A DNA stretch of 64,000 bases from Candidatus Cloacimonadales bacterium (GCA_963663475.2 CAXXJV010000001.1:1024001-1088000), one strand, 5' to 3'; shown: positions 1 through 64,000, numbered from the stretch's first letter. Notes: generated by a model from the sequence alone, not told the origin. Numbers and translations are program-made.

Positions 1-1424
1 CACTTGATAAATGTATGTTGAGAGAATTTGACTATTCTATGCAAGCTATAACAGAACTAATTGGTAAGGGAAAAGACCAAAAGTCCTTTGAACTTGTTTC
101 CATTCAAGATGCTACTTTCTATGCTGCGGAAGATGCTTGGGCTAGCTACAAATTATATCAAATCTATAAAGAAAGTATTGCCCTTCAGTCTCTTGCAAAA
201 CTTTTCTATGAAATAGAAATTCCTCTTATTCAGGCTATTAAAAAAATGGAGATGAATGGAGCTTATATTGATAAAGAATTTCTGAGAAAGCTATCAGAAG
301 AAGTCAATGAAAAGATAAACAAACTTGTCTCTCAAATCTATAATATTGCAGGTTATCAATTTAACCTAAATTCCACTCAACAATTAGCTAAACTTCTCTT
401 TGAAGAAATGGAAATTCCCCCAGTTAAAAAAACTAAAAAAGGCTTTTCTACAGATGTGACAGTTCTAGAAACATTGGCACCAGATTATCAAGTCGTAAGA
501 CTAATGTTAGAATACCGACAGTTAGCAAAACTAGAATCAACTTATATATCTGCTTTACCAAAACTGATTAACGAAAAGAGTCAACGAATCCATTCTAGTT
601 TTAATCAAATCGGAGCTTCCACTGGCAGACTATCTTCTACTAACCCAAACTTGCAAAATATTCCTATTAGAACAGAAATGGGGAGTAAAATAAGACAAGC
701 CTTTGTTCCTCAAGATGAAGATTCTCTTATCCTCGCTGCTGATTACTCTCAAATTGAACTAAGACTTTTAGCTATTTTTTCTGGCGATTCCGTCTTGATA
801 GATACCTTTAATAATAATGGCGATATCCATAGGTCCACTGCTGGTCTAATCTATAATAAGTCTGCTGAAGAAATTACTCCTGAAGAAAGAAGGTCTGCTA
901 AAACAATTAACTTTGGTATTATTTATGGTATGGGTGCCCAAAAGCTCTCTAAAGAACTTAATATTAGCCAAAAAGAGGCTAAAGAATTTATTAGCCACTA
1001 TTTCACAACCTTCCCTACTATCAAAAACTTCATGAACGAGATGGTAGAAAAAGCTAGAAATTACGGCTATTGTGAAACTATTAGCGGAAGAAAGTTATTC
1101 CTTCCTGGAATGAAATCCTCTAATAAAAGACTAGTTAGTGAAGCTGAACGAGTTGCTGTGAATATGCCTATCCAAGGATCTGCTGCTGATGTGATAAAGA
1201 TTGCTATGAGCAATATCCATGCTAAGATTAAAGATAATCCTGATATTAAAATGATTATCCAAGTTCATGATGAACTGGTCTTTGAAGTTAAAAAAACTGC
1301 TTTGGACAAAATGAAAGAACTTATTAAGGAAGAAATGGAAAATGCCTTGCCTGAAGAATACAGCAAAATTGTTAAACTTTCAGTGGATATTGGAGTTGGT
1401 GATAACTGGCTACAAGCTCATTAA
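1..1424 (+). CDS. polA: DNA polymerase I, 3' part (runs off left edge)
   Basis: PolA motifs TGRLSS.NPNLQNIP, DYSQIELR, AKTINFGIIYG, QVHDEL; frame open upstream of the ATG at 15 to the window edge. Confidence 0.97.
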   Translation, partial: LDKCMLREFDYSMQAITELIGKGKDQKSFELVSIQDATFYAAEDAWASYKLYQIYKESIALQSLAKLFYEIEIPLIQAIKKMEMNGAYIDKEFLRKLSEEVNEKINKLVSQIYNIAGYQFNLNSTQQLAKLLFEEMEIPPVKKTKKGFSTDVTVLETLAPDYQVVRLMLEYRQLAKLESTYISALPKLINEKSQRIHSSFNQIGASTGRLSSTNPNLQNIPIRTEMGSKIRQAFVPQDEDSLILAADYSQIELRLLAIFSGDSVLIDTFNNNGDIHRSTAGLIYNKSAEEITPEERRSAKTINFGIIYGMGAQKLSKELNISQKEAKEFISHYFTTFPTIKNFMNEMVEKARNYGYCETISGRKLFLPGMKSSNKRLVSEAERVAVNMPIQGSAADVIKIAMSNIHAKIKDNPDIKMIIQVHDELVFEVKKTALDKMKELIKEEMENALPEEYSKIVKLSVDIGVGDNWLQAH

Positions 1425-1523
1425 TTAAAATAATGCAGTAGATCTTTGAGAATAGGAGAAAGTGTAATTTTTTCTAAAAATTTACTGCACTAATTGGGCT
1501 AGACTTAGAGGTATGTCTCTTGA

Positions 1524-1606
1524 TTCATCATTTACTCTTCCTTTACAGTCTTTCGATGAAACACGGACTTTCATCGAAAGACTGTAAAGGAAGGGTATGG
1601 GATGGA
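1524..1606. repeat. Long palindromic intergenic repeat, copy 1 of 3
   Basis: CTTCCTTTACAGTCTTTCGATGAAA-cacggac-TTTCATCGAAAGACTGTAAAGGAAG; same arms at ~25903 and ~59428. Confidence 0.9.
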
Positions 1607-1939
1607 TAGGGGAAATTATTGGCAATTTCTCTTTGAGGGTGAACAGATTTATCGGAGGGGAGGACCAGACTGTGTAAAAAGAAATAGCCTATCCACGGAT
1701 ATCATTTCGTAAACTCCTGCTGAAGTCCAAAATTGATATTTGTACAATCTCTACTTACTTAACTCTTTATTATATTTTATTATCTTGATGGTTTTTTTTC
1801 ACCATTTAGTTAGATTATCTAGATATTTGAGTAAATGCCTTATAGATATTAATAAGCATACTAAATCATTTTTGAGTCTCTATAGACATTGCAGGCTATG
1901 AAATTACTGCATGTGATAAATATATTTTACCCTATCAAC

Positions 1940-2101
1940 CTAGACTATAATTAAATCTTCTTCATTTTCATATACAACTTCAAATCTGCTTGAACTTAAG
2001 TCTAAATTATGAATTTCTGGTAATTTCATAAAATCTGCTTGACTTTCTGGTAACAATGTCTTAATAAGTAACAATAATAATACTATTGAATATTTCTTCA
2101 T
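1940..2101 (-). CDS. Small secreted protein (53 aa), absent from ORF track, divergent from ECF sigma gene
   Basis: AGGAGG RBS at 2108-2113; MKKYSIVLLLLLIKTLLPESQADFMKLPEIHNLDLSSSRFEVVYENEEDLIIV; signal-peptide-like N-terminus; resembles 43149..43355. Confidence 0.65.
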   Translation of the reverse strand: MKKYSIVLLLLLIKTLLPESQADFMKLPEIHNLDLSSSRFEVVYENEEDLIIV

Positions 2102-2194
2102 AATATTCCTCCTAATATATTAACTGTTAGGAGCTTTTTTACATAGAAATATTGCATAAGAGGTTGATTTACTATATATTACAAAGGATTAGTT

Positions 2195-3175
2195 ATGGAA
2201 GATATTTATAATGAAATATTTCATAAAGCAAAAATAATTGCTCTTAGATACATTGCTGATGAAAATATAGCTGAAGAGATTGCTCAGTTAACTTTGATTC
2301 AATATTACTTTAATGAAAAGAACATCTTGCGTGAAAAAAGAACAAATTGGATATTTAAAGTCTCAAAAAACTTCTGTATGAATCATTTCAATAGTAATAA
2401 TAAACAAGCAAAACTATATAGAGAATTAATGATTGAGCAAGTGCAGTATCATGATAATTCTGAGAAACAAAAAGTTAAAAATAATTCTAAATATAATGAG
2501 GATAACTTTAGTTTAGATAACTATGATTTCTTATCTGTTGAAGATAAAAAGATACTAAATAAGTATTTATATGTTACTTCAAATATAAAAAAGCTTAGTC
2601 AAGATTTTAAAATTAAAGAAATGACTTTACGTAATAAAATTAGAAACTTGTTAAAGGAAATTGAATTTTTTCATCTACTTGAAAGAAAAGTAATTGGATT
2701 TGAAACAATCCCTGGCACAAAATTCCATTACAATATAAGAAACTGTCTCAGAAAAATTACTAGTTCATTAAACAGTAATAATATAAATTTACTGGTTGGT
2801 TATTTTAAATCATGCAAAATTAATGATGGTATTGACTCAATAAATATACAAGAAATAAAAAGCTATAAGATTCGTTTCGACTCAGATAGTTCTTATAATT
2901 TAATTATAGCATATATAGATTTTTCTAACAACTTAAAGTTTTTTGACATTAAGTTTAAATTGACTGATAACTTTTCAATTCATATTTTAGAGTTTCCTAG
3001 ATTTCCTAAAAAGGTTTATAGATTTAACGAAAAGTATGTTGATGAGACAACAAACATCAATATTTTACAAGACCAAAAAGGAGTTTATAATAATATATAT
3101 GGGACTCCAGATTTATTAGTAAGAAATAAAATTGCTAAAATATGCCAGATTGGTGAAAAGCTTAAGAATGATTGA
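2195..3175 (+). CDS. ECF-type sigma70 factor-like protein with ~150-aa C-terminal extension
   Basis: sigma2-like AEEIAQ...NWIFKVSKNFC and sigma4-like HTH (LSVEDKKIL...TLRNKIRNL); full-length paralog at 42076..43038. Confidence 0.7.
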   Translation: MEDIYNEIFHKAKIIALRYIADENIAEEIAQLTLIQYYFNEKNILREKRTNWIFKVSKNFCMNHFNSNNKQAKLYRELMIEQVQYHDNSEKQKVKNNSKYNEDNFSLDNYDFLSVEDKKILNKYLYVTSNIKKLSQDFKIKEMTLRNKIRNLLKEIEFFHLLERKVIGFETIPGTKFHYNIRNCLRKITSSLNSNNINLLVGYFKSCKINDGIDSINIQEIKSYKIRFDSDSSYNLIIAYIDFSNNLKFFDIKFKLTDNFSIHILEFPRFPKKVYRFNEKYVDETTNINILQDQKGVYNNIYGTPDLLVRNKIAKICQIGEKLKND

Positions 3176-3276
3176 TATATAAACTTATTTATCTGATAAT
3201 AAAAGTTACTTGTTTTACGAGTAGTTTATTATTAAACTGTGCAACATAGTCCAGGTGGTTAACTTAAATATTAAAT

Positions 3277-3312
3277 AAAATAGGGTAAACTTATAAGATT
3301 ACCCTAAAAAAA
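3277..3312. terminator. Probable bidirectional intrinsic terminator
   Basis: TAGGGTAA...TTACCCTA stem with A-rich flanks between convergent genes. Confidence 0.55.
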
Positions 3313-3321
3313 TGCAAAGCA

Positions 3322-4389
3322 TTATTCACCCGACCTGACCAATCTAAAACCGATCATATTGTAGCCCTGATCTTCTTCATAACTAGCTCTGCTAGTAACA
3401 CGAGCGTTATATTCGGTTAACTCATTTCTCCCGCCTCTGTTGATTTTCCTTCCAAAAGAACCTCCTATTGGATTTGTTACTGGAAAATCTGGATAATTTG
3501 TGCTGTAATCATTACACATTTCTCTAACATTTCCGCTCATATCATATATACCCAGAGAGTTAGGCTTTTTAGCTCCAACAACATGCAAGCCGCTATCAAC
3601 TTTATTAGCCCAATTACTTGTCCAAGCAACTTCAGTAAAATCATCTGAACCCGAATATAAGAAATCAGGTATATTGGTTCCACCTCTTGCAGCATATTCC
3701 CATTCTGCTTCTGTTGGCAGTCTATAGCCGTTAGCAGTTAAATCACATCCCCAATGATTTGATATTTCATGATAACACTGATTCAGCCCTTCTCTTTCAC
3801 TCAATCTATTGCAAAACACTATTGCATCAACCCAAGACATATTATTAGCAGGATAGAATGGGTTTACATAGCTTGTATCAGAAGGGTTTATATCCATAAC
3901 AGATTCATATTCTAATTGAGTTAGCTCATAATTACTTATATAAAATGCACTTAAAGTAACTTCATGAATTGGTAATTCAAACTCAGTTCCTTCGCCTCTA
4001 GTATCACCCATCATGAATGTCCCACCAGGGACATATATCATTTCTTTTTGAAATAATACATATGTCTCCCTGATAACTTCACTACTAGTATATCCATCTT
4101 TAAAGCCCTTTATTTTAATATCTCTGGTTGTACTAATTTTCATGGGAGAATCAAAGACGTTAGACTCATTTGTTGGATCAGTACCGTTTATAGTAAACCT
4201 TATAATGGCTCCTTCCGTATCACAGTTTACTTCTAGGAAAAATTCATTAGCAAAACTTCCTCCATTTACTGAGAAAGTAGGATTAGCTACAATCTTTGGC
4301 CCTGTTGGGCTAGAATTATCATCACTACAACTTAATACAATTAGGAAAATGAAACAAGTAATAATAATTTTCAAAATAGTTTTTATCAT
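3322..4389 (-). CDS. Lipoprotein: one chitobiase/Fn3-associated Ig-like domain + FGE-sulfatase (SUMF1/CLec-fold) domain
   Basis: Start moved to ATG 4389 (AGGAG RBS); lipobox VLSC; PTFS..GG...IRFTINGTDP; PGGTFMMG, RLPTEAEWEYAARGG, DMSGNV.E, GFRLVR. Confidence 0.85.
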   Translation of the reverse strand: MIKTILKIIITCFIFLIVLSCSDDNSSPTGPKIVANPTFSVNGGSFANEFFLEVNCDTEGAIIRFTINGTDPTNESNVFDSPMKISTTRDIKIKGFKDGYTSSEVIRETYVLFQKEMIYVPGGTFMMGDTRGEGTEFELPIHEVTLSAFYISNYELTQLEYESVMDINPSDTSYVNPFYPANNMSWVDAIVFCNRLSEREGLNQCYHEISNHWGCDLTANGYRLPTEAEWEYAARGGTNIPDFLYSGSDDFTEVAWTSNWANKVDSGLHVVGAKKPNSLGIYDMSGNVREMCNDYSTNYPDFPVTNPIGGSFGRKINRGGRNELTEYNARVTSRASYEEDQGYNMIGFRLVRSGE

Positions 4390-4417
4390 TAGTAACTCCT
4401 TTATTTTTATTGTTCTT

Positions 4418-5353
4418 CTATTGCTCATATTTATAGTAGAGATAGCGACTTCCATCTGGAGAGATAACAGCAGAGGACCCATTTTTTCTAAGCAATGACT
4501 CACCAGAACTATTTATTTCATGTAATATTATACCTTCATTACAGGTGTATAGAACTGTATCTCCTATACTTGAAATTGAAACTGTATTTGACTCTATTTG
4601 CATTGAACTAAGGGTTGTATATGTAAAATCATTACCTATAATTTCCATCATTTCACATCTACCATTATATTTGTAAACGAAGCGATTTCTGTCTGAGTTA
4701 TAATTCTTGATTTCTCCATGTGGAGCAAGAATTGTAATTTCGGAAGAAGCTAAATCTATTGATTTAATTGTGGAATCAACATAATCCTTAAAATAGATTT
4801 TATCACCAAATTGAGAAAATACTGGTTTACCAAAATTTAATACATCAAGCTCCTTTATAATGGACTTATCTTGAATATTTATTATTGATATTTTGTGTTC
4901 ATTTGAAACAGTCAAGTAATTATCATCTTTAGATATATTTATGAATGTGCTACAAACTGAATCGATAATTGTTTTAATTCCATTATTACTTAAGGTTAAT
5001 TCTATTACTGAGCATAAATTATTTTTCTCTGCAATGCAGTAATAAAGGGAACCATCACTTTTAAAACAACTTGAATGTATTCTATATTCTTCTGGCATGA
5101 AAGTACCATAATCAAACCCGTTTAGGCTAGCATATTTTATTCCATCTGTGACCTTAGTCCCATCTATAGTGAATCTAGCGTTTGTGAAGTAGTTTTGGTT
5201 ATAACTTGATGTAGCTATTTGACAATTAAAACCATTTAATTTACAAGTGTATAAATTAGTAACCCAGGGACCATCATTTGGGTCAGGTTGAGATAAACAA
5301 GCACCAAGAAAAAACATAATTGCCACTAATAATATCTTTAGAATAACTTTCAT
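4418..5353 (-). CDS. Lipoprotein, probable TolB/WD40-like beta-propeller
   Basis: lipobox LGAC; repeats such as FSQFGDKIYF, ISPDGSRYLY; paralog of 5371..6330. Confidence 0.7.
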   Translation of the reverse strand: MKVILKILLVAIMFFLGACLSQPDPNDGPWVTNLYTCKLNGFNCQIATSSYNQNYFTNARFTIDGTKVTDGIKYASLNGFDYGTFMPEEYRIHSSCFKSDGSLYYCIAEKNNLCSVIELTLSNNGIKTIIDSVCSTFINISKDDNYLTVSNEHKISIINIQDKSIIKELDVLNFGKPVFSQFGDKIYFKDYVDSTIKSIDLASSEITILAPHGEIKNYNSDRNRFVYKYNGRCEMMEIIGNDFTYTTLSSMQIESNTVSISSIGDTVLYTCNEGIILHEINSSGESLLRKNGSSAVISPDGSRYLYYKYEQ

Positions 5354-5370
5354 TTTACCTTCCTATTGTT

Positions 5371-6330
5371 TTAATGTTTTTCGGTGCTATAATAAAAAAG
5401 TTCAGTCCCATTAGGTGATATGTAAACTATTCTTGGTGAAATTTCTATTTCTGATATTAGTAGCCCAGTAGAATCATATATTTCTACCTTGGAGGTTTTT
5501 GAACTTATATAATCACCAGAGCTATTTATTGTTGGAGTAAAAGCACGCCCACAGCCTCCAATAGATGATACTGTCCAATCATCATTATCAATTTCAATTA
5601 AACGACATTCACCAACTGCATATATGACAAACTTGGTGTTGTTTTTATCATGAGAATATAAATTTCCAAAATAACCTTTATCTTCTATCTCTTCAGTTAA
5701 AATATTATACGACATAATCAAGTTTCCAGAATATTTCTTATAGTAAATATAGTTATCGTCATTTGATATTACGGGGTATCCTACGTCTTTTAGTACAATA
5801 TCTTTAACAATGATATTTTCTTCAATATCATAGATATAACTTCTCAGAGTATTATGTAAAAGTAATCTCTCCTCGCTATGAAACATTGATACTGTTGCAT
5901 AATCTAATGTATCAATCAAAGTATCTAGTTCAAAAGAGCTTAAATCTATTTTAACTAATTTATATCTTTTACCTTTAACTGTACAATACATAGAATTAAA
6001 ATTATTTGTATAACAATAACTAATCATCAGCAATGAGTCAGGTAATAACTTCACGCTATTAGAACCATCTCTATCCATTACAATATTACCATTTGTTATT
6101 CTTGTACCGTCATATGAGAATCTCAATGCATTTGCTTTATCATCAGTATAACTTTCAGGAATATAGTTGTACTCAAACTCCCATTTAACAATTTTATCTT
6201 CACTACCATCAATGTTTATAGATTTTAGACAATTATAAGAAACCTCTTTATCATCTGGTTTAAAGAGATTGCATCCAATAATTATGCTCATAATAAGCAA
6301 GAGAACAGTAATGCTAGTGGTTCTTTTCAT
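5371..6330 (-). CDS. Lipoprotein, probable beta-propeller (paralog of 4418..5353)
   Basis: lipobox IIGC; RFSYDGTRITNG vs RFTIDGTKVTDG; ISPNGTELFYY vs ISPDGSRYLYY; AGGAGG RBS. Confidence 0.7.
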   Translation of the reverse strand: MKRTTSITVLLLIMSIIIGCNLFKPDDKEVSYNCLKSINIDGSEDKIVKWEFEYNYIPESYTDDKANALRFSYDGTRITNGNIVMDRDGSNSVKLLPDSLLMISYCYTNNFNSMYCTVKGKRYKLVKIDLSSFELDTLIDTLDYATVSMFHSEERLLLHNTLRSYIYDIEENIIVKDIVLKDVGYPVISNDDNYIYYKKYSGNLIMSYNILTEEIEDKGYFGNLYSHDKNNTKFVIYAVGECRLIEIDNDDWTVSSIGGCGRAFTPTINSSGDYISSKTSKVEIYDSTGLLISEIEISPRIVYISPNGTELFYYSTEKH

Positions 6331-6510
6331 CCTACCTCCTTAATAATGTTTTTTATAGTATGAACTTGATCCATTCATGGAAAACTTATCATTTAACAAT
6401 TAGTCTGCAACATATCATACTATTAACGAGCTTAATTCATGATTACATGGAAATGCTCGTTAACTTAATATTAAATAGCTATTTATGAAATAATAGCGAA
6501 TTTACTTGCT

Positions 6511-6632
6511 TTAATTTTCATCCTTTTTTATATACCATAAGAATTCTTCTAACAAATTACTAAACTGTTTAGCTTGTTTACTTCTAGGGTCATATTTTAT
6601 AACAGATAATCAACAACGGGGCTTTTTCCAAC
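6511..6632 (-). pseudogene. Remnant of a second parA 3' end
   Basis: Translates SVIKYDPRSKQAKQFSNLLEEFLWYIKKDEN*, matching the ParA C-terminus SVIEYDPKSKQAKEFTNLLSKF; no start codon, frame disrupted upstream. Confidence 0.75.
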
Positions 6633-6663
6633 TCTTTAAATATCTAAGTTAGAATTATTTTTT

Positions 6664-7239
6664 CTAATCTTTAAAATTATCTAAAATTTCAGTTAGCTTA
6701 TTTTGTAGCTCTTTTAATTCCTGAGGGATTTTGTTTAAGCTTAAAGTCCTAGTGATAGATGTTCTATTTTTCCAAACTACTTTAGCAAGCTTATCTTGAG
6801 TATATTCATACTCGTCAATCATGGTTTGTAGGGCATCAGCTTCTTCAAATGGGTCCAAGTCTTCGCGGACTAAATTCTCAATTAAAGATATTTCAAGAGC
6901 ATTCCCTTGAGTTAGGATGGCAGGGATTTTCTCTAGTCCTGCTAATTCAGAAGCTCTTAAACGCCTTTCGCCAGAAACTAATACTACCTTATTATCATCT
7001 TTTCTAACAACAATAGGTTGAATAGCCCCATGTCTCTTTATTGATTCTGCTAATTCTTTTAAGCTTTCTTCAGCGAGTTCTTTTCGAGGCTGATAAGGGT
7101 TATCTTTAATTATATCTAGAGGAATAGAATATATATTACTATCTTCTCTTGATAGATCTATATATTGAGATAATTTTACTGTTTTAGAAGCTGTTCTTTT
7201 TTTGGCTGACGTCTTTATACTGTAGTTTTTATTTCCCAT
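6664..7239 (-). CDS. parB: ParB/Spo0J-family protein, short (probably lacks the C-terminal domain)
   Basis: NPYQPRK, GERRLRA, ENLVREDL, HTH; only 191 aa. Confidence 0.85.
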   Translation of the reverse strand: MGNKNYSIKTSAKKRTASKTVKLSQYIDLSREDSNIYSIPLDIIKDNPYQPRKELAEESLKELAESIKRHGAIQPIVVRKDDNKVVLVSGERRLRASELAGLEKIPAILTQGNALEISLIENLVREDLDPFEEADALQTMIDEYEYTQDKLAKVVWKNRTSITRTLSLNKIPQELKELQNKLTEILDNFKD

Positions 7240-7991
7240 TTTCTACTCTCTTTAAAAAATTTCGATAACAAGTTAGTGAACTCTTTTGCTTGCTTGCTTT
7301 TGGGATCGTATTCAATAACAGATTCGTTGTTTACAGGACTCTCTTCAACAACAAATCCTCCATGGATCAATGTGTCAAAAACGTTAGTGTGGTAGTCTTC
7401 TCTTAACACTTCTTCAATTTCTGTACCCATTACGGCTTTTCTACCCTCAACTAAGCTAAGTAGTATTCCAACAATTCTAAGATTGTTATTAAATCTGCGT
7501 TTAGTCTTTTCTACAGACTCAAAGAGGTCTCTTAACCCTTCTAGGGCAAATGGGGCAGGTTTAGTTGGGATAAGAACTAAATCAGAAGCATTTAATGCCA
7601 CATGATTTAAATAACCAAATGAAGGTAAGCAGTCAATAATAATAAAGTCATAATCTTTTTTAATCGTTTCTAAACCTTCTTTTAGCATAGAGATGACATC
7701 TAGATATCCATCTGATACTTTAGACAATCGAATATTTGCTCCAATGAGATGCAGGTTCTTGCTAATTATTTGGGGGACCAGGTTGGGAGAATCTCCATTA
7801 TAAAAGTCTTTTACGTCAGCTGTCATCTTGGTGGAGTCTTCTAGAAAAGCACTTGTCAGATTTCCTTGAGTATCATTATCTATTGCTAATATTTTAATCC
7901 CTTTATTAGGTAACCCCTTCGCCAGGTTAAAGGCTATGGTTGTTTTACTAACCCCACCTTTTTGGTTAATTACTGAAATTATTTTACTCAT
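7215..7991 (-). CDS. parA: ParA/Soj-family ATPase
   Basis: deviant Walker A NQKGGVSKTT, IDNDTQGNL, IIIDCLPS. Confidence 0.92.
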   Translation of the reverse strand: MSKIISVINQKGGVSKTTIAFNLAKGLPNKGIKILAIDNDTQGNLTSAFLEDSTKMTADVKDFYNGDSPNLVPQIISKNLHLIGANIRLSKVSDGYLDVISMLKEGLETIKKDYDFIIIDCLPSFGYLNHVALNASDLVLIPTKPAPFALEGLRDLFESVEKTKRRFNNNLRIVGILLSLVEGRKAVMGTEIEEVLREDYHTNVFDTLIHGGFVVEESPVNNESVIEYDPKSKQAKEFTNLLSKFFKESRKWEIKTTV

Positions 7992-8486
7992 TGTTCCCCT
8001 TTATGAATAATATTAAACCAAACTTACATTTATTCAAATTTATTGCAAGGAATTTATCTTTTTTGATAGAAGGCTCTGCTGTTTAGTTGAATTAAAGTAA
8101 TTATTCTAGATTAATGGGTTATAGAGTAAAGGGTTTATCTCAGGAAAAAAGAAAAGCTATAATGAATAACTATAAGAATGTGCAAGCTGGTACATTCAAA
8201 AAAAGTAAGAATTTTTTGAATATTTGTAGTTTTTTATAAATTTCCCACAACTATGTTTAGGATTTTCTTATCTTTCAAAAGATTTTATCATCCTTTTTTT
8301 TTACAGTAGATATATTATTGTATTTCAACTTAATACAATATTTCTATAAAATGTCATAATGATATATATCAAATTAACTTCTTAACAGATATACAGCTTT
8401 CTATAAGTTGGAAATCGAATGATGACTAAATCATTAAAAGATATTTAAAAAGTTAATCGAGTGAGCAAGAGTGAAACATAAAAATC

Positions 8487-9247
8487 TTACCAACCAGTCA
8501 CTAACAGCCTTCTGGCGGCTTTAATCCCACAATTTTGATAATGATTGTATGCTTCAGCAGCTTTTTCTGCTACTTGTGCATCTGTTTGATTTAACAACCA
8601 CACATCGATTGACCATTTAATAGTATATGCCTCAGGTGCCATCAAGTTAGTAGTCCAGACTAAAGGATTAGCACCAGAATCAAAGAGATATTCTGCAAAA
8701 TACTTCTGACTAGCACAAGCTAAGATAATTGCGTCTATCTCTTTATCATTTTGTTGGAAAGTTGGCTCAATATGAAAGTCCATAAGACCGTTATGCCCTA
8801 TATAAGCAACTAAATTCGATTTACCACCAAACTTAAGAGTTGATGATTGAAAAGTTACTTCAGTTTCAAAGGCTGCATTACAGGCATAAAGAAAATCTAA
8901 AGTTGTCTGCTTAATCTCTTTTCCATCATAAGCATCAGCTAAAAGATAGGTATTTGTTGTCTTATGCTTAAAGAAAGCTCTTTCGAGAATAATATCTGTA
9001 GGATTATTGTAAGTTTCTACTAATGTCCACTCTTTACTATTCTTGAAATATGTTTTAATTCCATAGCCACACCCCCAGTATAGATTATTTTTTGGGTCCT
9101 GACCGTTACCAATACCCTTTGGGACTGGAACAATTCCTTGATTCACATTATCACAAGTGCTACAAAAATATGTATAGTTTGTAATCTATTTGCTGATAAT
9201 TCCAATAAGTTCAATAATAATAGTATAAATGTAATTGTGTATTTCAT
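8487..9247 (-). pseudogene. Conserved secreted hypothetical protein split by an apparent 1-nt frameshift at ~9155
   Basis: ATG 9247 gives a signal peptide + TIHIFVAL; adding one T (CTT-TGT-GAT) continues CDNVNQGIVPVP into the 8487..9146 ORF. Confidence 0.7.
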
Positions 9248-9449
9248 TAAACCCCTTTTTAAAAGCTAAATTATATATATAATTATAAATGTTGAATTAT
9301 CATGTCAAGATATTTTGTTGTATGCTGTGCATTCCTGCTAGGGAGACTGTTCAACCATCAAGCCATTCTTCCCGTTTTTACTTTTAGCAAAAGGTAAAGT
9401 CCCCTTAAAAATTAAAGAGGACTTATGGAGATTTCAATGAGATTTTATC

Positions 9450-10583
9450 TTATTTGTTTAGTATTTCTTTTGCTTTATCAGCATTGCTTGAACTAACGAG
9501 AATTATAGGGCCAGTACAACCCATACCTGTTTCAGCATAGATGTTTTCTTGCCAAAGTTTTTGGCAAGCATCTTCAATTTCTAAGATATCAATACCAGAT
9601 ATTTGATAAGTAACAATCTCTTTTGCAGGTACTTGAATAATAGCATTAGACTTAGCTTTTTGCCCACAATGTAGCTTTAACAGGTCATTTAGTCCTGCTT
9701 TATTAGCTAGAGCAATTTCAGCACAATTAATTTTCATAATCTTATTAGTAGCAGATTTGGCACAGTAGCTTAAAGCACTAACTATCAAAGGAGCTCCAGA
9801 AGCTCTAGAAATAATGTTAATTAGATTAACACTACTATCTTCATTTGTTGGTAAACCAGGACCATAGCCAGAACCACTTGTTTCATAGTTACCACCACTA
9901 GTAAAGGCAGATAAGACTTTGATAAGTAGATTACCTGTTAGTGAATCACATACCATAATATCAGGTGTTCCCATCAGCAAATCATTACCTCGCATCACAC
10001 AACCACCATCAGCCCTAGCAGAAGTAGCAAAGTTTATATCATAGCCATTTGTCTTTAAATCTGTTAATAATTTTTCTACTTGTCTGGCTCCTTCAATATT
10101 AAGGATACCTACTTTTGGTTGTTCGATTCCATTTGCCTTAGCAGTTGCAATAGCAATAATAGTGTTTTTTACCATTGCTTCAACTCGGTTAATGGCTGTA
10201 GTTCCAGTAGTTGTGGCAATATACATTTCTTTTCCTAGACCAGGAGTAATAACTTTACCTACTGTGGAAACTCCGATAGGAAAGTCATAATGCAAAGTAA
10301 CTGCACCATCAATTTTATTATCAGTAAATAGTTTATTCATGATAGCATGAGCAGCTTCTAAGCTGTCTGCTTGATAATGTTCAAAATCACCTAGCTTTTT
10401 GCCAATAAGGACAGGTGTATATTCTTTTAGGTTAAAATTGCTAACTACTTGCTCCCAAATTTTATCATCATGCTCACTCCCAATAGTAGTCAAGGCAATC
10501 TTAACTTTGGGTGCATAATTGCCAGATAAAATATCATCAGCTATCTGGTTAAAGCTTTGGGCTATAACTTGCTTAGTTTTCAT
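9450..10583 (-). CDS. grdD: Glycine reductase component C, alpha subunit (PlsX-like)
   Basis: HYDFPIGVSTVG, MRGNDLL, catalytic GMGCTGP; last gene of the grd operon. Confidence 0.93.
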   Translation of the reverse strand: MKTKQVIAQSFNQIADDILSGNYAPKVKIALTTIGSEHDDKIWEQVVSNFNLKEYTPVLIGKKLGDFEHYQADSLEAAHAIMNKLFTDNKIDGAVTLHYDFPIGVSTVGKVITPGLGKEMYIATTTGTTAINRVEAMVKNTIIAIATAKANGIEQPKVGILNIEGARQVEKLLTDLKTNGYDINFATSARADGGCVMRGNDLLMGTPDIMVCDSLTGNLLIKVLSAFTSGGNYETSGSGYGPGLPTNEDSSVNLINIISRASGAPLIVSALSYCAKSATNKIMKINCAEIALANKAGLNDLLKLHCGQKAKSNAIIQVPAKEIVTYQISGIDILEIEDACQKLWQENIYAETGMGCTGPIILVSSSNADKAKEILNK

Positions 10584-10585
10584 TA

Positions 10586-12124
10586 TTAAACCTCTTGTTC
10601 ATTTGTTAATAACTCAGCAGTCTTCTTCATAGCCTGTGCTATCATAATTTTAATTTCATCTTTATCAATATGGTTATCTTCTTTTGCTTGGAGGCCAGGA
10701 TTCTTTTCAATAACCAGTGAGATTCCGTCAAAGAGATTAGTCATCCTTCCTAAGAAAAGAGAACCTTTACCAATAACCATAAAATTATCATAATCTCCTG
10801 CGAGAAGATGCTTTCTCCCATGACCAATAATAGGGACTCCAGAAGGAATATGTCCTTGGGTAGGAGCGAAGCCTTGGTAGCCATGTTCTTCAACAAATTT
10901 AGGCATGTCTTTTCTGTCTAATTGACCAGATTTTACTGCTAAAGCCCCAATCATTTTGATATTTTGGGTTGGTACGTCACCAGCTCCTGCAGGAAGAGTC
11001 ATTTCAGGAATTTGCATTTCAGCTGAGAATTTATTAATATCAGGAATTTTTTTACCAATTTTAGCTAAAGGATCTAGAACAAGAGCGGTAGTTACAGCTT
11101 GGGGAGAGGAGCCATGTCCTACTGTATGGCTACCTACAGAATCAGTTCTAATAATTGGATTTATGCCATCATTCTCACTGATTAGGATAGCAAAAGTTCC
11201 CAGAACATCTTCGAGAATTGGCATGTCTTTTTTTACATGGTCTTTACCATTCATTCCTAGTTTAGCTGTAGCTCCACCAGCCAAAATTACAACATTTTTG
11301 AAGATACCACTTTGGACAAGAGAGGCTGCATTTACAAGAGAATGAGTAGGAGCAGCACAGAATCCACGCATATCAACGCCAGTAGCATTTTTTAAGCCAA
11401 CAACTTCTGCGATAGATTTAGCAAGGTTTCCTCCACCACGCTGGTTTTGGTCTCCAATAGCTTCTTCAGAACACTCAATTACATAGGCTATATCATCAGT
11501 GTTAAGGTCTTTAACCAGATGTAGTAGTGCTAAGACACCAGAAGCTTTTACTGCAAGGTTTTCTAACATATAGTGAGATGATAAATTAGGGTCACTTTTA
11601 TGAGCATCAAGAACGCAAGCGACTAATTGACCTTTTTCATAAAGACCTTGGGCATTGTCAGCAAGATAGCTTTCAAGTTCAGTTTTTTCTATTCCATCTT
11701 TAATTTTATCAGTAAAGTTCTTTAATAATTCATGTTTACTAAATTTCTCTTTGATTCTCTGGGCAAAAGTACTTTCTAATTTTACTAGGTCAAAAACATC
11801 AGAGATTTGGATAAGGCCATAAAAAAGATCTTGAGGTAGAATTTCTCCAAAGAGTCCTTGCGGATTTGCATCTTTATCATAGTTGGCATACCAAGGTTTA
11901 GGAGCACTAGCTAAATCTTCAGGAGTCATGTTACCAATATAAGTTTGATAAGGGGCATAACCAACAACTTCCGCAAAGGAACGAAGATTAGATTCTAAAT
12001 TTTTTACATAATCAGAATTAGGATTCTTGCTTCTTTCGTTAGTTTGAGTTGTTCCATTATGAATCAACATATCAGGAGTATGCACTAGGGCATAAGCAGT
12101 CTTTTTTATAACAGGGAAATTCAT
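10586..12124 (-). CDS. grdC: Glycine reductase component C, beta subunit (FabH-like)
   Basis: ECSEEAIGDQNQRGGGN, GFCAAP, PTQGHIPSGVP. Confidence 0.94.
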   Translation of the reverse strand: MNFPVIKKTAYALVHTPDMLIHNGTTQTNERSKNPNSDYVKNLESNLRSFAEVVGYAPYQTYIGNMTPEDLASAPKPWYANYDKDANPQGLFGEILPQDLFYGLIQISDVFDLVKLESTFAQRIKEKFSKHELLKNFTDKIKDGIEKTELESYLADNAQGLYEKGQLVACVLDAHKSDPNLSSHYMLENLAVKASGVLALLHLVKDLNTDDIAYVIECSEEAIGDQNQRGGGNLAKSIAEVVGLKNATGVDMRGFCAAPTHSLVNAASLVQSGIFKNVVILAGGATAKLGMNGKDHVKKDMPILEDVLGTFAILISENDGINPIIRTDSVGSHTVGHGSSPQAVTTALVLDPLAKIGKKIPDINKFSAEMQIPEMTLPAGAGDVPTQNIKMIGALAVKSGQLDRKDMPKFVEEHGYQGFAPTQGHIPSGVPIIGHGRKHLLAGDYDNFMVIGKGSLFLGRMTNLFDGISLVIEKNPGLQAKEDNHIDKDEIKIMIAQAMKKTAELLTNEQEV

Positions 12125-12157
12125 TTATTAATCCTCACTATATATTTTTTGTTTGGA

Positions 12158-12185
12158 CTGGGCTGTAAGCAATCTCACAGCCCAG
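12158..12185. other. Intercistronic stem-loop between grdB and grdC
   Basis: CTGGGCTGT...ACAGCCCAG; no U-tract on the coding strand, so possibly an mRNA-stabilising hairpin. Confidence 0.5.
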
Positions 12186-12192
12186 ATTTTTA

Positions 12193-13494
12193 TTATTTTT
12201 CAAAGATAGTTTGCTCACTTATCTCAGTTTGTAAGGCTTCTAAAGCTCTTTCAACAAGAGAATAACGTAATTCATATTCCTTATCTTTACTTAGGTTAGG
12301 ATCACCTAATGGATGTGGGATAGCCACAGTAGGTAAGATTCTATTAGCTCCGACAGTAAGAGATATTGGAGTAATAGTACACATGTGAACTACTGGCAAT
12401 AATCTTTCAATTTCTTTAACTAACGTTGCACCGCAACGAGTACAAGTTCCTCATGTAGAGGTTAGAATAACAGCGCTAACACCATCTGCAACTAGCTCTT
12501 TAGCAATTTCAGCACCCCATTTCTTGGCATCAGCAACAGCAGTACCGTTACCAGTAGTAGAGTAGAAGTAATTATGGAGTGAAGCAATTTTACCTTCTTT
12601 AACCATGTTTCTAAGAACATCTACAGGGATTACCCTATCACTGTCTTGGTTAGCATAAGTTGGGTCGTAACCACCATGAGCTGTCTCGTATGTATCAGCA
12701 GTCAAATCACTAACACCAGTGATATCATATTTTCCATACTTTGAAGCACTAGATGATTCGATGTGGTCTGGATTACCTTTTGGAACAATTCCTCCCGAGG
12801 TAACAATAGCAATTTTTGCCTGTGTGATATTCTCTACTGGAGCATGTGGTTCTACACTATCAAAAAGAGGCATTGGAAACTCTGTAGTAAAGTCTTCATT
12901 ACGAAGTTTTTTAACTAAGAGATCAACAGCTCTAGCAGAGCCTCTTTTGTCTGCGAAATAATTAACTCTGATACCACGTGGAATATAGCCTTCAGCTTGT
13001 GGATTTCCAATCTCTTCTTTGTTGATAATCTTTTTTAAGAACTTTCCTAAGGCTGGGAGAGCTTTTCTCATGCCAGCAGCACTATTGCTTGTTTCTAGAA
13101 TGTAAGCATCTTTAACAAACATTTCTACACCAGGATTCTCAGGGTACATGGCTGTGACAACTGGAATGCCCAATTCGTTCTTAACCGCTTGGCAAATAGC
13201 TCCGCAAGCAACACCATATCTTCCTGCATTAAAAGCAGGACCTGCAACAAAGATATCAGGGTTATATTTCTTAATCATTGTGATGATTTCAGCTTTAGCT
13301 TGTTCCATGTTTTCATTGAAATAGGTATCACCACATATCACTGTTGCAACTATCTCTGCCTGTCCCTTCAACTGGCTATTTAAACCTAATCCAGGACCTA
13401 CAAAACCTTGTCTTACTTCAGGTTTATGATTGGCAAATTCTTCTCCACCAATTCCTCCATAGAATTGATTTATATAATGTACAATTTTAATCAA
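12193..13494 (-). CDS. grdB: Glycine/sarcosine/betaine reductase selenoprotein B (433 aa, Sec348)
   Basis: ORFs 12451..13494 and 12193..12399 are one frame joined across TGA (12451-12453): ILTST-U-GTCTRCGATLVKEIER (UxxCxxC); TTG start with AGGAG RBS. Confidence 0.95.
12424..12438 (-). promoter_or_regulatory. Candidate bacterial SECIS hairpin of grdB
   Basis: CGTTGC-GGT-GCAACG starting 13 nt 3' of the UGA, G in apical loop. Confidence 0.65.
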
Positions 13495-13530
13495 TTTTAA
13501 CTCCTTGATTAAATAAGTGAAATACTTTAC

Positions 13531-13998
13531 CTAAGCAGAACAACTGCTTCTGATTGCATCCATCTCATCACAAATAGCTTCAACATCTAATACCATTTCC
13601 ATCATTCCACATTGGTCGTCATAGACTTGTGGATCGCAATTGTCCTTGATAATAGGCTCAACTACATGGTAAACAGGAAGATCTAAAGCAATGCCAGCAA
13701 GTGGGCCAGCAAATGTAGGGTCTCCAGTGAGAACTGTTTCAGCAGCCAATCCAGCAGCTTCAGCTTCAGCTCCACCTAGAATTACAACTAAATTGTCTTT
13801 TCCTTCTTTTTCTGCAAAATCTTTAACTCTTTTTTGGATCTCCAGATCCATGGCTCCAGCCGCTGTTCAAACAAAGCATTCTGTTGAAGCAAAAATAACT
13901 TCCGCTCCTAATGTTTTTACAACTTCAGCTATAGCAGGTCCTGGTATTCCATCTCTATCACCAATTACTATTGCTTTTTTACCTTTGAATTCTTGCAT
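13531..13998 (-). CDS. grdA: Glycine reductase selenoprotein A (155 aa, Sec44)
   Basis: AGGAG RBS, ATG 13998: [23 protein letters not shown]...STECFV-U(TGA 13867-13869)-TAAGAMDLE; CxxU motif. Confidence 0.95.
13835..13850 (-). promoter_or_regulatory. Candidate bacterial SECIS hairpin of grdA
   Basis: TGGATC-TGGA-GATCCA starting 17 nt 3' of the UGA. Confidence 0.65.
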
Positions 13999-14018
13999 TT
14001 TATTATTCTCCTTTATTA

Positions 14019-15305
14019 TTAATATCCTTTGGCACTTAAATTATGAAAGCCAACCTCTGATGTAGAACCTGTAATAAGTTGAATTTCTGCTTCAATAGAA
14101 CCATCTTCTCTTAAGGAACCTTGGTGGCCACCTGCTATCTTATGAGCTGCTTCTGGATGACCAATGACCCTTTGCATTGGCTTTAATACTATCACCTGAT
14201 TAGCATTACCCCCTGTAACAACGGCATCGCCTGCTGGGGTTGAATCTGCTAAAGATTGTGACCCACCATCTTGGCCAGCATATTCATCAGTCATTAAAAC
14301 TGTCTTGATACCTTTGGCTGAGATCTTATTACAGTTCATAACTAAGTCAGCATCAGGATTACCAAAGCCTTCTTCAGAAATTATGACTGCGTCTGCACCC
14401 ATAAACTCAACTAATTTAGCTGTCATATCAGAAGATCTTTTCTTATCTGCTAAATAAACATTTTCGTTTGTAATCACCACTCCTAAGAAATTATATTCCT
14501 TACCATGAAGAGCATATAAATCTTCAATTATTGGATGATTTTGATGGACATAGGTAGGATTTTTATCACAGGCAGAAACACAGTTTCCACTCAAAACAGC
14601 ACCATCAAAGACCTCAGTTGGATAGATTATGCTAGGTATGATTTTTTTAACATCTACTCCATAAACATAAGTATCGTGAAGTAATCCTTGACTCTGTAGC
14701 ATATAGACATAGACTACTTTGGGAAGGTCAGGATATTGGGCTGCTTGCTCTAATAGAGGTTTTGTCTCAAAAGTAGTAATTTGATCAGGCTCTAGATCTT
14801 TAGCAAGTTTTCCTAACCAGGAAGCAGCATTTAATCCAATTAAACGAACAGCTTCTTCATGCTCATGAGCATCAATACCATCTATTGGCTCACAAGTAAT
14901 TACCAGGTTGTTTAGCTTAGAGAATGGAGTGTATTTAGCCCCTTCCCCTGCCATGTCAATTATCCCTTCTTGGAATCCTACAATCCTACCTGTTGTTACA
15001 ACTGCCATACCCTTTAAGACATGAGTTCTTCCTGAACCAACTGTATCTACAGGACCTATCATACCAGGGAAGATAGTTCCAGATCCAGATACTTTTACCC
15101 GTGGCTCAATAACATCTTTAACTGGGATGATTCTGATGTCTTCACCAGGCTTAGCAATATCCAGAGCAAGGGACTTTATTCTCATATCAGTAGATAATTC
15201 AGTCAGCATTTCTTCCTTATTAATATAAAGAATACCTTGGTCAATTCTAGTTGTTTCAGAAAACTGAATATCTTTTATCTCGATTTTTCCAATTTCTAGT
15301 TTCAT
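14019..15305 (-). CDS. grdE: Glycine reductase component B proprotein (alpha/beta)
   Basis: [32 protein letters not shown] cleavage region, EEGFGNPD; start taken at MKLEIG (15305). Confidence 0.93.
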
Positions 15306-15318
15306 TTGCTTATCTCGC

Positions 15319-15654
15319 TTATAGATTTTTATAAATTGCTGCAATAAAGCTGTCTATGTTATCAATATCCTCATCAATTTCATCTGGAGAAATTCTCCCC
15401 ATAATATCACCTTGAGAATAGATAATCATTGCTGGTAAACCCATAACTTTCTGACTAATAGCAAGTCTACGAGCTCCCTTAATATTCAAACTTGCGAATT
15501 TGATTTTATCACTATATTTAGCTTCTAACTCGTGCACTCCTGGCATAAGCTCTTTACAAATTTCACAACCATCACTCCAAAAATCAACAAATACAGCCTT
15601 GTCTTTACATTCAAGAACTTGGGCTTCAAAATTGTCTTTTGTTAATTCAATCAT
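15319..15654 (-). CDS. trxA: Thioredoxin of the glycine reductase system
   Basis: VDFWSDGCEICK CxxC motif; position in operon. Confidence 0.9.
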   Translation of the reverse strand: MIELTKDNFEAQVLECKDKAVFVDFWSDGCEICKELMPGVHELEAKYSDKIKFASLNIKGARRLAISQKVMGLPAMIIYSQGDIMGRISPDEIDEDIDNIDSFIAAIYKNL

Positions 15655-15665
15655 GATTTCTCCTT

Positions 15666-15941
15666 TTATATTATTTTACTTAAATCATTTAAGTTGTTTG
15701 AAGTCACTATTTTCTTTATCTCTCCCTTCTCTATTCTTAGAATAGTTGGAATGTTGGTGATACCATACTTAGAAGCTAGCCTCTGATTCTTATAAGCATC
15801 AATTTTAACTAACTTTGTCGATGTTTGTTTAGCATGAATCTTTTCTAAATCAGAAATTGCTTGCATACTGTTAGAATCAATCGGACTCCAGAAGGCTACT
15901 AAGACAGGATCTGCACTATCTCTAACTTTCTTATTCCAATT
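15666..15941 (-). pseudogene. Cys-less thioredoxin-fold domain in frame with trxB, separated by a single TAA
   Basis: After trxB ...KYIEEE-TAA the same frame reads NWNKKVRDSADPVLVAFWSPIDSNSMQAISDLEK...KYGITNIPTIL; no RBS for an independent start. Confidence 0.7.
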
Positions 15942-16874
15942 TTACTCTTCCTCAATATACTTTTCTGCCACAACTGCTGCTACAGCACCGTCGCCAGCTG
16001 CAGTTACTACCTGACGTAAAACCTTATCAGTTACGTCACCACAAGCAAAAATACCAGGAATGTTTGTCTCCATTCTTTCATTTACTTTGATATATTTCTG
16101 AGGACTTAACTCAATTAAACCTTCAACAAAAGTGGAACGAGGAACTGTTCCTACAAACATAAATACTCCATCACAAGCAAACTTACTTTCTTGGCCTGTT
16201 TTTACATTCTTAAGCATGACGTGATCAACCATATCCTCTCCACCAATCTCTGATAGAGTTGAATTCCAGATAAATTCAATTTTTTCATTCTCCATTGCTT
16301 TCTCTTGAGCAACTTTATCTGCATCCATTATGCCTTGGTCATGGATTACTATCATGGTTACTTTATTGACAAACTTAGTTAAGTATATTGCCTCTTCCAC
16401 TGCTGTATTACCATTTCCTACTACAACAATATCTAAATCTTCAAAAAAATCTGCATCACAAGTAGCACAATAGCTTACCCCTCTTCCTCTGAAGGTATTT
16501 TCACCTCTAATTCCTAAAACTCTAGGTTCTGCTCCACTTGCTATGATTAGAGTTTTACTCACAAAAGTCTTGTCTTTAGTTATGATTCTCTTTAAAAAAC
16601 CACCATCTTCCAACTCTACTTTTTCTACCTTGCCCTTGGTAAATTCAACACCAAATTTATCACAATGTTCTTTGAATTTATCCATTATTTCAGGTCCAGA
16701 AGCAGATGGGAAACCTGGATAATTTTCCATCTCACTGGTAGTAGCTGCTTGGCCACCTGTCTTTCTCTTCTGCTCAATAACTAATGTCCTCATCTTAGCA
16801 CGAGCGGCGTATATGGCAGCTGATAAGCCACCTGGTCCACCACCAACAATTATTGTATCATAAATCTTTTCCAT
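15942..16874 (-). CDS. trxB: Thioredoxin reductase
   Basis: GGGPGG FAD motif, SYCATCD redox motif, GIFACGD, QVVTAAGDG. Confidence 0.95.
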   Translation of the reverse strand: MEKIYDTIIVGGGPGGLSAAIYAARAKMRTLVIEQKRKTGGQAATTSEMENYPGFPSASGPEIMDKFKEHCDKFGVEFTKGKVEKVELEDGGFLKRIITKDKTFVSKTLIIASGAEPRVLGIRGENTFRGRGVSYCATCDADFFEDLDIVVVGNGNTAVEEAIYLTKFVNKVTMIVIHDQGIMDADKVAQEKAMENEKIEFIWNSTLSEIGGEDMVDHVMLKNVKTGQESKFACDGVFMFVGTVPRSTFVEGLIELSPQKYIKVNERMETNIPGIFACGDVTDKVLRQVVTAAGDGAVAAVVAEKYIEEE

Positions 16875-16886
16875 TAGAACTCCCTT

Positions 16887-17261
16887 CTATTCCATCGCTT
16901 TTAATATTAAATCATAATCAATAGTCTGATAATCTCTGAGGATTTCTTGGTCTCGAATTTCTACAGGCCTATCAGTAAGGAACTTAACATAACTTGCTTT
17001 AGCTTGTTCAATTAATTCTATTGATTCAAAATCAATCCTATTTGCAGGTCCATCGGAAACAACTATAGTCCGGTAGAGTGTTTCATTTGGTTTTAAAGAA
17101 CTATGTAGGGGATGGGTTAATAATTTATAATTCTTATGGAGTAAATCTCTTACCTTGACTATTATTTCAAGGGCAGATATATCTCTATAATCAACTTGCA
17201 ACGAGCTAATATTTAACTCTTTGAACATTGGGTTATTAGTTATTATAATACCTTTTTTCAT
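16887..17261 (-). CDS. grdX: GrdX-family protein
   Basis: IITNNP, LLTHPL.SSLKPNET.YRTI; first gene of the grd operon. Confidence 0.88.
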   Translation of the reverse strand: MKKGIIITNNPMFKELNISSLQVDYRDISALEIIVKVRDLLHKNYKLLTHPLHSSLKPNETLYRTIVVSDGPANRIDFESIELIEQAKASYVKFLTDRPVEIRDQEILRDYQTIDYDLILKAME

Positions 17262-17330
17262 TTTGTCCCCTATTATAAAATGATTAATGAGTAATTATTA
17301 CTCAATATTACTTAATATAATTATATATAT

Positions 17331-17346
17331 TGCATATATCGTGCCA
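17331..17346 (-). promoter_or_regulatory. sigma54 (-24/-12) promoter of the grd operon
   Basis: Minus strand TGGCACGATATATGCA: GG-N10-GC, 70 bp upstream of the grdX ATG. Confidence 0.8.
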
Positions 17347-17528
17347 AAAATATTAAAATAAGATTATTCTACTTTCTGATAATTAGGGATATTAAAGATA
17401 GTGCTAAAACTTGTGATATCATGCTATGTGAGAGTTATACTTGCAGGAATAAAGAGGGAAAATTATTTACATAGAATAATTTATTAGAGATTATAATAGC
17501 GAAAAAGTAAGAAGATTGGTATAGGATA

Positions 17529-17563
17529 TGGGTAAATAATACCCAATGAGGATTAAATACCCA
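17529..17563. promoter_or_regulatory. Tandem 17-bp palindromes, candidate enhancer (UAS) for a sigma54 activator
   Basis: TGGGTAAATAATACCCA (17529-17545) and TGAGGATTAAATACCCA (17547-17563), ~185-215 bp upstream of the -24 box. Confidence 0.65.
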
Positions 17564-17579
17564 CTTAAAAATAGGGAAA

Positions 17580-18914
17580 TTACTTATTCTGATTCAAATC
17601 AAGCTTCTTTCTCAGGGTTTTTCGATCAATAGAAAGAATCTCAGCAGCTTTAGATTTATTACCTCCAGTAAATTCTAAGACTCTTAGTATGTGTTCTATT
17701 TCTACCTCTTCAAGTGTCTTAAGAATATCACTAGATTCTTTAAGATTAGTTTTCATATAGTCTGGTAAATCGCTTTTAGTTATTAAACCATCATCATCGA
17801 AAACTATAAGTCTCTGGATAATATTCTCCAACTCTCTAACGTTACCAGGCCATTTATAATTTTTAAGCATTTGCAAGACTCCGTCATCAAATTGAGGAAC
17901 TTGTTTATTAAATTCACGGGCGAATTTAGAAGCAAACCAAGAGCTTAATTGCAGGATATCGTTGCCTCTATCTCTGAGAGGAGGAAGGTCTATTGAGATA
18001 ATATTAAGTCTGTAATAGAGGTCTTCTCTAAATTTTCCAAGTTTAACAAGTTGAGCTAAGTTTTTATTAGTAGCAGCTAATATTCTCACATCAATTTTTA
18101 CAGGTTTATTAGCACCGACCATATAGAATTCTTTTTCTTGGAGAACTCGTAATAGTTTAAGTTGGAGCATTGTAGAGGTTTCAGAAATTTCATCAAGAAA
18201 TATTGTTCCCTTATTAGCAGAATGGAAAAAGCCTTCTTTGGTATGGTCTGCTCCAGTGAAAGAACCTTTAATATGGCCAAAGAGTTCGCTCTCTAGGAGA
18301 GATTCTGGTATAGCTCCACAGTTAATGGGTACAAAGGGGGCAGAAGCTCTATAGCCACTGTAGTGAATTGCTCTGGCAACTAATTCTTTACCAGTACCTG
18401 ATTCACCATTAATAATTATTGTAGAGTTGATAGAGCAAGTTTTTTCGATAATCTTAAAGATGCTTTGCATTTCTTGGGAAGAGCCTATAATACCAAACTT
18501 TTCCCCAATTTTAGACAGGGTTGGGTTTTCTAAAGATTCTCTGTCGTTAAGTTTGTTAAGAACTTCCTCAACACTTTTTAAGAGCTCTTCAGAAGTAAAG
18601 GGTTTGGCTAAATAATTTTCAGCTCCAGCTTTGACTGCTTGCACAGCTGAATCAATAGTAGGATAATCTGTAATAATCATTGCTTGAGTTTTAGGGTGGT
18701 GTTCATTGACATATTTGACCACATCTAAGCCATTAATTTCTGGTATCTGCAAGCCAGTAATGAGCAAGTTTATCTTCAGTTCAGTTAGAATTTCACGGGC
18801 TAAGGAGAAGGTTGTAGTTGTATAGACTTGGTAACCTTTACGAACTAAGTTTCTTTTAATTATTTCTAGTGTTTTTTGGTTATCATCAAAGATAAGGATA
18901 CTTGCATTATTCAT
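17580..18914 (-). CDS. NtrC-family sigma54 activator with pseudo-receiver domain (Asp54->Gly)
   Basis: GESGTGKE, ESELFGH.KGSFTGA, FLDEI, FREDLYYRL, WPGNVRELEN, Fis-type HTH; receiver beta3 reads NLLITGLQIP. Confidence 0.92.
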   Translation of the reverse strand: MNNASILIFDDNQKTLEIIKRNLVRKGYQVYTTTTFSLAREILTELKINLLITGLQIPEINGLDVVKYVNEHHPKTQAMIITDYPTIDSAVQAVKAGAENYLAKPFTSEELLKSVEEVLNKLNDRESLENPTLSKIGEKFGIIGSSQEMQSIFKIIEKTCSINSTIIINGESGTGKELVARAIHYSGYRASAPFVPINCGAIPESLLESELFGHIKGSFTGADHTKEGFFHSANKGTIFLDEISETSTMLQLKLLRVLQEKEFYMVGANKPVKIDVRILAATNKNLAQLVKLGKFREDLYYRLNIISIDLPPLRDRGNDILQLSSWFASKFAREFNKQVPQFDDGVLQMLKNYKWPGNVRELENIIQRLIVFDDDGLITKSDLPDYMKTNLKESSDILKTLEEVEIEHILRVLEFTGGNKSKAAEILSIDRKTLRKKLDLNQNK

Positions 18915-20415
18915 TAGTTACCTCTTTATGAACAGGGAATTGGAGGGTGAAAATAGTGCCATTACCTGGGGATGATTGGAATGAGATAGAACCACCATTT
19001 GCTTCGATAAGGTCTTTAGCTACAGAAAGACCGATACCTGTACCAATATTTTCTTTTTTGGTTGAGAATAAGGGATTGAAAATCTTGTGTTTTACTCCTG
19101 GGTCAATACCTATACCATTATCTGAAACTGTAATAATAACATCATTATCGTTTAGTTCACTTGTAATTTCTATCAAGCCAGTTTTATTCTTAATAGCTTG
19201 TTCTGCATTTAGCAGGATATTGATAAGTATCTGATGAAACTGAGATGGATCAATTAAGATAGAAGGTAGGTTAGGATGTAAATATAGTTTGATACTTATA
19301 TCTTTTCTATTGGATCGAGCTTGGACAAGCATCAAGGCAGATTTAATATTCTGATTTACATCAACTCTTTCAAGTTTACTAGCAACTTCACCTGAAAAGT
19401 GCATCAGTTTCTTGATAATATCACGAGCAGATAGGGAAGCATTAATAATCCTGTTAAGATCTTTTTTAGCATAGTCATCTAGGCTATCATTAGTAGAAAG
19501 TAACTGGGAGAAACCTAGAATATCATTGAGAGGTTCATTGAGCTGAATTGCTACACCAGAAGTTAGCTGACCTAAAGTAGCTAATCTATCAGTATGACGT
19601 AATTGCTTGAAATATTGAGTGTTTGATGTATTGGAAAATTTATTTTCAATAATATGATTTAGTTCTTGAGCAATATCTTTGATTAGTTCTTTCTCAACTT
19701 GGAGGAAGGGGTATTCTGCCTGGGAGAGTATTTCTTGGGGATAAGTAATTTCTAAGAAGCCAACAATTTGCTTATTTAATACCAGGTCAGTCTTCATAGA
19801 AAGAATACTTTCCATAAAGTTTTTGGTAGCAACTAAATGATTACAACATTTTATTCTTGCTTGGGCTAAGTGGTTAAAAGTCCAGGTTGAAGCAATTACC
19901 ACAACAGCTTTTTCCAGAAATTGTTCAAGAGAAATATCCGGAACAAGGGCTAGTGATTTAATTTTATAAAGACAGATAATTTCTTTTGCTCTTTGAATTT
20001 GAATAAACTTAGAGAAGAGTGTATCTAGCATGAGGAAAATGAAGGTGCAAATAGAATCGATTTCTTGGCTAGTGCATTTATTATTTATCAAGATATTGAA
20101 ATCATTTTCTTGCTGGTAACTCTTTGTAATTAATCTTAAAGAGGGATTAAGAGCTAATATTTCTTTAATGGAGATGTTTTTCAAAGAATTATAATGGTTA
20201 TTGTTGTCAAGATTATCTATACTTAAAAACCAATTCCTGCTTAAATACTCACTTTTGATAAAATAGTTACCTATCCTGTAAATAAGTACACTATCTGAAT
20301 AGAGGAGGTTATCTTCTAGTACCTTATGTACATATCTAAGATAAGAGCGATAACTCTTATTGTTCTCGCTCTTATTGTTTAATTCTAATATTATTTTCTC
20401 AAGTTTTGATATCAT
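18907..20415 (-). CDS. Soluble NtrB-type histidine kinase-like protein lacking the phospho-His
   Basis: N, G1 (DNGIG), F and G2 (GTGIGL) boxes intact; H-box reads LGQLTSGVAIQLNEPL instead of ...GVAHELNxPL. Confidence 0.88.
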   Translation of the reverse strand: MISKLEKIILELNNKSENNKSYRSYLRYVHKVLEDNLLYSDSVLIYRIGNYFIKSEYLSRNWFLSIDNLDNNNHYNSLKNISIKEILALNPSLRLITKSYQQENDFNILINNKCTSQEIDSICTFIFLMLDTLFSKFIQIQRAKEIICLYKIKSLALVPDISLEQFLEKAVVVIASTWTFNHLAQARIKCCNHLVATKNFMESILSMKTDLVLNKQIVGFLEITYPQEILSQAEYPFLQVEKELIKDIAQELNHIIENKFSNTSNTQYFKQLRHTDRLATLGQLTSGVAIQLNEPLNDILGFSQLLSTNDSLDDYAKKDLNRIINASLSARDIIKKLMHFSGEVASKLERVDVNQNIKSALMLVQARSNRKDISIKLYLHPNLPSILIDPSQFHQILINILLNAEQAIKNKTGLIEITSELNDNDVIITVSDNGIGIDPGVKHKIFNPLFSTKKENIGTGIGLSVAKDLIEANGGSISFQSSPGNGTIFTLQFPVHKEVTNE

Positions 20416-20591
20416 GGATTTAGTTAATTATAGCTTCTTAAATCCGTCAAGTACTCTTTAGCCCAAATTGTAGTAGGCTTTTGTGAATAGCTAAGTATCT
20501 GCACTCTTTATTAAACCCTAATTGTGCTATTCAGCAGAGATCTAATGCATTATTTTGGGTTAAAGTCCTACTAGATCATTGAGAGTTAGTA

Positions 20592-22010
20592 TTACAAGGA
20601 TTTCTTATGAAAGGCAAGTCCTATCTTAGGGTTAGTTATTGAATTTGGACCAGCTATACAGCCACCTTCACAAGCCATTACTTCCATGAAATTAGTGTCT
20701 AATTTCCCCTCAAGAAAAGCCTTAATTCTAAGTCTCGTCTTTTTATCAATACCATTGATAATTTCTGCTTTAAAATCTGCATCTGCTGGAAGATTTAACT
20801 GGATTGCTTGACTAACCCCTTGGCTAACTGCAAAGTTACGTGCAGGAGAAGAACCTGTAAGACTAGGATGCTCTGCTGGTAAATCATTCATTTGTATGTC
20901 ACTAGCAGCTAACATAGCTCCAACCTCTTCAAAAGAAATAACATAATCAGTGTTGGGGTCTGATAATGCTTCACATTTTTTTGCAATACAAGGTCCGATA
21001 AAAACACTGATAGAGTCTGCATCTCTTCTTTTAACCTCCTGGGAAGTATATTTCATAGGAGACAGGGTTGTTGAAACAAATTCAAGTTTGTCTGCTTGAT
21101 GCTTTTCTATATAGTTAACATAGGCAGGACAGCAGGAAGAGGTTAAGGCTGGTTTGCGGATTTGAGATAGTTCTAACCATTCATGAGCTTCTTTTTGACC
21201 TGTTTCTATAGCTCCGTAAGCTACTTCAACTACCTCTGAAAAACCTAACTTTAAAAGGCCTGAAATTATCTTTTCGTAGGCAAGAGTAAACTGGCCAGCT
21301 ATAGCTGGAGCAATCATTGCTACTAGTTTTTTCCCTTTTTTTAATTGCTTTATAACAAAGGGCATTTGTGATTTTTCAAAGATAGCACCAAAAGGACAAG
21401 CATTCATGCATTTACCACAAAAAATACACTTAGTGAAATCAATTTTTGCTATACCATTCTCATCTTTAGAGATAGCATCAACAGGGCAGACTTCTTGGCA
21501 GGGGACAGGTATATAAGTTATGGCATGATAAGGGCAGGCTTCTAGGCATTTCCCACAGTTTTTGCAAAGTTCAGCATCTATTTCTGTATGCCCATTCTTA
21601 AAAGATATTGCTTTAGCAGGACAGTTCATCATGCAGGGTCTGGCTACACAGGCTCGGCAAGCATTGGTTACGAAATAGCTATTTTTTGAACAAGCAGAAC
21701 AGCCCTCGTTTAGTACAGTTAAAAAATTAGCATCAATTTGAGGTTGGTCTAATCTCTCTTCTGCAAATTCTTTAATACTTTTTAATTCATCATCTTCCTC
21801 GTAGCCTACACCAAAACAAGCTAAGGCTGCTGATCTAGTCACAGCTCTTTCTTTATAAATACAGCATCTAATGGAAGATTGACTACCTTTAGGTGTCATC
21901 ATAACTGGTAGTTTGTTTAATTCACTTAGGTCTCTATCATTTAAGAGAATGTCAGCAATTCTAACTTTTAGATCTCTTCTTAATAAGATAGTATTATTTA
22001 TCTGAAACAT
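20592..22010 (-). CDS. Monomeric [FeFe]-hydrogenase with extra ferredoxin domains (HfsD-like, group B)
   Basis: H-cluster motifs TSSCCPA, GPCIAKKCE, EVMACEGGCIAG; several CxxCxxCxxxCP; RCCIYKERA. Confidence 0.9.
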   Translation of the reverse strand: MFQINNTILLRRDLKVRIADILLNDRDLSELNKLPVMMTPKGSQSSIRCCIYKERAVTRSAALACFGVGYEEDDELKSIKEFAEERLDQPQIDANFLTVLNEGCSACSKNSYFVTNACRACVARPCMMNCPAKAISFKNGHTEIDAELCKNCGKCLEACPYHAITYIPVPCQEVCPVDAISKDENGIAKIDFTKCIFCGKCMNACPFGAIFEKSQMPFVIKQLKKGKKLVAMIAPAIAGQFTLAYEKIISGLLKLGFSEVVEVAYGAIETGQKEAHEWLELSQIRKPALTSSCCPAYVNYIEKHQADKLEFVSTTLSPMKYTSQEVKRRDADSISVFIGPCIAKKCEALSDPNTDYVISFEEVGAMLAASDIQMNDLPAEHPSLTGSSPARNFAVSQGVSQAIQLNLPADADFKAEIINGIDKKTRLRIKAFLEGKLDTNFMEVMACEGGCIAGPNSITNPKIGLAFHKKSL

Positions 22011-22012
22011 GA

Positions 22013-22276
22013 TTACTCCTTGATATTGAAAATACTGTTAAGGTAGGCTATTAGCTTATCAACATTGGCTTGACAGAGTAAGTGGTCACCTACCATAACG
22101 AAGGGTGCACTAGAAGCTGCGTATTCTTTACAATTACCTAAGCAAGGAGAACCATAAATTTCAACTTGATTATTATATCTTTCTTCAATCTCTTTTTTGT
22201 AAATTAATATTTCTGAAGAACCCATTAAATGACAAGTCGTTCCACAACATACTGTTATTCTTATTTGATTTTCCAT
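22013..22276 (-). CDS. Thioredoxin-like [2Fe-2S] ferredoxin (NuoE-like)
   Basis: CCGTTC...CLGNC...APFV. Confidence 0.85.
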   Translation of the reverse strand: MENQIRITVCCGTTCHLMGSSEILIYKKEIEERYNNQVEIYGSPCLGNCKEYAASSAPFVMVGDHLLCQANVDKLIAYLNSIFNIKE

Positions 22277-22288
22277 TTTATCCTCTCA

Positions 22289-23485
22289 CTATACAAAGTT
22301 TATTTTTACATCTTTTAAATATCTATCTTCCAAGACTTTTCCAATTCGCCTAATAGTATTACGTCTAATACCTAGCTCAATAGGCATGTTAGGGTCTTGA
22401 TGGGCATCATTAATTTTAGTCCCAACATAAAAATCTATAATATCACTGCTCAAGAATAGTTTGACTAACTTAGTTGCCCCATTATCAATTTTAATGTTCT
22501 CTATAAATTCTTTACTTTTTAAGTACTTCAAGCTTTCTCCCATTGTTATCATTCCCTCAGTAACTAAGTCTATACCTGACATAAAGGAAGAACAGGGAAC
22601 AATAGGATCTAAAGTAGAAATATCAACCTCAACATCTCTATTGAGTTGTCTTGCTAATATTTTAGCTGTAGTTCCTCCACAAATAGCTTTTTTACCTTGG
22701 TAACTGTTAAGAATTTCAGCTAAATATTCATCCTTGTCAGGGTTGATGGGAGGACCAGTTAAAACTACTAGTTTTCTAGGCTTACGAATATTTATGACAC
22801 AGCAGGTAATATCATCTTGGGCTTTGTAATTACTATTGGCAGAAGCATGTTCTACAATTTCTTGGGCAAAACTTCTGGCTGATAAATTTGGGTATTTCTT
22901 AACTAGAAATTGAGCAAAATCTTTAACATTCTCTATCCCCCAACCTAAGGGGTAGGCATTTGACCCCATACCTGATTGGTTAACACCATCGGAGAAGAAA
23001 ATCAATTTGTCACCTAATTCTAGCTGAAAATTGGACATGTTTATGGTATATTTCCGTTTGATATTTTCTATTTTTCCTTGATAGCTTTTTATATAAGGAT
23101 CCATCAACTTATCACCCCTAAGCAAGATAAAAGGAGGATTGTCATAATCAACAATACTGCACTTGCCTTGATAATCAATATCGACTATAGTAAATGTTGC
23201 ATAACTTATTTTGCGAATACTATCTACAGGAAGGGTATTCATTATTGTTTCAGCAGCCTTAATAATATCATACTTATTGCAAGAGTAGGTTAAAGCCATT
23301 TTGGCTGTCATAGAAGAAATAACATTGGCTCTGACTCCGCTACCTAGTCCATCTGAAAGAGTTGCTATTATGCGTTTATCATCCTTAACCTTTGTGCTTA
23401 GAAAGGTATCTCCACAGACCTTTTGTCCATATTTAAACTTCTGAACATAATCTACTTCTATAAAGAAATTATTATTTATCTGCAT
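22289..23485 (-). CDS. SpoIIE/PP2C-family Ser/Thr phosphatase (HfsC-like)
   Basis: CGD, LSDGLGSG, FSDGV, DDITC; C-terminal ICGGTTA domain. Confidence 0.88.
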   Translation of the reverse strand: MQINNNFFIEVDYVQKFKYGQKVCGDTFLSTKVKDDKRIIATLSDGLGSGVRANVISSMTAKMALTYSCNKYDIIKAAETIMNTLPVDSIRKISYATFTIVDIDYQGKCSIVDYDNPPFILLRGDKLMDPYIKSYQGKIENIKRKYTINMSNFQLELGDKLIFFSDGVNQSGMGSNAYPLGWGIENVKDFAQFLVKKYPNLSARSFAQEIVEHASANSNYKAQDDITCCVINIRKPRKLVVLTGPPINPDKDEYLAEILNSYQGKKAICGGTTAKILARQLNRDVEVDISTLDPIVPCSSFMSGIDLVTEGMITMGESLKYLKSKEFIENIKIDNGATKLVKLFLSSDIIDFYVGTKINDAHQDPNMPIELGIRRNTIRRIGKVLEDRYLKDVKINFV

Positions 23486-23494
23486 AACTACTAC

Positions 23495-25216
23495 CTAATC
23501 AGAAACATTTTCAGTTTTATCAATACCAGAGACATCTATAATAGAATTTAAGGCTATCTCAACTTCTGCTGCATTTTCTCCTAAAAGAAAGGCTATTTTC
23601 TGAACCATATCTAAATTCTTGTTAATTACATTTTTTGCCTGACTTATTGTATGGCCTCTAGCTACTGAGGGAAGAGTAATATCTTGGAGAACAGCTCCAA
23701 CTAATTCATGCTTCTCAATAGAGAATATAGATATTTTTAAATACTTTTCTCCATAACGTAATTCCTTATCTAAAATATCATTACCTTTATCAAGAACTTG
23801 CTTAAACATGCCAGTAAAAGATATCATTTTATCTAATCTGGCTCCATCTAAATCAATTGCATCTGTAGCGAATTGCTCATCTAGACCTAAGATTTTAAAG
23901 AAATTATCATTTGTTTCTTGAATAATCATCTCTTTATCAACAATTATAACTCCAGAAGGCATGGTTCTAAAAAGGGCAGAAGCTTTTTTCTGGGCTAATT
24001 TTCTTAAGTAAGAAACACACATGGAAGCTTCAGCTTTCCCCTCAATTATAGCTTGAGCAAATTCACGACAGGTATTATAGCCACAACCACCACAATTTTT
24101 TTCGTCTTCAGGGCGATTCTTTCCTATTTTGCGAAAAACTTCAGTAATAGTCATTTCTTTATTAATATTATTAGTCAGTTCAATATGTTTATAAGCTTGG
24201 CTAATATCTAATTGAGCTGGTCTTTCTGTCTTTTTTCCAATATATTTATTCTGATTTAAAATATCGATTTCTTTAAGTAAATAGGATTTATCTTTAAAAC
24301 AGGCAGGTCCATTAATACAACCACCTTTGCAAGCAAGAGTCTCCAAGAATATGTTGTTAGTGAGTCCTTTTGCTATCAAGTCATTGAAGAGTTTGCATAT
24401 ATCATCAGTGCCAGAAATAGAGTAACATTGATAGTCACTAGTTTTACTTAGAGCAAGAGTATTAATCATACCCCCTTCCACAGGATAGAGACTTCCCTCC
24501 TGGGCACAAGTTGGTAAGAAATCACAATTATTCTCAGCCTCTAAATGATAAGGATCTATCTTTGAATCTGCAAAGAACTTGTGTAAATCTTTGAAGGTTA
24601 TAGCTAAATCTAAGAGGTCTTGGTGATTATCTGATTCCACTTTTTTAGAAATGCAAGGACCAATAAAAGCAATTAAGTAGTCTGGACCAAAATGCTTTTT
24701 TAAGATTCTGCAATGGGCTAATAAGGGTGAATCTATAGGTATTAAAGAAGAAACTAGCTGAGGGTAATATTTCTCAATTAGTTCTACGATTGTAGGACAG
24801 GCTGTAGAAATCTGAATCCCTTTACTAGTACTTAAATACTGAGTTAAGCTACTGTTTACCTCTTCTGCTCCCAAAGCTGTTTCGGAAACATGGCTTATAC
24901 CTAATTTCTTGAGGCCAGAAATTAGTTTTTCCTTGGGTAAATTAGGAAACTCACTTTTCCAAGAAGGGGCTAAAGAGATTATTATTTTTGCATTTCTTGA
25001 TAAGAGAAGTTTTAATTTAGACAGATCATCTCTGATACTCTTGGCATTAACAGGGCAAATATCAACGCAATGACCACAGTGAATGCAGAGTTCAGGAATA
25101 ATAGAAGCATGATGATTTTCAACTTTGATAGCTTTTACTGGACAGCCTCTCACACACTTATAACAGTCTTGGCACTCAGCAAATTTAGTAAATACAGGTA
25201 AATTATTAGGGTTCAT
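23495..25216 (-). CDS. Sensory [FeFe]-hydrogenase-like protein with FeS and PAS domains (HfsB/HydS-like, group C)
   Basis: 2x[4Fe-4S] N-terminus; variant motifs STACP, GPCISKK, LACKGGCING; CGGCGYNTC; PAS-like C-terminus. Confidence 0.88.
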   Translation of the reverse strand: MNPNNLPVFTKFAECQDCYKCVRGCPVKAIKVENHHASIIPELCIHCGHCVDICPVNAKSIRDDLSKLKLLLSRNAKIIISLAPSWKSEFPNLPKEKLISGLKKLGISHVSETALGAEEVNSSLTQYLSTSKGIQISTACPTIVELIEKYYPQLVSSLIPIDSPLLAHCRILKKHFGPDYLIAFIGPCISKKVESDNHQDLLDLAITFKDLHKFFADSKIDPYHLEAENNCDFLPTCAQEGSLYPVEGGMINTLALSKTSDYQCYSISGTDDICKLFNDLIAKGLTNNIFLETLACKGGCINGPACFKDKSYLLKEIDILNQNKYIGKKTERPAQLDISQAYKHIELTNNINKEMTITEVFRKIGKNRPEDEKNCGGCGYNTCREFAQAIIEGKAEASMCVSYLRKLAQKKASALFRTMPSGVIIVDKEMIIQETNDNFFKILGLDEQFATDAIDLDGARLDKMISFTGMFKQVLDKGNDILDKELRYGEKYLKISIFSIEKHELVGAVLQDITLPSVARGHTISQAKNVINKNLDMVQKIAFLLGENAAEVEIALNSIIDVSGIDKTENVSD

Positions 25217-25218
25217 GA

Positions 25219-25476
25219 CTAGTCCTCATTTAAAATTTTTTCGACTAAATTAATTAGATTATAATAGTCTATTTCGTGAAATATTTCACCGTTTATTTTG
25301 ATGTTTGGACCATCTTTGCATAAACCTTCGCACAAATTTCCTTGTAGAAAGACTCTGTCTCCTAAGTTGTGTTCTTCAATATAAGATTTTAATCTTTCAA
25401 GAGTTTCCCTGTTACCTCTAGGATAACAAGAACTTCCCATGCAGATACTAATATTTATATCTTTCTTATTAGGCAT
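25219..25476 (-). CDS. Thioredoxin-like [2Fe-2S] ferredoxin (HfsA-like)
   Basis: CMGSSC...CEGLCKDGP. Confidence 0.85.
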   Translation of the reverse strand: MPNKKDINISICMGSSCYPRGNRETLERLKSYIEEHNLGDRVFLQGNLCEGLCKDGPNIKINGEIFHEIDYYNLINLVEKILNED

Positions 25477-25662
25477 AATTCCACCTCTCTTTAATAGATA
25501 TAAATATATCGATTAAAATATAGCTTTATGTGTCAAGTTTTATTTCTTCTTTTTTGGAAATATTCTCAAAGAGATTGTTAAACCCCGAATAATGCAGTAG
25601 ATCTTTGCGAATAGCAGAATCTTCTTTTGCATAAGCAAGCTACATTATTTATCATTTTATTA

Positions 25663-25795
25663 AACCCTTACTGGGTAATATCTTTGGGCTAGCCATCATT
25701 ACCCAGGCTTGCGATACTTTGAATCTTCGCTAAAGCTACGCCTTCACAAGTCAGCATCTTACCCTGGGCTAAATTATTTTATCCCTTCCAGGGAT
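25663..25795. repeat. Degenerate REP-like multi-hairpin element
   Basis: ACCCTTACTGGGT ... ACCCAGG...CCTGGG ... ATCCCTTCCAGGGAT: same three-hairpin layout as the right arm of the repeats flanking tnpA. Confidence 0.5.
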
Positions 25796-25902
25796 TTTTG
25801 ATGAATCAATATAGTAATGAAATTTTCTCATTTTCCTATATTATTCCCACCAGACTTGAATTTGAGCCAAAATTACTGAGAAAAAACTATATTATTCTCT
25901 AT

Positions 25903-25983
25903 TCATCCTTAATCCTTCCTTTACAGTCTTTCGATGAAACTGGGACTTTCATCGAAAGACTGTAAAGGAAGGATTAGGGATGA
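25903..25983. repeat. Long palindromic intergenic repeat, copy 2 of 3
   Basis: ~37-bp arms TCATCCTTAATCCTTCCTTTACAGTCTTTCGATGAAA / complement, loop ctgggac. Confidence 0.9.
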
Positions 25984-26148
25984 TAAGGGTATTGATAAGA
26001 CTGGTCTTCCTCAATCCTAGGTAAGGGACTTGGGGCGAACAAAAAATAATTTCTCCCTTCCAGGGTTAAGATAAAGCTTTAGCTAATATATACAGGGGCT
26101 AACGAAACTTGCCTCTATCATAGTTTTTTTGAAACAAAAGCTTTCTAA

Positions 26149-27294
26149 TTAAGTATTAACTAATAATTTGATAAATAAACTATTAATAGGTCCAGTTCTA
26201 ATAGACTTTTCCCAAACAGGTTTAATCTTCAGGGCGTTAATAAGATTGGGGTGGCCAGTCAAAATATAGACTTGGCAGTTGACGCATTTCTCTTTCAAGA
26301 AGTTCCCTAAGTCTTTGTAAAGTTCTCTTAAGGTATCTTGGTCATCATATTTATTGCCATAAGGGGGATTGATAATAATAGTGCAATCTTTAATAAATTT
26401 AATATCTTTGAAGTTTCTATTTTCTACAATTACTCGATCTCCGTAGGGAAGTTTAGCTAAGTTTTCTTTGGTTGCTACCACAGCAGTAGGGGAGATGTCA
26501 TTGGCAAAGATGAGATGTTTAGGTAGGGGTCTTTTATTACTTTCAATCTCTTCTTTAACTTGGTCCCAGAGTTTTTTATTAAAATTAGGTAGTCTTTTCA
26601 GGTTATTATTTTCTTTGAGTAAGTCATTAGGAAGTTTGCAGTAGTTAAGAATAGCTTCCCCAAGGAAAGTACCTGAGCCACACATAAAGTCTAGCAATTT
26701 AGTAGAACCATCCCAGTCAGTTTCTCTGAGAAGGGCAGCTGCAATAGTTTCTTGAATAGAAGATTTAACACTTTGAGTTTTGTAGCCTCTTTTGTGCATG
26801 GAAGCTCCAGTTAAATCTAGACTAATAGTAGCCTTGTTGTTATCTATATGCAGGTTAAATAGTATATCAGGGTCTTTTAGGGTAAAGTTTGGTCTTCTAT
26901 CGTGTTTGAGAATAAACTGGTTACAGATAGCATCTTTCATAACTTGGCCAGCATAGAGAGAATTGTTGATAATAGAATCTTTTACATTAGAGACAATGCC
27001 AAAAGTTTCATCAACATTAAATAATTGAGACCAGTGGATATCTTTGTAGGTAAGAATGCCTAAGTATTTAGGCGAGAAACAATCGAATTTGACAAGAGGT
27101 GCTAGGATTCTTTGGCAAGTTTTAGCCATTAAGATTATGGTATATAGGCTTTTGTCATCTGCAGTGAAATGACAGCCACCACTGGTAATTTCAATATTTG
27201 TAGCTCCAAGTTCAGAGAGTTCTTTTTTTACTAAGATTTCTAATGATCCAGTTATTTGGGCGAAATAACGGTTTTTTTTTCTATATTCAAACAT
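26149..27294 (-). CDS. THUMP-domain RNA methyltransferase (RlmL/YpsC-like)
   Basis: MHKRGY, ETIAAALL, DFMCGSGT, NPPYG. Confidence 0.88.
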   Translation of the reverse strand: MFEYRKKNRYFAQITGSLEILVKKELSELGATNIEITSGGCHFTADDKSLYTIILMAKTCQRILAPLVKFDCFSPKYLGILTYKDIHWSQLFNVDETFGIVSNVKDSIINNSLYAGQVMKDAICNQFILKHDRRPNFTLKDPDILFNLHIDNNKATISLDLTGASMHKRGYKTQSVKSSIQETIAAALLRETDWDGSTKLLDFMCGSGTFLGEAILNYCKLPNDLLKENNNLKRLPNFNKKLWDQVKEEIESNKRPLPKHLIFANDISPTAVVATKENLAKLPYGDRVIVENRNFKDIKFIKDCTIIINPPYGNKYDDQDTLRELYKDLGNFLKEKCVNCQVYILTGHPNLINALKIKPVWEKSIRTGPINSLFIKLLVNT

Positions 27295-27303
27295 TATAAT
27301 TCC

Positions 27304-28245
27304 TTATTTTAAATTATTTTCTTCAAGATATTTTGTGCTAAGCTCATAGAATTTAGCTTTATCTAATAGGGGGAGGAGGTTAGCAAGTATTTCTTCTTTA
27401 TTATCAAAACTATTTGCCAAGTATTTCCAGATATTTTTCATTCTACCAAGTATATAGAAATCATTATCTGAATAAGACTCAAAAGCTGAAAAGAGGTCTT
27501 TATGCCAGTTTAGGAGTTTACTTTTACAGATAATAGATTTCTTCCCGCCTTTAACATACCAAGCTAGGAAGGGGTTCATTAAGATACCTCGACCAAGCAT
27601 CCAGCTATTGATAGTTGGGAAGCGTTTTTGGAGTTTATGAAAGTGGTCTATGGTGAAAATATCTCCACTATAAGTTATTGGGTGTTTTAATTCTGTGATA
27701 GCATCAGCAATAACATCTAGATTAACTTGGTCCTCGTACATTTGTATAGCAGTTCGAGGATGGATAATGATATTCTTTATTGGGTAATTATTAAGTACTT
27801 TAATCAAGTGATTGAACTCAGAATGATGAAAACGTCCTGCTCGGAACTTAACTGATAATTCTTGTTTTTTTAGTTTGGAAAAAATATCATTTAAGATTCT
27901 GTCAATCTGGTCTGGATAATTGAGAAGTCCTGCTCCCCTTCCCTTATTCATAATTATTTTAGCAGGACAGGCCAGATTAAGATTAATCTCATTGTATCCC
28001 CAATAATAGAGAAATTCACTGGCTTTTAAGAATGATTCTTGATTATGATTAAGGAGTTGAGGAACTATAGGCATCCTTTGATCAACAGGGTGTAAATCAG
28101 TAAAAGACTTCTTGGAAATCTTACTATTATCAGATAAGCTAATAAAGGGTGCTATGGCATAATCAAAATAGGGAAAGTGTTTTTGATAAACATTTCTAAA
28201 TTTACAATCTGTTATAGCTAGCAAAGGTGCCATTACTAAATCCAT
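27304..28245 (-). CDS. tRNA-dihydrouridine synthase family protein
   Basis: MAPL, NLNLACP, GRGAGLL, SVKFRAG, IHPRT, MLGRG. Confidence 0.9.
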   Translation of the reverse strand: MDLVMAPLLAITDCKFRNVYQKHFPYFDYAIAPFISLSDNSKISKKSFTDLHPVDQRMPIVPQLLNHNQESFLKASEFLYYWGYNEINLNLACPAKIIMNKGRGAGLLNYPDQIDRILNDIFSKLKKQELSVKFRAGRFHHSEFNHLIKVLNNYPIKNIIIHPRTAIQMYEDQVNLDVIADAITELKHPITYSGDIFTIDHFHKLQKRFPTINSWMLGRGILMNPFLAWYVKGGKKSIICKSKLLNWHKDLFSAFESYSDNDFYILGRMKNIWKYLANSFDNKEEILANLLPLLDKAKFYELSTKYLEENNLK

Positions 28246-28387
28246 TTTTTCTCCAATCTGATATAAAAATTACTTAATACCATTATAAATAACAAATGTT
28301 TTTCGTTAAGTAATTTTTTCTATTTTACAAATATTCTTTAAGAGTTAGCAGGATTATTCTTGATGGATAATCTTGTAGATGGGGAGC

Positions 28388-29158
28388 TTAACTCTTTTTC
28401 TGCAAGTTAATTAAGGCATTATTGGGTAAGAATATTTCAATAATTCCTGAAGAATAGGGGCCTATGGAATATTGAGGAAAAGTTAATAGAATACCATCTT
28501 TAGTGAAGTTCCAAATTTTCAGTAGATCTGGAGATGCTTTTACTTGGTCGTCGAAGATAACTATATTATTTTTCAGACAGTAGTCTGTGCAATATTCTGC
28601 CAATTTATCTAAGTTAAGATTTTTAATTTTATCAGCTAGTTTATAGGATTTAAAGTTAACAAGGTCAAAGTTAAAGTGTTTAACGGAAGTATTACCATGA
28701 GCACCTCCAGTAAATTCATAGTTAAGAAGTTTCAAGGATAGTTCAGTTTGGGATTGATAGACAATATCGAATGACCATTTTTGAATATAAGGGAAATTTT
28801 GATAGAATTCATCTTTAACTTTATCACGGTTGTAGAAGGCATCGATAAAGGCTTTTATTTTTCCTGATCTATATTCTGAAATGACTTTACCAACGAATTG
28901 TTGTTCTGCTTCTGACATAAGGGGGAAGGTGATAGTTTGTACAAAGATAGTATCTTGGGAATTCACTTGGATAAAATCTTCATTTAAGATAAGTCGTTTA
29001 GGAGCAGTAAGTGGATTTTGAATTGATTTCTTAGCAGGGTAAGAAATGTCTGTTTTAGGGGTTTTCAAACTAGTATTTTTATTGCTTATTCCCAGCATAT
29101 TCATAGTTGCGAATAAGAAGACAAGTGATATTATTAAGATTTTATGAGTTTTTAACAT
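28388..29158 (-). CDS. Secreted DUF3298/DUF4163 (RsiV/PdaC-like) protein
   Basis: signal peptide; YEFTGGAHG, FPQYSIGPYSSG. Confidence 0.8.
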   Translation of the reverse strand: MLKTHKILIISLVFLFATMNMLGISNKNTSLKTPKTDISYPAKKSIQNPLTAPKRLILNEDFIQVNSQDTIFVQTITFPLMSEAEQQFVGKVISEYRSGKIKAFIDAFYNRDKVKDEFYQNFPYIQKWSFDIVYQSQTELSLKLLNYEFTGGAHGNTSVKHFNFDLVNFKSYKLADKIKNLNLDKLAEYCTDYCLKNNIVIFDDQVKASPDLLKIWNFTKDGILLTFPQYSIGPYSSGIIEIFLPNNALINLQKKS

Positions 29159-29236
29159 AAGATTATTCCTTTTTTTGTGTTATGTATAATTATAAGATAA
29201 GCTAAAATATTAAGTTTGCAATTAATATATCAATAA

Positions 29237-29998
29237 TTACTGATTTAGTCTAAGATGTGAATAATAATCAGAAACTTGATCAGTGGATATTTGACAAGCT
29301 TTTTCAAGATTAGCGTATTTGAGTAAATTACAAGCCACTGCAGAAGCAAAAAAACAACCAGTTCCATGAGAATAATTTAGTTTGTTTTTGGCTTTGGTAA
29401 AGAGTTTTTGATTATTAGAAGTAATCAAGTATTCTTTTATTTCAAGATCATCTTTACTAGCAAAATGGCCACCTTTGATATAAACACTACATTTTGTTTG
29501 TTCAAGCAATAATTGACCAGCAGAAATAGCATCTTGGTAAGATGTAATCTTGGTATTGGTCAGTAATTCAAGTTCTCTTTTATTAGGGGTAAGAAGATTG
29601 GCTCTTTTAATCAGATTTGTGTAAACAGCTATATCTTCTTTTTCAATAAAGGCTTTTCCTTTAGTAGGAGAAAGAACAGGGTCGATAACCAGAGGAATAT
29701 CAGGATAATCTAATAACAATTCTGTGATAAGTTTGGCTATTTCAAGAGAACAAAGAGCTCCGATTTTAATGATTCCTAGTGGGAAAGAAGTAATATTTTT
29801 GAGAAATTGTTCTTTAATTGTTTCCAGGGCAAGGGGGTAAATCTTATCAAGCCCAGAAAAGTTTTGTACAGTTATTCCAGTAACAACAGATAGTCCCCAA
29901 AAGCCCAATCTATCAGCTACTTTTAAATCTTGTTGGATACCTGCTCCCCCTGAATTATCAGAAGCAGCAATTGTCATAAAATATCTTTTATCATACAT
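29237..29998 (-). CDS. thiD: Hydroxymethylpyrimidine/phosphomethylpyrimidine kinase
   Basis: TIAASDNSGGAGIQQD, IDPV, LTPNKRE, KGGH, HGTGC. Confidence 0.9.
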   Translation of the reverse strand: MYDKRYFMTIAASDNSGGAGIQQDLKVADRLGFWGLSVVTGITVQNFSGLDKIYPLALETIKEQFLKNITSFPLGIIKIGALCSLEIAKLITELLLDYPDIPLVIDPVLSPTKGKAFIEKEDIAVYTNLIKRANLLTPNKRELELLTNTKITSYQDAISAGQLLLEQTKCSVYIKGGHFASKDDLEIKEYLITSNNQKLFTKAKNKLNYSHGTGCFFASAVACNLLKYANLEKACQISTDQVSDYYSHLRLNQ

Positions 29999-30000
29999 GA

Positions 30001-30780
30001 TTAATTCTCCTCGATAGAAGATTCAATAGTGAGTTGATTAAAGTTTGGATAAACTACTTGGTAGAGGTAGAGTCCGTTTGGGGGAGAAGTAAAAATAATA
30101 TTTTGATTACCACTCTTAGCTTCTAAAAGTTCATTTATCATAGTTGGAGGGTAGTCATTATGGGAGAAAGAAACAAGGGTTCCCACCAAACGTCTTACCA
30201 TATTATGGAGAAATCTGTTAGCTGAAATATAGAAGATAATATCATTAGCTTTTGTGACTAGATCAAATCTGGTAAGATTACAGACAGTGTTAGGAATTTG
30301 GGGGTTTGGTTTGCAGAAAGAGGCAAAGTCTTTTTCTCCTAAAAGATAGGGGATAGTTTCTTGCATTTTTGAAACATCAAGTTTTTGGTAAGGTATAAAG
30401 CTTTTATAGAGTCTATTAAAGGGATTTTTCTGACGCGTTAAGATATATTTATAGGATCTGGAAGTAGCTGAAAAGCGAGCATGGAGTTGGTCTGAAATTT
30501 GATGTACTTCAGTTACTCTGACAGAATCTGGAAGCTTAGTTCTCAGGGCTAGGCGAATCTGTTGACTTGTCATATTAACAGGGAAATAGAAATGGGCATA
30601 TTGACTAATAGCGTGCACACCTGTGTCTGTTCTGCCTGAACCAACAATAGAAACTTTATCTTTAGCAATTTTAGAAAGAGCTAATTCTAATACTTCCTGA
30701 ACAGAAATTCCATTAGGTTGGATTTGCCAGCCATGGTAACAAGAACCATCATAGGCTACTTTGATAAGATATTTCTGCAT
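30001..30780 (-). CDS. truA: tRNA pseudouridine(38-40) synthase
   Basis: YDGS.YHGWQ.Q, GSGRTDTGVHA, FLHNMVR. Confidence 0.95.
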   Translation of the reverse strand: MQKYLIKVAYDGSCYHGWQIQPNGISVQEVLELALSKIAKDKVSIVGSGRTDTGVHAISQYAHFYFPVNMTSQQIRLALRTKLPDSVRVTEVHQISDQLHARFSATSRSYKYILTRQKNPFNRLYKSFIPYQKLDVSKMQETIPYLLGEKDFASFCKPNPQIPNTVCNLTRFDLVTKANDIIFYISANRFLHNMVRRLVGTLVSFSHNDYPPTMINELLEAKSGNQNIIFTSPPNGLYLYQVVYPNFNQLTIESSIEEN

Positions 30781-31460
30781 ATTTCCTCACAGTTAGACCA
30801 ATAAAGGATTCCTAAAATAATTATCATAAAAATTATGATAAGGTTTTCTTTCCAATAAAAAGGTCTATAATTAATTACTCTTAGTTCTTCATTAGTTTGA
30901 TCTTTAGTTTCAGGAACTCTTAACATAGTGTTTAGGAATACTTGAATAAAGAGATTAAGAAATGAAGAGCGTTGGGGAAAGAGTTTATCATAGCTTTCAA
31001 TAAATTTACTAACTAATTTAATAGTAGAGATTAAAAAGAAGTTGAAATGGTGAAAGAAGGAGTCAATTTTTCGGGAAAGGCGATTAACTCCCAAGCTGAA
31101 AGTAGCAGAATAGACATCAGATAGGTAAGACTGTAGATTGGTGCTATCTTTCAGCCAGACTATAAGTAAGAGATAGCAAAGTAGTTTGCCAACAAACTTT
31201 AAGGCCGATTCAATATCGTTAGTGAAAATAAAATCCAGAACTAAATATGCAATAAGCATATAGGAGACTTTTGATAGAATCTTTAGCCAGGAGTTTCTGA
31301 TTGAGCCTTTCAAAAGGAGTAAGAGTATTCCTGAAGCTACAAATCCAGCCACATAAAGAGATTCTTTATTAATTACCATAATAGCAAAGATAATAAGTAA
31401 TAGCTTTACAAAGATATTGATTTTAAAGGAAAAAGTCTCCTGTTTTAAATTTGATGGCAT
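30756..31460 (-). CDS. Membrane protein (possibly divergent EcfT/CbiQ-like)
   Basis: 4-5 hydrophobic segments; translationally coupled to truA; no clear family motif. Confidence 0.6.
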   Translation of the reverse strand: MPSNLKQETFSFKINIFVKLLLIIFAIMVINKESLYVAGFVASGILLLLLKGSIRNSWLKILSKVSYMLIAYLVLDFIFTNDIESALKFVGKLLCYLLLIVWLKDSTNLQSYLSDVYSATFSLGVNRLSRKIDSFFHHFNFFLISTIKLVSKFIESYDKLFPQRSSFLNLFIQVFLNTMLRVPETKDQTNEELRVINYRPFYWKENLIIIFMIIILGILYWSNCEEICRNILSK

Positions 31461-33628
31461 TACTTACGAATAGCTCCAGTGTTTTGAAATGGTGGCTGAT
31501 CATTTAGAATATTATCTCTTTCTTCTGCTTCTGCTTTCTCTTTCTCTTCTATCTCTTTTTCTTTTTCTTCATCTAGCTTTTCTTTGTCACTATCATCAAC
31601 GACCGATTTGTCTTCCTGATCAGACTCAGCTTCACTAGTTTTTTCAGGAAGGTCAAACTCAAGATTATCTAGTTTATTAATTTTATTGTTAGAAAAGAAT
31701 ACTTGTACCCACTGATTTTGATCTTGATTTAGGCTATAATTATCTTGCAAGTCTTTAAAATATTGTCTAGCCGCAAGAGTATCATCTTTAGTATAATAAA
31801 GATAGCCTAGTGCCATTTTAGCTTTAATAATTTCTTGGCTTTCTAGTGTATCTAAAACAGCTTCTAATAAGACAATTGAAGTGTCAGGATCTGTAAGTAG
31901 GTATTTACTTGCTTCTTGATATTTTTGGATAGAGATTTCTTTACTTAAACTTGTTAGTTTTAGACTTCCCTTTTCCAGATAATTGAGTAGGGTGTAAGTG
32001 TATTTTGATTCAGGATATTCTCTTGTGAGAAAATCTAAAATATCATAAGCATACTGTGGTTCTTTAAATATATCAACATAAAGGAAGGCTTTTACAAAGT
32101 TTGCAAAAGGGATATATTCTTGGTCAAATGTTACTAAAACCTCTTCGATGTTTTTTATTCTGGTATCAATACTCAATGAATCACGACGAAGTAGGTCAAT
32201 TTGGGTATTGAGACTATCCAGTTGGCTTTCTAATTCCACCATTTTTTGCCCATTTGGATCTATACTTTTTAAAGAATCAGCTATCAGAGTATCTGCTAAA
32301 GTGTTGGTATTAAGTGTTAGAGTTCTTAAGCTATCAATAACTTGAACCATACTATTAGTTTGTTGAGATGCTTGATCTAGTTCTAGGGAAAGAGAATCTA
32401 GTTTTATGCTTAGACTATCTTTACGGTTAATGAATCTAGACTTGTTATTGATAATTGTATCATAAACAACTATGGCAGAATCAGGAAGTTGCATGATGTC
32501 AAGGTAGTATTGGGCAAGTTTAAATTGCTCATCAACTAGTTGTTTAGGCTCTAGTTGCGAGTCATCATCTTTAAATAATTGAATTTGACTTGCTACCGAG
32601 CTTTTGGCAACAGAACTTTCAACAAGCTCAGAATTAGAATCTGCCTTCTTAACATTGTTAAAGTGGGTAATAGCAAGACTTAGACTATCAGTATTAGTTA
32701 GGTAGTAATTACCTAAAACATAGTTTGTTTCTGCACTAATAGGTCCTCTTTGGTTGCCATCAATAAGAGAAGTTAAAAGCTCAATACCCTGGTCTTCTTG
32801 GCTATTATCTAAGAGAATTTTTCCTTGTAGAAGGGTAATTTTATTCTTCTCCTCTCTTCTATATTCATCTTCTAAGAGTTTCTTGGTCTGCTTAAGAGCT
32901 ACAGAATAGTTTTTTAAGTGGTAGTTAGCAAGTGCTATATAGTAGCGAGCATCATACTTAATTTCTCTATCATTCTTAAGTTTTAAAAATCTTTCTAATG
33001 AGGAAATAGTGTCTTGGTATTTCTTTTCTGCAAAGTAATTCAAGCCAATAAAATAAGAAGCTTGTTTGTATTCAGGAGTCGATTTATGCTCATCAATAAT
33101 GATATTGAGATAAAATCTAGCTCTTTCAAATTCTTTGTCTTCAGTATAGAAATCAGCAATTTTAAGTAAGACTTTTGCTTCGTCTTTCTTGTTTTTAGGG
33201 GAAAGAATTTCAGCTTCTAACAGAGAGTAGGCTTGGTCAAGTCTTGATAAATCACGATGAGTTTGAGCTTTTAAGATAACTGCATCAGTATAGAATTCAC
33301 TATCAGGGAAGTATTGAATGAGCTTGTCGCACTGTTCAAAAACTTGTTTAGTCGAACCACCTTTTTTATAGAAGCTAAGTGCCATAAGATAGATTGCATC
33401 ATCAACGTATTTACTATTTGGGTAGAATTCAAGGAGAGAAGCACATTTTTTAATGACATCATTATACTCTTGCTGGGCTGCTCTGGAAGCTCTACCTGAA
33501 GCTTCTAAGTCTCGGGAACTAGCTTCTTTAAAAAGCTCTTTAGCATTATAAAAAGTGTTGTAATAAGCACATGAAGCAAGAAAAATTATAGCTATTACGA
33601 GGGCTGATAGGATGAAGACTCTCTTCAT
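31460..33628 (-). CDS. TPR-repeat lipoprotein (possibly SprE/PorW- or BamD-like)
   Basis: lipobox LASC then AYYNTFYNA; YPNSKYVDDAIY TPRs; internal coiled coil; acidic tail. Confidence 0.75.
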   Translation of the reverse strand: MKRVFILSALVIAIIFLASCAYYNTFYNAKELFKEASSRDLEASGRASRAAQQEYNDVIKKCASLLEFYPNSKYVDDAIYLMALSFYKKGGSTKQVFEQCDKLIQYFPDSEFYTDAVILKAQTHRDLSRLDQAYSLLEAEILSPKNKKDEAKVLLKIADFYTEDKEFERARFYLNIIIDEHKSTPEYKQASYFIGLNYFAEKKYQDTISSLERFLKLKNDREIKYDARYYIALANYHLKNYSVALKQTKKLLEDEYRREEKNKITLLQGKILLDNSQEDQGIELLTSLIDGNQRGPISAETNYVLGNYYLTNTDSLSLAITHFNNVKKADSNSELVESSVAKSSVASQIQLFKDDDSQLEPKQLVDEQFKLAQYYLDIMQLPDSAIVVYDTIINNKSRFINRKDSLSIKLDSLSLELDQASQQTNSMVQVIDSLRTLTLNTNTLADTLIADSLKSIDPNGQKMVELESQLDSLNTQIDLLRRDSLSIDTRIKNIEEVLVTFDQEYIPFANFVKAFLYVDIFKEPQYAYDILDFLTREYPESKYTYTLLNYLEKGSLKLTSLSKEISIQKYQEASKYLLTDPDTSIVLLEAVLDTLESQEIIKAKMALGYLYYTKDDTLAARQYFKDLQDNYSLNQDQNQWVQVFFSNNKINKLDNLEFDLPEKTSEAESDQEDKSVVDDSDKEKLDEEKEKEIEEKEKAEAEERDNILNDQPPFQNTGAIRK

Positions 33629-33663
33629 ATATACTCCTGAAAAATAAGCTGTTTATAGGCAAT

Positions 33664-33691
33664 ATGGTTGGTAGTAGCTACTACCAACCAT
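33664..33691. terminator. Perfect 28-bp palindrome just after hutH
   Basis: ATGGTTGGTAGTAG|CTACTACCAACCAT. Confidence 0.55.
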
Positions 33692-33700
33692 TGAATATAT

Positions 33701-35227
33701 TTATTTTAAGGTTAAATATTTTTCTACAATTTCGATTGGACGGAAGGAAGATACGAAATCTTTCATCTTTCTCATATCAGGATAAATAATTCTATCTCTA
33801 TCAATATAATCTACAAAAGAGCGAATTTCAGCTTTGATAGCTTCAATTGGTTCAGAAGATTTTACTTTTCTATCATCTAATGCTTGGCAGTTAGCCATAA
33901 GCTCTATTGCTAATACATGCTCACAGTTATCAATAATAGTTCTAGCTTTTACTGCAGAAATTGTTCCCATAGAAACATGGTCTTCTTGAAGTGCAGATGT
34001 AGGAATTGAATCTACTGAAGCAGGATGAGCTAAAACTTTGTTTTCAGAAACCAAAGAAGCAGCAGTTAATTGGGCAATCATAAATCCTGAATCAATACCA
34101 GGACGTGGAGCTAGGAAAGCTTTTAAACCACGAGACTGGGCAGGATTGAAAAGTTGTTCCATTCTTCTTTCTGAAATATTAGCTAGTTCAGCACTGGCAA
34201 TACCTAGGGTATCTAAAGCAATAGCAACTGGTTCTCCATGGAAGTTTCCACCAGAAATTACTCTATCTTGGTCAGGGAAAATAAGAGGGTTGTCTGTAGC
34301 TGAGTTAATTTCAACATCTAGAACAGTCTTTACATAGTCTAATGCTTGTCTTACAGCTCCATGTACTTGAGCACCACAACGCATACTATAAGGATCTTGA
34401 ACATTCTCACATCCCTTATGTGATTCTCTTAATTGGCTACCTGCTAAAAGATTTAAAATATTATCTGCTGAGGCTAATTGACCAGTGTGTGGTCTAACTT
34501 GATGGATTAAGGCATCAAAAGCATCTGTAGTTCCTAAGTAAGCATCTAAGGAAGCTGCATGAGCTATGTCAGCAGTTCTGCATAATCTTAGTGCTCTGAT
34601 ATAAGCCAAGGCCCCTACAGCAGTCATAACTTGTGTACCATTATTTAAAGCTAGACCTTCTTTAGCTACCAATTTTACAGGTTTAATTCCAGCTTTTTCC
34701 ATTGCTTCAGCACCAGACATTTGTTTACCTTGATAGAAAGCTTCACCTTTACCAAGTAAAACTAAAGCAAGATGAGATAGGGGAGCTAAATCTCCACTAG
34801 CACCAACTGAACCTTTTTCAGGAATGCAAGGAGTAACATCTTTATTTAACATCTCAATTAAAGTTTCCAGTGTAGATAATCTTATGCCAGAATGACCTTT
34901 AGCTAAAACACAAATTCTAAGAAGCATAATAGCACGTGCTTCAGGAATTGAGAAGAAGTCTCCAACACCTGTTGCATGACTGAGAATTAAATTCTCTTGT
35001 AATTCAGCAATATCTTCTTGAGCAATAGTGATAGTAGAAAACTTACCAAAACCAGTAGTTAATCCATAGACTATTCTGCCTTCATCTATTACTTTATCAA
35101 CGTAGTTACGACATTTAATAACTTTGTCTCTACTATCATCAGTTAGAGCTACTTGAGTATTGTTATGGGCAACATCCCACACATTTTCTAAGGTAAGGTT
35201 ATTACCATCAATTAATATCTTATCCAT
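33701..35227 (-). CDS. hutH: Histidine ammonia-lyase
   Basis: YGLTTGFG, MIO-forming GSVGASGDLAPL, KEGLALNNGT, QDPYSMRC, GGNFHGEP, QEDHVSMG. Confidence 0.96.
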   Translation of the reverse strand: MDKILIDGNNLTLENVWDVAHNNTQVALTDDSRDKVIKCRNYVDKVIDEGRIVYGLTTGFGKFSTITIAQEDIAELQENLILSHATGVGDFFSIPEARAIMLLRICVLAKGHSGIRLSTLETLIEMLNKDVTPCIPEKGSVGASGDLAPLSHLALVLLGKGEAFYQGKQMSGAEAMEKAGIKPVKLVAKEGLALNNGTQVMTAVGALAYIRALRLCRTADIAHAASLDAYLGTTDAFDALIHQVRPHTGQLASADNILNLLAGSQLRESHKGCENVQDPYSMRCGAQVHGAVRQALDYVKTVLDVEINSATDNPLIFPDQDRVISGGNFHGEPVAIALDTLGIASAELANISERRMEQLFNPAQSRGLKAFLAPRPGIDSGFMIAQLTAASLVSENKVLAHPASVDSIPTSALQEDHVSMGTISAVKARTIIDNCEHVLAIELMANCQALDDRKVKSSEPIEAIKAEIRSFVDYIDRDRIIYPDMRKMKDFVSSFRPIEIVEKYLTLK

Positions 35228-35527
35228 GTTTACCTCATGTTATTATTTTTTATATCATTAAAATATTAGACACTATTTTTGTCAATAATCAAATGTTTGA
35301 TATTGAGATAGATGGAAGAAAATGAGAATTCAGAACTAAAAAGAATTGAAAGACTATCACACAAATTAAAACGAATTAAGACTAATTTCACCAATTAAAA
35401 GAAGACAAAGAGGTTGAGAATAGAATAGTATTGATAATAAGCTGTGCTGAAAGCTCTTCTGTTGGAGGGTGGGCACTTTTTTATTACTTGATACAAGAAT
35501 AGAGTATAGTGGCCTTAGTATTTAGGG

Positions 35528-36286
35528 TTAAGCATTATGAGTGAAATAGAGAATTCCTTCAGTTAGAAGTTTCTGAGAGTGGAGAATTTCACCTTCTTTT
35601 GAAAGAAGATAAGCACCACCTACATATTGGTATTTATCTTTATCTATAGGGGAAATATAGTTTGTTAAGATTGTATGTTTACCAGACTTATTACATTGTT
35701 TGATGTAAAAAGGAAACTCTTCCTTTTCCCAAAAGTCCTCATAATTTGATTTTATTTCAATTGCTCTAGCAAAAGGAACTAGTAGATAATCAGAATTTGT
35801 TTTATTTATCCTATCAATAAGATTTTCATCAAATAGGTCTCCACAGATTAGACAAGTAAAAGAGTAGCTCTTTATAATAAAGGTGTATATTTCATTTCCT
35901 TGTAAATAGATTGATTTGTCGGCGTGATTATCATGCCATCCTAAAGATATTCTTCTATAATTAGCTATTATTTTTCCAACTGAATTTATGCACATGAAAC
36001 TATCATAAAGTGTATGATTAACTTTTTCAAAATAGCCGAAAGCTATAGCTATATTTTCTTTGAAGGCAATTTGTTGTAACTTCTGTATCTCTAAAGAATC
36101 TTTTTCTAAAGCAAGCTGGAAATCGTGTTCAGGCTCATCAGTATTAATTAATCCTGTTAATACAGCTTCTGGAAAAATTATAAAGTCAGCATTCTTGGCT
36201 GATGCGATTAAAACAAAGTGTTCAATCTTTTCTAAGTTTTTTACTAGAGTTTCTTCAATCATGGGAGTAACTACAGCAAATTTCAT
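35528..36286 (-). CDS. Carbon-nitrogen hydrolase (nitrilase superfamily)
   Basis: IIFPE, YRRIS (Arg at the usual Lys position), LICGD. Confidence 0.82.
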   Translation of the reverse strand: MKFAVVTPMIEETLVKNLEKIEHFVLIASAKNADFIIFPEAVLTGLINTDEPEHDFQLALEKDSLEIQKLQQIAFKENIAIAFGYFEKVNHTLYDSFMCINSVGKIIANYRRISLGWHDNHADKSIYLQGNEIYTFIIKSYSFTCLICGDLFDENLIDRINKTNSDYLLVPFARAIEIKSNYEDFWEKEEFPFYIKQCNKSGKHTILTNYISPIDKDKYQYVGGAYLLSKEGEILHSQKLLTEGILYFTHNA

Positions 36287-36343
36287 ATAATCTCCTAAAT
36301 CTCAATTAAATACATTATTAGTTGTTCTGTTCCTTTAGTCAAT

Positions 36344-36372
36344 AAAAAAAAGCCCCGCATTAGCGAGGCTTT
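36344..36372 (-). terminator. Intrinsic terminator of the C25 protease gene
   Basis: AAAGCCTCGC-TAAT-GCGGGGCTTTTTTTT on the minus strand. Confidence 0.8.
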
Positions 36373-36418
36373 AGTATTATTTTTCCTGAAATGCCTGCAA
36401 AGGCAAGCCTTGTCAGTT

Positions 36419-39400
36419 CTATTTCATTAAGATCATTTTACTAGTTTTAGAATAATCACCAGTAGTCATTTTGTAGAAGTAGACACCTGAAGCAACGCTT
36501 GAGTTGTTAGCATCTTTACCATTCCATACAACTTGATGATTACCAGCTTGTCTTTCTTCACTAAGAAGAGTTTTAACTTTCTGTCCAAGGATATTATAGA
36601 TAACAAGGTCAACTCTTCCTGCTTTATTCATACCGAAAGAAATTGTAGTTTCTGGGTTGAATGGATTTGGATAGTTACCTTTTAAAGTAGTAACAGCTGG
36701 AATTGCTTGATTATCATTTGAAACAGGGTTAGCAATACCTGCAAGGTAGATGATAATTTCATTATTATCAGGGTCATCAGTAGTAATAGTAGCTTGACTA
36801 GAGAATTCTTGGTCTCTACTTGGAGCAAATACTAAGTTATGTTCAATTTCTTGGTCAGGTAAAATACTAAAGTTAAGAGAAGAAACAAGCTCTTCATTAT
36901 CATTCATTATAAAGAATGGGTCTTGAATTTGGATAGTTACAATACCTGCACTTTCACCTGAGTTAGTAAAATTAATAGGTAATTGAGCAGATTCGCCTAC
37001 AAGAATTTCACCAAAGTTATATTCTTCAGTGGTAATAGCGATAACTGGAGCACCAGGAGCTTGACCAGATCCACCAGGGAAGGTAACATAGTCAAGGTAG
37101 AAACAGTCATCATTATCTTCTACCATATAGTCTTTAGTATATTTCCATTCGAAAACATTATTACCTGCAGGAACTTCAAAAGTATATTCATCCCAAGCAA
37201 CTTCACCACTAAGATGTAATAGTTGTTGTCCGTTAATCTTGAAGTCAACCCAATCATAATTAGATTCAGTTGAAACGTGTAACCAGAAGCTAATTTCACC
37301 AGCAACAGGGGAATTAAATTCAACAGAAGCAGAAGTAGTACCACTGTTAGGGATATCAGCAGATTTTAAGGAATATTGACCTTCATAAGCATTATCAGAG
37401 AAAGTGAAATCACCAACAGTAGTCCAACCAAAGGCTTCTAGTGATTGTGATTCAAAGTCATCAACAGCAAGACCAACAAAAGCAGAGTATTGGCTTGATG
37501 TAGAAAGGCTACCATACTGGGCAGTGATATCAAAGATTAATTCTTGACCACTAGGGATTTGGCTACTTAACATAACCTCAAATGAAACTTCTTGATTATC
37601 ATTAGTTTCAAGATCTTCAATTTGAATATTATTGTTATTAGCAACAACTAATCCAGCAGGACATTCAATACTAACATTAGTCAAAGCAGCTACATAGCCA
37701 CCAATATTTTCTATAGGAAGTGATAACATGAAAGTTTCACCTGCATCCATACGTTGGTTGCCATTACCAAGAACTTCAGTAGCTTCAACTTGGCCGATAG
37801 TAAGTTCTGGAGCATGGTTAACTAAGTAGATTTCATATTCCCATTGATTAGCAGCTTGGTCAGCATCAATGTTCACGGTGAAAGGAATCATATAGTTATT
37901 TTCAATATTATGTGGAATAGAGATAGTAAAGGCGTCTGCTGGAAGTGAAATAACTTGGTCAGCAGAGATAGATTCAACTGTTACTTGGTTGTTTTCAATG
38001 ACAAGTCCTGCCTGATCAGAAGCTAAAGTAATAGTTAAGTCAGAAGAAGTTTCCACACCAACATTTTTGATATCGAAAGTAAAGTTACCTTCATAGCCGA
38101 TATGAGTTTCAGTAATAGGAAGGTTGTCAATAACTACATAAGAACCTTCTGCAGGAGTAATAGAAACTAGTTCAACAGCAGTAATTTTATTAAAACCTGT
38201 AACAGTTAGAGTGAGGTCAACAGGGTTTACAGGTAAGTTTTCAAGGTTAAGAGTAACATTACCCATAGCGTCAGTATAGCCAGAACCAAGTAACTCATTA
38301 TTGTAAGAAAGTGCAACTAGAGAATTTTCTTGGCCAGTATTTACAGTGTATTCACTTGTTCCCACGAATAAAATACCAGTATGATTTAAAGAAAATTCAT
38401 CAGGAGTATTAGTTCTTACTTGTAAAGAAGCATCACCAAAGATATGCCAAGTTTCATACATGTCAATACCATCTGAACCATAAGAATCCATCATTTCGCA
38501 AGAACCACTATAGTAAAGTCCACCAATAGTTGAAAGCTCTTCTCCAGTTAAAAGGTCTGTGATTTCATCTTGTCCACGCATTGGTGAATTCCATGATTGG
38601 TTGATAGTAGAAGCATACATTACCATAGCACCAGCAGGACTACCATTATGGGTAGCTCTAAGCCATGCTTCAGCAAAACATGTATTGCTAACAAAGTTAC
38701 CGTTAACACAGGCAACAGATACGATGAAAGGAAGTTTGCCAACGTTTGTTAAGTTATTAACATGGCTATTTGAGAAGCCTGTTGTAACCCAAGTTGTGTT
38801 TGAACCATGACCTACATAGTTCATAAAGCCACGTCCTTCATTAACTGCATTAGCTATATGAGTTGTGTTAGCACTTGGAGCATAAATTTGATCTACTTCA
38901 GTGTAGTTGTAGCCAAGTAAATCGTCTCTAATTAAATTCATGTGAGTAATATCAGATTCACCCATATCACCTTGAGAACCGCCACCTTCACCTGAAGCAA
39001 TACCAGTTGCTTTAGTTAAATAATCGTTAGTTCCATTCTCATCTCTTTCATAAGCAATAGTTCTTTCAACTTGAGTAGCTAATTGGTCAACATTCTCAGC
39101 TGAGAATCTTCCAATAAAGATGTCAGGATAAGAATCATTACCAGCAACAAGAGCATACATAGGGTCTGCTCCACCACCACCTGAAGATAAAGTTGCTACT
39201 TGAGGAGCATCACCAGCAATTTGAACAAAAGCTAAATCATCATGAGTGTCATAATAATTTTGAATATAGTTTTTGATGCTGTTTGCATTGTTACCAATAG
39301 TAGCTACATCAACCATTTCAGTATGGATACCTTTTTGATTTTTCCAATCTACATAAAGTTGCATTGTAGAGAAATAGTTCTGAGGAGCGATAACTAAAAT

Positions 39401-40099
39401 AGTACCAAACTCATCTAATGGGTCATATCTATTTTCTTGATAGTTTAAGAAATGATTTTTATAAATAAAATCAAATGATTCAACATTCTTAACACTACGA
39501 GTAAGAATATTTTCACCAGCCTTACCAGTGTTTGCAACAGCTACTCTAATGTTAGTATAAACTCTTAGTATATTAGTTGTAGGATTGTACTGGAAAGGAT
39601 TGAAAGTAACAGTAACACCACGATGATTTCTCATGATGTAAGCTGAACCTAAAGTTGAAATTTCTTGAGGGAAAAAGTTATCTTGCTGATATATTTCTCC
39701 AAAAACATAAGGTACAGTAGCTGGATCAATATCTCTAGTGATAACACCTTTTGAAGGGGCTACTGCTACTTGATATTCAACATAATCAGAATCGATAATT
39801 CTCATTTCTGGTTTGGCATGATTATCAATAATGATAGATCTGCTTACTGTTGGAACTTCTGGAGCTCCTTTAATATAAGTCTCAGCTTCTTTGTCTAAAG
39901 AAATCTGATTAAAAACTTGTCCGTTAATAAGAACTTCACTCTTGTTAAAATAACCAAGAGACATTTCAATAACTGTCTCACTCGCGTCAGATGCTATTAA
40001 ATTAACCTGATTATCAGAGTTTCCTACTCTAACAACCTCTGCACTTAAAGAAAGAACTAAGGTTAACATTAGCATTACTACTAAAAAACTTCTTTTCAT
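36419..40099 (-). CDS. Gingipain-like C25 cysteine peptidase with propeptide, Ig-like domains and secretion C-terminal domain
   Basis: signal peptide; DIFIGRFSAE, catalytic YVGHGS and VACVNG; NYPNPFNPET...KMILMK CTD. Confidence 0.9.
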   Translation of the reverse strand: MKRSFLVVMLMLTLVLSLSAEVVRVGNSDNQVNLIASDASETVIEMSLGYFNKSEVLINGQVFNQISLDKEAETYIKGAPEVPTVSRSIIIDNHAKPEMRIIDSDYVEYQVAVAPSKGVITRDIDPATVPYVFGEIYQQDNFFPQEISTLGSAYIMRNHRGVTVTFNPFQYNPTTNILRVYTNIRVAVANTGKAGENILTRSVKNVESFDFIYKNHFLNYQENRYDPLDEFGTILVIAPQNYFSTMQLYVDWKNQKGIHTEMVDVATIGNNANSIKNYIQNYYDTHDDLAFVQIAGDAPQVATLSSGGGGADPMYALVAGNDSYPDIFIGRFSAENVDQLATQVERTIAYERDENGTNDYLTKATGIASGEGGGSQGDMGESDITHMNLIRDDLLGYNYTEVDQIYAPSANTTHIANAVNEGRGFMNYVGHGSNTTWVTTGFSNSHVNNLTNVGKLPFIVSVACVNGNFVSNTCFAEAWLRATHNGSPAGAMVMYASTINQSWNSPMRGQDEITDLLTGEELSTIGGLYYSGSCEMMDSYGSDGIDMYETWHIFGDASLQVRTNTPDEFSLNHTGILFVGTSEYTVNTGQENSLVALSYNNELLGSGYTDAMGNVTLNLENLPVNPVDLTLTVTGFNKITAVELVSITPAEGSYVVIDNLPITETHIGYEGNFTFDIKNVGVETSSDLTITLASDQAGLVIENNQVTVESISADQVISLPADAFTISIPHNIENNYMIPFTVNIDADQAANQWEYEIYLVNHAPELTIGQVEATEVLGNGNQRMDAGETFMLSLPIENIGGYVAALTNVSIECPAGLVVANNNNIQIEDLETNDNQEVSFEVMLSSQIPSGQELIFDITAQYGSLSTSSQYSAFVGLAVDDFESQSLEAFGWTTVGDFTFSDNAYEGQYSLKSADIPNSGTTSASVEFNSPVAGEISFWLHVSTESNYDWVDFKINGQQLLHLSGEVAWDEYTFEVPAGNNVFEWKYTKDYMVEDNDDCFYLDYVTFPGGSGQAPGAPVIAITTEEYNFGEILVGESAQLPINFTNSGESAGIVTIQIQDPFFIMNDNEELVSSLNFSILPDQEIEHNLVFAPSRDQEFSSQATITTDDPDNNEIIIYLAGIANPVSNDNQAIPAVTTLKGNYPNPFNPETTISFGMNKAGRVDLVIYNILGQKVKTLLSEERQAGNHQVVWNGKDANNSSVASGVYFYKMTTGDYSKTSKMILMK

Positions 40100-40235
40100 T
40101 TTTCCTCCATATTATCATAAATCACTTATTTATTGTTCATCATTATATTATATTCATTTTATTATAATGCAAGATTGATACCACTTTTATAGGAAAGTTA
40201 TTTAGTCAATAGAAAAATGGATTATGATAATAAAA

Positions 40236-40292
40236 ACTGGGAGTGCAACACTGGGAGCGTTACTGAGAGCGCCAGCATCCCTGCTGGCATCT
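40236..40292 (+). repeat. REP-like palindrome (outer-left) preceded by two partial copies
   Basis: ACTGGGAGTGC, ACTGGGAGCGT, ACTGAGAGCGCCAGCATCCCTGCTGGCAT; inverted counterpart at 41868-41935. Confidence 0.75.
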
Positions 40293-40362
40293 TATCTTTT
40301 CCCTTCAGTATAGATGGACGTCTAAACTGGTACACAAGTGGAAGTTTAAAATGTGAGGAAAA

Positions 40363-40648
40363 CCTCTTAAATCCCAAAGGGATGACATTTATTAGCAAGG
40401 GGTGCAAACCCCTTGTAGAGTGCCACCACAATGGTGAGCCCTGAAAGGGCGACATAAAACATATGAATTTAACAATATAGATATTTTTCATAATATTGAA
40501 TGTTATATCATCATTCTTGCAGGATTTAACAGACATCTCCATGTTATATATTTGTCTATCCCGCTCTTTCAGGGCTAGTCTTGTTTTGGGTACTTTTCAA
40601 GGGGTTTGCACCCCTTGCTAATAAATGCCATCCCCTTGGGATTGAAGA
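40363..40648. repeat. 286-bp REPIN-like element, copy 1
   Basis: Terminal inverted arms AATCCCAAAGGGATG..TAGCAAGGGGTGCAAACCCCTTG / complement and inner GCCCTGAAAGGGC; near-identical direct copy at 41581-41866. Confidence 0.9.
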
Positions 40649-40770
40649 TAATCATTGCCTGATGGCATGATGTGGGCATCCTCACTCTCATTTAAGAAAT
40701 TCCGTCCTCTTGAGATTTAAGGTGTATTTCTTCCTTGCTATACCTTGAATATTTAAAAATATAAAACAAT

Positions 40771-41220
40771 TTAATCCCAGATATATTTTTCATTATAAGG
40801 AATATCATATTTATTTAAAAATAATAAAAATTCTTCCTGGAATGTTTTTACCCTATGATGTTCATGTTGATTTCCAATGTATTTAATAACTAAATCAATA
40901 TCTTTAGGACTAACAGAAAATGCTCCATATCCAGTTTGCCAACTGAATAATGTATATTCATAATTTTCAGATATCCACCGCGATGAGTTACTTTTTACAA
41001 ATCTAATTACTTCTATCAATGGATGTTTCTTTGATAACAGACATAGAACATGAATGTGATTCTGGTAGCCACCAATACTGATCACAGGTGAATCTATGTT
41101 TTTAAATAAACTTATAACGTAGTTGTAAATTTCTTGTTCATTTTCTGATGTGATATAGTTTTTTCTGTTTTTTGTACTAAATATGATGTGCATATAGTTC
41201 TTTACTAATGATTGACCCAT
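40771..41220 (-). mobile_element. tnpA: IS200/IS605-family HUH Y1 transposase (RAYT-like)
   Basis: HIIFSTK.R, HUH motif NHIHVL, FSWQTGYGAFSVS, catalytic Tyr in YIGNQ.EHH; AGGAGG RBS. Confidence 0.9.
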
Positions 41221-41580
41221 TTATCCTCCTTATGTAATCAAAATAACTATAACCTGTTATTTATTCCTCATTTTCAATCTCTTAAATTATAAAATGGGAT
41301 TTAAGAGACATTATCAGTTTATACATTCCTCTATTCTGAAATTCTATGGATTAATTTTGTAATTAGATTAATTCATATATCATACCAAATTAAGGGTAAA
41401 GAATTATTTGGTCAAGGATTAATTTAAGAAATGTGTGTTTTATTCGGAACTTTTCTGTATTTAGCAGTAGGATGATAAACAACAAAATCATTTGGTTATT
41501 AAGGTCTAAATTCTAATACAAGTTGTTGCTCTCTTAAATCCCAAAGGGATGGCATTTGTCTGCTTAAACTGGGAAGAATT

Positions 41581-41866
41581 CCTCTTAAATCCCAAAGGGA
41601 TGGCATTTGTCAGCAAGGGGTGCAAACCCCTTGTAGAGTGCCACCACAATGGTGAGCCCTGAAAGGGCGACATAAAACATATGAATTTAACAATATAGAT
41701 ATTTTTCATAATATTGAATGTTATATCATCATTCTTGCAGGATTTAACAGACATCTCCATGTTATATATTTGTCTATTCCGCCCTTTCAGGGCTAGTCTT
41801 GTTTTGGGTACTTTTCAAGGGGTTTGCACCCCTTGCTAATAAATGCCATCCCCTTGGGATTGAAGA
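41581..41866. repeat. 286-bp REPIN-like element, copy 2 (plus partial arm at 41531-41560)
   Basis: Direct repeat of 40363-40648 with only a few substitutions. Confidence 0.9.
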
Positions 41867-41867
41867 A

Positions 41868-41935
41868 AAGAATACCAGCAAGGATGCTGGCGCTCCCAGT
41901 AGAAGAATACCAGCAAGGATGCTGGCGCTCCCAGT
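41868..41935 (-). repeat. Two tandem REP-like palindromes (outer-right)
   Basis: AAGAATACCAGCAAGGATGCTGGCGCTCCCAGT x2, inverted relative to 40262-40292. Confidence 0.8.
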
Positions 41936-42075
41936 TTATCCCAGTATCTTATTCCTCATACTGAAAAATCTCGTATTTATAATTAGTAAAACTATAAGTC
42001 ATCAACAGTTTAGCAACTTTTTCTAATAGTTCATTCACTTCCTAATCAGCCTCTGTATAATCTGGGTTTAGCCTT

Positions 42076-43038
42076 TTATTTTGGATTAATCTCCTTAACA
42101 TCATCTCTTCTTTGGACAACTCGAAGAGCTTTTTTTTCTATTAATTGATCTAATAATTCTGCAGTAATTCTAGATTTTCCATTTCTCAGGGGGAATTTTT
42201 TATCATTCTCTAATTCTGGGGGGATATCCTTTTTCTGGCAGGTAGCTACTAGGATTGGTAAAATTGGTATTTCAATGATTTTCAATTTACTTTTATTAGT
42301 TAGGACAAATTTAAAAAGAAAAGCTTTAATCTCATTGTCTAAATCTTTATAGACGATTAAAGCTTGGTAGTAATCTTTTACTCCAAAGCTAATGCTTATA
42401 CTTAAAATTGTTCTTATCTTTATGGAGTTAAAACAATCATTAATTTTGCAGTCTTGTAAAGAATTTATAAAACACTCTACTTGATTATCTTCTATTGATT
42501 TCTTAAATTTTTGGACAGTATAATAGATAGCGTTATGCATCTTAGTGCCAGCAATCGAGGGTGCAAAAAAATTCTCTTTCATTCTATGAAAAAGTAACAT
42601 TTCTTGTGTTAAACGGTAAATTCTTGTCTTAAGCTTTTTCAATTCAATTTTATAATTCCGAGCTATTTCCGAGAGGGTTAAATGTTCTAAATAATAGTTT
42701 TGTAAAATGATTTTATCCTTGTTAGAAAGAAAATCATAAGAATTAATATCAATATCTTGTTCTATATATTCGGGGCTATTATCAGGATAGCCCTCTAATA
42801 TCATTGGATCAAGATTTATCTCTTGGTCAATTTGCTTATCTTTCATTCTCTTTAAACAAAAATTCTTGGTAACTGTAAACAGCCAATTATCTGTTTTGGC
42901 TGAATCTATTCGATTCTCGTTCAGGAAAAACTGAATAGCAGTTAACTGAGCCATCTCCTGGACTGTATCTTGGTCTGAAAAAAAACGATTAGCTACCTGT
43001 TTTGAATATTTTAGCACTTTTTCATAATTAATATCCAT
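42076..43038 (-). CDS. ECF-type sigma70 factor-like protein with C-terminal extension (paralog of 2195..3175)
   Basis: EMAQLTAIQ, NWLFTVTKNFC, YDFLS.KDK.IL...LSEIARNY; shared GTK.H, CKIND, I.E.P..P motifs. Confidence 0.7.
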   Translation of the reverse strand: MDINYEKVLKYSKQVANRFFSDQDTVQEMAQLTAIQFFLNENRIDSAKTDNWLFTVTKNFCLKRMKDKQIDQEINLDPMILEGYPDNSPEYIEQDIDINSYDFLSNKDKIILQNYYLEHLTLSEIARNYKIELKKLKTRIYRLTQEMLLFHRMKENFFAPSIAGTKMHNAIYYTVQKFKKSIEDNQVECFINSLQDCKINDCFNSIKIRTILSISISFGVKDYYQALIVYKDLDNEIKAFLFKFVLTNKSKLKIIEIPILPILVATCQKKDIPPELENDKKFPLRNGKSRITAELLDQLIEKKALRVVQRRDDVKEINPK

Positions 43039-43148
43039 TAGACTACACCCCTACAAATTATTTGAAGACAATGTTTTATGAGATTTTCAATGAAATATTT
43101 CCATTTTTGACTCTATATTAGTAGAGAAACTTAATTTAGGAGAAAGCT

Positions 43149-43355
43149 ATGAAATGGAAACTTATTCTTTTATTAATGATATTAATTTTCAATATCAAAA
43201 TATTTAGTCAAGAGTTTTATCAAGGTTATCGAGTTGTTTCTTGGGAAGAGATTCAAGGCATGGACTATTCAATTATTAGAGATGCTGATGGACATGATAT
43301 AGTTCACTTAGAGGAAACAGGTGAAATAGTAGTAGTTGTTGTATTTGAGTCATAG
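43149..43355 (+). CDS. Small secreted protein (68 aa) divergent from the ECF sigma gene
   Basis: AGGAG RBS; signal peptide ending IFS/Q; EIQGMDYS...DIVHLEETGEIVVVV resembles 1940..2101. Confidence 0.7.
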   Translation: MKWKLILLLMILIFNIKIFSQEFYQGYRVVSWEEIQGMDYSIIRDADGHDIVHLEETGEIVVVVVFES

Positions 43356-43596
43356 AACCTGAAATACTTTTAGTAATCAAACATATAATAATTATTTGTA
43401 ATATTAAGGAGGTACTTATGTTGAAAAAGGAAAGAAAAAAAATATCTGTATTTAGTTTTAATAATGAAGAGTTCAAGGGAATTATAAAATATCAGTAAGT
43501 AGATATTAAAATTATGCTGGACAAATTGTATACTCTTTCATAAACATAAAATATGTGCTTTAACTTATTAATTGATTATGTGTTTGAATTATAAAT

Positions 43597-43767
43597 GGTC
43601 AAAAAGTTAAAACTCTTGTTAAAAACAATAGTGATGCTGGAAGATATACGATTGTATGGAATGGTAAAGATACCAACGAGCGTGAAGTAGCCAGTGGTGT
43701 TTATCTGTATAGATTAGCATTTAATGGAAAAAATGTTGATGTTAAAAAGTGTATTTTAATGAAATAG
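43597..43767 (+). pseudogene. Orphan remnant of a secretion C-terminal domain
   Basis: GQKVKTLV...GRYTIVWNGKDTNEREVASGVYLYRL...KKCILMK*; in-frame stop just upstream and no start codon. Confidence 0.8.
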
Positions 43768-43775
43768 ATAATTAA

Positions 43776-43801
43776 GCTCAGCCCATTAATTTGGGCTGAG
43801 C
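43776..43801 (+). terminator. GC-rich stem-loop after the CTD remnant
   Basis: GCTCAGCCCA-TTAATT-TGGGCTGAGC. Confidence 0.55.
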
Positions 43802-43820
43802 AAAATTTTTAGGAGTTTGT

Positions 43821-45134
43821 ATGAAATATTTGCTAAGTATCATATTACTAATTTTTACTCTGGCTGGAGAGGCTCAAGATTATCAAAGGATTTCTCCCTT
43901 TGCTGAAGATGTTCCTATCAAGGGTGATTTTGTAAGTCCTAGCCAAGGTTGGGCATTTAAGTATAACGTTGATGAACTATACAGTGAGGATCTCTATTTT
44001 ACGGATGATGGCGGAGATAGTTGGGCTATGATTTATTCTTTAGATTATATTTGGGAAAAGTTTGTGGATATACAGATGATTGATAGTCAATTTGGCATGG
44101 CGACGGTAAATCTTGCTGGTGTTGATTACCGGGATTATAGATTAACTTATGATGGCGGTTATACTTGGACCTCAATCATAGATACCCTCCCTGATGGTTT
44201 AGAAATTCAGTATATTCAATTTATTTCCTCTGAGATTGGTTTTATCTGTACCCAGCCTCTAGTTGCTCATGAAAGTATCTCAATATACAAAACCGTTGAT
44301 TCTGGATTAACTTGGACTCAATCCCAAAATCCTAATAACTCTATAGGGATGCAGAATATTATGTACTCTCTTGATGAAACCAACATTTGGAGTGGGGGGT
44401 ATTTATATCCAACGATAGATGGAGGAGGACTACATTACTCTAATGATGGTGGTGATTCCTGGCAACTACTCCTTGAAACTCCGCCAATTTATGATTTAAA
44501 TATGGTTACTGCTGAATATGGAGCTTATCTCGGAATAAGTTATTCTCATTCTTTAATCAGCTTGGTAATCACTCATGATAATTTTAACACATCTACTTAT
44601 GTGTATACCGAGAATGACTTTGGGGATTATTTTTTTGGTTTTTGTTTCCAAAACGAAAGTAATATCTGGGTTGCCTGTAGAATGGGAAAAGTCATGCTTA
44701 GTCGGAATGGAGGAATATCATTCCGTGAATATGTAAATCTTAATGATGATTTACTAGATATTGAGTTTTTTAATGATACAGGTTTTGTTTATAGTGTCGA
44801 TAGTATCTACAAATTGACTTATCCTGTTAGTAATAATGATTCTGAACAAATATTAGGAAATGACTATCAACTCACTAACTATCCAAACCCTTTCAATCCT
44901 CAGACAACTATTTCATTTGCTCTTGAGAAAGCTGAGAGTGTGAAGTTGGAAATATTTAATTCTAAAGGGCAAAGAGTAAAAAATCTTTTGAAGAGCAAGC
45001 TTCAACCAGGAAAGCATAATTATGCATGGGATGGGACAGATAACCACAATAACAAAGTTAGTTCAGGAGTTTATTTTTATCGGCTTGAAGTTGCCGGAGA
45101 AAAACATATTAAACAGTGCATATTACTTAAATAA
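43821..45134 (+). CDS. Secreted YCF48/BNR-repeat beta-propeller protein with CTD (A1)
   Basis: signal peptide AGEA/Q; T.DGG.SW Asp-box repeats; NYPNPFNP...KQCILLK CTD. Confidence 0.85.
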   Translation: MKYLLSIILLIFTLAGEAQDYQRISPFAEDVPIKGDFVSPSQGWAFKYNVDELYSEDLYFTDDGGDSWAMIYSLDYIWEKFVDIQMIDSQFGMATVNLAGVDYRDYRLTYDGGYTWTSIIDTLPDGLEIQYIQFISSEIGFICTQPLVAHESISIYKTVDSGLTWTQSQNPNNSIGMQNIMYSLDETNIWSGGYLYPTIDGGGLHYSNDGGDSWQLLLETPPIYDLNMVTAEYGAYLGISYSHSLISLVITHDNFNTSTYVYTENDFGDYFFGFCFQNESNIWVACRMGKVMLSRNGGISFREYVNLNDDLLDIEFFNDTGFVYSVDSIYKLTYPVSNNDSEQILGNDYQLTNYPNPFNPQTTISFALEKAESVKLEIFNSKGQRVKNLLKSKLQPGKHNYAWDGTDNHNNKVSSGVYFYRLEVAGEKHIKQCILLK

Positions 45135-45143
45135 GGAGAAAAG

Positions 45144-46433
45144 ATGAATAGAATAATCTTAATCTTAGCAGTTATATTAACAACAATCCCGCTATTGGCT
45201 ACTGAATGGGTAGAAATTGACCCTCCAGAGGGGGCAAATGGAGGTCTTAGCTATCAGTTTATTTCTGCAACTGAGGGTTGGGCTTTTAGCTCAAATTATG
45301 ATGGAACACTGCTCTACCACACAAATAACACTGGACAAAGTTGGGAACAGATATATGTAAGTGATCAGAATCAAATAATAGATCTTCAAATGATTGATAG
45401 CCAACATGGTTGGGCTATACTCTATGGGTCTAATAGCACAAATCTTTTTACAACAATTAATGGTGGTGAAGACTGGTTTAGAGTTAATGTCCAAGTGCCA
45501 ATATACGGTCATGTTACAGCAATGGATTTCTCAGATATGGAGAATGGGCTTATAGCTGGTTTATCTGAAGGCATATCATATTTATACAGAACAACAAATG
45601 GTGGTTATGATCTTGAGAACTTATATGAAATTAATAATAGTTTTGAAGTTAGAAATATTACTTGTCTTGATGAAGTAAATATCTGGGTATCAGGCTCTCT
45701 TTTCGATGGGATAGCAATATATTCTAGTAATGAAGGTGTTGACTGGGATTTTATTGGTAATTCAATAGAGAACTCTGATGTAAAAAGATTTCACTTTTCA
45801 ACAGATCAGATTTATGGATTTACTGGGAATTTTATTATAGATGGAGACTTTCTTGGTAATGTCCTAATTCTAACCGACGATGGTATGGATACTTACACTC
45901 TTCTTGATGATTCAGTATTTGGAGAAAATGTTTATTCTTGCTATTTTATGGATGAACAAACTATCTGGGTTGGAGGTAGTGATAATATGTTTATAAGCAC
46001 CAATGGTGGAAGAACATTCTCTATCTATCAGAATTTTGATACAAATATCAAGGATATTACTTTTATTGATTCAACTGGCTTCGCTACTGGTGGTAACGGT
46101 TCTCTTTATGTTTACCATCCAGCTGTTAGTAATGATGAAGCAACTGTAGAGGTTCCCATCTTGGAGTTTAACTGTTATCCTAATCCCTTTAACCCAGAAA
46201 CAACTATCAGTTTTAATAATCCTCAAAATGGAAGAATCAGCTTGTCAATATACAATATCAAAGGACAGTTGGTAAAAACTCTGTTAGATGAAGAGATAGC
46301 TGTAGGGACTCATAGTATTGTCTGGAATGGTACCAACGAAAAAGGTATAAGTGTTACTTCAGGTATCTATTTTGCCAAAATAACTAATACTACTAGTAAT
46401 AGTTTAACCAAGAAAATGATTCTCATGAAATAG
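45144..46433 (+). CDS. Secreted YCF48/BNR-repeat beta-propeller protein with CTD (B1)
   Basis: signal peptide; TTNGG/T.NGG.DW repeats; CYPNPFNPET...KMILMK. Confidence 0.85.
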   Translation: MNRIILILAVILTTIPLLATEWVEIDPPEGANGGLSYQFISATEGWAFSSNYDGTLLYHTNNTGQSWEQIYVSDQNQIIDLQMIDSQHGWAILYGSNSTNLFTTINGGEDWFRVNVQVPIYGHVTAMDFSDMENGLIAGLSEGISYLYRTTNGGYDLENLYEINNSFEVRNITCLDEVNIWVSGSLFDGIAIYSSNEGVDWDFIGNSIENSDVKRFHFSTDQIYGFTGNFIIDGDFLGNVLILTDDGMDTYTLLDDSVFGENVYSCYFMDEQTIWVGGSDNMFISTNGGRTFSIYQNFDTNIKDITFIDSTGFATGGNGSLYVYHPAVSNDEATVEVPILEFNCYPNPFNPETTISFNNPQNGRISLSIYNIKGQLVKTLLDEEIAVGTHSIVWNGTNEKGISVTSGIYFAKITNTTSNSLTKKMILMK

Positions 46434-46463
46434 TTGACAGAAAAAGTAGATAAATAGTAATAT

Positions 46464-46495
46464 AATACAGAGGGAGGATGTCCTCTCTCTGTATT
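46464..46495 (+). terminator. Stem-loop after B1
   Basis: AATACAGAGGGAGGA-TG-TCCTCTCTCTGTATT. Confidence 0.55.
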
Positions 46496-46518
46496 CATTT
46501 TAATAACTAGGAGACTTT

Positions 46519-48798
46519 ATGTATAAACTTAATATATTAATTATAATATTGCTAATGGTTAGCATTAATATTACAGCTACAGTTTTAGAAGTAGGACTAG
46601 GGCAAGATTTTACTTACAACACTATCCAATCTGCTGTGGATGTAGCTGTAGATTACGATACAGTCTTGGTTCATCCTGGGCGATATATTGAAAATGTTGA
46701 TATTTTAGAGAAAAGTCTTACTCTAGGATCCCTATTTCTAACAACAGGTAACCAAGCTTATATAGACTCAACTATAATTGATGGGAATGATGAGGATACT
46801 GTTCTTAAGATTTATCATAATAGATATGTCCCTGAATTTAAATATATCAAAATATATGGACTTTCAATAACTGGTGGTAACACCTTGACTGACCATTTTA
46901 ATGAAAATGAGGGTAGAAATTATAAGGGAGGAGGAATTAATATTCTAGGTTATAGCTACCTTGATTCTGAGTTCTCTTCATTCGAATATTGCAAGATTTT
47001 TAATAATACATCTTCAACAGGAGGTGGAATCGCAATTTTTGAGTCAAATGTATGTATTGCAGGATGTGAAATTTTTAATAATAACGGAGGTCGTACTGGT
47101 GGTGGTATTTATAGTGTAGGAATAGATTATCAATTAGAATTATCTGAAACATATCCTAATTCTGTTTATAATAACAGTGCCGGTAAGGGCAGAGATGTTT
47201 ATATAGAACCAATAAATAGTAATCCTGCTCAAATAAACGGACTCTATTTTGATAAGATATCAGTTGCTCCTGAAGGTGATTTCTCTCACTACTATTATGT
47301 TTCAGATGTAATAGAATGGGATGGCGAGATTACTTACAACGAAACAGCTTATGAACGCATCGAAGCTGATTTATATGTTTCTCCCACGGGCAATGATAAT
47401 AACACAGGCTTAAGTCCAGCTCAAGCACTAAAGACTATTTCTAAAGCAACATCATTATTAAAACCTCGTACCAATGGCGATTATAATATTGTCTATGTAG
47501 CTCCCGGTTTATATTCTCCGGATACGACAGGAGAGGCTCAAGATTATCAAAGGATTTCTCCCTTTGCTGAAGATGTTCCTATCAAGGGTGATTTTGTAAG
47601 TCCTAGCCAAGGTTGGGCATTTAAGTATAACGTTGATGAACTATACAGTGAGGATCTCTATTTTACCGATGATGGCGGAGATAGTTGGGCTATGATTTAT
47701 TCTTTAGATTATATTTGGGAAAAGTTTGTGGATATACAGATGATTGATAGTCAATTTGGCATGGCGACGGTAAATCTTGCTGGTGTTGATTACCAGGATT
47801 ATAGATTAACTTATGATGGCGGTTATACTTGGACCTCAATCATAGATACCCTCCCTGATGGTTTAGAAATTCAGTATATACAATTTATTTCCTCTGAGAT
47901 TGGTTTTATCTGTACCCAGCCTCTAGTTGCTCATGAGAGTATTTCAATATTCAAAACCGTTGATTCTGGATTAACTTGGACTCAATCCCAAAATCCTAAT
48001 AACTCTATAGGGATGCAGAATATTATGTACTCTCTTGATGAAACCAACATTTGGAGTGGAGGGTATTTATATCCAACGATAGATGGAGGTGGACTACATT
48101 ACTCTAATGACGGTGGTGATTCCTGGCAACTACTCATTGTAACTCAACCAATTTATGATTTAGAAATGGTTACTGCTGAATATGGAGCTTATCTTGGAAT
48201 ACATTACTCGGCACAATGGAACAGTTTAGTATTCACTCATGATAATTTTAACACATCTACTTATGTGTATACCGAGAATGACTTTGCGGATTATTTTTTT
48301 GGTTTTTGTTTCCAAAACGAAAGTAATATCTGGGTTGCCTGTAGAATGGGAAAAGTCATGCTTAGTCGGAATGGAGGAATATCATTCCGTGAATATGTAA
48401 ATCTTAATGATGATTTACTAGATATTGAGTTTTTTAATGATACAGGTTTTGTTTATAGTGTCGATAGTATCTACAAATTGACTTATCCTGTTAGTAATAA
48501 TGATTCTGAACAAATATTAGGAAATGACTATCAACTCACTAACTATCCAAACCCTTTCAATCCTCAGACAACTATTTCATTTGCTCTTGAGAAAGCTGAG
48601 AGTGTGAAGTTGGAAATATTTAATTCTAAAGGGCAAAGAGTAAAAAATCTTTTGAAGAGCAAGCTTCAACCAGGAAAGCATAATTATGCATGGGATGGGA
48701 CAGATAACCATAATAGCAAAGTTAGTTCAGGAGCTTATTTTTATCGGCTTGAAGTTGCCGGAGAAAAACATATTAAACAGTGCATATTACTTAAATAA
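46519..48798 (+). CDS. Chimeric secreted protein: beta-helix/DUF1565-like N-half fused to a copy of A1 (A2) with CTD
   Basis: YNTIQSAVD...VHPGRY.EN, GGGI repeats, LYVSPTGND..TGLS; from GEAQDYQ onward nearly identical to 43821..45134. Confidence 0.85.
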   Translation: MYKLNILIIILLMVSINITATVLEVGLGQDFTYNTIQSAVDVAVDYDTVLVHPGRYIENVDILEKSLTLGSLFLTTGNQAYIDSTIIDGNDEDTVLKIYHNRYVPEFKYIKIYGLSITGGNTLTDHFNENEGRNYKGGGINILGYSYLDSEFSSFEYCKIFNNTSSTGGGIAIFESNVCIAGCEIFNNNGGRTGGGIYSVGIDYQLELSETYPNSVYNNSAGKGRDVYIEPINSNPAQINGLYFDKISVAPEGDFSHYYYVSDVIEWDGEITYNETAYERIEADLYVSPTGNDNNTGLSPAQALKTISKATSLLKPRTNGDYNIVYVAPGLYSPDTTGEAQDYQRISPFAEDVPIKGDFVSPSQGWAFKYNVDELYSEDLYFTDDGGDSWAMIYSLDYIWEKFVDIQMIDSQFGMATVNLAGVDYQDYRLTYDGGYTWTSIIDTLPDGLEIQYIQFISSEIGFICTQPLVAHESISIFKTVDSGLTWTQSQNPNNSIGMQNIMYSLDETNIWSGGYLYPTIDGGGLHYSNDGGDSWQLLIVTQPIYDLEMVTAEYGAYLGIHYSAQWNSLVFTHDNFNTSTYVYTENDFADYFFGFCFQNESNIWVACRMGKVMLSRNGGISFREYVNLNDDLLDIEFFNDTGFVYSVDSIYKLTYPVSNNDSEQILGNDYQLTNYPNPFNPQTTISFALEKAESVKLEIFNSKGQRVKNLLKSKLQPGKHNYAWDGTDNHNSKVSSGAYFYRLEVAGEKHIKQCILLK

Positions 48799-48807
48799 GG
48801 AGAAAAG

Positions 48808-50094
48808 ATGAATAGAATAATCTTAATCTTAGCAGTTATATTAACAACAATCCCGCTTTTGGCAACAGAATGGGTAGAAGTAGCTCCTCCAGAGGGGGCA
48901 AATGGAGGTCTTAGCTATCAGTTTATTTCTGCAACTGAGGGTTGGGCTTTTAGCTCAAATTATGATGGAACACTGCTCTACCACACAAATAACACTGGAC
49001 AAAGTTGGGAACAGATATATGTAAGTGATCAGAATCAAATAATAGATCTTCAAATGATTGATAGCCAACATGGTTGGGCTATAATATATAGAGGAATGTC
49101 GGTGGACCTTTTTACAACAGCTTCTGGTGGTGAAGCCTGGTTTAGAGTTGATGTTCAAGTGCCAATCTCCGGTCTTGTTACTACGATGGATTTCTCAGAC
49201 ATGGAAAATGGGCTTATTGCTGGTTATTCTGACGGTGTAAAATACGTCTATAGAACAACAAATGGGGGCTACGATTTTGAGGAATTATACCAAACTGATA
49301 TTAACTTTGTGATTACTGATATTAGTTGCCTTGGTGAAGATAACATTTGGGTTTTAGGTACCACTTCTGAAGGGATAGCTTTTTACTCTAGCAACGCAGG
49401 TGCCGACTGGGTTATCCTTGGTGATACTTTAAGCCATGCAAATACATTAAACTATAATTTTTTTTCAGACCAAGTTTATGGAATTTTAGGAGACTTTACG
49501 ATATATGAAGATATAATCTTTTATGCACTAATTCTAACCAACGATGGGATGGATACTTATACTCTTTATGATGATTCAACTTTTGGGGAATATGTTTATT
49601 CTTGTTATTTTATGGATGAACAAACTATCTGGGTTGGAGGTAGTGATAATATGTTTATAAGTACTAATGGTGGAAGATCTTTTGCTGTCTATCAGAATTT
49701 TGATACAAATATCAAGGATATTACTTTTATTGATTCAACTGGCTTCGCTACTGGGGGAAACGGTTCTCTTTATGTTTACCATCCAGCTGTTAGTAATGAT
49801 GAAGCAAGTGTAGAGGTTCCCATCTTGGACTTTAACTGTTATCCTAACCCTTTTAACCCAGAAACAACTATCAGTTTTAATAATCCTCAAAATGGAAGAA
49901 TCAGTTTGTCAATATACAATATCAAAGGACAGCTGGTAAAAACTCTGATAGATGAAGAGATAGCTGCAGGAACTCATAATTTTGTCTGGAATGGTACCAA
50001 CGAAAAAGGTATAAGTGTTACTTCAGGTATCTATTTTGCCAAAATAACTACTACTAGTACTAGTTTAACTAAGAAAATGATATTATTGAAATAG
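48808..50094 (+). CDS. Secreted beta-propeller protein with CTD (B2, paralog of B1)
   Basis: ends near-identical to 45144..46433, centre diverged. Confidence 0.85.
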   Translation: MNRIILILAVILTTIPLLATEWVEVAPPEGANGGLSYQFISATEGWAFSSNYDGTLLYHTNNTGQSWEQIYVSDQNQIIDLQMIDSQHGWAIIYRGMSVDLFTTASGGEAWFRVDVQVPISGLVTTMDFSDMENGLIAGYSDGVKYVYRTTNGGYDFEELYQTDINFVITDISCLGEDNIWVLGTTSEGIAFYSSNAGADWVILGDTLSHANTLNYNFFSDQVYGILGDFTIYEDIIFYALILTNDGMDTYTLYDDSTFGEYVYSCYFMDEQTIWVGGSDNMFISTNGGRSFAVYQNFDTNIKDITFIDSTGFATGGNGSLYVYHPAVSNDEASVEVPILDFNCYPNPFNPETTISFNNPQNGRISLSIYNIKGQLVKTLIDEEIAAGTHNFVWNGTNEKGISVTSGIYFAKITTTSTSLTKKMILLK

Positions 50095-50163
50095 TGTCAC
50101 TGATTTCTTTCATTACAAGAATCTAGCGAGTATTGCTTATAGCTTTCTAACGATGCTTCGAGT

Positions 50164-50196
50164 AAAAAAGGGCAGAAGGTTAATCTTCTGCCCTTT
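50164..50196. terminator. Bidirectional intrinsic terminator
   Basis: AAAAAAGGGCAGAAG-GTTAAT-CTTCTGCCCTTT between convergent B2 and hcp. Confidence 0.85.
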
Positions 50197-50217
50197 ATAT
50201 ATATTACGTAACTAATA

Positions 50218-51819
50218 TTATTTCCCAGCCATCATAGCTTCGATATCAGCTTTTACATCTCCTGTTGGTTTAATGTCAAAGTTTTCAACTAAAACTTTAG
50301 CAACATTTGGTGATAAGAAAGCAGGTAGTGTAGGTCCTAAACGGATACCTTTTACGCCAAGGGCTAATAAGGCAAGTAGGACGGCTACAGCTTTTTGCTC
50401 ATACCAAGCAATATCAAATGAGATAGGTAAATCATTGATGTCATTAAGTTCGAATACTTCTTTAAGTTTAAGAGCAATAACAGCTAATGAATATGAATCA
50501 TTACACTGTCCGGCATCGAGAACACGTGGAATTCCACCTATATCACCGAGTTGGAGTTTGTTATAACGATATTTAGCACATCCGGCAGTTAAGATAACAG
50601 TACCTTCGGGTAATTCGCTAGCTACATCAGTGAAGTATTGTCTTGTATCATGTCTGCCATCACAACCAGCCATTACTACAAATCTTTTAATAGCACCAGA
50701 TTTAACAGCAGCAACAACTTTATCTGCAAGAGCGATAACTTGATTATGAGCGAATCCACCCACGATTGAACCAGTTTCTATTTGGGTTGGAGGAGGGCAA
50801 GTTTTAGCTAACTCTATTATTTTAGAGAAATCTTTTTTGCCAGCTACAGGTTCGATATGAGGAACATTAGGATAACCAGCCATTCCGGTTGTGAAGATTC
50901 TCTTTGCATATTCTTCTTTAACAGGAACGATACAGTTAGTGGTCATTAAGATAGGGCCGTTGAAAGAGATGAATTCTTTATCTTGTTTCCACCAAGCATT
51001 ACCATAGTTTCCTACAAAATGTTTGTATTTTTTGAAAGCAGGATAGTAGTTAGCAGGAAGCATTTCAGAGTGGGTATAGACATCAACTCCTGTTCCTTCA
51101 GTTTGTTGTAGAAGTTGTTCCATATCTCTCAAGTCATGACCAGATATAAGGATACCAGGGTTTTTACCGACACCGATATTAACTTCTGTGATTTCAGGGT
51201 TACCATAGGTAGAAGTGTTTGCTTCATCAAGTAAAGCCATAGTGGTAACAGCCATATTACCAGCCTTGAGGACTAAGCCAACCATTTCATCTACAGAAAG
51301 ATCTTTAGTAGTGGAAGCCAATCCTTCAATTAAGAATTGGTAAATATCATCATTTTCTTTTCCGAGAACTGCAGCATGTTCTGCATAGGCTGAGATACCT
51401 TTTAAACCATAAACAAGAAGTTCTCTTAATGAGCGTACATCTTCATTTTCAGTGGAAAGAACCCCATGTTTTTCTCCGATTTTAACGAAATCTTCTTCTG
51501 TTTGACCAGTCCAAGTTATGGCTTCACAATCACACTTATAATTTAAAGCATCTCTTCTTTGGAGAGCTTCTTTGATTAAGGCGACAATTCTTTCATCATC
51601 GAAGTTTGCATTTGTAATAGTTGCGAAAAGACTTTTAGCTATGAATAAGCCATTATCTCTATCATATTTACCATCTGAAGCTAGGGATATGCCTTTTAAA
51701 GCATAGACTAAAGCATCTTGTAAACAAGCTGTTTTTGCTGGTTTACCACATACACCCTTGTTAAATCTGCATCCAATATTCTGCATAGTCTCTTGACATT
51801 GGTAACAATACATACTCAT
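50218..51819 (-). CDS. hcp: Hybrid cluster protein (hydroxylamine/NO reductase)
   Basis: [11 protein letters not shown]...GVCGK, SGHDL, THSEMLP, TTNC, GCDG, AGCAKYR, GQCNDS, WYEQKA. Confidence 0.96.
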
Positions 51820-51935
51820 TTTTCTTTCTCCTATTTGTTTTTTTTGTTAAAATTTTGTTATTTTACTGTAGATATGTGCTTATAAATCAGTTACTTTGCT
51901 ACTTAATAATAGTATAATATTATTGACATTAAAAG

Positions 51936-52175
51936 CTAATAATTTATTCCTGCTGTTTTGACATTTTCTGCATCAAAGGCATGACAAGGCGTTACTCCAT
52001 ATACCATATTGCATTTAGGACATTTGCTTTCAAAAGTTTCCATCTCAAAATTATCTCCACACTCACATTTTATTTCTAAAGGAAGAGGCATATATTGGTC
52101 TGCAAAACCCATTTGCCTTACTTTATCTACTACATCTTGTCCATTTTTAAAGCTTCCGCTACATCCATCGTGCAT
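51936..52175 (-). CDS. Small Cys-rich putative metal-binding protein (79 aa)
   Basis: Start at MHDGCSG (AGGAG RBS); CECG...CPKC...PCH. Confidence 0.75.
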   Translation of the reverse strand: MHDGCSGSFKNGQDVVDKVRQMGFADQYMPLPLEIKCECGDNFEMETFESKCPKCNMVYGVTPCHAFDAENVKTAGINY

Positions 52176-52200
52176 AATTTGGCTCCTATTTTTTATCTTC

Positions 52201-52345
52201 CTTAACACAGAGTTTCACAGAGGTTAAGAGGAGTTTCACAGAGGATTTGAAATCTGTGAAGATCGGTTAAATCTGTGTCATCTGTGTTCTATTATTTTCT
52301 TTATTTTATTTATCTTAATTAGTGAAATTCGTGAAATTAGTGGAT
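52201..52345. repeat. CACAGA-type short-period inverted repeat cluster
   Basis: CTTAACACAGAGTTTCACAGAGGTTAA...TCTGTGTCATCTGTGTT; same head sequence at 59666. Confidence 0.7.
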
Positions 52346-52351
52346 AGATTC

Positions 52352-53362
52352 TTAATTTAGAAGTATTTCACCACTTCTCAGCATAGTTCTGTAGGAAAGA
52401 ATCTTCTTATCTAATTCTTCTAATGTCGAGAGAATCTGACGTTCTTCATCAGTAGTTTCAATTACTTTCGCGATTCCACCATTTTTTATTACTATTCTTT
52501 TATCAGCCATGAGGGCAAGAATGGGGTCATGAGTCGCCATTAAAACTATTTTATTTTCAGAAAGCAGGAGATTTAAGGCTCTTTTACGATCAATTCCGGC
52601 ATTTTCAATTTCATCGATAAGAATGATGGGTGATTTACTAAGAATAGCGGTATCAGCTATCATTAAAGCACGTGATTGACCTCCACTTAAGCTGGTTATA
52701 GGGGTATCAGGAGAGAACTTTTCACCTGCTAGATCATTAGCTTTTTTAATGATATTGGCAATTACTTCCTCTTTGTTTTCCACAAGTCTGCTTTGAGCAT
52801 GAAGTTGAACGAATTGATAAACTGATAAATCCATAACGAAGTTCATATTTTGGGAGAGTTGAGCTACTAGTTTATCCGAAGTTGAGAATCTCCATTTAAC
52901 ATCAGGTTTATCATTGTTAATTAAAATTCTTCTCCCTGTTGGGGTATCGGCTTGAGCAACCCATTCAATATCACCTAGGAGTCTACTTTTCCCTGATCCT
53001 GTTGGTCCTACTATACTAATTATTTGTCCTTTTTTAATCTCAAAATTATTGAAATTTTCAGGATTTCCACTTTTATCATTACCCGGAAGAATGGTAACTG
53101 TTTCTACAATCTCATTATCTTTGCCTAAGAAGGAAATCATTTGCTGAATATATTCTACTAGTTGTTGGTAAAATAGTTCAGGTTCAATTGCCATATCTTG
53201 GCGATGTTCCTCTCCTAAAGAATCAAAATATTCAGCTAAAGATTTTCCTTCATTTCCTTGATAGGATATATTATTGTTTTCCAAGAAAGAGTCTAAGAAA
53301 GGATATTCTAAGAGCAGGTCTTCTATGATTAAATTTGGTATTGTTTTAATATTTATTAGCAT
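52352..53362 (-). CDS. ABC-type ATPase with N-terminal DUF1858-like extension
   Basis: GPTGSGKS, LSGGQ, ILIDE, ATHD. Confidence 0.88.
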   Translation of the reverse strand: MLINIKTIPNLIIEDLLLEYPFLDSFLENNNISYQGNEGKSLAEYFDSLGEEHRQDMAIEPELFYQQLVEYIQQMISFLGKDNEIVETVTILPGNDKSGNPENFNNFEIKKGQIISIVGPTGSGKSRLLGDIEWVAQADTPTGRRILINNDKPDVKWRFSTSDKLVAQLSQNMNFVMDLSVYQFVQLHAQSRLVENKEEVIANIIKKANDLAGEKFSPDTPITSLSGGQSRALMIADTAILSKSPIILIDEIENAGIDRKRALNLLLSENKIVLMATHDPILALMADKRIVIKNGGIAKVIETTDEERQILSTLEELDKKILSYRTMLRSGEILLN

Positions 53363-53363
53363 A

Positions 53364-54056
53364 TTAATCCTCTAAGTTTATCTTGCGGACATTACCCATT
53401 TGGTAGCTTTCCCCGATTCTAGTTTCTCCTAAGCAGTAGGAACAGAGGGCGGAAGGCATAGGGAAGCGTAATTCTTTGCCTTTCAGAGTATCGATATTAT
53501 CTTTCTCATCATAGATTAAGGTAGAAAGCTCAAAAGAACCTTGTCCTGTTAAGCCGTTTATATGCATTATGGTTGCCTTAGGATTTACACTATTTACTCG
53601 TGAAGCAAAGACTTCTCTTTCTGCTTGAGAGACAATATCTCCTTTGGTAATTACTATTATATCAGCTGATTTGAGCATAGGACCAATCTTCTTAGGAGTG
53701 TTAATTCCAGAAAGATTATCAATTACACAAATAGCTTTGATTCCCTTTATGTAAGGTGAACATCTGTTGCATAAACCAGCTGATTCACTTATTAAAACAT
53801 CCATTTTATTCTCAAGTCCCCACTGAGTAATTTCTTCAACATTACTAACAAAATAGTGGTCTGGACATAAAGCTCCTGATAAGCCTTTCTTAACAGGAAT
53901 CCCAGCATTCTTATATAAAATATCATCATCTGTGTAGAGGCAATCAAATTTGGCGACCGCCACTTTTAATCCTTTCTTTTGAAGAGACTCTATCGTCTTT
54001 AAAATCACAGAAGTTTTTCCTGAAGAAGGGGGACCTGATACAGTTATCAAATTCAT
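53364..54056 (-). CDS. HypB/UreG/CobW-like (G3E) GTPase
   Basis: GPPSSGKT, LCPDH, ESAGLCNRC, TKGD, CSYC; start at MNLITV (ATGA overlap with upstream stop). Confidence 0.85.
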   Translation of the reverse strand: MNLITVSGPPSSGKTSVILKTIESLQKKGLKVAVAKFDCLYTDDDILYKNAGIPVKKGLSGALCPDHYFVSNVEEITQWGLENKMDVLISESAGLCNRCSPYIKGIKAICVIDNLSGINTPKKIGPMLKSADIIVITKGDIVSQAEREVFASRVNSVNPKATIMHINGLTGQGSFELSTLIYDEKDNIDTLKGKELRFPMPSALCSYCLGETRIGESYQMGNVRKINLED

Positions 54057-55288
54057 TTTTTCTCCTTTAGCGAACTTTGGAAAAGTGTTTCGCAATGTTT
54101 AATTGTTGCTGAAATATCATGAGAATAGATATAATCCCAACCTAACCACATGAATTTATTTTCCTTGGGAATTCTGTTATCTACATCTGGATTTACACTT
54201 GGGAATAGTCCACTATGAGCTAGTACTTCTCCAACTTGCTGAGATGCTAAGAAATCTACTATTGGCCTTATTTCTTGCTTCCTCTGGCTTTTAGTTAACA
54301 TAAAGATAGGACTTATAATAGCTCCATCTTCTGGCCATAAAGCTTGCATAGTAGAGTTTTCTTTTACCATCTTAGTAAAGAAGTAAGGCATTATAGTAAC
54401 TATAGGTCTCTTATTGGTTTTTTTTTCACTTTTTACCATTTGGGAAGGATGAAGTGATTCTAATAATGAACGTCCTAATTTAACCACTCCTTCATCTCCA
54501 TATTTCTTAAAAATGTTGAGAAGAATACCGTTAAACAAATCAAAATCACCTACAGGAAGAGATACTTTGTTTTCAAACTCAGGCTTCATGATATCTTGCC
54601 AAGTTATAGGAATTTGCCTATCTCCTAATTCACTTGTGTTAACCAGAAAGACTGCAGGAACTACTCCAAGCAGAGAAAAATGTTCCTTAGGATCTTTAAG
54701 ATTAAGTTCTGTGAAGATTTCATTATATTCTTTAATAGGTGAGAATTCGGCAAAAACACCTTGGTCTTTAAACTTCCCAAACATCTCAAGATCAAAGAAC
54801 ATGTCAAATCCTGCTGAGATAAATATATCAGGTAAATCACTAGGATTACTTATTTCTTTAACATGCTTCTCAATCCACTCTACGCCCATAGAGGCAGCTT
54901 TTAACTCAGATTCTACTTCTATTCCAAACTCTTGCTTAAAAGTCTTAGTAAAGCTATTAAACTTCTCCATCAAGGGTATTCTTACAGGACATGGTAAGGC
55001 ACCAACAACCTTAATAGCTTCTTTATTCTTACTTAATTTATTATCACTAAGTGAAACATCTGCATTATTATTTTCACCTTCTATTGCCTCTATTAATAAG
55101 GAAGCAAATGTGTCATAATCGATTTGCTTTAGCATTAAAGCTGTCTTCAAACTGATACTTTTAGCAAATACTTCCCTTTTAGCTTGGTCATCCATCTGAG
55201 GGAAACCATTGGAAGTAAATACTGAAACAGTCTCAGGATACTTTTCGACTATTGATAGAAGTGAATCAGTGGCTTGAAAATATGGCAT
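54053..55288 (-). CDS. ABC substrate-binding-fold protein with N-terminal DUF1858-like domain, no signal peptide
   Basis: IVEKYPETVSVF..NGF; LPCPVRIP; TWQD..KPE; WPEDGA. Confidence 0.75.
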   Translation of the reverse strand: MPYFQATDSLLSIVEKYPETVSVFTSNGFPQMDDQAKREVFAKSISLKTALMLKQIDYDTFASLLIEAIEGENNNADVSLSDNKLSKNKEAIKVVGALPCPVRIPLMEKFNSFTKTFKQEFGIEVESELKAASMGVEWIEKHVKEISNPSDLPDIFISAGFDMFFDLEMFGKFKDQGVFAEFSPIKEYNEIFTELNLKDPKEHFSLLGVVPAVFLVNTSELGDRQIPITWQDIMKPEFENKVSLPVGDFDLFNGILLNIFKKYGDEGVVKLGRSLLESLHPSQMVKSEKKTNKRPIVTIMPYFFTKMVKENSTMQALWPEDGAIISPIFMLTKSQRKQEIRPIVDFLASQQVGEVLAHSGLFPSVNPDVDNRIPKENKFMWLGWDYIYSHDISATIKHCETLFQSSLKEKK

Positions 55289-55302
55289 GTCTTTTCCTTT
55301 TC

Positions 55303-55644
55303 CTATTTGATAAATTTAGACGGACTTGTAGGTCTAGGTAGTTTAGAAACTAAGACTCTTACTAGGCTATCAGTTTCATTATATATGCAATGGACAATCT
55401 CTTTAGGAGATTCAATTACATCATCTTCTTTAACTTGCACTCTCTCTTCACCTATCATAATGGTAGGTCTGCCTTCTAAGACATAGAACAAGGCATCTAC
55501 AGGGGTTATATGTGGCTTTAAGGATTCTCCTGCCTTTAATAAGATATGATTAACTTGGGCATACTCACTATTATACACTTGTTTTACATCAACACCATGA
55601 GCTGTCTTATATTCTTTCTCTTCTCTAAAGTTTGTAATTTTCAT
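55303..55644 (-). CDS. Cupin-domain protein
   Basis: LKAGESLKPH.TP...YVLEG...PKEIVH. Confidence 0.85.
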   Translation of the reverse strand: MKITNFREEKEYKTAHGVDVKQVYNSEYAQVNHILLKAGESLKPHITPVDALFYVLEGRPTIMIGEERVQVKEDDVIESPKEIVHCIYNETDSLVRVLVSKLPRPTSPSKFIK

Positions 55645-55667
55645 AATCTTTTCTCCTTTATATATAT

Positions 55668-55687
55668 TTAGGTACTATAATACCTAA
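55668..55687. promoter_or_regulatory. Candidate Rrf2 operator, site 1
   Basis: TTAGGTACTATAATACCTAA imperfect palindrome upstream of the cupin gene. Confidence 0.65.
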
Positions 55688-55706
55688 TTAAGATTAAAAA
55701 AATATT

Positions 55707-56108
55707 TTACATAAAATCTGCTAAATGCATATCTTTGAATCTATCATAAATCTTCTTGGTTGCTTGGGCAACTTCTGCATCAATTATGCAGGTCCTAAAT
55801 ACACAATGTGTCTTACCAAAAGGGCAACCAGTAACTTCTATTTCTCCCTCAAAAAGCTCGATTATCTCTAAGAAAGAGACATGCTTTGGTGACCTAGATA
55901 ATTCAAAACCACCTTGAGGGCCTCTAACGGAATGGACTATCCCAGCGCGAGTTAACTTCTGGAATATCTTAGCTAGATGAGCTTCTGAAGCATTCAAAAC
56001 CTTAGCAATCTCTTTTACACTAACCCTATCAGGTGTCTTAGATGCAATATGGACTAAGCCATGCAAGGCTAAGTAGGTAGCTTCAGATAAATTTAATAAT
56101 TTACTCAT
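55707..56108 (-). CDS. Rrf2-family transcriptional regulator (3-Cys, FeS type)
   Basis: SEAHLAKIFQKL..AGIV.SVRGPQGGF; CPFG..HC....C. Confidence 0.92.
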   Translation of the reverse strand: MSKLLNLSEATYLALHGLVHIASKTPDRVSVKEIAKVLNASEAHLAKIFQKLTRAGIVHSVRGPQGGFELSRSPKHVSFLEIIELFEGEIEVTGCPFGKTHCVFRTCIIDAEVAQATKKIYDRFKDMHLADFM

Positions 56109-56139
56109 CTTTTCCTCTTTTTACTTTTCTTATTTTTAT

Positions 56140-56159
56140 TCTGGTACTACAATACCTAA
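56140..56159. promoter_or_regulatory. Candidate Rrf2 operator, site 2 (autoregulation)
   Basis: TCTGGTACTACAATACCTAA, 17/20 identical to site 1, upstream of rrf2. Confidence 0.65.
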
Positions 56160-56261
56160 TTGGTATTATCTGTCAAATGTTTTTTTAATTTTTTTCTATT
56201 TAGTGGCGTGAATGCCTCTATAATGGTATTTGTGTCTCTATGTTATAATGTGAAAACTAAA

Positions 56262-56513
56262 TTATCTTAAATTTGATTTATGCTTAACCCAAAGAAGCTT
56301 ATAGAAAAAATCAAAAACTATAGCAACAATAAAAGCTGTTAAAATAGGTCCCAAGATAATCAAACTCCAATGCATGATAGGAAGAGAGAATGTTCCTGTA
56401 AGAGAATATGTCCAATGGATAATAACTGCTAGTCTGATTACATATGTAATAATAAAGACAATTTTAGCAGGAAGTGAGATTGCTGATTTGAAAGGACGAA
56501 TAAAGTTAAGCAT
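56262..56513 (-). CDS. Small two-TM membrane protein
   Basis: KIVFIITYVI...FIVAIVFDFFYKL, similar to 56539..56778. Confidence 0.55.
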   Translation of the reverse strand: MLNFIRPFKSAISLPAKIVFIITYVIRLAVIIHWTYSLTGTFSLPIMHWSLIILGPILTAFIVAIVFDFFYKLLWVKHKSNLR

Positions 56514-56538
56514 GAATATAATATTTCCTTATTCGTAC

Positions 56539-56778
56539 TTATTGCAAGTTAGGTTTATTTCTAATCAAGTTATAGATAAATTCAAAGATAAAAGTTACTA
56601 TAAAGGAGATAGCTAAAGCAATAATTACATCGTACAAAAGGAAGATATGAAAATTGCTAATTGATATTGAAAAAGAAATGATGTAAGTAATAATGAAAAT
56701 AATTTTACCAAAGAAACTAAATAGTTGAAGAAAATTTCTGCTTGTTTCACCAGCAGATTTTCGATATCCATGTAACAT
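56539..56778 (-). CDS. Small two-TM membrane protein (paralog of 56262..56513)
   Basis: AGGAG RBS; KIIFIITYII...FIVTFIFEFIYNL. Confidence 0.55.
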   Translation of the reverse strand: MLHGYRKSAGETSRNFLQLFSFFGKIIFIITYIISFSISISNFHIFLLYDVIIALAISFIVTFIFEFIYNLIRNKPNLQ

Positions 56779-57053
56779 AATTGACTCCTAAATTAATTTA
56801 ACCAAGTATAGTATTATTGTAAAATTTTGTCAAGTTAAATACTAATTATTTATAATCCAAGTTAGAAATATGGACATAATCTAATAATATTCTCTAATGG
56901 TCTAGGATAGCATTTGGCTAAAATCATAAAGTTATTTTTTTAAAGATAAACTTGACAATCTTAGAAGAAGAGTAAAAAATGTATAAAATAGCAATTAGTG
57001 CATGACCAATTAAATAGTTTATTGATATAACTTGGTGCACAGAGGAATAGTCC

Positions 57054-59297
57054 ATGATTGAATTGACAAAAGAAATGATTAAACAATGGGATGTTTTAGC
57101 AGAATATGAACCACCAGCACTTTTAGACCTACTTGAAAATTATAGTTCACAAGACTTCACTCAGCAGGATTGGCGTAGGGTAAAATATTTTAGAGGAAAA
57201 GCCTTAGCTACAATGTCATACTTTGAGGATTCGGAGGAAATAGCTTTAGAATGTATTAGAGAGGCAATTGCAGAAGCTGACTACTACATACTTGTAAAAT
57301 CCCATGTATTACAAGCCGTCTCCTATTATGGAAGTGAGAAAGAGGATCAAATTAGACCTTTACTAAATATGGCTATTGATTACTCAATGGAATCAGGAGA
57401 TTATGAATTAATGATTTATGCTCATTGTGCTTATATGTTCTATTTTAATCACAATTCTCAATTTGATTCAGCTTTAAAACAAGAGCTTAGAATTGCTGAT
57501 TTGATTAAGAGAATAAAGCCCTCCTATACTAGTGCAAGTGCTTTAAGCTCAATGGCCTTTCTCTATGTGAACATGTCTAGATGGGATCTAGCAATAAATT
57601 ATTTTAATCAAGCTCTATCAATTGCTAAAGAACTTTCATTAGATATCTATATCCTGAGTATCCTGAATAATCTAGGAACTGCTTTATCTAAGATTAAGGA
57701 TTATGTTACTTGTGAAGAAATTTTACAGCAAGGTTTAGAAAGGGCAAGACAGATGGGGCATAGGCAGAAAGTTTTTCTTTTTACTTCTAATCTTGGAAAC
57801 TTGATGATTGAGGAAAAGGAATTCAAGAAAGCAATTTCTTTTTATGATGAGTGCATGGGGATTTTAGAAAATGTAGTTCAAAAGCCACCTATGCTCTTAA
57901 TTGATTTATACAATAATTATGCCTTGTGTTATTGGCGTTTAAAAGATGATTCTTTGGCATTAGATTATATGAACAAGGCGATAGAAATTGCTCGCAATAA
58001 TAATTTCGAAAGAGATTTAATTCAAATTGAAGTTAATAAAACAAATCTTTTAGTAGCAATGAAGCAATATACTGAAGCTCTAAAGATAGTGAAAAATGCC
58101 ATAAAATATTATAAGAAAGCTAAAGATTTACATCAACTAATCTGGGTTTATCGAAATATGGTTAATATCTATTACCTACAAAAAGACTATAAAAGAAGCT
58201 ATGAGGCTCAAAGGAAATTAGATAATATTACTGATGATTATATCGCTGAAGTGCAAAAATGTGAAACTGACAAAAATATGGATAAGGTAAAAGTTCATGA
58301 AAGTTTAGATAGTGAAAATCATACTTTTTCATATAGAAAAAATAAACAAAATAATTCCCATGGCTTTATTGGTTGTAGCAAGGCCTACCATAATGTCCTA
58401 AATTCAGCATTATTGGCAGCTCAGTACCAAAACACAAGTGTGCTTATTCTTGGAGAATCTGGAACTGGAAAAGAGATTATAGCTCAGATTATCCATAAAA
58501 ATAGTATGAGAAGAAACCAAGCATTTATTCCTGTCAATGTAGGAGCTCTGACAGCTTCATTGGTTGAAAGCGAATTGTTTGGTCATACAAAAGGCGCCTA
58601 TACTGGCGCTGATGCTCCTGCTAAAGGCTTCTTTTTACAAGCAGATAAGGGTAGCTTATTTTTAGATGAAATTGCTGATATGCCTTTCCAGGTTCAAAGC
58701 AAGATGTTACGAGTTCTTGAATCCCGTAAGGTAACTGCTGTGGGAAGTAGTAAAGAAATTCCTTTTGATAGCAGAATAATCTCAGCTACTAGTCAAGACC
58801 TCAGAGGAAAATTAAGCGATAATCACTTCCGCTTGGATTTATTTCACAGACTAAACACTATTGAAATAGTTATCCCACCCCTAAGAGAGAGGAAAGAAGA
58901 TATTGAACCAATCATGAACCATTATCTGAAATATTATGCTAATGAACTTAGCAAAAAAATCCCCTTCATTGATAGATCAATGTTAGAAATTCTCTATGCT
59001 TATGACTTTCCTGGCAATGTTAGAGAATTAAAGAATATTGTGGAAAGAATGTACATTCTTAGCAAGAAAAGTGATTGGGATGCTCAACTGCTTTGTGAGA
59101 TTAATCCTTTTAGATTTGCTTCACAAGAATCTTTCTTACAAGAAGAATATAATGAAGAAGACCTTATTGTAAAAGCTCTACTTAAGGCTAAAGGCAAACA
59201 GAAAGAAGCAGCCTTGATTCTTAATATGTCAGAGGCAACTTTATCTAGAAGAATTAATAAATATAAGCTCCAAAAATATACCCTAAAAGGAATATAA
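57054..59297 (+). CDS. sigma54-dependent activator with N-terminal TPR array
   Basis: TPRs (NNLGTAL, SNLGNL); GESGTGKE, GAYTGA, FLDEI, FRLDLFHRL, FPGNVRELKN, HTH. Confidence 0.9.
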   Translation: MIELTKEMIKQWDVLAEYEPPALLDLLENYSSQDFTQQDWRRVKYFRGKALATMSYFEDSEEIALECIREAIAEADYYILVKSHVLQAVSYYGSEKEDQIRPLLNMAIDYSMESGDYELMIYAHCAYMFYFNHNSQFDSALKQELRIADLIKRIKPSYTSASALSSMAFLYVNMSRWDLAINYFNQALSIAKELSLDIYILSILNNLGTALSKIKDYVTCEEILQQGLERARQMGHRQKVFLFTSNLGNLMIEEKEFKKAISFYDECMGILENVVQKPPMLLIDLYNNYALCYWRLKDDSLALDYMNKAIEIARNNNFERDLIQIEVNKTNLLVAMKQYTEALKIVKNAIKYYKKAKDLHQLIWVYRNMVNIYYLQKDYKRSYEAQRKLDNITDDYIAEVQKCETDKNMDKVKVHESLDSENHTFSYRKNKQNNSHGFIGCSKAYHNVLNSALLAAQYQNTSVLILGESGTGKEIIAQIIHKNSMRRNQAFIPVNVGALTASLVESELFGHTKGAYTGADAPAKGFFLQADKGSLFLDEIADMPFQVQSKMLRVLESRKVTAVGSSKEIPFDSRIISATSQDLRGKLSDNHFRLDLFHRLNTIEIVIPPLRERKEDIEPIMNHYLKYYANELSKKIPFIDRSMLEILYAYDFPGNVRELKNIVERMYILSKKSDWDAQLLCEINPFRFASQESFLQEEYNEEDLIVKALLKAKGKQKEAALILNMSEATLSRRINKYKLQKYTLKGI

Positions 59298-59427
59298 ATT
59301 CATAATAAGTCTTAAAATTCTAATGCATTATTCGGTTAAAATCAAGTTTGAAGAAAACTTTCTAATCTGGAAAATCTGATTAGCTTTTCTAATTTCTCAG
59401 TTTTTGGGTGGCTTGTTGTTTTCTCCT

Positions 59428-59510
59428 TTCATCCTTATTCCTTCCTTTACAGTCTTTCGATGAAAGTCCCAGTTTCATCGAAAGACTGTAAAGGAAGGAT
59501 CATGGATGGA
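59428..59510. repeat. Long palindromic intergenic repeat, copy 3 of 3 (inverted relative to copy 2)
   Basis: same arms, loop gtcccag = reverse complement of the copy-2 loop. Confidence 0.9.
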
Positions 59511-59665
59511 AAGAGGGAGATTAGTGCCTATTTCTCTTGTCTGAGGGATAACAGGAGGCCGTATTCTTCTTCTTCTGAGACATTTTTTATGGAGTGGAAG
59601 CCATACCCGTCTTTGGGTCGCGGGATTCCAGCCCGCGGTTACGAAGGTGACAAGAAGAAAAAGAT

Positions 59666-59852
59666 CCTTAACACAGAGTTCACAGAGGTTAACACAGAGT
59701 TACACAGAGTTTTAAGAAGAAAAAGTAAGCCACAAAAAGCACAGATAAGAAGAAGAGTTTAGCCACAAATAAACACAAATAAAACACGAATAAGAAGATT
59801 TCCGCCTTTCGTCTCAAAGACGGACTTAGTGTCTTCGTGCCTTTGTGGTGAA
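59666..59852. repeat. CACAGA/CACAAA short-period repeat cluster with inverted right end
   Basis: CCTTAACACAGAGTTCACAGAGGTTAACACAGAGTTACACAGAG, AGCCACAAA x2, ...GTGTCTTCGTGCCTTTGTGGT. Confidence 0.7.
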
Positions 59853-59981
59853 TCTCTTTCTACTCTGTCCGCCTTAAGGCACTACTTGGCATTAATTTCA
59901 TATGAAATTTCATTTTCTAGTCAGAAATGCCTCTTTTGAAATTTTCACTATTTTCTCTTTTTAACAAATTCTCTTATATGT

Positions 59982-60293
59982 ATGTTTGTTAGTCAGTTAT
60001 GGATATATATCCTTATGGCTTATTTTGGAACAATTATGGCTTTAATACAAATCATGAAAGCAAAAAGAAAGATTAATAATAAAATGAAATTACCGATAGT
60101 AAGTCAGATAGTGCAAACCAAAGACCAAGATGGTAAGGATGTACTTGGTTTTACTGTTCAAGTTAGTGAGGATAGTTTTTATAATGTGCTACGCCCATTT
60201 ACTAATGAAACTTATACTCTTGTATATGAGGCATTAAGTGAAGAACGTACACAAATATTAATAAATGGAAAATTAAAGGAGAAGAAAAAATGA
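59982..60293 (+). CDS. Small hypothetical membrane-anchored protein
   Basis: N-terminal TM helix; ATGA overlap with the next gene. Confidence 0.55.
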   Translation: MFVSQLWIYILMAYFGTIMALIQIMKAKRKINNKMKLPIVSQIVQTKDQDGKDVLGFTVQVSEDSFYNVLRPFTNETYTLVYEALSEERTQILINGKLKEKKK

Positions 60294-61639
60294 AAAATGT
60301 TATGATTGGACTATTTATGATTTTAGTAGTTCTAGGTTTAAGTGCAGGTCAAGTAAATGTTGACTTCAATAATGCAGGTGATATGGATGATTTTGATTTA
60401 GGTGGTTATACTGATGTAGAATGGGAAAGTTCTGGTGGTATCAATAATTCTGCTTCAATTGGTTTCAATGATGATTTTGATAATTGGTATAATAGATTAG
60501 TTACTTACAAAAATGGTTATCAAATCACTGAAGTGAATGAACCCATAGTAACAAGTGCTTTTATTAGAAGTGAAATTAACGGTGGCTATGGTGGTCTTGG
60601 TTTTTCAAGTTTAAGTTCTAATTCAGAGATTGCACAACAATGCAGAATCCAAGATAGCCCAGCAATTGGTTTTTCTTTTTATAGCTCTGCTGGCTGGATT
60701 TTTAGTACTGATGATGATTTATATGAGGATAAATTGTACAACTCCTATAACCCAGATATTCCTTTAACATGGTATAAAGTTGTTTTAACAATTATCCCAA
60801 GAGATCTTGAAACTGGTGAAGTTGATGCTACTTATCAACTATTCCAGGCAGCTACTGACGGTACTATAGGTGCTATTCCTATTAAAACAGGTACTACAAA
60901 CTTTATAAACTCAGATTTTATATATTATAATTCTACAATTTACCCTTATTTCGGAGAAGCATGGCATAGAGTGCCTAACATTGATAATTTCTCATTTACT
61001 TATCCTGAAAATGTTACTCTTCCTGTTACTCTTTCTTCATTTACTGCAAGTTTTACTACTAGTGAATTAGTAAGTCTTCAATGGACAACTGAATCAGAAT
61101 CTGATATTCTCGGATTCAATGTTTACCGCTCAGAAAACGACAATATTGCTAATGCATTAAGAGTTAATAGCAGACTTATTGAGGGGACTAATACTTCGAT
61201 TCAGCAATCATATTCTTTCTCTGATAGAGAGATTGAAGCTAACACAAGATACTATTATTGGCTTGAATCAGCAGAAATAAGTAATAGTAATAACTTCTAT
61301 GGTCCTGTCAATGTGTTAACTGAAACTAATGAAGATGATGTTAACCCCACTATTGTTGAAGGGCTTACAGGTATTAATAATGTCTATCCTAATCCATTTA
61401 GTCCTAATACCGAAATAGCTTACAAGGTTAGAGAAATCTCAAATGTGAAAATTAGTATTTATAATCTCAAAGGGCAATTGGTTAGATCATTAGTAAATGA
61501 AAATAAAGCAAGTGGCAGTCATGTGGTTGGCTGGGATGGAAAAGATATGCACGGAAAGTATTGTCCTTCTGGAATTTATTTTGCTAAAATGGAAACAGGT
61601 ATTGTTAACTCATATCATAAGTTAGTCTTAATGAAATAG
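60290..61639 (+). CDS. Secreted protein with lectin-like N-domain, LPVTLSSF Ig/Fn3 linker domain and CTD
   Basis: signal peptide LSAG/Q; TLPVTLSSFTA...WTTESE..ILGFNVYRS; YPNPF...KLVLMK. Confidence 0.82.
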   Translation: MKNVMIGLFMILVVLGLSAGQVNVDFNNAGDMDDFDLGGYTDVEWESSGGINNSASIGFNDDFDNWYNRLVTYKNGYQITEVNEPIVTSAFIRSEINGGYGGLGFSSLSSNSEIAQQCRIQDSPAIGFSFYSSAGWIFSTDDDLYEDKLYNSYNPDIPLTWYKVVLTIIPRDLETGEVDATYQLFQAATDGTIGAIPIKTGTTNFINSDFIYYNSTIYPYFGEAWHRVPNIDNFSFTYPENVTLPVTLSSFTASFTTSELVSLQWTTESESDILGFNVYRSENDNIANALRVNSRLIEGTNTSIQQSYSFSDREIEANTRYYYWLESAEISNSNNFYGPVNVLTETNEDDVNPTIVEGLTGINNVYPNPFSPNTEIAYKVREISNVKISIYNLKGQLVRSLVNENKASGSHVVGWDGKDMHGKYCPSGIYFAKMETGIVNSYHKLVLMK

Positions 61640-61665
61640 TAGCCTAGTATTTGAAAATCCATATA

Positions 61666-61694
61666 AAAAAGACTCTGCGAAGCGGGGTCTTTTT
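61666..61694 (+). terminator. Intrinsic terminator
   Basis: AAAAAGACTCTGC-GAA-GCGGGGTCTTTTT. Confidence 0.8.
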
Positions 61695-61799
61695 CTAGCC
61701 TTAATAAACCTGAATAAAAAAAAATTGACAAAAAGACTAAGGATTACTTTAGTAGTATTAAAGTTAACACCGTTAAATAAAAAATTTAAGGATAAAAAT

Positions 61800-64000
61800 A
61801 TGAAATTTCCAAGAATTCAATGTCTAATTCTATGTCTATTTGCTATTTTAATTTTAACAAGTTGTAGCGATGACAATACGACAAAACCAAAACAAGTATC
61901 TCAACCAACATTTTCACATGAAGCAGGCACATACAATGAAATAATTGAACTTGAAATAGAAACTTCTACACCAGATGCTGAGATAAGATATACTATCGAT
62001 GGTAGTGATCCAACTGAAATTTCAAGTCTTTACTCTATACCATTAAGAATAAGAGAAACTACTCTTATTAAAGCTAAAGCATATAGGGATAATTACAGAC
62101 CAAGCTTAATATCACAAGTAAATTATGTGATTAATTTACCCTTTGCTCCTATCCCTACTTTTTCACCATCAGGTGGGACATACAATCAAGCACAGGAAGT
62201 CACAATAAATTGTGAACTAGAGGATGCTGAAATTAGGTATAGCATAGACGGAACTATACCGAGTCAAACTTCTTTTTTATATACCCATCCAATAATTATA
62301 AGTGAGAAAACTGTTTTAAAAGCAAGAGTTTTTAATGAAAACTATCAGGCTAGTCCTATTGTAGAAACTCTGTATGAATTTGAGACACTTTTCGTTGCTA
62401 ACCCGACTTTTAATCCTCCAGCAGGAACTTATATTGAAGCGCAGAATGTTTCTATTACTTGCCAAACCCAAGGAGCTGAGATAAGATATAGTCTTGATGG
62501 CTCTAATCCAACAGAAACTTCTTTACTTTATACAAATCCGATTAGTATCAGTGAGGATACTACTTTGAAAGCAAGAGCATTTAAAGAAAACTTCCAAGCT
62601 AGTCAGGTGGTAGAAGCTGTGTATGAGTTCGAGACACTTATGGTTGCTAATCCGACTTTTAATCCTCCAGCAGGAACTTATACTGAAGCGCAGAATGTTT
62701 CTATTACTTGCCAAACCCAAGGAGCTGAGATAAGATATAGTCTTGATGGCTCTAATCCAACAGAAACTTCTTTACTTTATACAAATCCAATTAGTATCAG
62801 TGAAGATACTACTTTGAAAGCAAGAGCATTTAAAGAAAACTATCAAGCTAGTCAGGTGGTAGAAGCTGTGTATGAGTTCGAGACACTTGTAGTTGCTAAT
62901 CCGACTTTTAATCCTCCAGCAGGAACTTATACTGAAGCGCAGAATGTTTCTATTACTTGCCAAACCCAAGGAGCTGAGATAAGATATAGTCTTGATGGCT
63001 CTAATCCAACAGAAACTTCTTTACTTTATATAAATCCAATTAGTATCAGTGAAGATACTACTTTGAAAGCAAGAGCATTTAAAGAAAACTATCAAGCTAG
63101 TCAGGTGGTAGAAGCTGTGTATGAGTTCGAGACACTTGTAGTTGCTAATCCGACTTTTAATCCTCCAGCAGGAACTTATACTGAAGCGCAGAATGTTTCT
63201 ATTACTTGTCAAACCCAAGGAGCTGAGATAAGATATAGTCTTGATGGCTCTAATCCAACAGAAACTTCTTTACTTTATACAAATCCGATTAGTATCAGTG
63301 AAGATACTACTTTGAAAGCAAGAGCATTTAAAGAAAACTTCCAAGCTAGTCAGGTGGTAGTAGCTGTGTATGAGTTCGAGACACTTGTAGTTGCTAATCC
63401 GACTTTTAATCCTCCTGCTGGATTATATACTGAAGCGCAGAATGTTTCTATTACTTGTCAAACCCAAGGAGCTGAGATAAGATATAGTCTTGATGGCTCT
63501 AATCCAACAGAAACTTCTTTACTTTATACAAATCCGATTAGTATCAGTGAAGATACTACTTTGAAAGCAAGAGCATTTAAAGAAAACTTCCAAGCTAGTC
63601 AGGTGGTAGAAGCTGTGTATGAGTTCGAGACACTTGTAGTTGCTAATCCGACTTTTAATCCTCCAGCAGGAACTTATACTGAAGCGCAGAATGTTTCCAT
63701 ACTATGCCAAACCCAAGGAGCTGAAATTAGATACAGTCTTGATGAGAGTGAACCTACAGAATCGTCATTATTATATACAGGACCAATAAATATAAGTGAA
63801 GATGCAACCTTAAAAGCAAGAGCTTATAAAGAGGGCTATCTCCCAAGTCAAGTTATGACTTCATATTATAATATTGATAATGGCCAAAGTGGTTTAATGA
63901 TTTATGTTCCTGGCGGAACATTTACCATGGGAAGAACAACAGGAACAGGTTCTACTGATGAATTACCAACACATGAGGTTACATTAAACTCTTTTTACAT
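61800..64000 (+). CDS. Large lipoprotein (absent from ORF track; runs off right edge): 8 chitobiase/Fn3-associated domains then the start of an FGE-sulfatase domain
   Basis: ATG 61800 MKFPRIQ...LTSCSDDN lipobox; PTF.P..GTY...AEIRYSLDGSNPT repeats; MIYVPGGTFTMG...ELPTHEVTL in frame at 63897. Confidence 0.9.
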   Translation, partial: MKFPRIQCLILCLFAILILTSCSDDNTTKPKQVSQPTFSHEAGTYNEIIELEIETSTPDAEIRYTIDGSDPTEISSLYSIPLRIRETTLIKAKAYRDNYRPSLISQVNYVINLPFAPIPTFSPSGGTYNQAQEVTINCELEDAEIRYSIDGTIPSQTSFLYTHPIIISEKTVLKARVFNENYQASPIVETLYEFETLFVANPTFNPPAGTYIEAQNVSITCQTQGAEIRYSLDGSNPTETSLLYTNPISISEDTTLKARAFKENFQASQVVEAVYEFETLMVANPTFNPPAGTYTEAQNVSITCQTQGAEIRYSLDGSNPTETSLLYTNPISISEDTTLKARAFKENYQASQVVEAVYEFETLVVANPTFNPPAGTYTEAQNVSITCQTQGAEIRYSLDGSNPTETSLLYINPISISEDTTLKARAFKENYQASQVVEAVYEFETLVVANPTFNPPAGTYTEAQNVSITCQTQGAEIRYSLDGSNPTETSLLYTNPISISEDTTLKARAFKENFQASQVVVAVYEFETLVVANPTFNPPAGLYTEAQNVSITCQTQGAEIRYSLDGSNPTETSLLYTNPISISEDTTLKARAFKENFQASQVVEAVYEFETLVVANPTFNPPAGTYTEAQNVSILCQTQGAEIRYSLDESEPTESSLLYTGPINISEDATLKARAYKEGYLPSQVMTSYYNIDNGQSGLMIYVPGGTFTMGRTTGTGSTDELPTHEVTLNSFY
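62394..63730 (+). repeat. Intragenic 249-bp (83-aa) tandem repeat, 5 near-identical units plus a diverging sixth
   Basis: GTTGCTAA(C/T)CCGACTTTTAATCCTCC at 62394, 62643, 62892, 63141, 63390, 63639. Confidence 0.95.

Follow-up and report, generated by a model that had tools for sequence, protein, structure and literature searches.

A histidine kinase homologue and a sigma-54 activator, both without their phosphorylation residues, encoded beside a glycine reductase operon in Cloacimonadales

Results

Organization of the locus

The window analyzed here is a stretch of 64,000 nucleotides from a Candidatus Cloacimonadales bacterium (CAXXJV010000001.1:1024001-1088000). Two regulatory genes, which are uninterrupted and overlap by 8 bp, are followed by an intergenic region and by an operon for GrdX, a thioredoxin system, GrdE, the selenoproteins GrdA and GrdB, GrdC, and GrdD (Table 1). 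GrdB with Sec348 falls below the cut-offs of the sarcosine and betaine models. Three of seven genomes of the genus have the regulatory pair, and the same three have the grd operon; their adjacency was seen in G000 and G001, the contigs break in G005, and the other clade members are represented by proteins only.

Table 1 Features of the locus, with positions counted from the first letter of the window
Feature	Position	Strand	Basis
Glycine reductase operon grdX-trxB-trxA-grdEABCD	9450..17261	-	NCBIfam
grdD	9450-10583	-	GrdD 506 bits (cut-off 350)
grdC	10586-12124	-	GrdC 752.1 bits (cut-off 450)
grdB (Sec348)	12196-13494	-	gly_red_sel_B 687.2 bits (cut-off 602.2), with TGA read as Sec
grdA (Sec)	13531-about 13998	-	GrdA 161.1 bits (cut-off 130)
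grdE	14019-15344	-	sole good match is the sarcosine GrdG model, below cut-off (638 vs 780)
trxA	15319-15654	-	
Cys-less Trx-like ORF	15666-15941	-	
trxB	15942-16874	-	TrxB 362 bits (cut-off 343)
grdX	16887-17261	-	GrdX 113.5 bits (cut-off 40)
Third related palindrome, TGAGTA-N5-TACTCA, in the leader between promoter and grdX ribosome-binding site	17288..17304	.	
-24/-12 sigma-54-type promoter TGGCACGATATATGCA (TGGCAC-N5-ATGCA)	17331..17346	-	identical in G001
A+T-rich block between enhancer and promoter	17475..17502	.	conserved in G000/G001 alignment
Putative enhancer (UAS), two 17-bp sites 1 nt apart	17529..17563	.	conserved island vs G001
First UAS site, + strand TGGGTAAATAATACCCA, perfect palindrome TGGGTA-N5-TACCCA	17529-17545		
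Second UAS site, + strand TGAGGATTAAATACCCA, TGGGTA-N5-TCCTCA	17547-17563		
NtrC1-like sigma-54 enhancer-binding protein with Asp-less receiver (pseudo-receiver), 444 aa	17580..18914	-	Pfam, structure relatives, AF2
Asp83 (GAT) at T+1; Gly in all canonical relatives	18666..18668	-	clade alignment
Gly54 (GGC) at phospho-acceptor Asp position	18753..18755	-	clade alignment
His-less histidine kinase homologue (pseudo-HK), 502 aa	18907..20415	-	ORF, Pfam HisKA and HATPase_c, AF2 model, Foldseek, clade alignment
Replaced H-box dyad, Ile290 (ATT, 19546-19548) and Gln291 (CAG, 19543-19545); His-Glu in the family	19543..19548	-	

A kinase homologue without its His-Glu dyad

The kinase homologue matches HisKA (31.4 bits, cut-off 26.9; residues 281-341) and HATPase_c (80.9 bits) in Pfam. 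In its AF2 model (mean pLDDT 70), an N-terminal part of poor model quality leads into a long helix, followed by an alpha/beta domain resembling PAS/GAF (about 163-260), the DHp domain (about 266-341), which forms two long helices at 266-341, and, at about 349-495, a GHKL ATP-binding domain. Foldseek matched it to the cores of ZraS, HK853, CckA, and DivL (4q20). No PAS or FAD signature was found with Pfam. The sensor domain shares with canonical relatives a set of residues that are invariant in the clade (C148, R187, E222, Y225, F237, L238, and E241).

In the phmmer alignment, the segment "vaIQlnepl" pairs with "vaHEirnpl" of ZraS (9jfj), which places Ile290 opposite the ZraS His. This position is His in 17/17 canonical relatives and non-His in all 10 clade kinases, where it reads I/T/S/T/T/T/N/M/N/N, that is, five different residues. 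The adjacent position is Gln in 10/10 clade members and Glu in all aligned outgroups, the six outgroups shown all reading H-E at the dyad. DHp helix 1 is otherwise nearly invariant in the clade, with 22 other positions fixed, and constraint on it is released at the ex-His site only. Across the ten-member clade, down to 46% identity, the N, G1, F, and G2 boxes do not vary (N399, N403, D432, G434, G436, F446, F450, G458, G460, and G462). No clade-invariant alternative His was found in the DHp domain among the ten members: H274 and H339 are each absent from one kinase, and H274 also occurs in outgroups. A clade-specific Ser, S286 (H-4), is present in nine of the ten. With its dyad gone, under purifying selection (see below) and in an operon with a response regulator, the protein is a pseudo-HK, described in a 2025 review as a kinase homologue that lacks one or more kinase functions and is kept in a signalling context (PMC12632262).

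An activator with an Asp-less receiver

The activator matches Response_reg (77.6 bits), Sigma54_activat (228.2 bits), HTH_8 (47.6 bits), and AAA_lid_14, and its Walker A (GESGTGKE), Walker B (FLDEI), GSFTGA, and Fis-type HTH motifs are intact. Among solved structures, Aquifex NtrC1 is its nearest relative (4l4u, E 5.7e-101; 1ny5, E 9e-94), and the net indel against 1ny5 over REC, linker, and AAA+ is zero. In the AF2 model (mean pLDDT 79.5, REC about 90), helix alpha-5 continues to residue 129.

The receiver fold is present and its phospho-acceptor is not: residue 54 is Gly in 9/9 clade activators and Asp in 12/12 aligned outgroups, which makes the domain a pseudo-receiver (PsR/ALR) as the term is defined in PMC12632262. 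Residue 83 is Asp in the same nine activators and Gly in the 12 outgroups (at the genome loci, Asp in 3/3 clade members and Gly in 17/17 outgroups). Further changes on the pocket side, T103A and D108S, are also fixed, with S108 in 9/9. The other active-site residues, D10, D11, T82, and K104, are invariant in the clade and, together with the new D83, they suggest from the alignments that the pocket still does something.

A preliminary description, made by reading the DNA, had proposed two full-length ORFs, Ile-Gln in place of His-Glu beside intact N, G1, F, and G2 boxes, and Gly at the phospho-Asp position of an activator with intact AAA+ and HTH motifs. All of these readings held, the two replacements to the base, and the Pfam profiles recognize HisKA and Response_reg with the acceptors missing.

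The paired loss is fixed and under selection

Seventeen of 20 homologous pairs from genomes read His-Glu and Asp, and the other three belong to this genome and two congeners, so that 3/3 genomes of the genus carrying the pair have both losses. In public data, the losses are shared by 10/10 kinases (46-100% identity) and 9/9 activators (75-100%) of the clade, a small set of Cloacimonadota. In three independent studies, the whole stretch is covered by a single contig; these contigs show 10, 10, and 24 differences but no change at the key codons, and a fourth run covers the stretch piecewise. The runs that contain it carry the labels wastewater, bioreactor, and microbial mat. Polymorphisms in the two genes are 25 synonymous versus 3 non-synonymous, divided into 12 and 3 in the kinase gene (pN/pS = 0.067) and 13 and 0 in the activator gene (pN/pS = 0). 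Between species, dN is 0.06-0.28 and dS is saturated (> 2.6) or not computable, with proteins 65-93% identical. The loss of both residues is neither error nor decay, and it is fixed and old in the clade. In the review cited above, 0.9% of HisKA domains lack the His and 2.0% of receivers lack the Asp (PMC12632262), and the matched loss is therefore far from what independence would lead one to expect.

The DHp domain is the best conserved part of the kinase homologue (mean identity 0.79, versus 0.71 for CA and 0.60 for the sensor), and in the activator REC is at 0.87 versus 0.89 for AAA+. The dN of the kinase gene is 2.6-3.3 times that of the activator gene, as compared with 1.1-1.9 times in six canonical pairs; this faster evolution is also compatible with an accessory role under partly relaxed constraint. 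The positions H+8 of the kinase and D-40 of the receiver, equated with A268 of HK853 and V13 of RR468 (residues named in PDB titles) by their offset from His and Asp and not from a solved complex, occur as G/V, as T or N/D and, in this clade, as D/K (Asp298/Lys14). Judged from these alignments, the two contact positions have changed together and the interface appears to be still co-evolving, with three states in few independent lineages.

These results support the earlier proposal of selection for a pseudokinase/pseudo-receiver pair: pN/pS is low, fixation is clade-wide, and DHp and REC are conserved. Canonical residues in close orthologs, relaxed selection, or an alternative phosphorylatable His had been named as speaking against it. 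The 10 kinases and 9 activators hold no canonical His or Asp, selection is not relaxed by pN/pS or by dN against saturated dS, the DHp domain has no clade-invariant His, and contigs from the three studies carry the same two codons.

A conserved putative enhancer and promoter upstream of grdX

In the comparison with genome G001, the islands of conservation between the genes fall on the two UAS sites and the promoter. About 44 nt that include the promoter are conserved apart from one mismatch, and the promoter overlaps a sigma-70-like TTGGCA-16-TATAAT (11/12 consensus match). The perfect palindrome occurs once in the 3.3-Mb genome and the -24/-12 pattern nine times; rpoN is present (171.7 bits), so that a sigma-54 gene, a predicted -24/-12 promoter and a putative upstream enhancer are found together. 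In the third palindrome, the core GTAATAA-TACTC is conserved in G001, and the A+T-rich block is possibly, at a guess, a DNA-bending site. The two tandem palindromes and the -24/-12 promoter reported before grdX are thus present and conserved, and the genome-unique enhancer and conserved promoter support the suggestion that the pair is placed to control glycine reduction.

The canonical relatives that retain His and Asp adjoin glutamate dehydrogenase genes and have the same layout, with kinase and regulator genes followed by a palindrome and then by a -24/-12 promoter; palindrome-related sites lie just after the regulator gene in 7/17 canonical outgroup loci. The best reading of these sequences is that the pair descends from a canonical two-component system linked to glutamate dehydrogenase genes. 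Beyond the preliminary description, the analysis thereby adds the fixed change at T+1, the variable ex-His site, this probable descent, and the sigma-70-like match at the promoter.

Discussion

The two proteins probably form a phosphorylation-independent contact switch of the NifL/NifA kind that evolved from an ordinary two-component system and controls the grd operon. The earlier proposal had named protein contact, ligand binding, and constitutive activity as options. Contact signalling is probable because both phosphorylation residues are gone and the pair is under strong selection. The predicted cytoplasmic sensor protein retains its sensor domain, DHp dimerization helices, and nucleotide-binding GHKL domain without the phospho-His and the catalytic Glu, and the GHKL domain may report ATP/ADP. 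By analogy with NtrC1, in which the unphosphorylated REC dimer keeps the AAA+ domains inactive (PMC12998190), the receiver would gate assembly of the AAA+ ring. The pseudo-kinase would move this gate by docking, in response to a signal, on the receiver, the AAA+ domain, or both, a stoichiometric contact like that of NifL on NifA; NifL is a kinase homologue without phosphorylation activity whose GHKL domain binds ADP and whose stoichiometric contact blocks the bEBP NifA (PMC12998190). The activator would open the -24/-12 promoter of grdX-trxB-trxA-grdEABCD from the tandem TGGGTA-N5-TACCCA sites, which it would bind about 200 bp upstream. The sequences show that the residues are lost, that the losses are fixed in the clade, that selection is purifying, and that the interface, ATP-binding motifs, enhancer, and promoter are conserved. 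Physical binding, whether control is activating or anti-activating, the signal, and the dependence on sigma-54 are what we infer, with contact deduced from conservation. Pure docking does not require the retained pocket residues or Asp83.

The foremost alternative, itself unlikely, is a constitutive activator with an idle partner. Gly54, Asp83, Ala103, and Ser108 would hold the receiver "on" (or non-repressing), grd would be expressed whenever the regulator is made, and the kinase homologue would be kept for another reason or by translational coupling. With T82 and K104 next to it, the acidic residue fixed at T+1 could act as a phosphoryl mimic, in line with the enrichment of acidic residues in this loop of pseudo-receivers (PMC12632262), and the raised kinase-to-activator rate ratio and the freely varying ex-His site also fit. 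An idle kinase is, however, hard to reconcile with its pN/pS (12 synonymous, 3 non-synonymous changes), with a DHp domain that is its best conserved part, with invariant ATP boxes and sensor-domain signature residues, or with the joint change at H+8 and D-40.

It is also conceivable, at rather low probability, that the receiver is ligand-gated, the emptied pocket (Gly54, D10, D11, D83, T82, and K104) binding a metal or small anion that gates the AAA+ domain while the kinase homologue serves as an auxiliary modulator. Four of five active-site residues are kept alongside a new carboxylate, all invariant, and the fixed changes T103A and D108S cluster around the pocket; but this leaves the strong DHp conservation and the co-varying interface pair unexplained, and no analysis result suggests a ligand.

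An equally low probability attaches to a phosphochemistry that has been moved or changed, with Asp83 phosphorylated by a small donor such as acetyl phosphate, or the GHKL domain phosphorylating Ser/Thr on itself or on the activator. Asp83 arose exactly when Asp54 was lost, D10, D11, T82, K104, and the ATP-binding boxes are invariant, and clade-specific Ser residues are available in REC (S108) and DHp (S286). Acetyl phosphate is both the product of glycine reductase and a known receiver phosphodonor. However, the DHp domain has no clade-invariant, clade-specific His and S286 is itself not invariant. Access to the site is normally given by small T+1 residues (PMC12632262), and the literature texts available offered no precedent for an acyl-phosphate at T+1. 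The most specific version, in which Asp83 is a new acyl-phosphate acceptor or a non-covalent phosphoryl binder charged by acetyl phosphate and the His-less kinase is an ATP/ADP-sensing scaffold or dephosphorylation partner, is very unlikely; if true, the glycine reductase product would feed forward on the grd operon, and a receiver with a relocated phosphorylation site would be wired directly to a metabolic acyl-phosphate. Recent inactivation of two genes, or sequencing or assembly errors at two codons, would explain the missing key residues and the variable ex-His site but is scarcely credible given the same state in 10 kinases and 9 activators, down to 46% and 75% identity, the absence of stops and frameshifts, the agreement of independent contigs, the 25:3 ratio, and saturated dS between proteins that are 65-93% identical.

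Pseudo-kinases and pseudo-receivers are each already known; here, both partners of one operon have lost their phospho-residues together. To our knowledge, nearly all such cases that have been studied are orphans. If contact signalling is what operates, the pair could show how a NifL/NifA-like system arises, and it offers a natural before-and-after comparison for the passage from His-Asp to contact signalling because closely related canonical pairs that share its DNA site and promoter layout survive. Cloacimonadota are amino-acid fermenters of anaerobic digesters and wastewater, and the pair is a first candidate regulator of glycine reduction in this phylum. How pseudo-receivers are activated or inactivated is termed "a mystery" in the 2025 review (PMC12632262).

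Comparison with known systems

ZraS/ZraR and AtoS/AtoC are the best-scoring curated families for both proteins, and the DHp-CA core aligns to ZraS (9jfj); nevertheless, the scores are far below the equivalog cut-offs (AtoS 196 vs 646 bits; AtoC 395 vs 714 bits), and the present pair differs in lacking His, Glu, and Asp, in its sensor domain, and in its target operon. The activator resembles Aquifex aeolicus NtrC1 and the DctD-type, negatively regulated bEBPs in its REC-linker-AAA+ spacing, GAFTGA-type loop, and HTH_8 domain, whereas NtrC1 is switched by phosphorylation of an Asp where this protein has Gly, with Asp at T+1.

In Clostridiales, PrdR-prd and SarR-grdGF likewise combine a dedicated EBP, an enhancer, and a -24/-12 promoter before selenoprotein reductase operons (PMC6615313). 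PrdR and SarR belong to another phylum and are not receiver-type EBPs with a kinase partner, and the PrdR model matches the activator over residues 120-440 only. Glycine reductase is not among the sigma-54 Stickland regulons described in the available text of that study (PMC6615313).

As in FleQ, FrzS, RitR, and ChxR-type pseudo-receivers, the receiver fold lacks an active-site residue, and acidic residues are enriched in the beta4-alpha4 loop of such domains (PMC12632262, PMC4395418). The available text of a 2015 survey contains no characterized example with Gly at the Asp position (PMC4395418). The present pseudo-receiver differs in that its gene is paired with that of a matching kinase, which is just as dead. 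DivL of Caulobacter also lacks the phospho-His and binds a response regulator rather than phosphorylating it (PMC4211667), but its His site is Tyr and its partner DivK is a normal phosphorylated receiver, whereas in the present pair neither partner has its acceptor and the His site varies.

A close parallel is NifL-NifA of Azotobacter vinelandii and Klebsiella, where adjacent genes encode a non-phosphorylating kinase homologue with DH(p) and GHKL domains and a sigma-54 EBP partner (PMC12998190). The present kinase homologue, which lacks His and Glu and keeps the boxes of a predicted nucleotide-binding GHKL domain, is of the NifL type in this respect. However, NifA lacks a receiver and carries an N-terminal GAF domain, and NifL has an FAD-PAS domain, whereas here the EBP carries a receiver-like domain and the kinase has no PAS match. 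NifL/NifA were not among the best NCBIfam matches of the kinase, NifA matches the AAA+ part of the activator only, and the best family matches are AtoS/ZraS and NtrC/AtoC. The pair seems to have arisen independently, from a canonical pair that relatives still possess.

Results

The preliminary description had placed Ile-Gln where the H-box His-Glu should stand in the kinase-like protein (HK), and Gly at the phospho-Asp position, residue 54, of the NtrC-type EBP beside it (the activator); both readings hold at the codon level (see table). A phmmer alignment puts the His-Glu of the ZraS structure opposite HK Ile-Gln. Pfam still detects HisKA in HK (31.4 bits), together with HATPase_c, and finds Response_reg, Sigma54_activat, and HTH_8 in the activator, whose nearest solved relative is Aquifex NtrC1. 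The source genome, G000 (3.30 Mb, 33% G+C, two contigs), is assigned to Cloacimonadota by the names that its homologues carry. Within G000, all four other receiver-type EBPs keep the Asp, and 15 of the 22 other kinase-like ORFs have His at the phospho-column, the other seven being unaligned at that column (four), gapped (two), or off by one residue (one).

Coordinates of the pair, its lost residues, and neighbouring features (window positions unless a locus is named)
Feature	Position	Strand	Remark
Kinase-like ORF, 502 aa	18907-20415	-	ORF call
NtrC-type ORF, 444 aa	17580-18914	-	ORF call; 8-bp overlap with kinase-like ORF
Ile290 codon ATT	19546-19548	-	Gln291 next in HK
Gly54 codon GGC	18753-18755	-	Activator receiver
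Sigma-70-like TTGGCA-16-TATAAT	17320-17347	-	11/12 positions
Palindrome TGAGTA-N5-TACTCA	17288-17304		grdX leader
Cys-less Trx-like frame	15666-15941	-	Between trxB and trxA
Hydrogenase-like cluster	20592-25216	-	Directly upstream of pair
ParA- and ParB/Noc-like genes	6664-7991	-	Short distance downstream of grdD
Canonical pair loci	L025:8942-15991, L023:11763-18051, L028:1386-5818		Glutamate dehydrogenase and large PPDK_N-domain proteins alongside

The double residue loss is a clade character rather than an accident. The survey covered 41 genomes, G000 plus 40 related ones from its order; in 20 of them a close homologue of the kinase gene stands next to an activator gene. The pair has His-Glu, Asp54, and Gly83 in 17 genomes (canonical) and I/T/N-Gln, Gly54, and Asp83 in three of a single genus, G000, G001, and G005 (the “dead” clade). 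The kinase search of a 5.8-billion-protein collection gave 31 matches at E ≤ 1e-40, of which we aligned ten (46-100% identical) and six of the other 21. All ten have Gln291 and a residue other than His before it (I, T, S, T, T, T, N, M, N, N), and all six have His-Glu. The activator search found 260 proteins; among the matches listed, Gly54 and Asp83 are present in all nine with at least 75% identity, and Asp54 and Gly83 in all 12 aligned from the remaining 111. The orthologs bear out the matched loss proposed from the window, and no form lacking just one of His and Asp was seen among the genome pairs and aligned proteins. Each of three separate studies yields a Logan contig that runs unbroken through 17203-20450, with 10, 10, and 24 differences, and a fourth Logan run covers this interval piecewise; the four key codons are free of differences in all of them. 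Among the runs listed as containing the window, none is an RNA run. Searches for further clade DNA returned only the contig of G001 among genome contigs and only a contig identical to that of G005 among metagenome contigs. DNA comparisons within the clade use G000, G001, and G005, and the metagenomic members P0003-P0010 were compared as proteins. L054, 43% identical, is an unrelated canonical kinase.

Control of the activator through contact with its kinase homologue seems to us rather probable, and we infer the binding, the direction of control, and the signal. Within the clade, conservation is 0.79 for the HisKA helices (DHp), 0.71 for the ATP-binding domain, and 0.60 for the sensor. DHp helix 1 is nearly invariant except at the former His, and the N, G1, F, and G2 boxes, already described as intact, are invariant. 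The receiver is conserved about as well as the AAA+ domain (0.87 vs 0.89). Between species, the kinase has a dN of 0.15-0.28 and the activator one of 0.06-0.09, and dS either exceeds 2.6 or could not be computed. With dS saturated or lacking a value for most species pairs, dN/dS serves as a bound only, and polymorphisms were used instead. The kinase:activator dN ratio is 2.6-3.3 in the clade, against 1.1-1.9 in six canonical pairs, so HK appears somewhat less constrained than usual. With this ratio on one side and the conserved DHp and ATP-binding boxes on the other, it is doubtful that the activator is constitutive and its partner idle.

The fixed receiver differences, D54G, G83D (T+1), T103A, and D108S, all surround the active site; D10, D11, T82, and K104 are invariant in the activator receiver. 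Among the fixed kinase differences are E291Q and a new Asp at H+8, counted from His site 290. The entries for PDB 4jas and 4jav record HK853 A268, A271, and T275 and RR468 V13, L14, I17, and N21 as rewired residues, and that for PDB 6rh8 gives H260 and D53 as phospho-sites. By offset from the HK853/RR468 phospho-sites, not from a solved complex, HK H+8 and activator D-40 were assigned as partner positions; they read Gly/Val or Thr-or-Asn/Asp across the family and Asp/Lys in the dead clade. This covariation (three states, offset-based) fits a docking surface that may still be in use, and a salt bridge between Asp298 and Lys14 is possible in the dead clade. H274 and H339 were considered as alternative phospho-His and rejected, neither being invariant. 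A substitute His nearby was looked for, and DHp holds no clade-specific invariant one among the clade kinases aligned. We consider it unlikely that phosphochemistry has moved or altered, the four invariant receiver residues notwithstanding, and equally unlikely that the receiver pocket, with its cluster of fixed changes, is ligand-gated.

The 34 differences in the Logan contigs comprise 6 intergenic, 13 activator, and 15 kinase positions. All 13 in the activator are synonymous (pN/pS 0, P = 2e-9), and those in the kinase are 12 synonymous and 3 non-synonymous (pN/pS 0.067, P = 2e-6), the P values referring to a crude neutral expectation with pooled runs and mutation bias ignored. One of these three exchanges Leu and Phe at residue 89 of HK (window 20151), where the contigs of several runs, like the cluster representative P0001, depart from the window. 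Relaxed selection was looked for in these values, which agree with the selection first proposed for the pair, and decay or artefact is highly improbable.

Past a 318-bp spacer, the activator gene is followed by grdX, trxB, a Cys-less Trx-like ORF, trxA, grdE, grdA (Sec), grdB (Sec), grdC, and grdD. With TGA read as Sec, GrdB scores 687.2 bits against a cut-off of 602.2 for the NCBIfam glycine-reductase model and falls below the sarcosine and betaine cut-offs. The tandem palindromes and -24/-12 promoter described before grdX are conserved in G001, where the conserved islands are the putative enhancer and a block of ~44 nt with TGGCACGATATATGCA (one mismatch). In the whole of G000, which encodes rpoN, the perfect palindrome of the putative enhancer, located by scripted scan, has a single copy and the strict -24/-12 pattern nine occurrences. 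The -24/-12 element lies inside a sigma-70-like sequence, and dual sigma-54/sigma-70 use is possible. A third palindrome, downstream of the promoter and akin to the enhancer half-sites, has its core kept in G001 and may act as an operator or form an RNA hairpin. The Trx-like frame, open from just past the trxB stop with a first ATG giving 66 aa only, has no CxxC, with FWSPIDSNSMQ in place of the WCGPC of Trx; it is possibly a redox-dead paralogue or a remnant.

No grd genes were found within the 5.6-19 kb fetched at 17 canonical loci, and in the three annotated ones the pair is flanked by genes for glutamate dehydrogenase and for PPDK_N-domain proteins. One PPDK_N-domain protein at canonical loci carries a receiver-like stretch and another a nucleotidyltransferase domain; at L023 an inserted Fic gene separates the regulator from its target. 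A TGGGKA-N5-TMCCCA-like site (at most two mismatches) occurs within 600 bp past the activator gene at 7 of the 17 loci, one of which has two copies 18 bp apart, matching the window's arrangement. A strict -24/-12 element on the same strand follows within ~700 bp at five of the 17, and at a sixth locus one lies directly before the dehydrogenase gene. Because canonical loci show the site and then the -24/-12 element, the enhancer-promoter module is apparently ancestral, its target having been swapped to grd. GrdX and GrdC were found in three of the seven genomes of the genus, exactly those with the pair, and GrdC in 4 of the 41 genomes of the order. As grd is in so few congeners, the region around grd and the ParA- and ParB/Noc-like genes may be an acquired island; three ORFs within 4418-6330 and 8487-9146 gave no family matches. 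G001 also has, on a short contig (C314, L124), a further grdC-grdD copy that has diverged to 57% identity. Within the order, the nearest other grd-type cluster, that of genome G023 (C22, L123), differs in gene order, has GrdE/GrdB-like genes just 40-48% identical, and possibly serves another substrate; biotin-synthesis and fatty-acid genes lie upstream, and there is no HK/RR-type pair beside it.

In the cluster upstream of the window's pair, a HydA-like [FeFe]-hydrogenase homologue, an 87-aa Cys-rich ORF, and a SpoIIE/PP2C phosphatase are joined by a hydrogenase-like protein that gives Fe-S and weak PAS matches; the cluster looks like a sensory-hydrogenase signalling module.

Discussion

According to a review, His is missing from 0.9% of HisKA domains and Asp from 2.0% of receivers, acidic residues are enriched at T, T+1, and T+2 of pseudo-receivers, and there are only two non-orphans among the 20 atypical regulators discussed (PMC12632262). 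The 2015 ALR survey names no characterised receiver in which Gly takes the place of the Asp (PMC4395418). Clostridiales Stickland reductases are reported to have sigma-54 EBPs, PrdR and SarR-grdGF (PMC6615313). The literature searched contained neither a matched His-less/Asp-less NtrB/NtrC-type pair nor a regulator of grd in Cloacimonadota.

No Pfam domain lies N-terminal of HK residue 281. For the sensor part, the Atlas comparison pointed to GAF-like candidates (0.91-0.94), Foldseek with the whole HK model matched kinase cores and LOV/PAS-kinase chimeras, and residues ~163-260 are confidently predicted to form a PAS/GAF-like domain. Its signature residues are common to the canonical, dehydrogenase-linked relatives, which suggests that HK may sense a metabolic signal related to theirs.

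In NtrC1, the unphosphorylated receiver dimer is described as keeping the AAA+ domains apart (PMC12998190). The REC-linker-AAA+ offset of the activator is identical at both ends, and this same spacing suggests that its receiver would still gate AAA+ assembly. NifL is described in the same source as a kinase homologue without phosphorylation activity, whose GHKL domain binds ADP and which blocks NifA stoichiometrically (PMC12998190). Since DHp, interface, and nucleotide pocket are conserved though His and Asp are gone, HK probably docks in a signal-dependent way, as NifL does.
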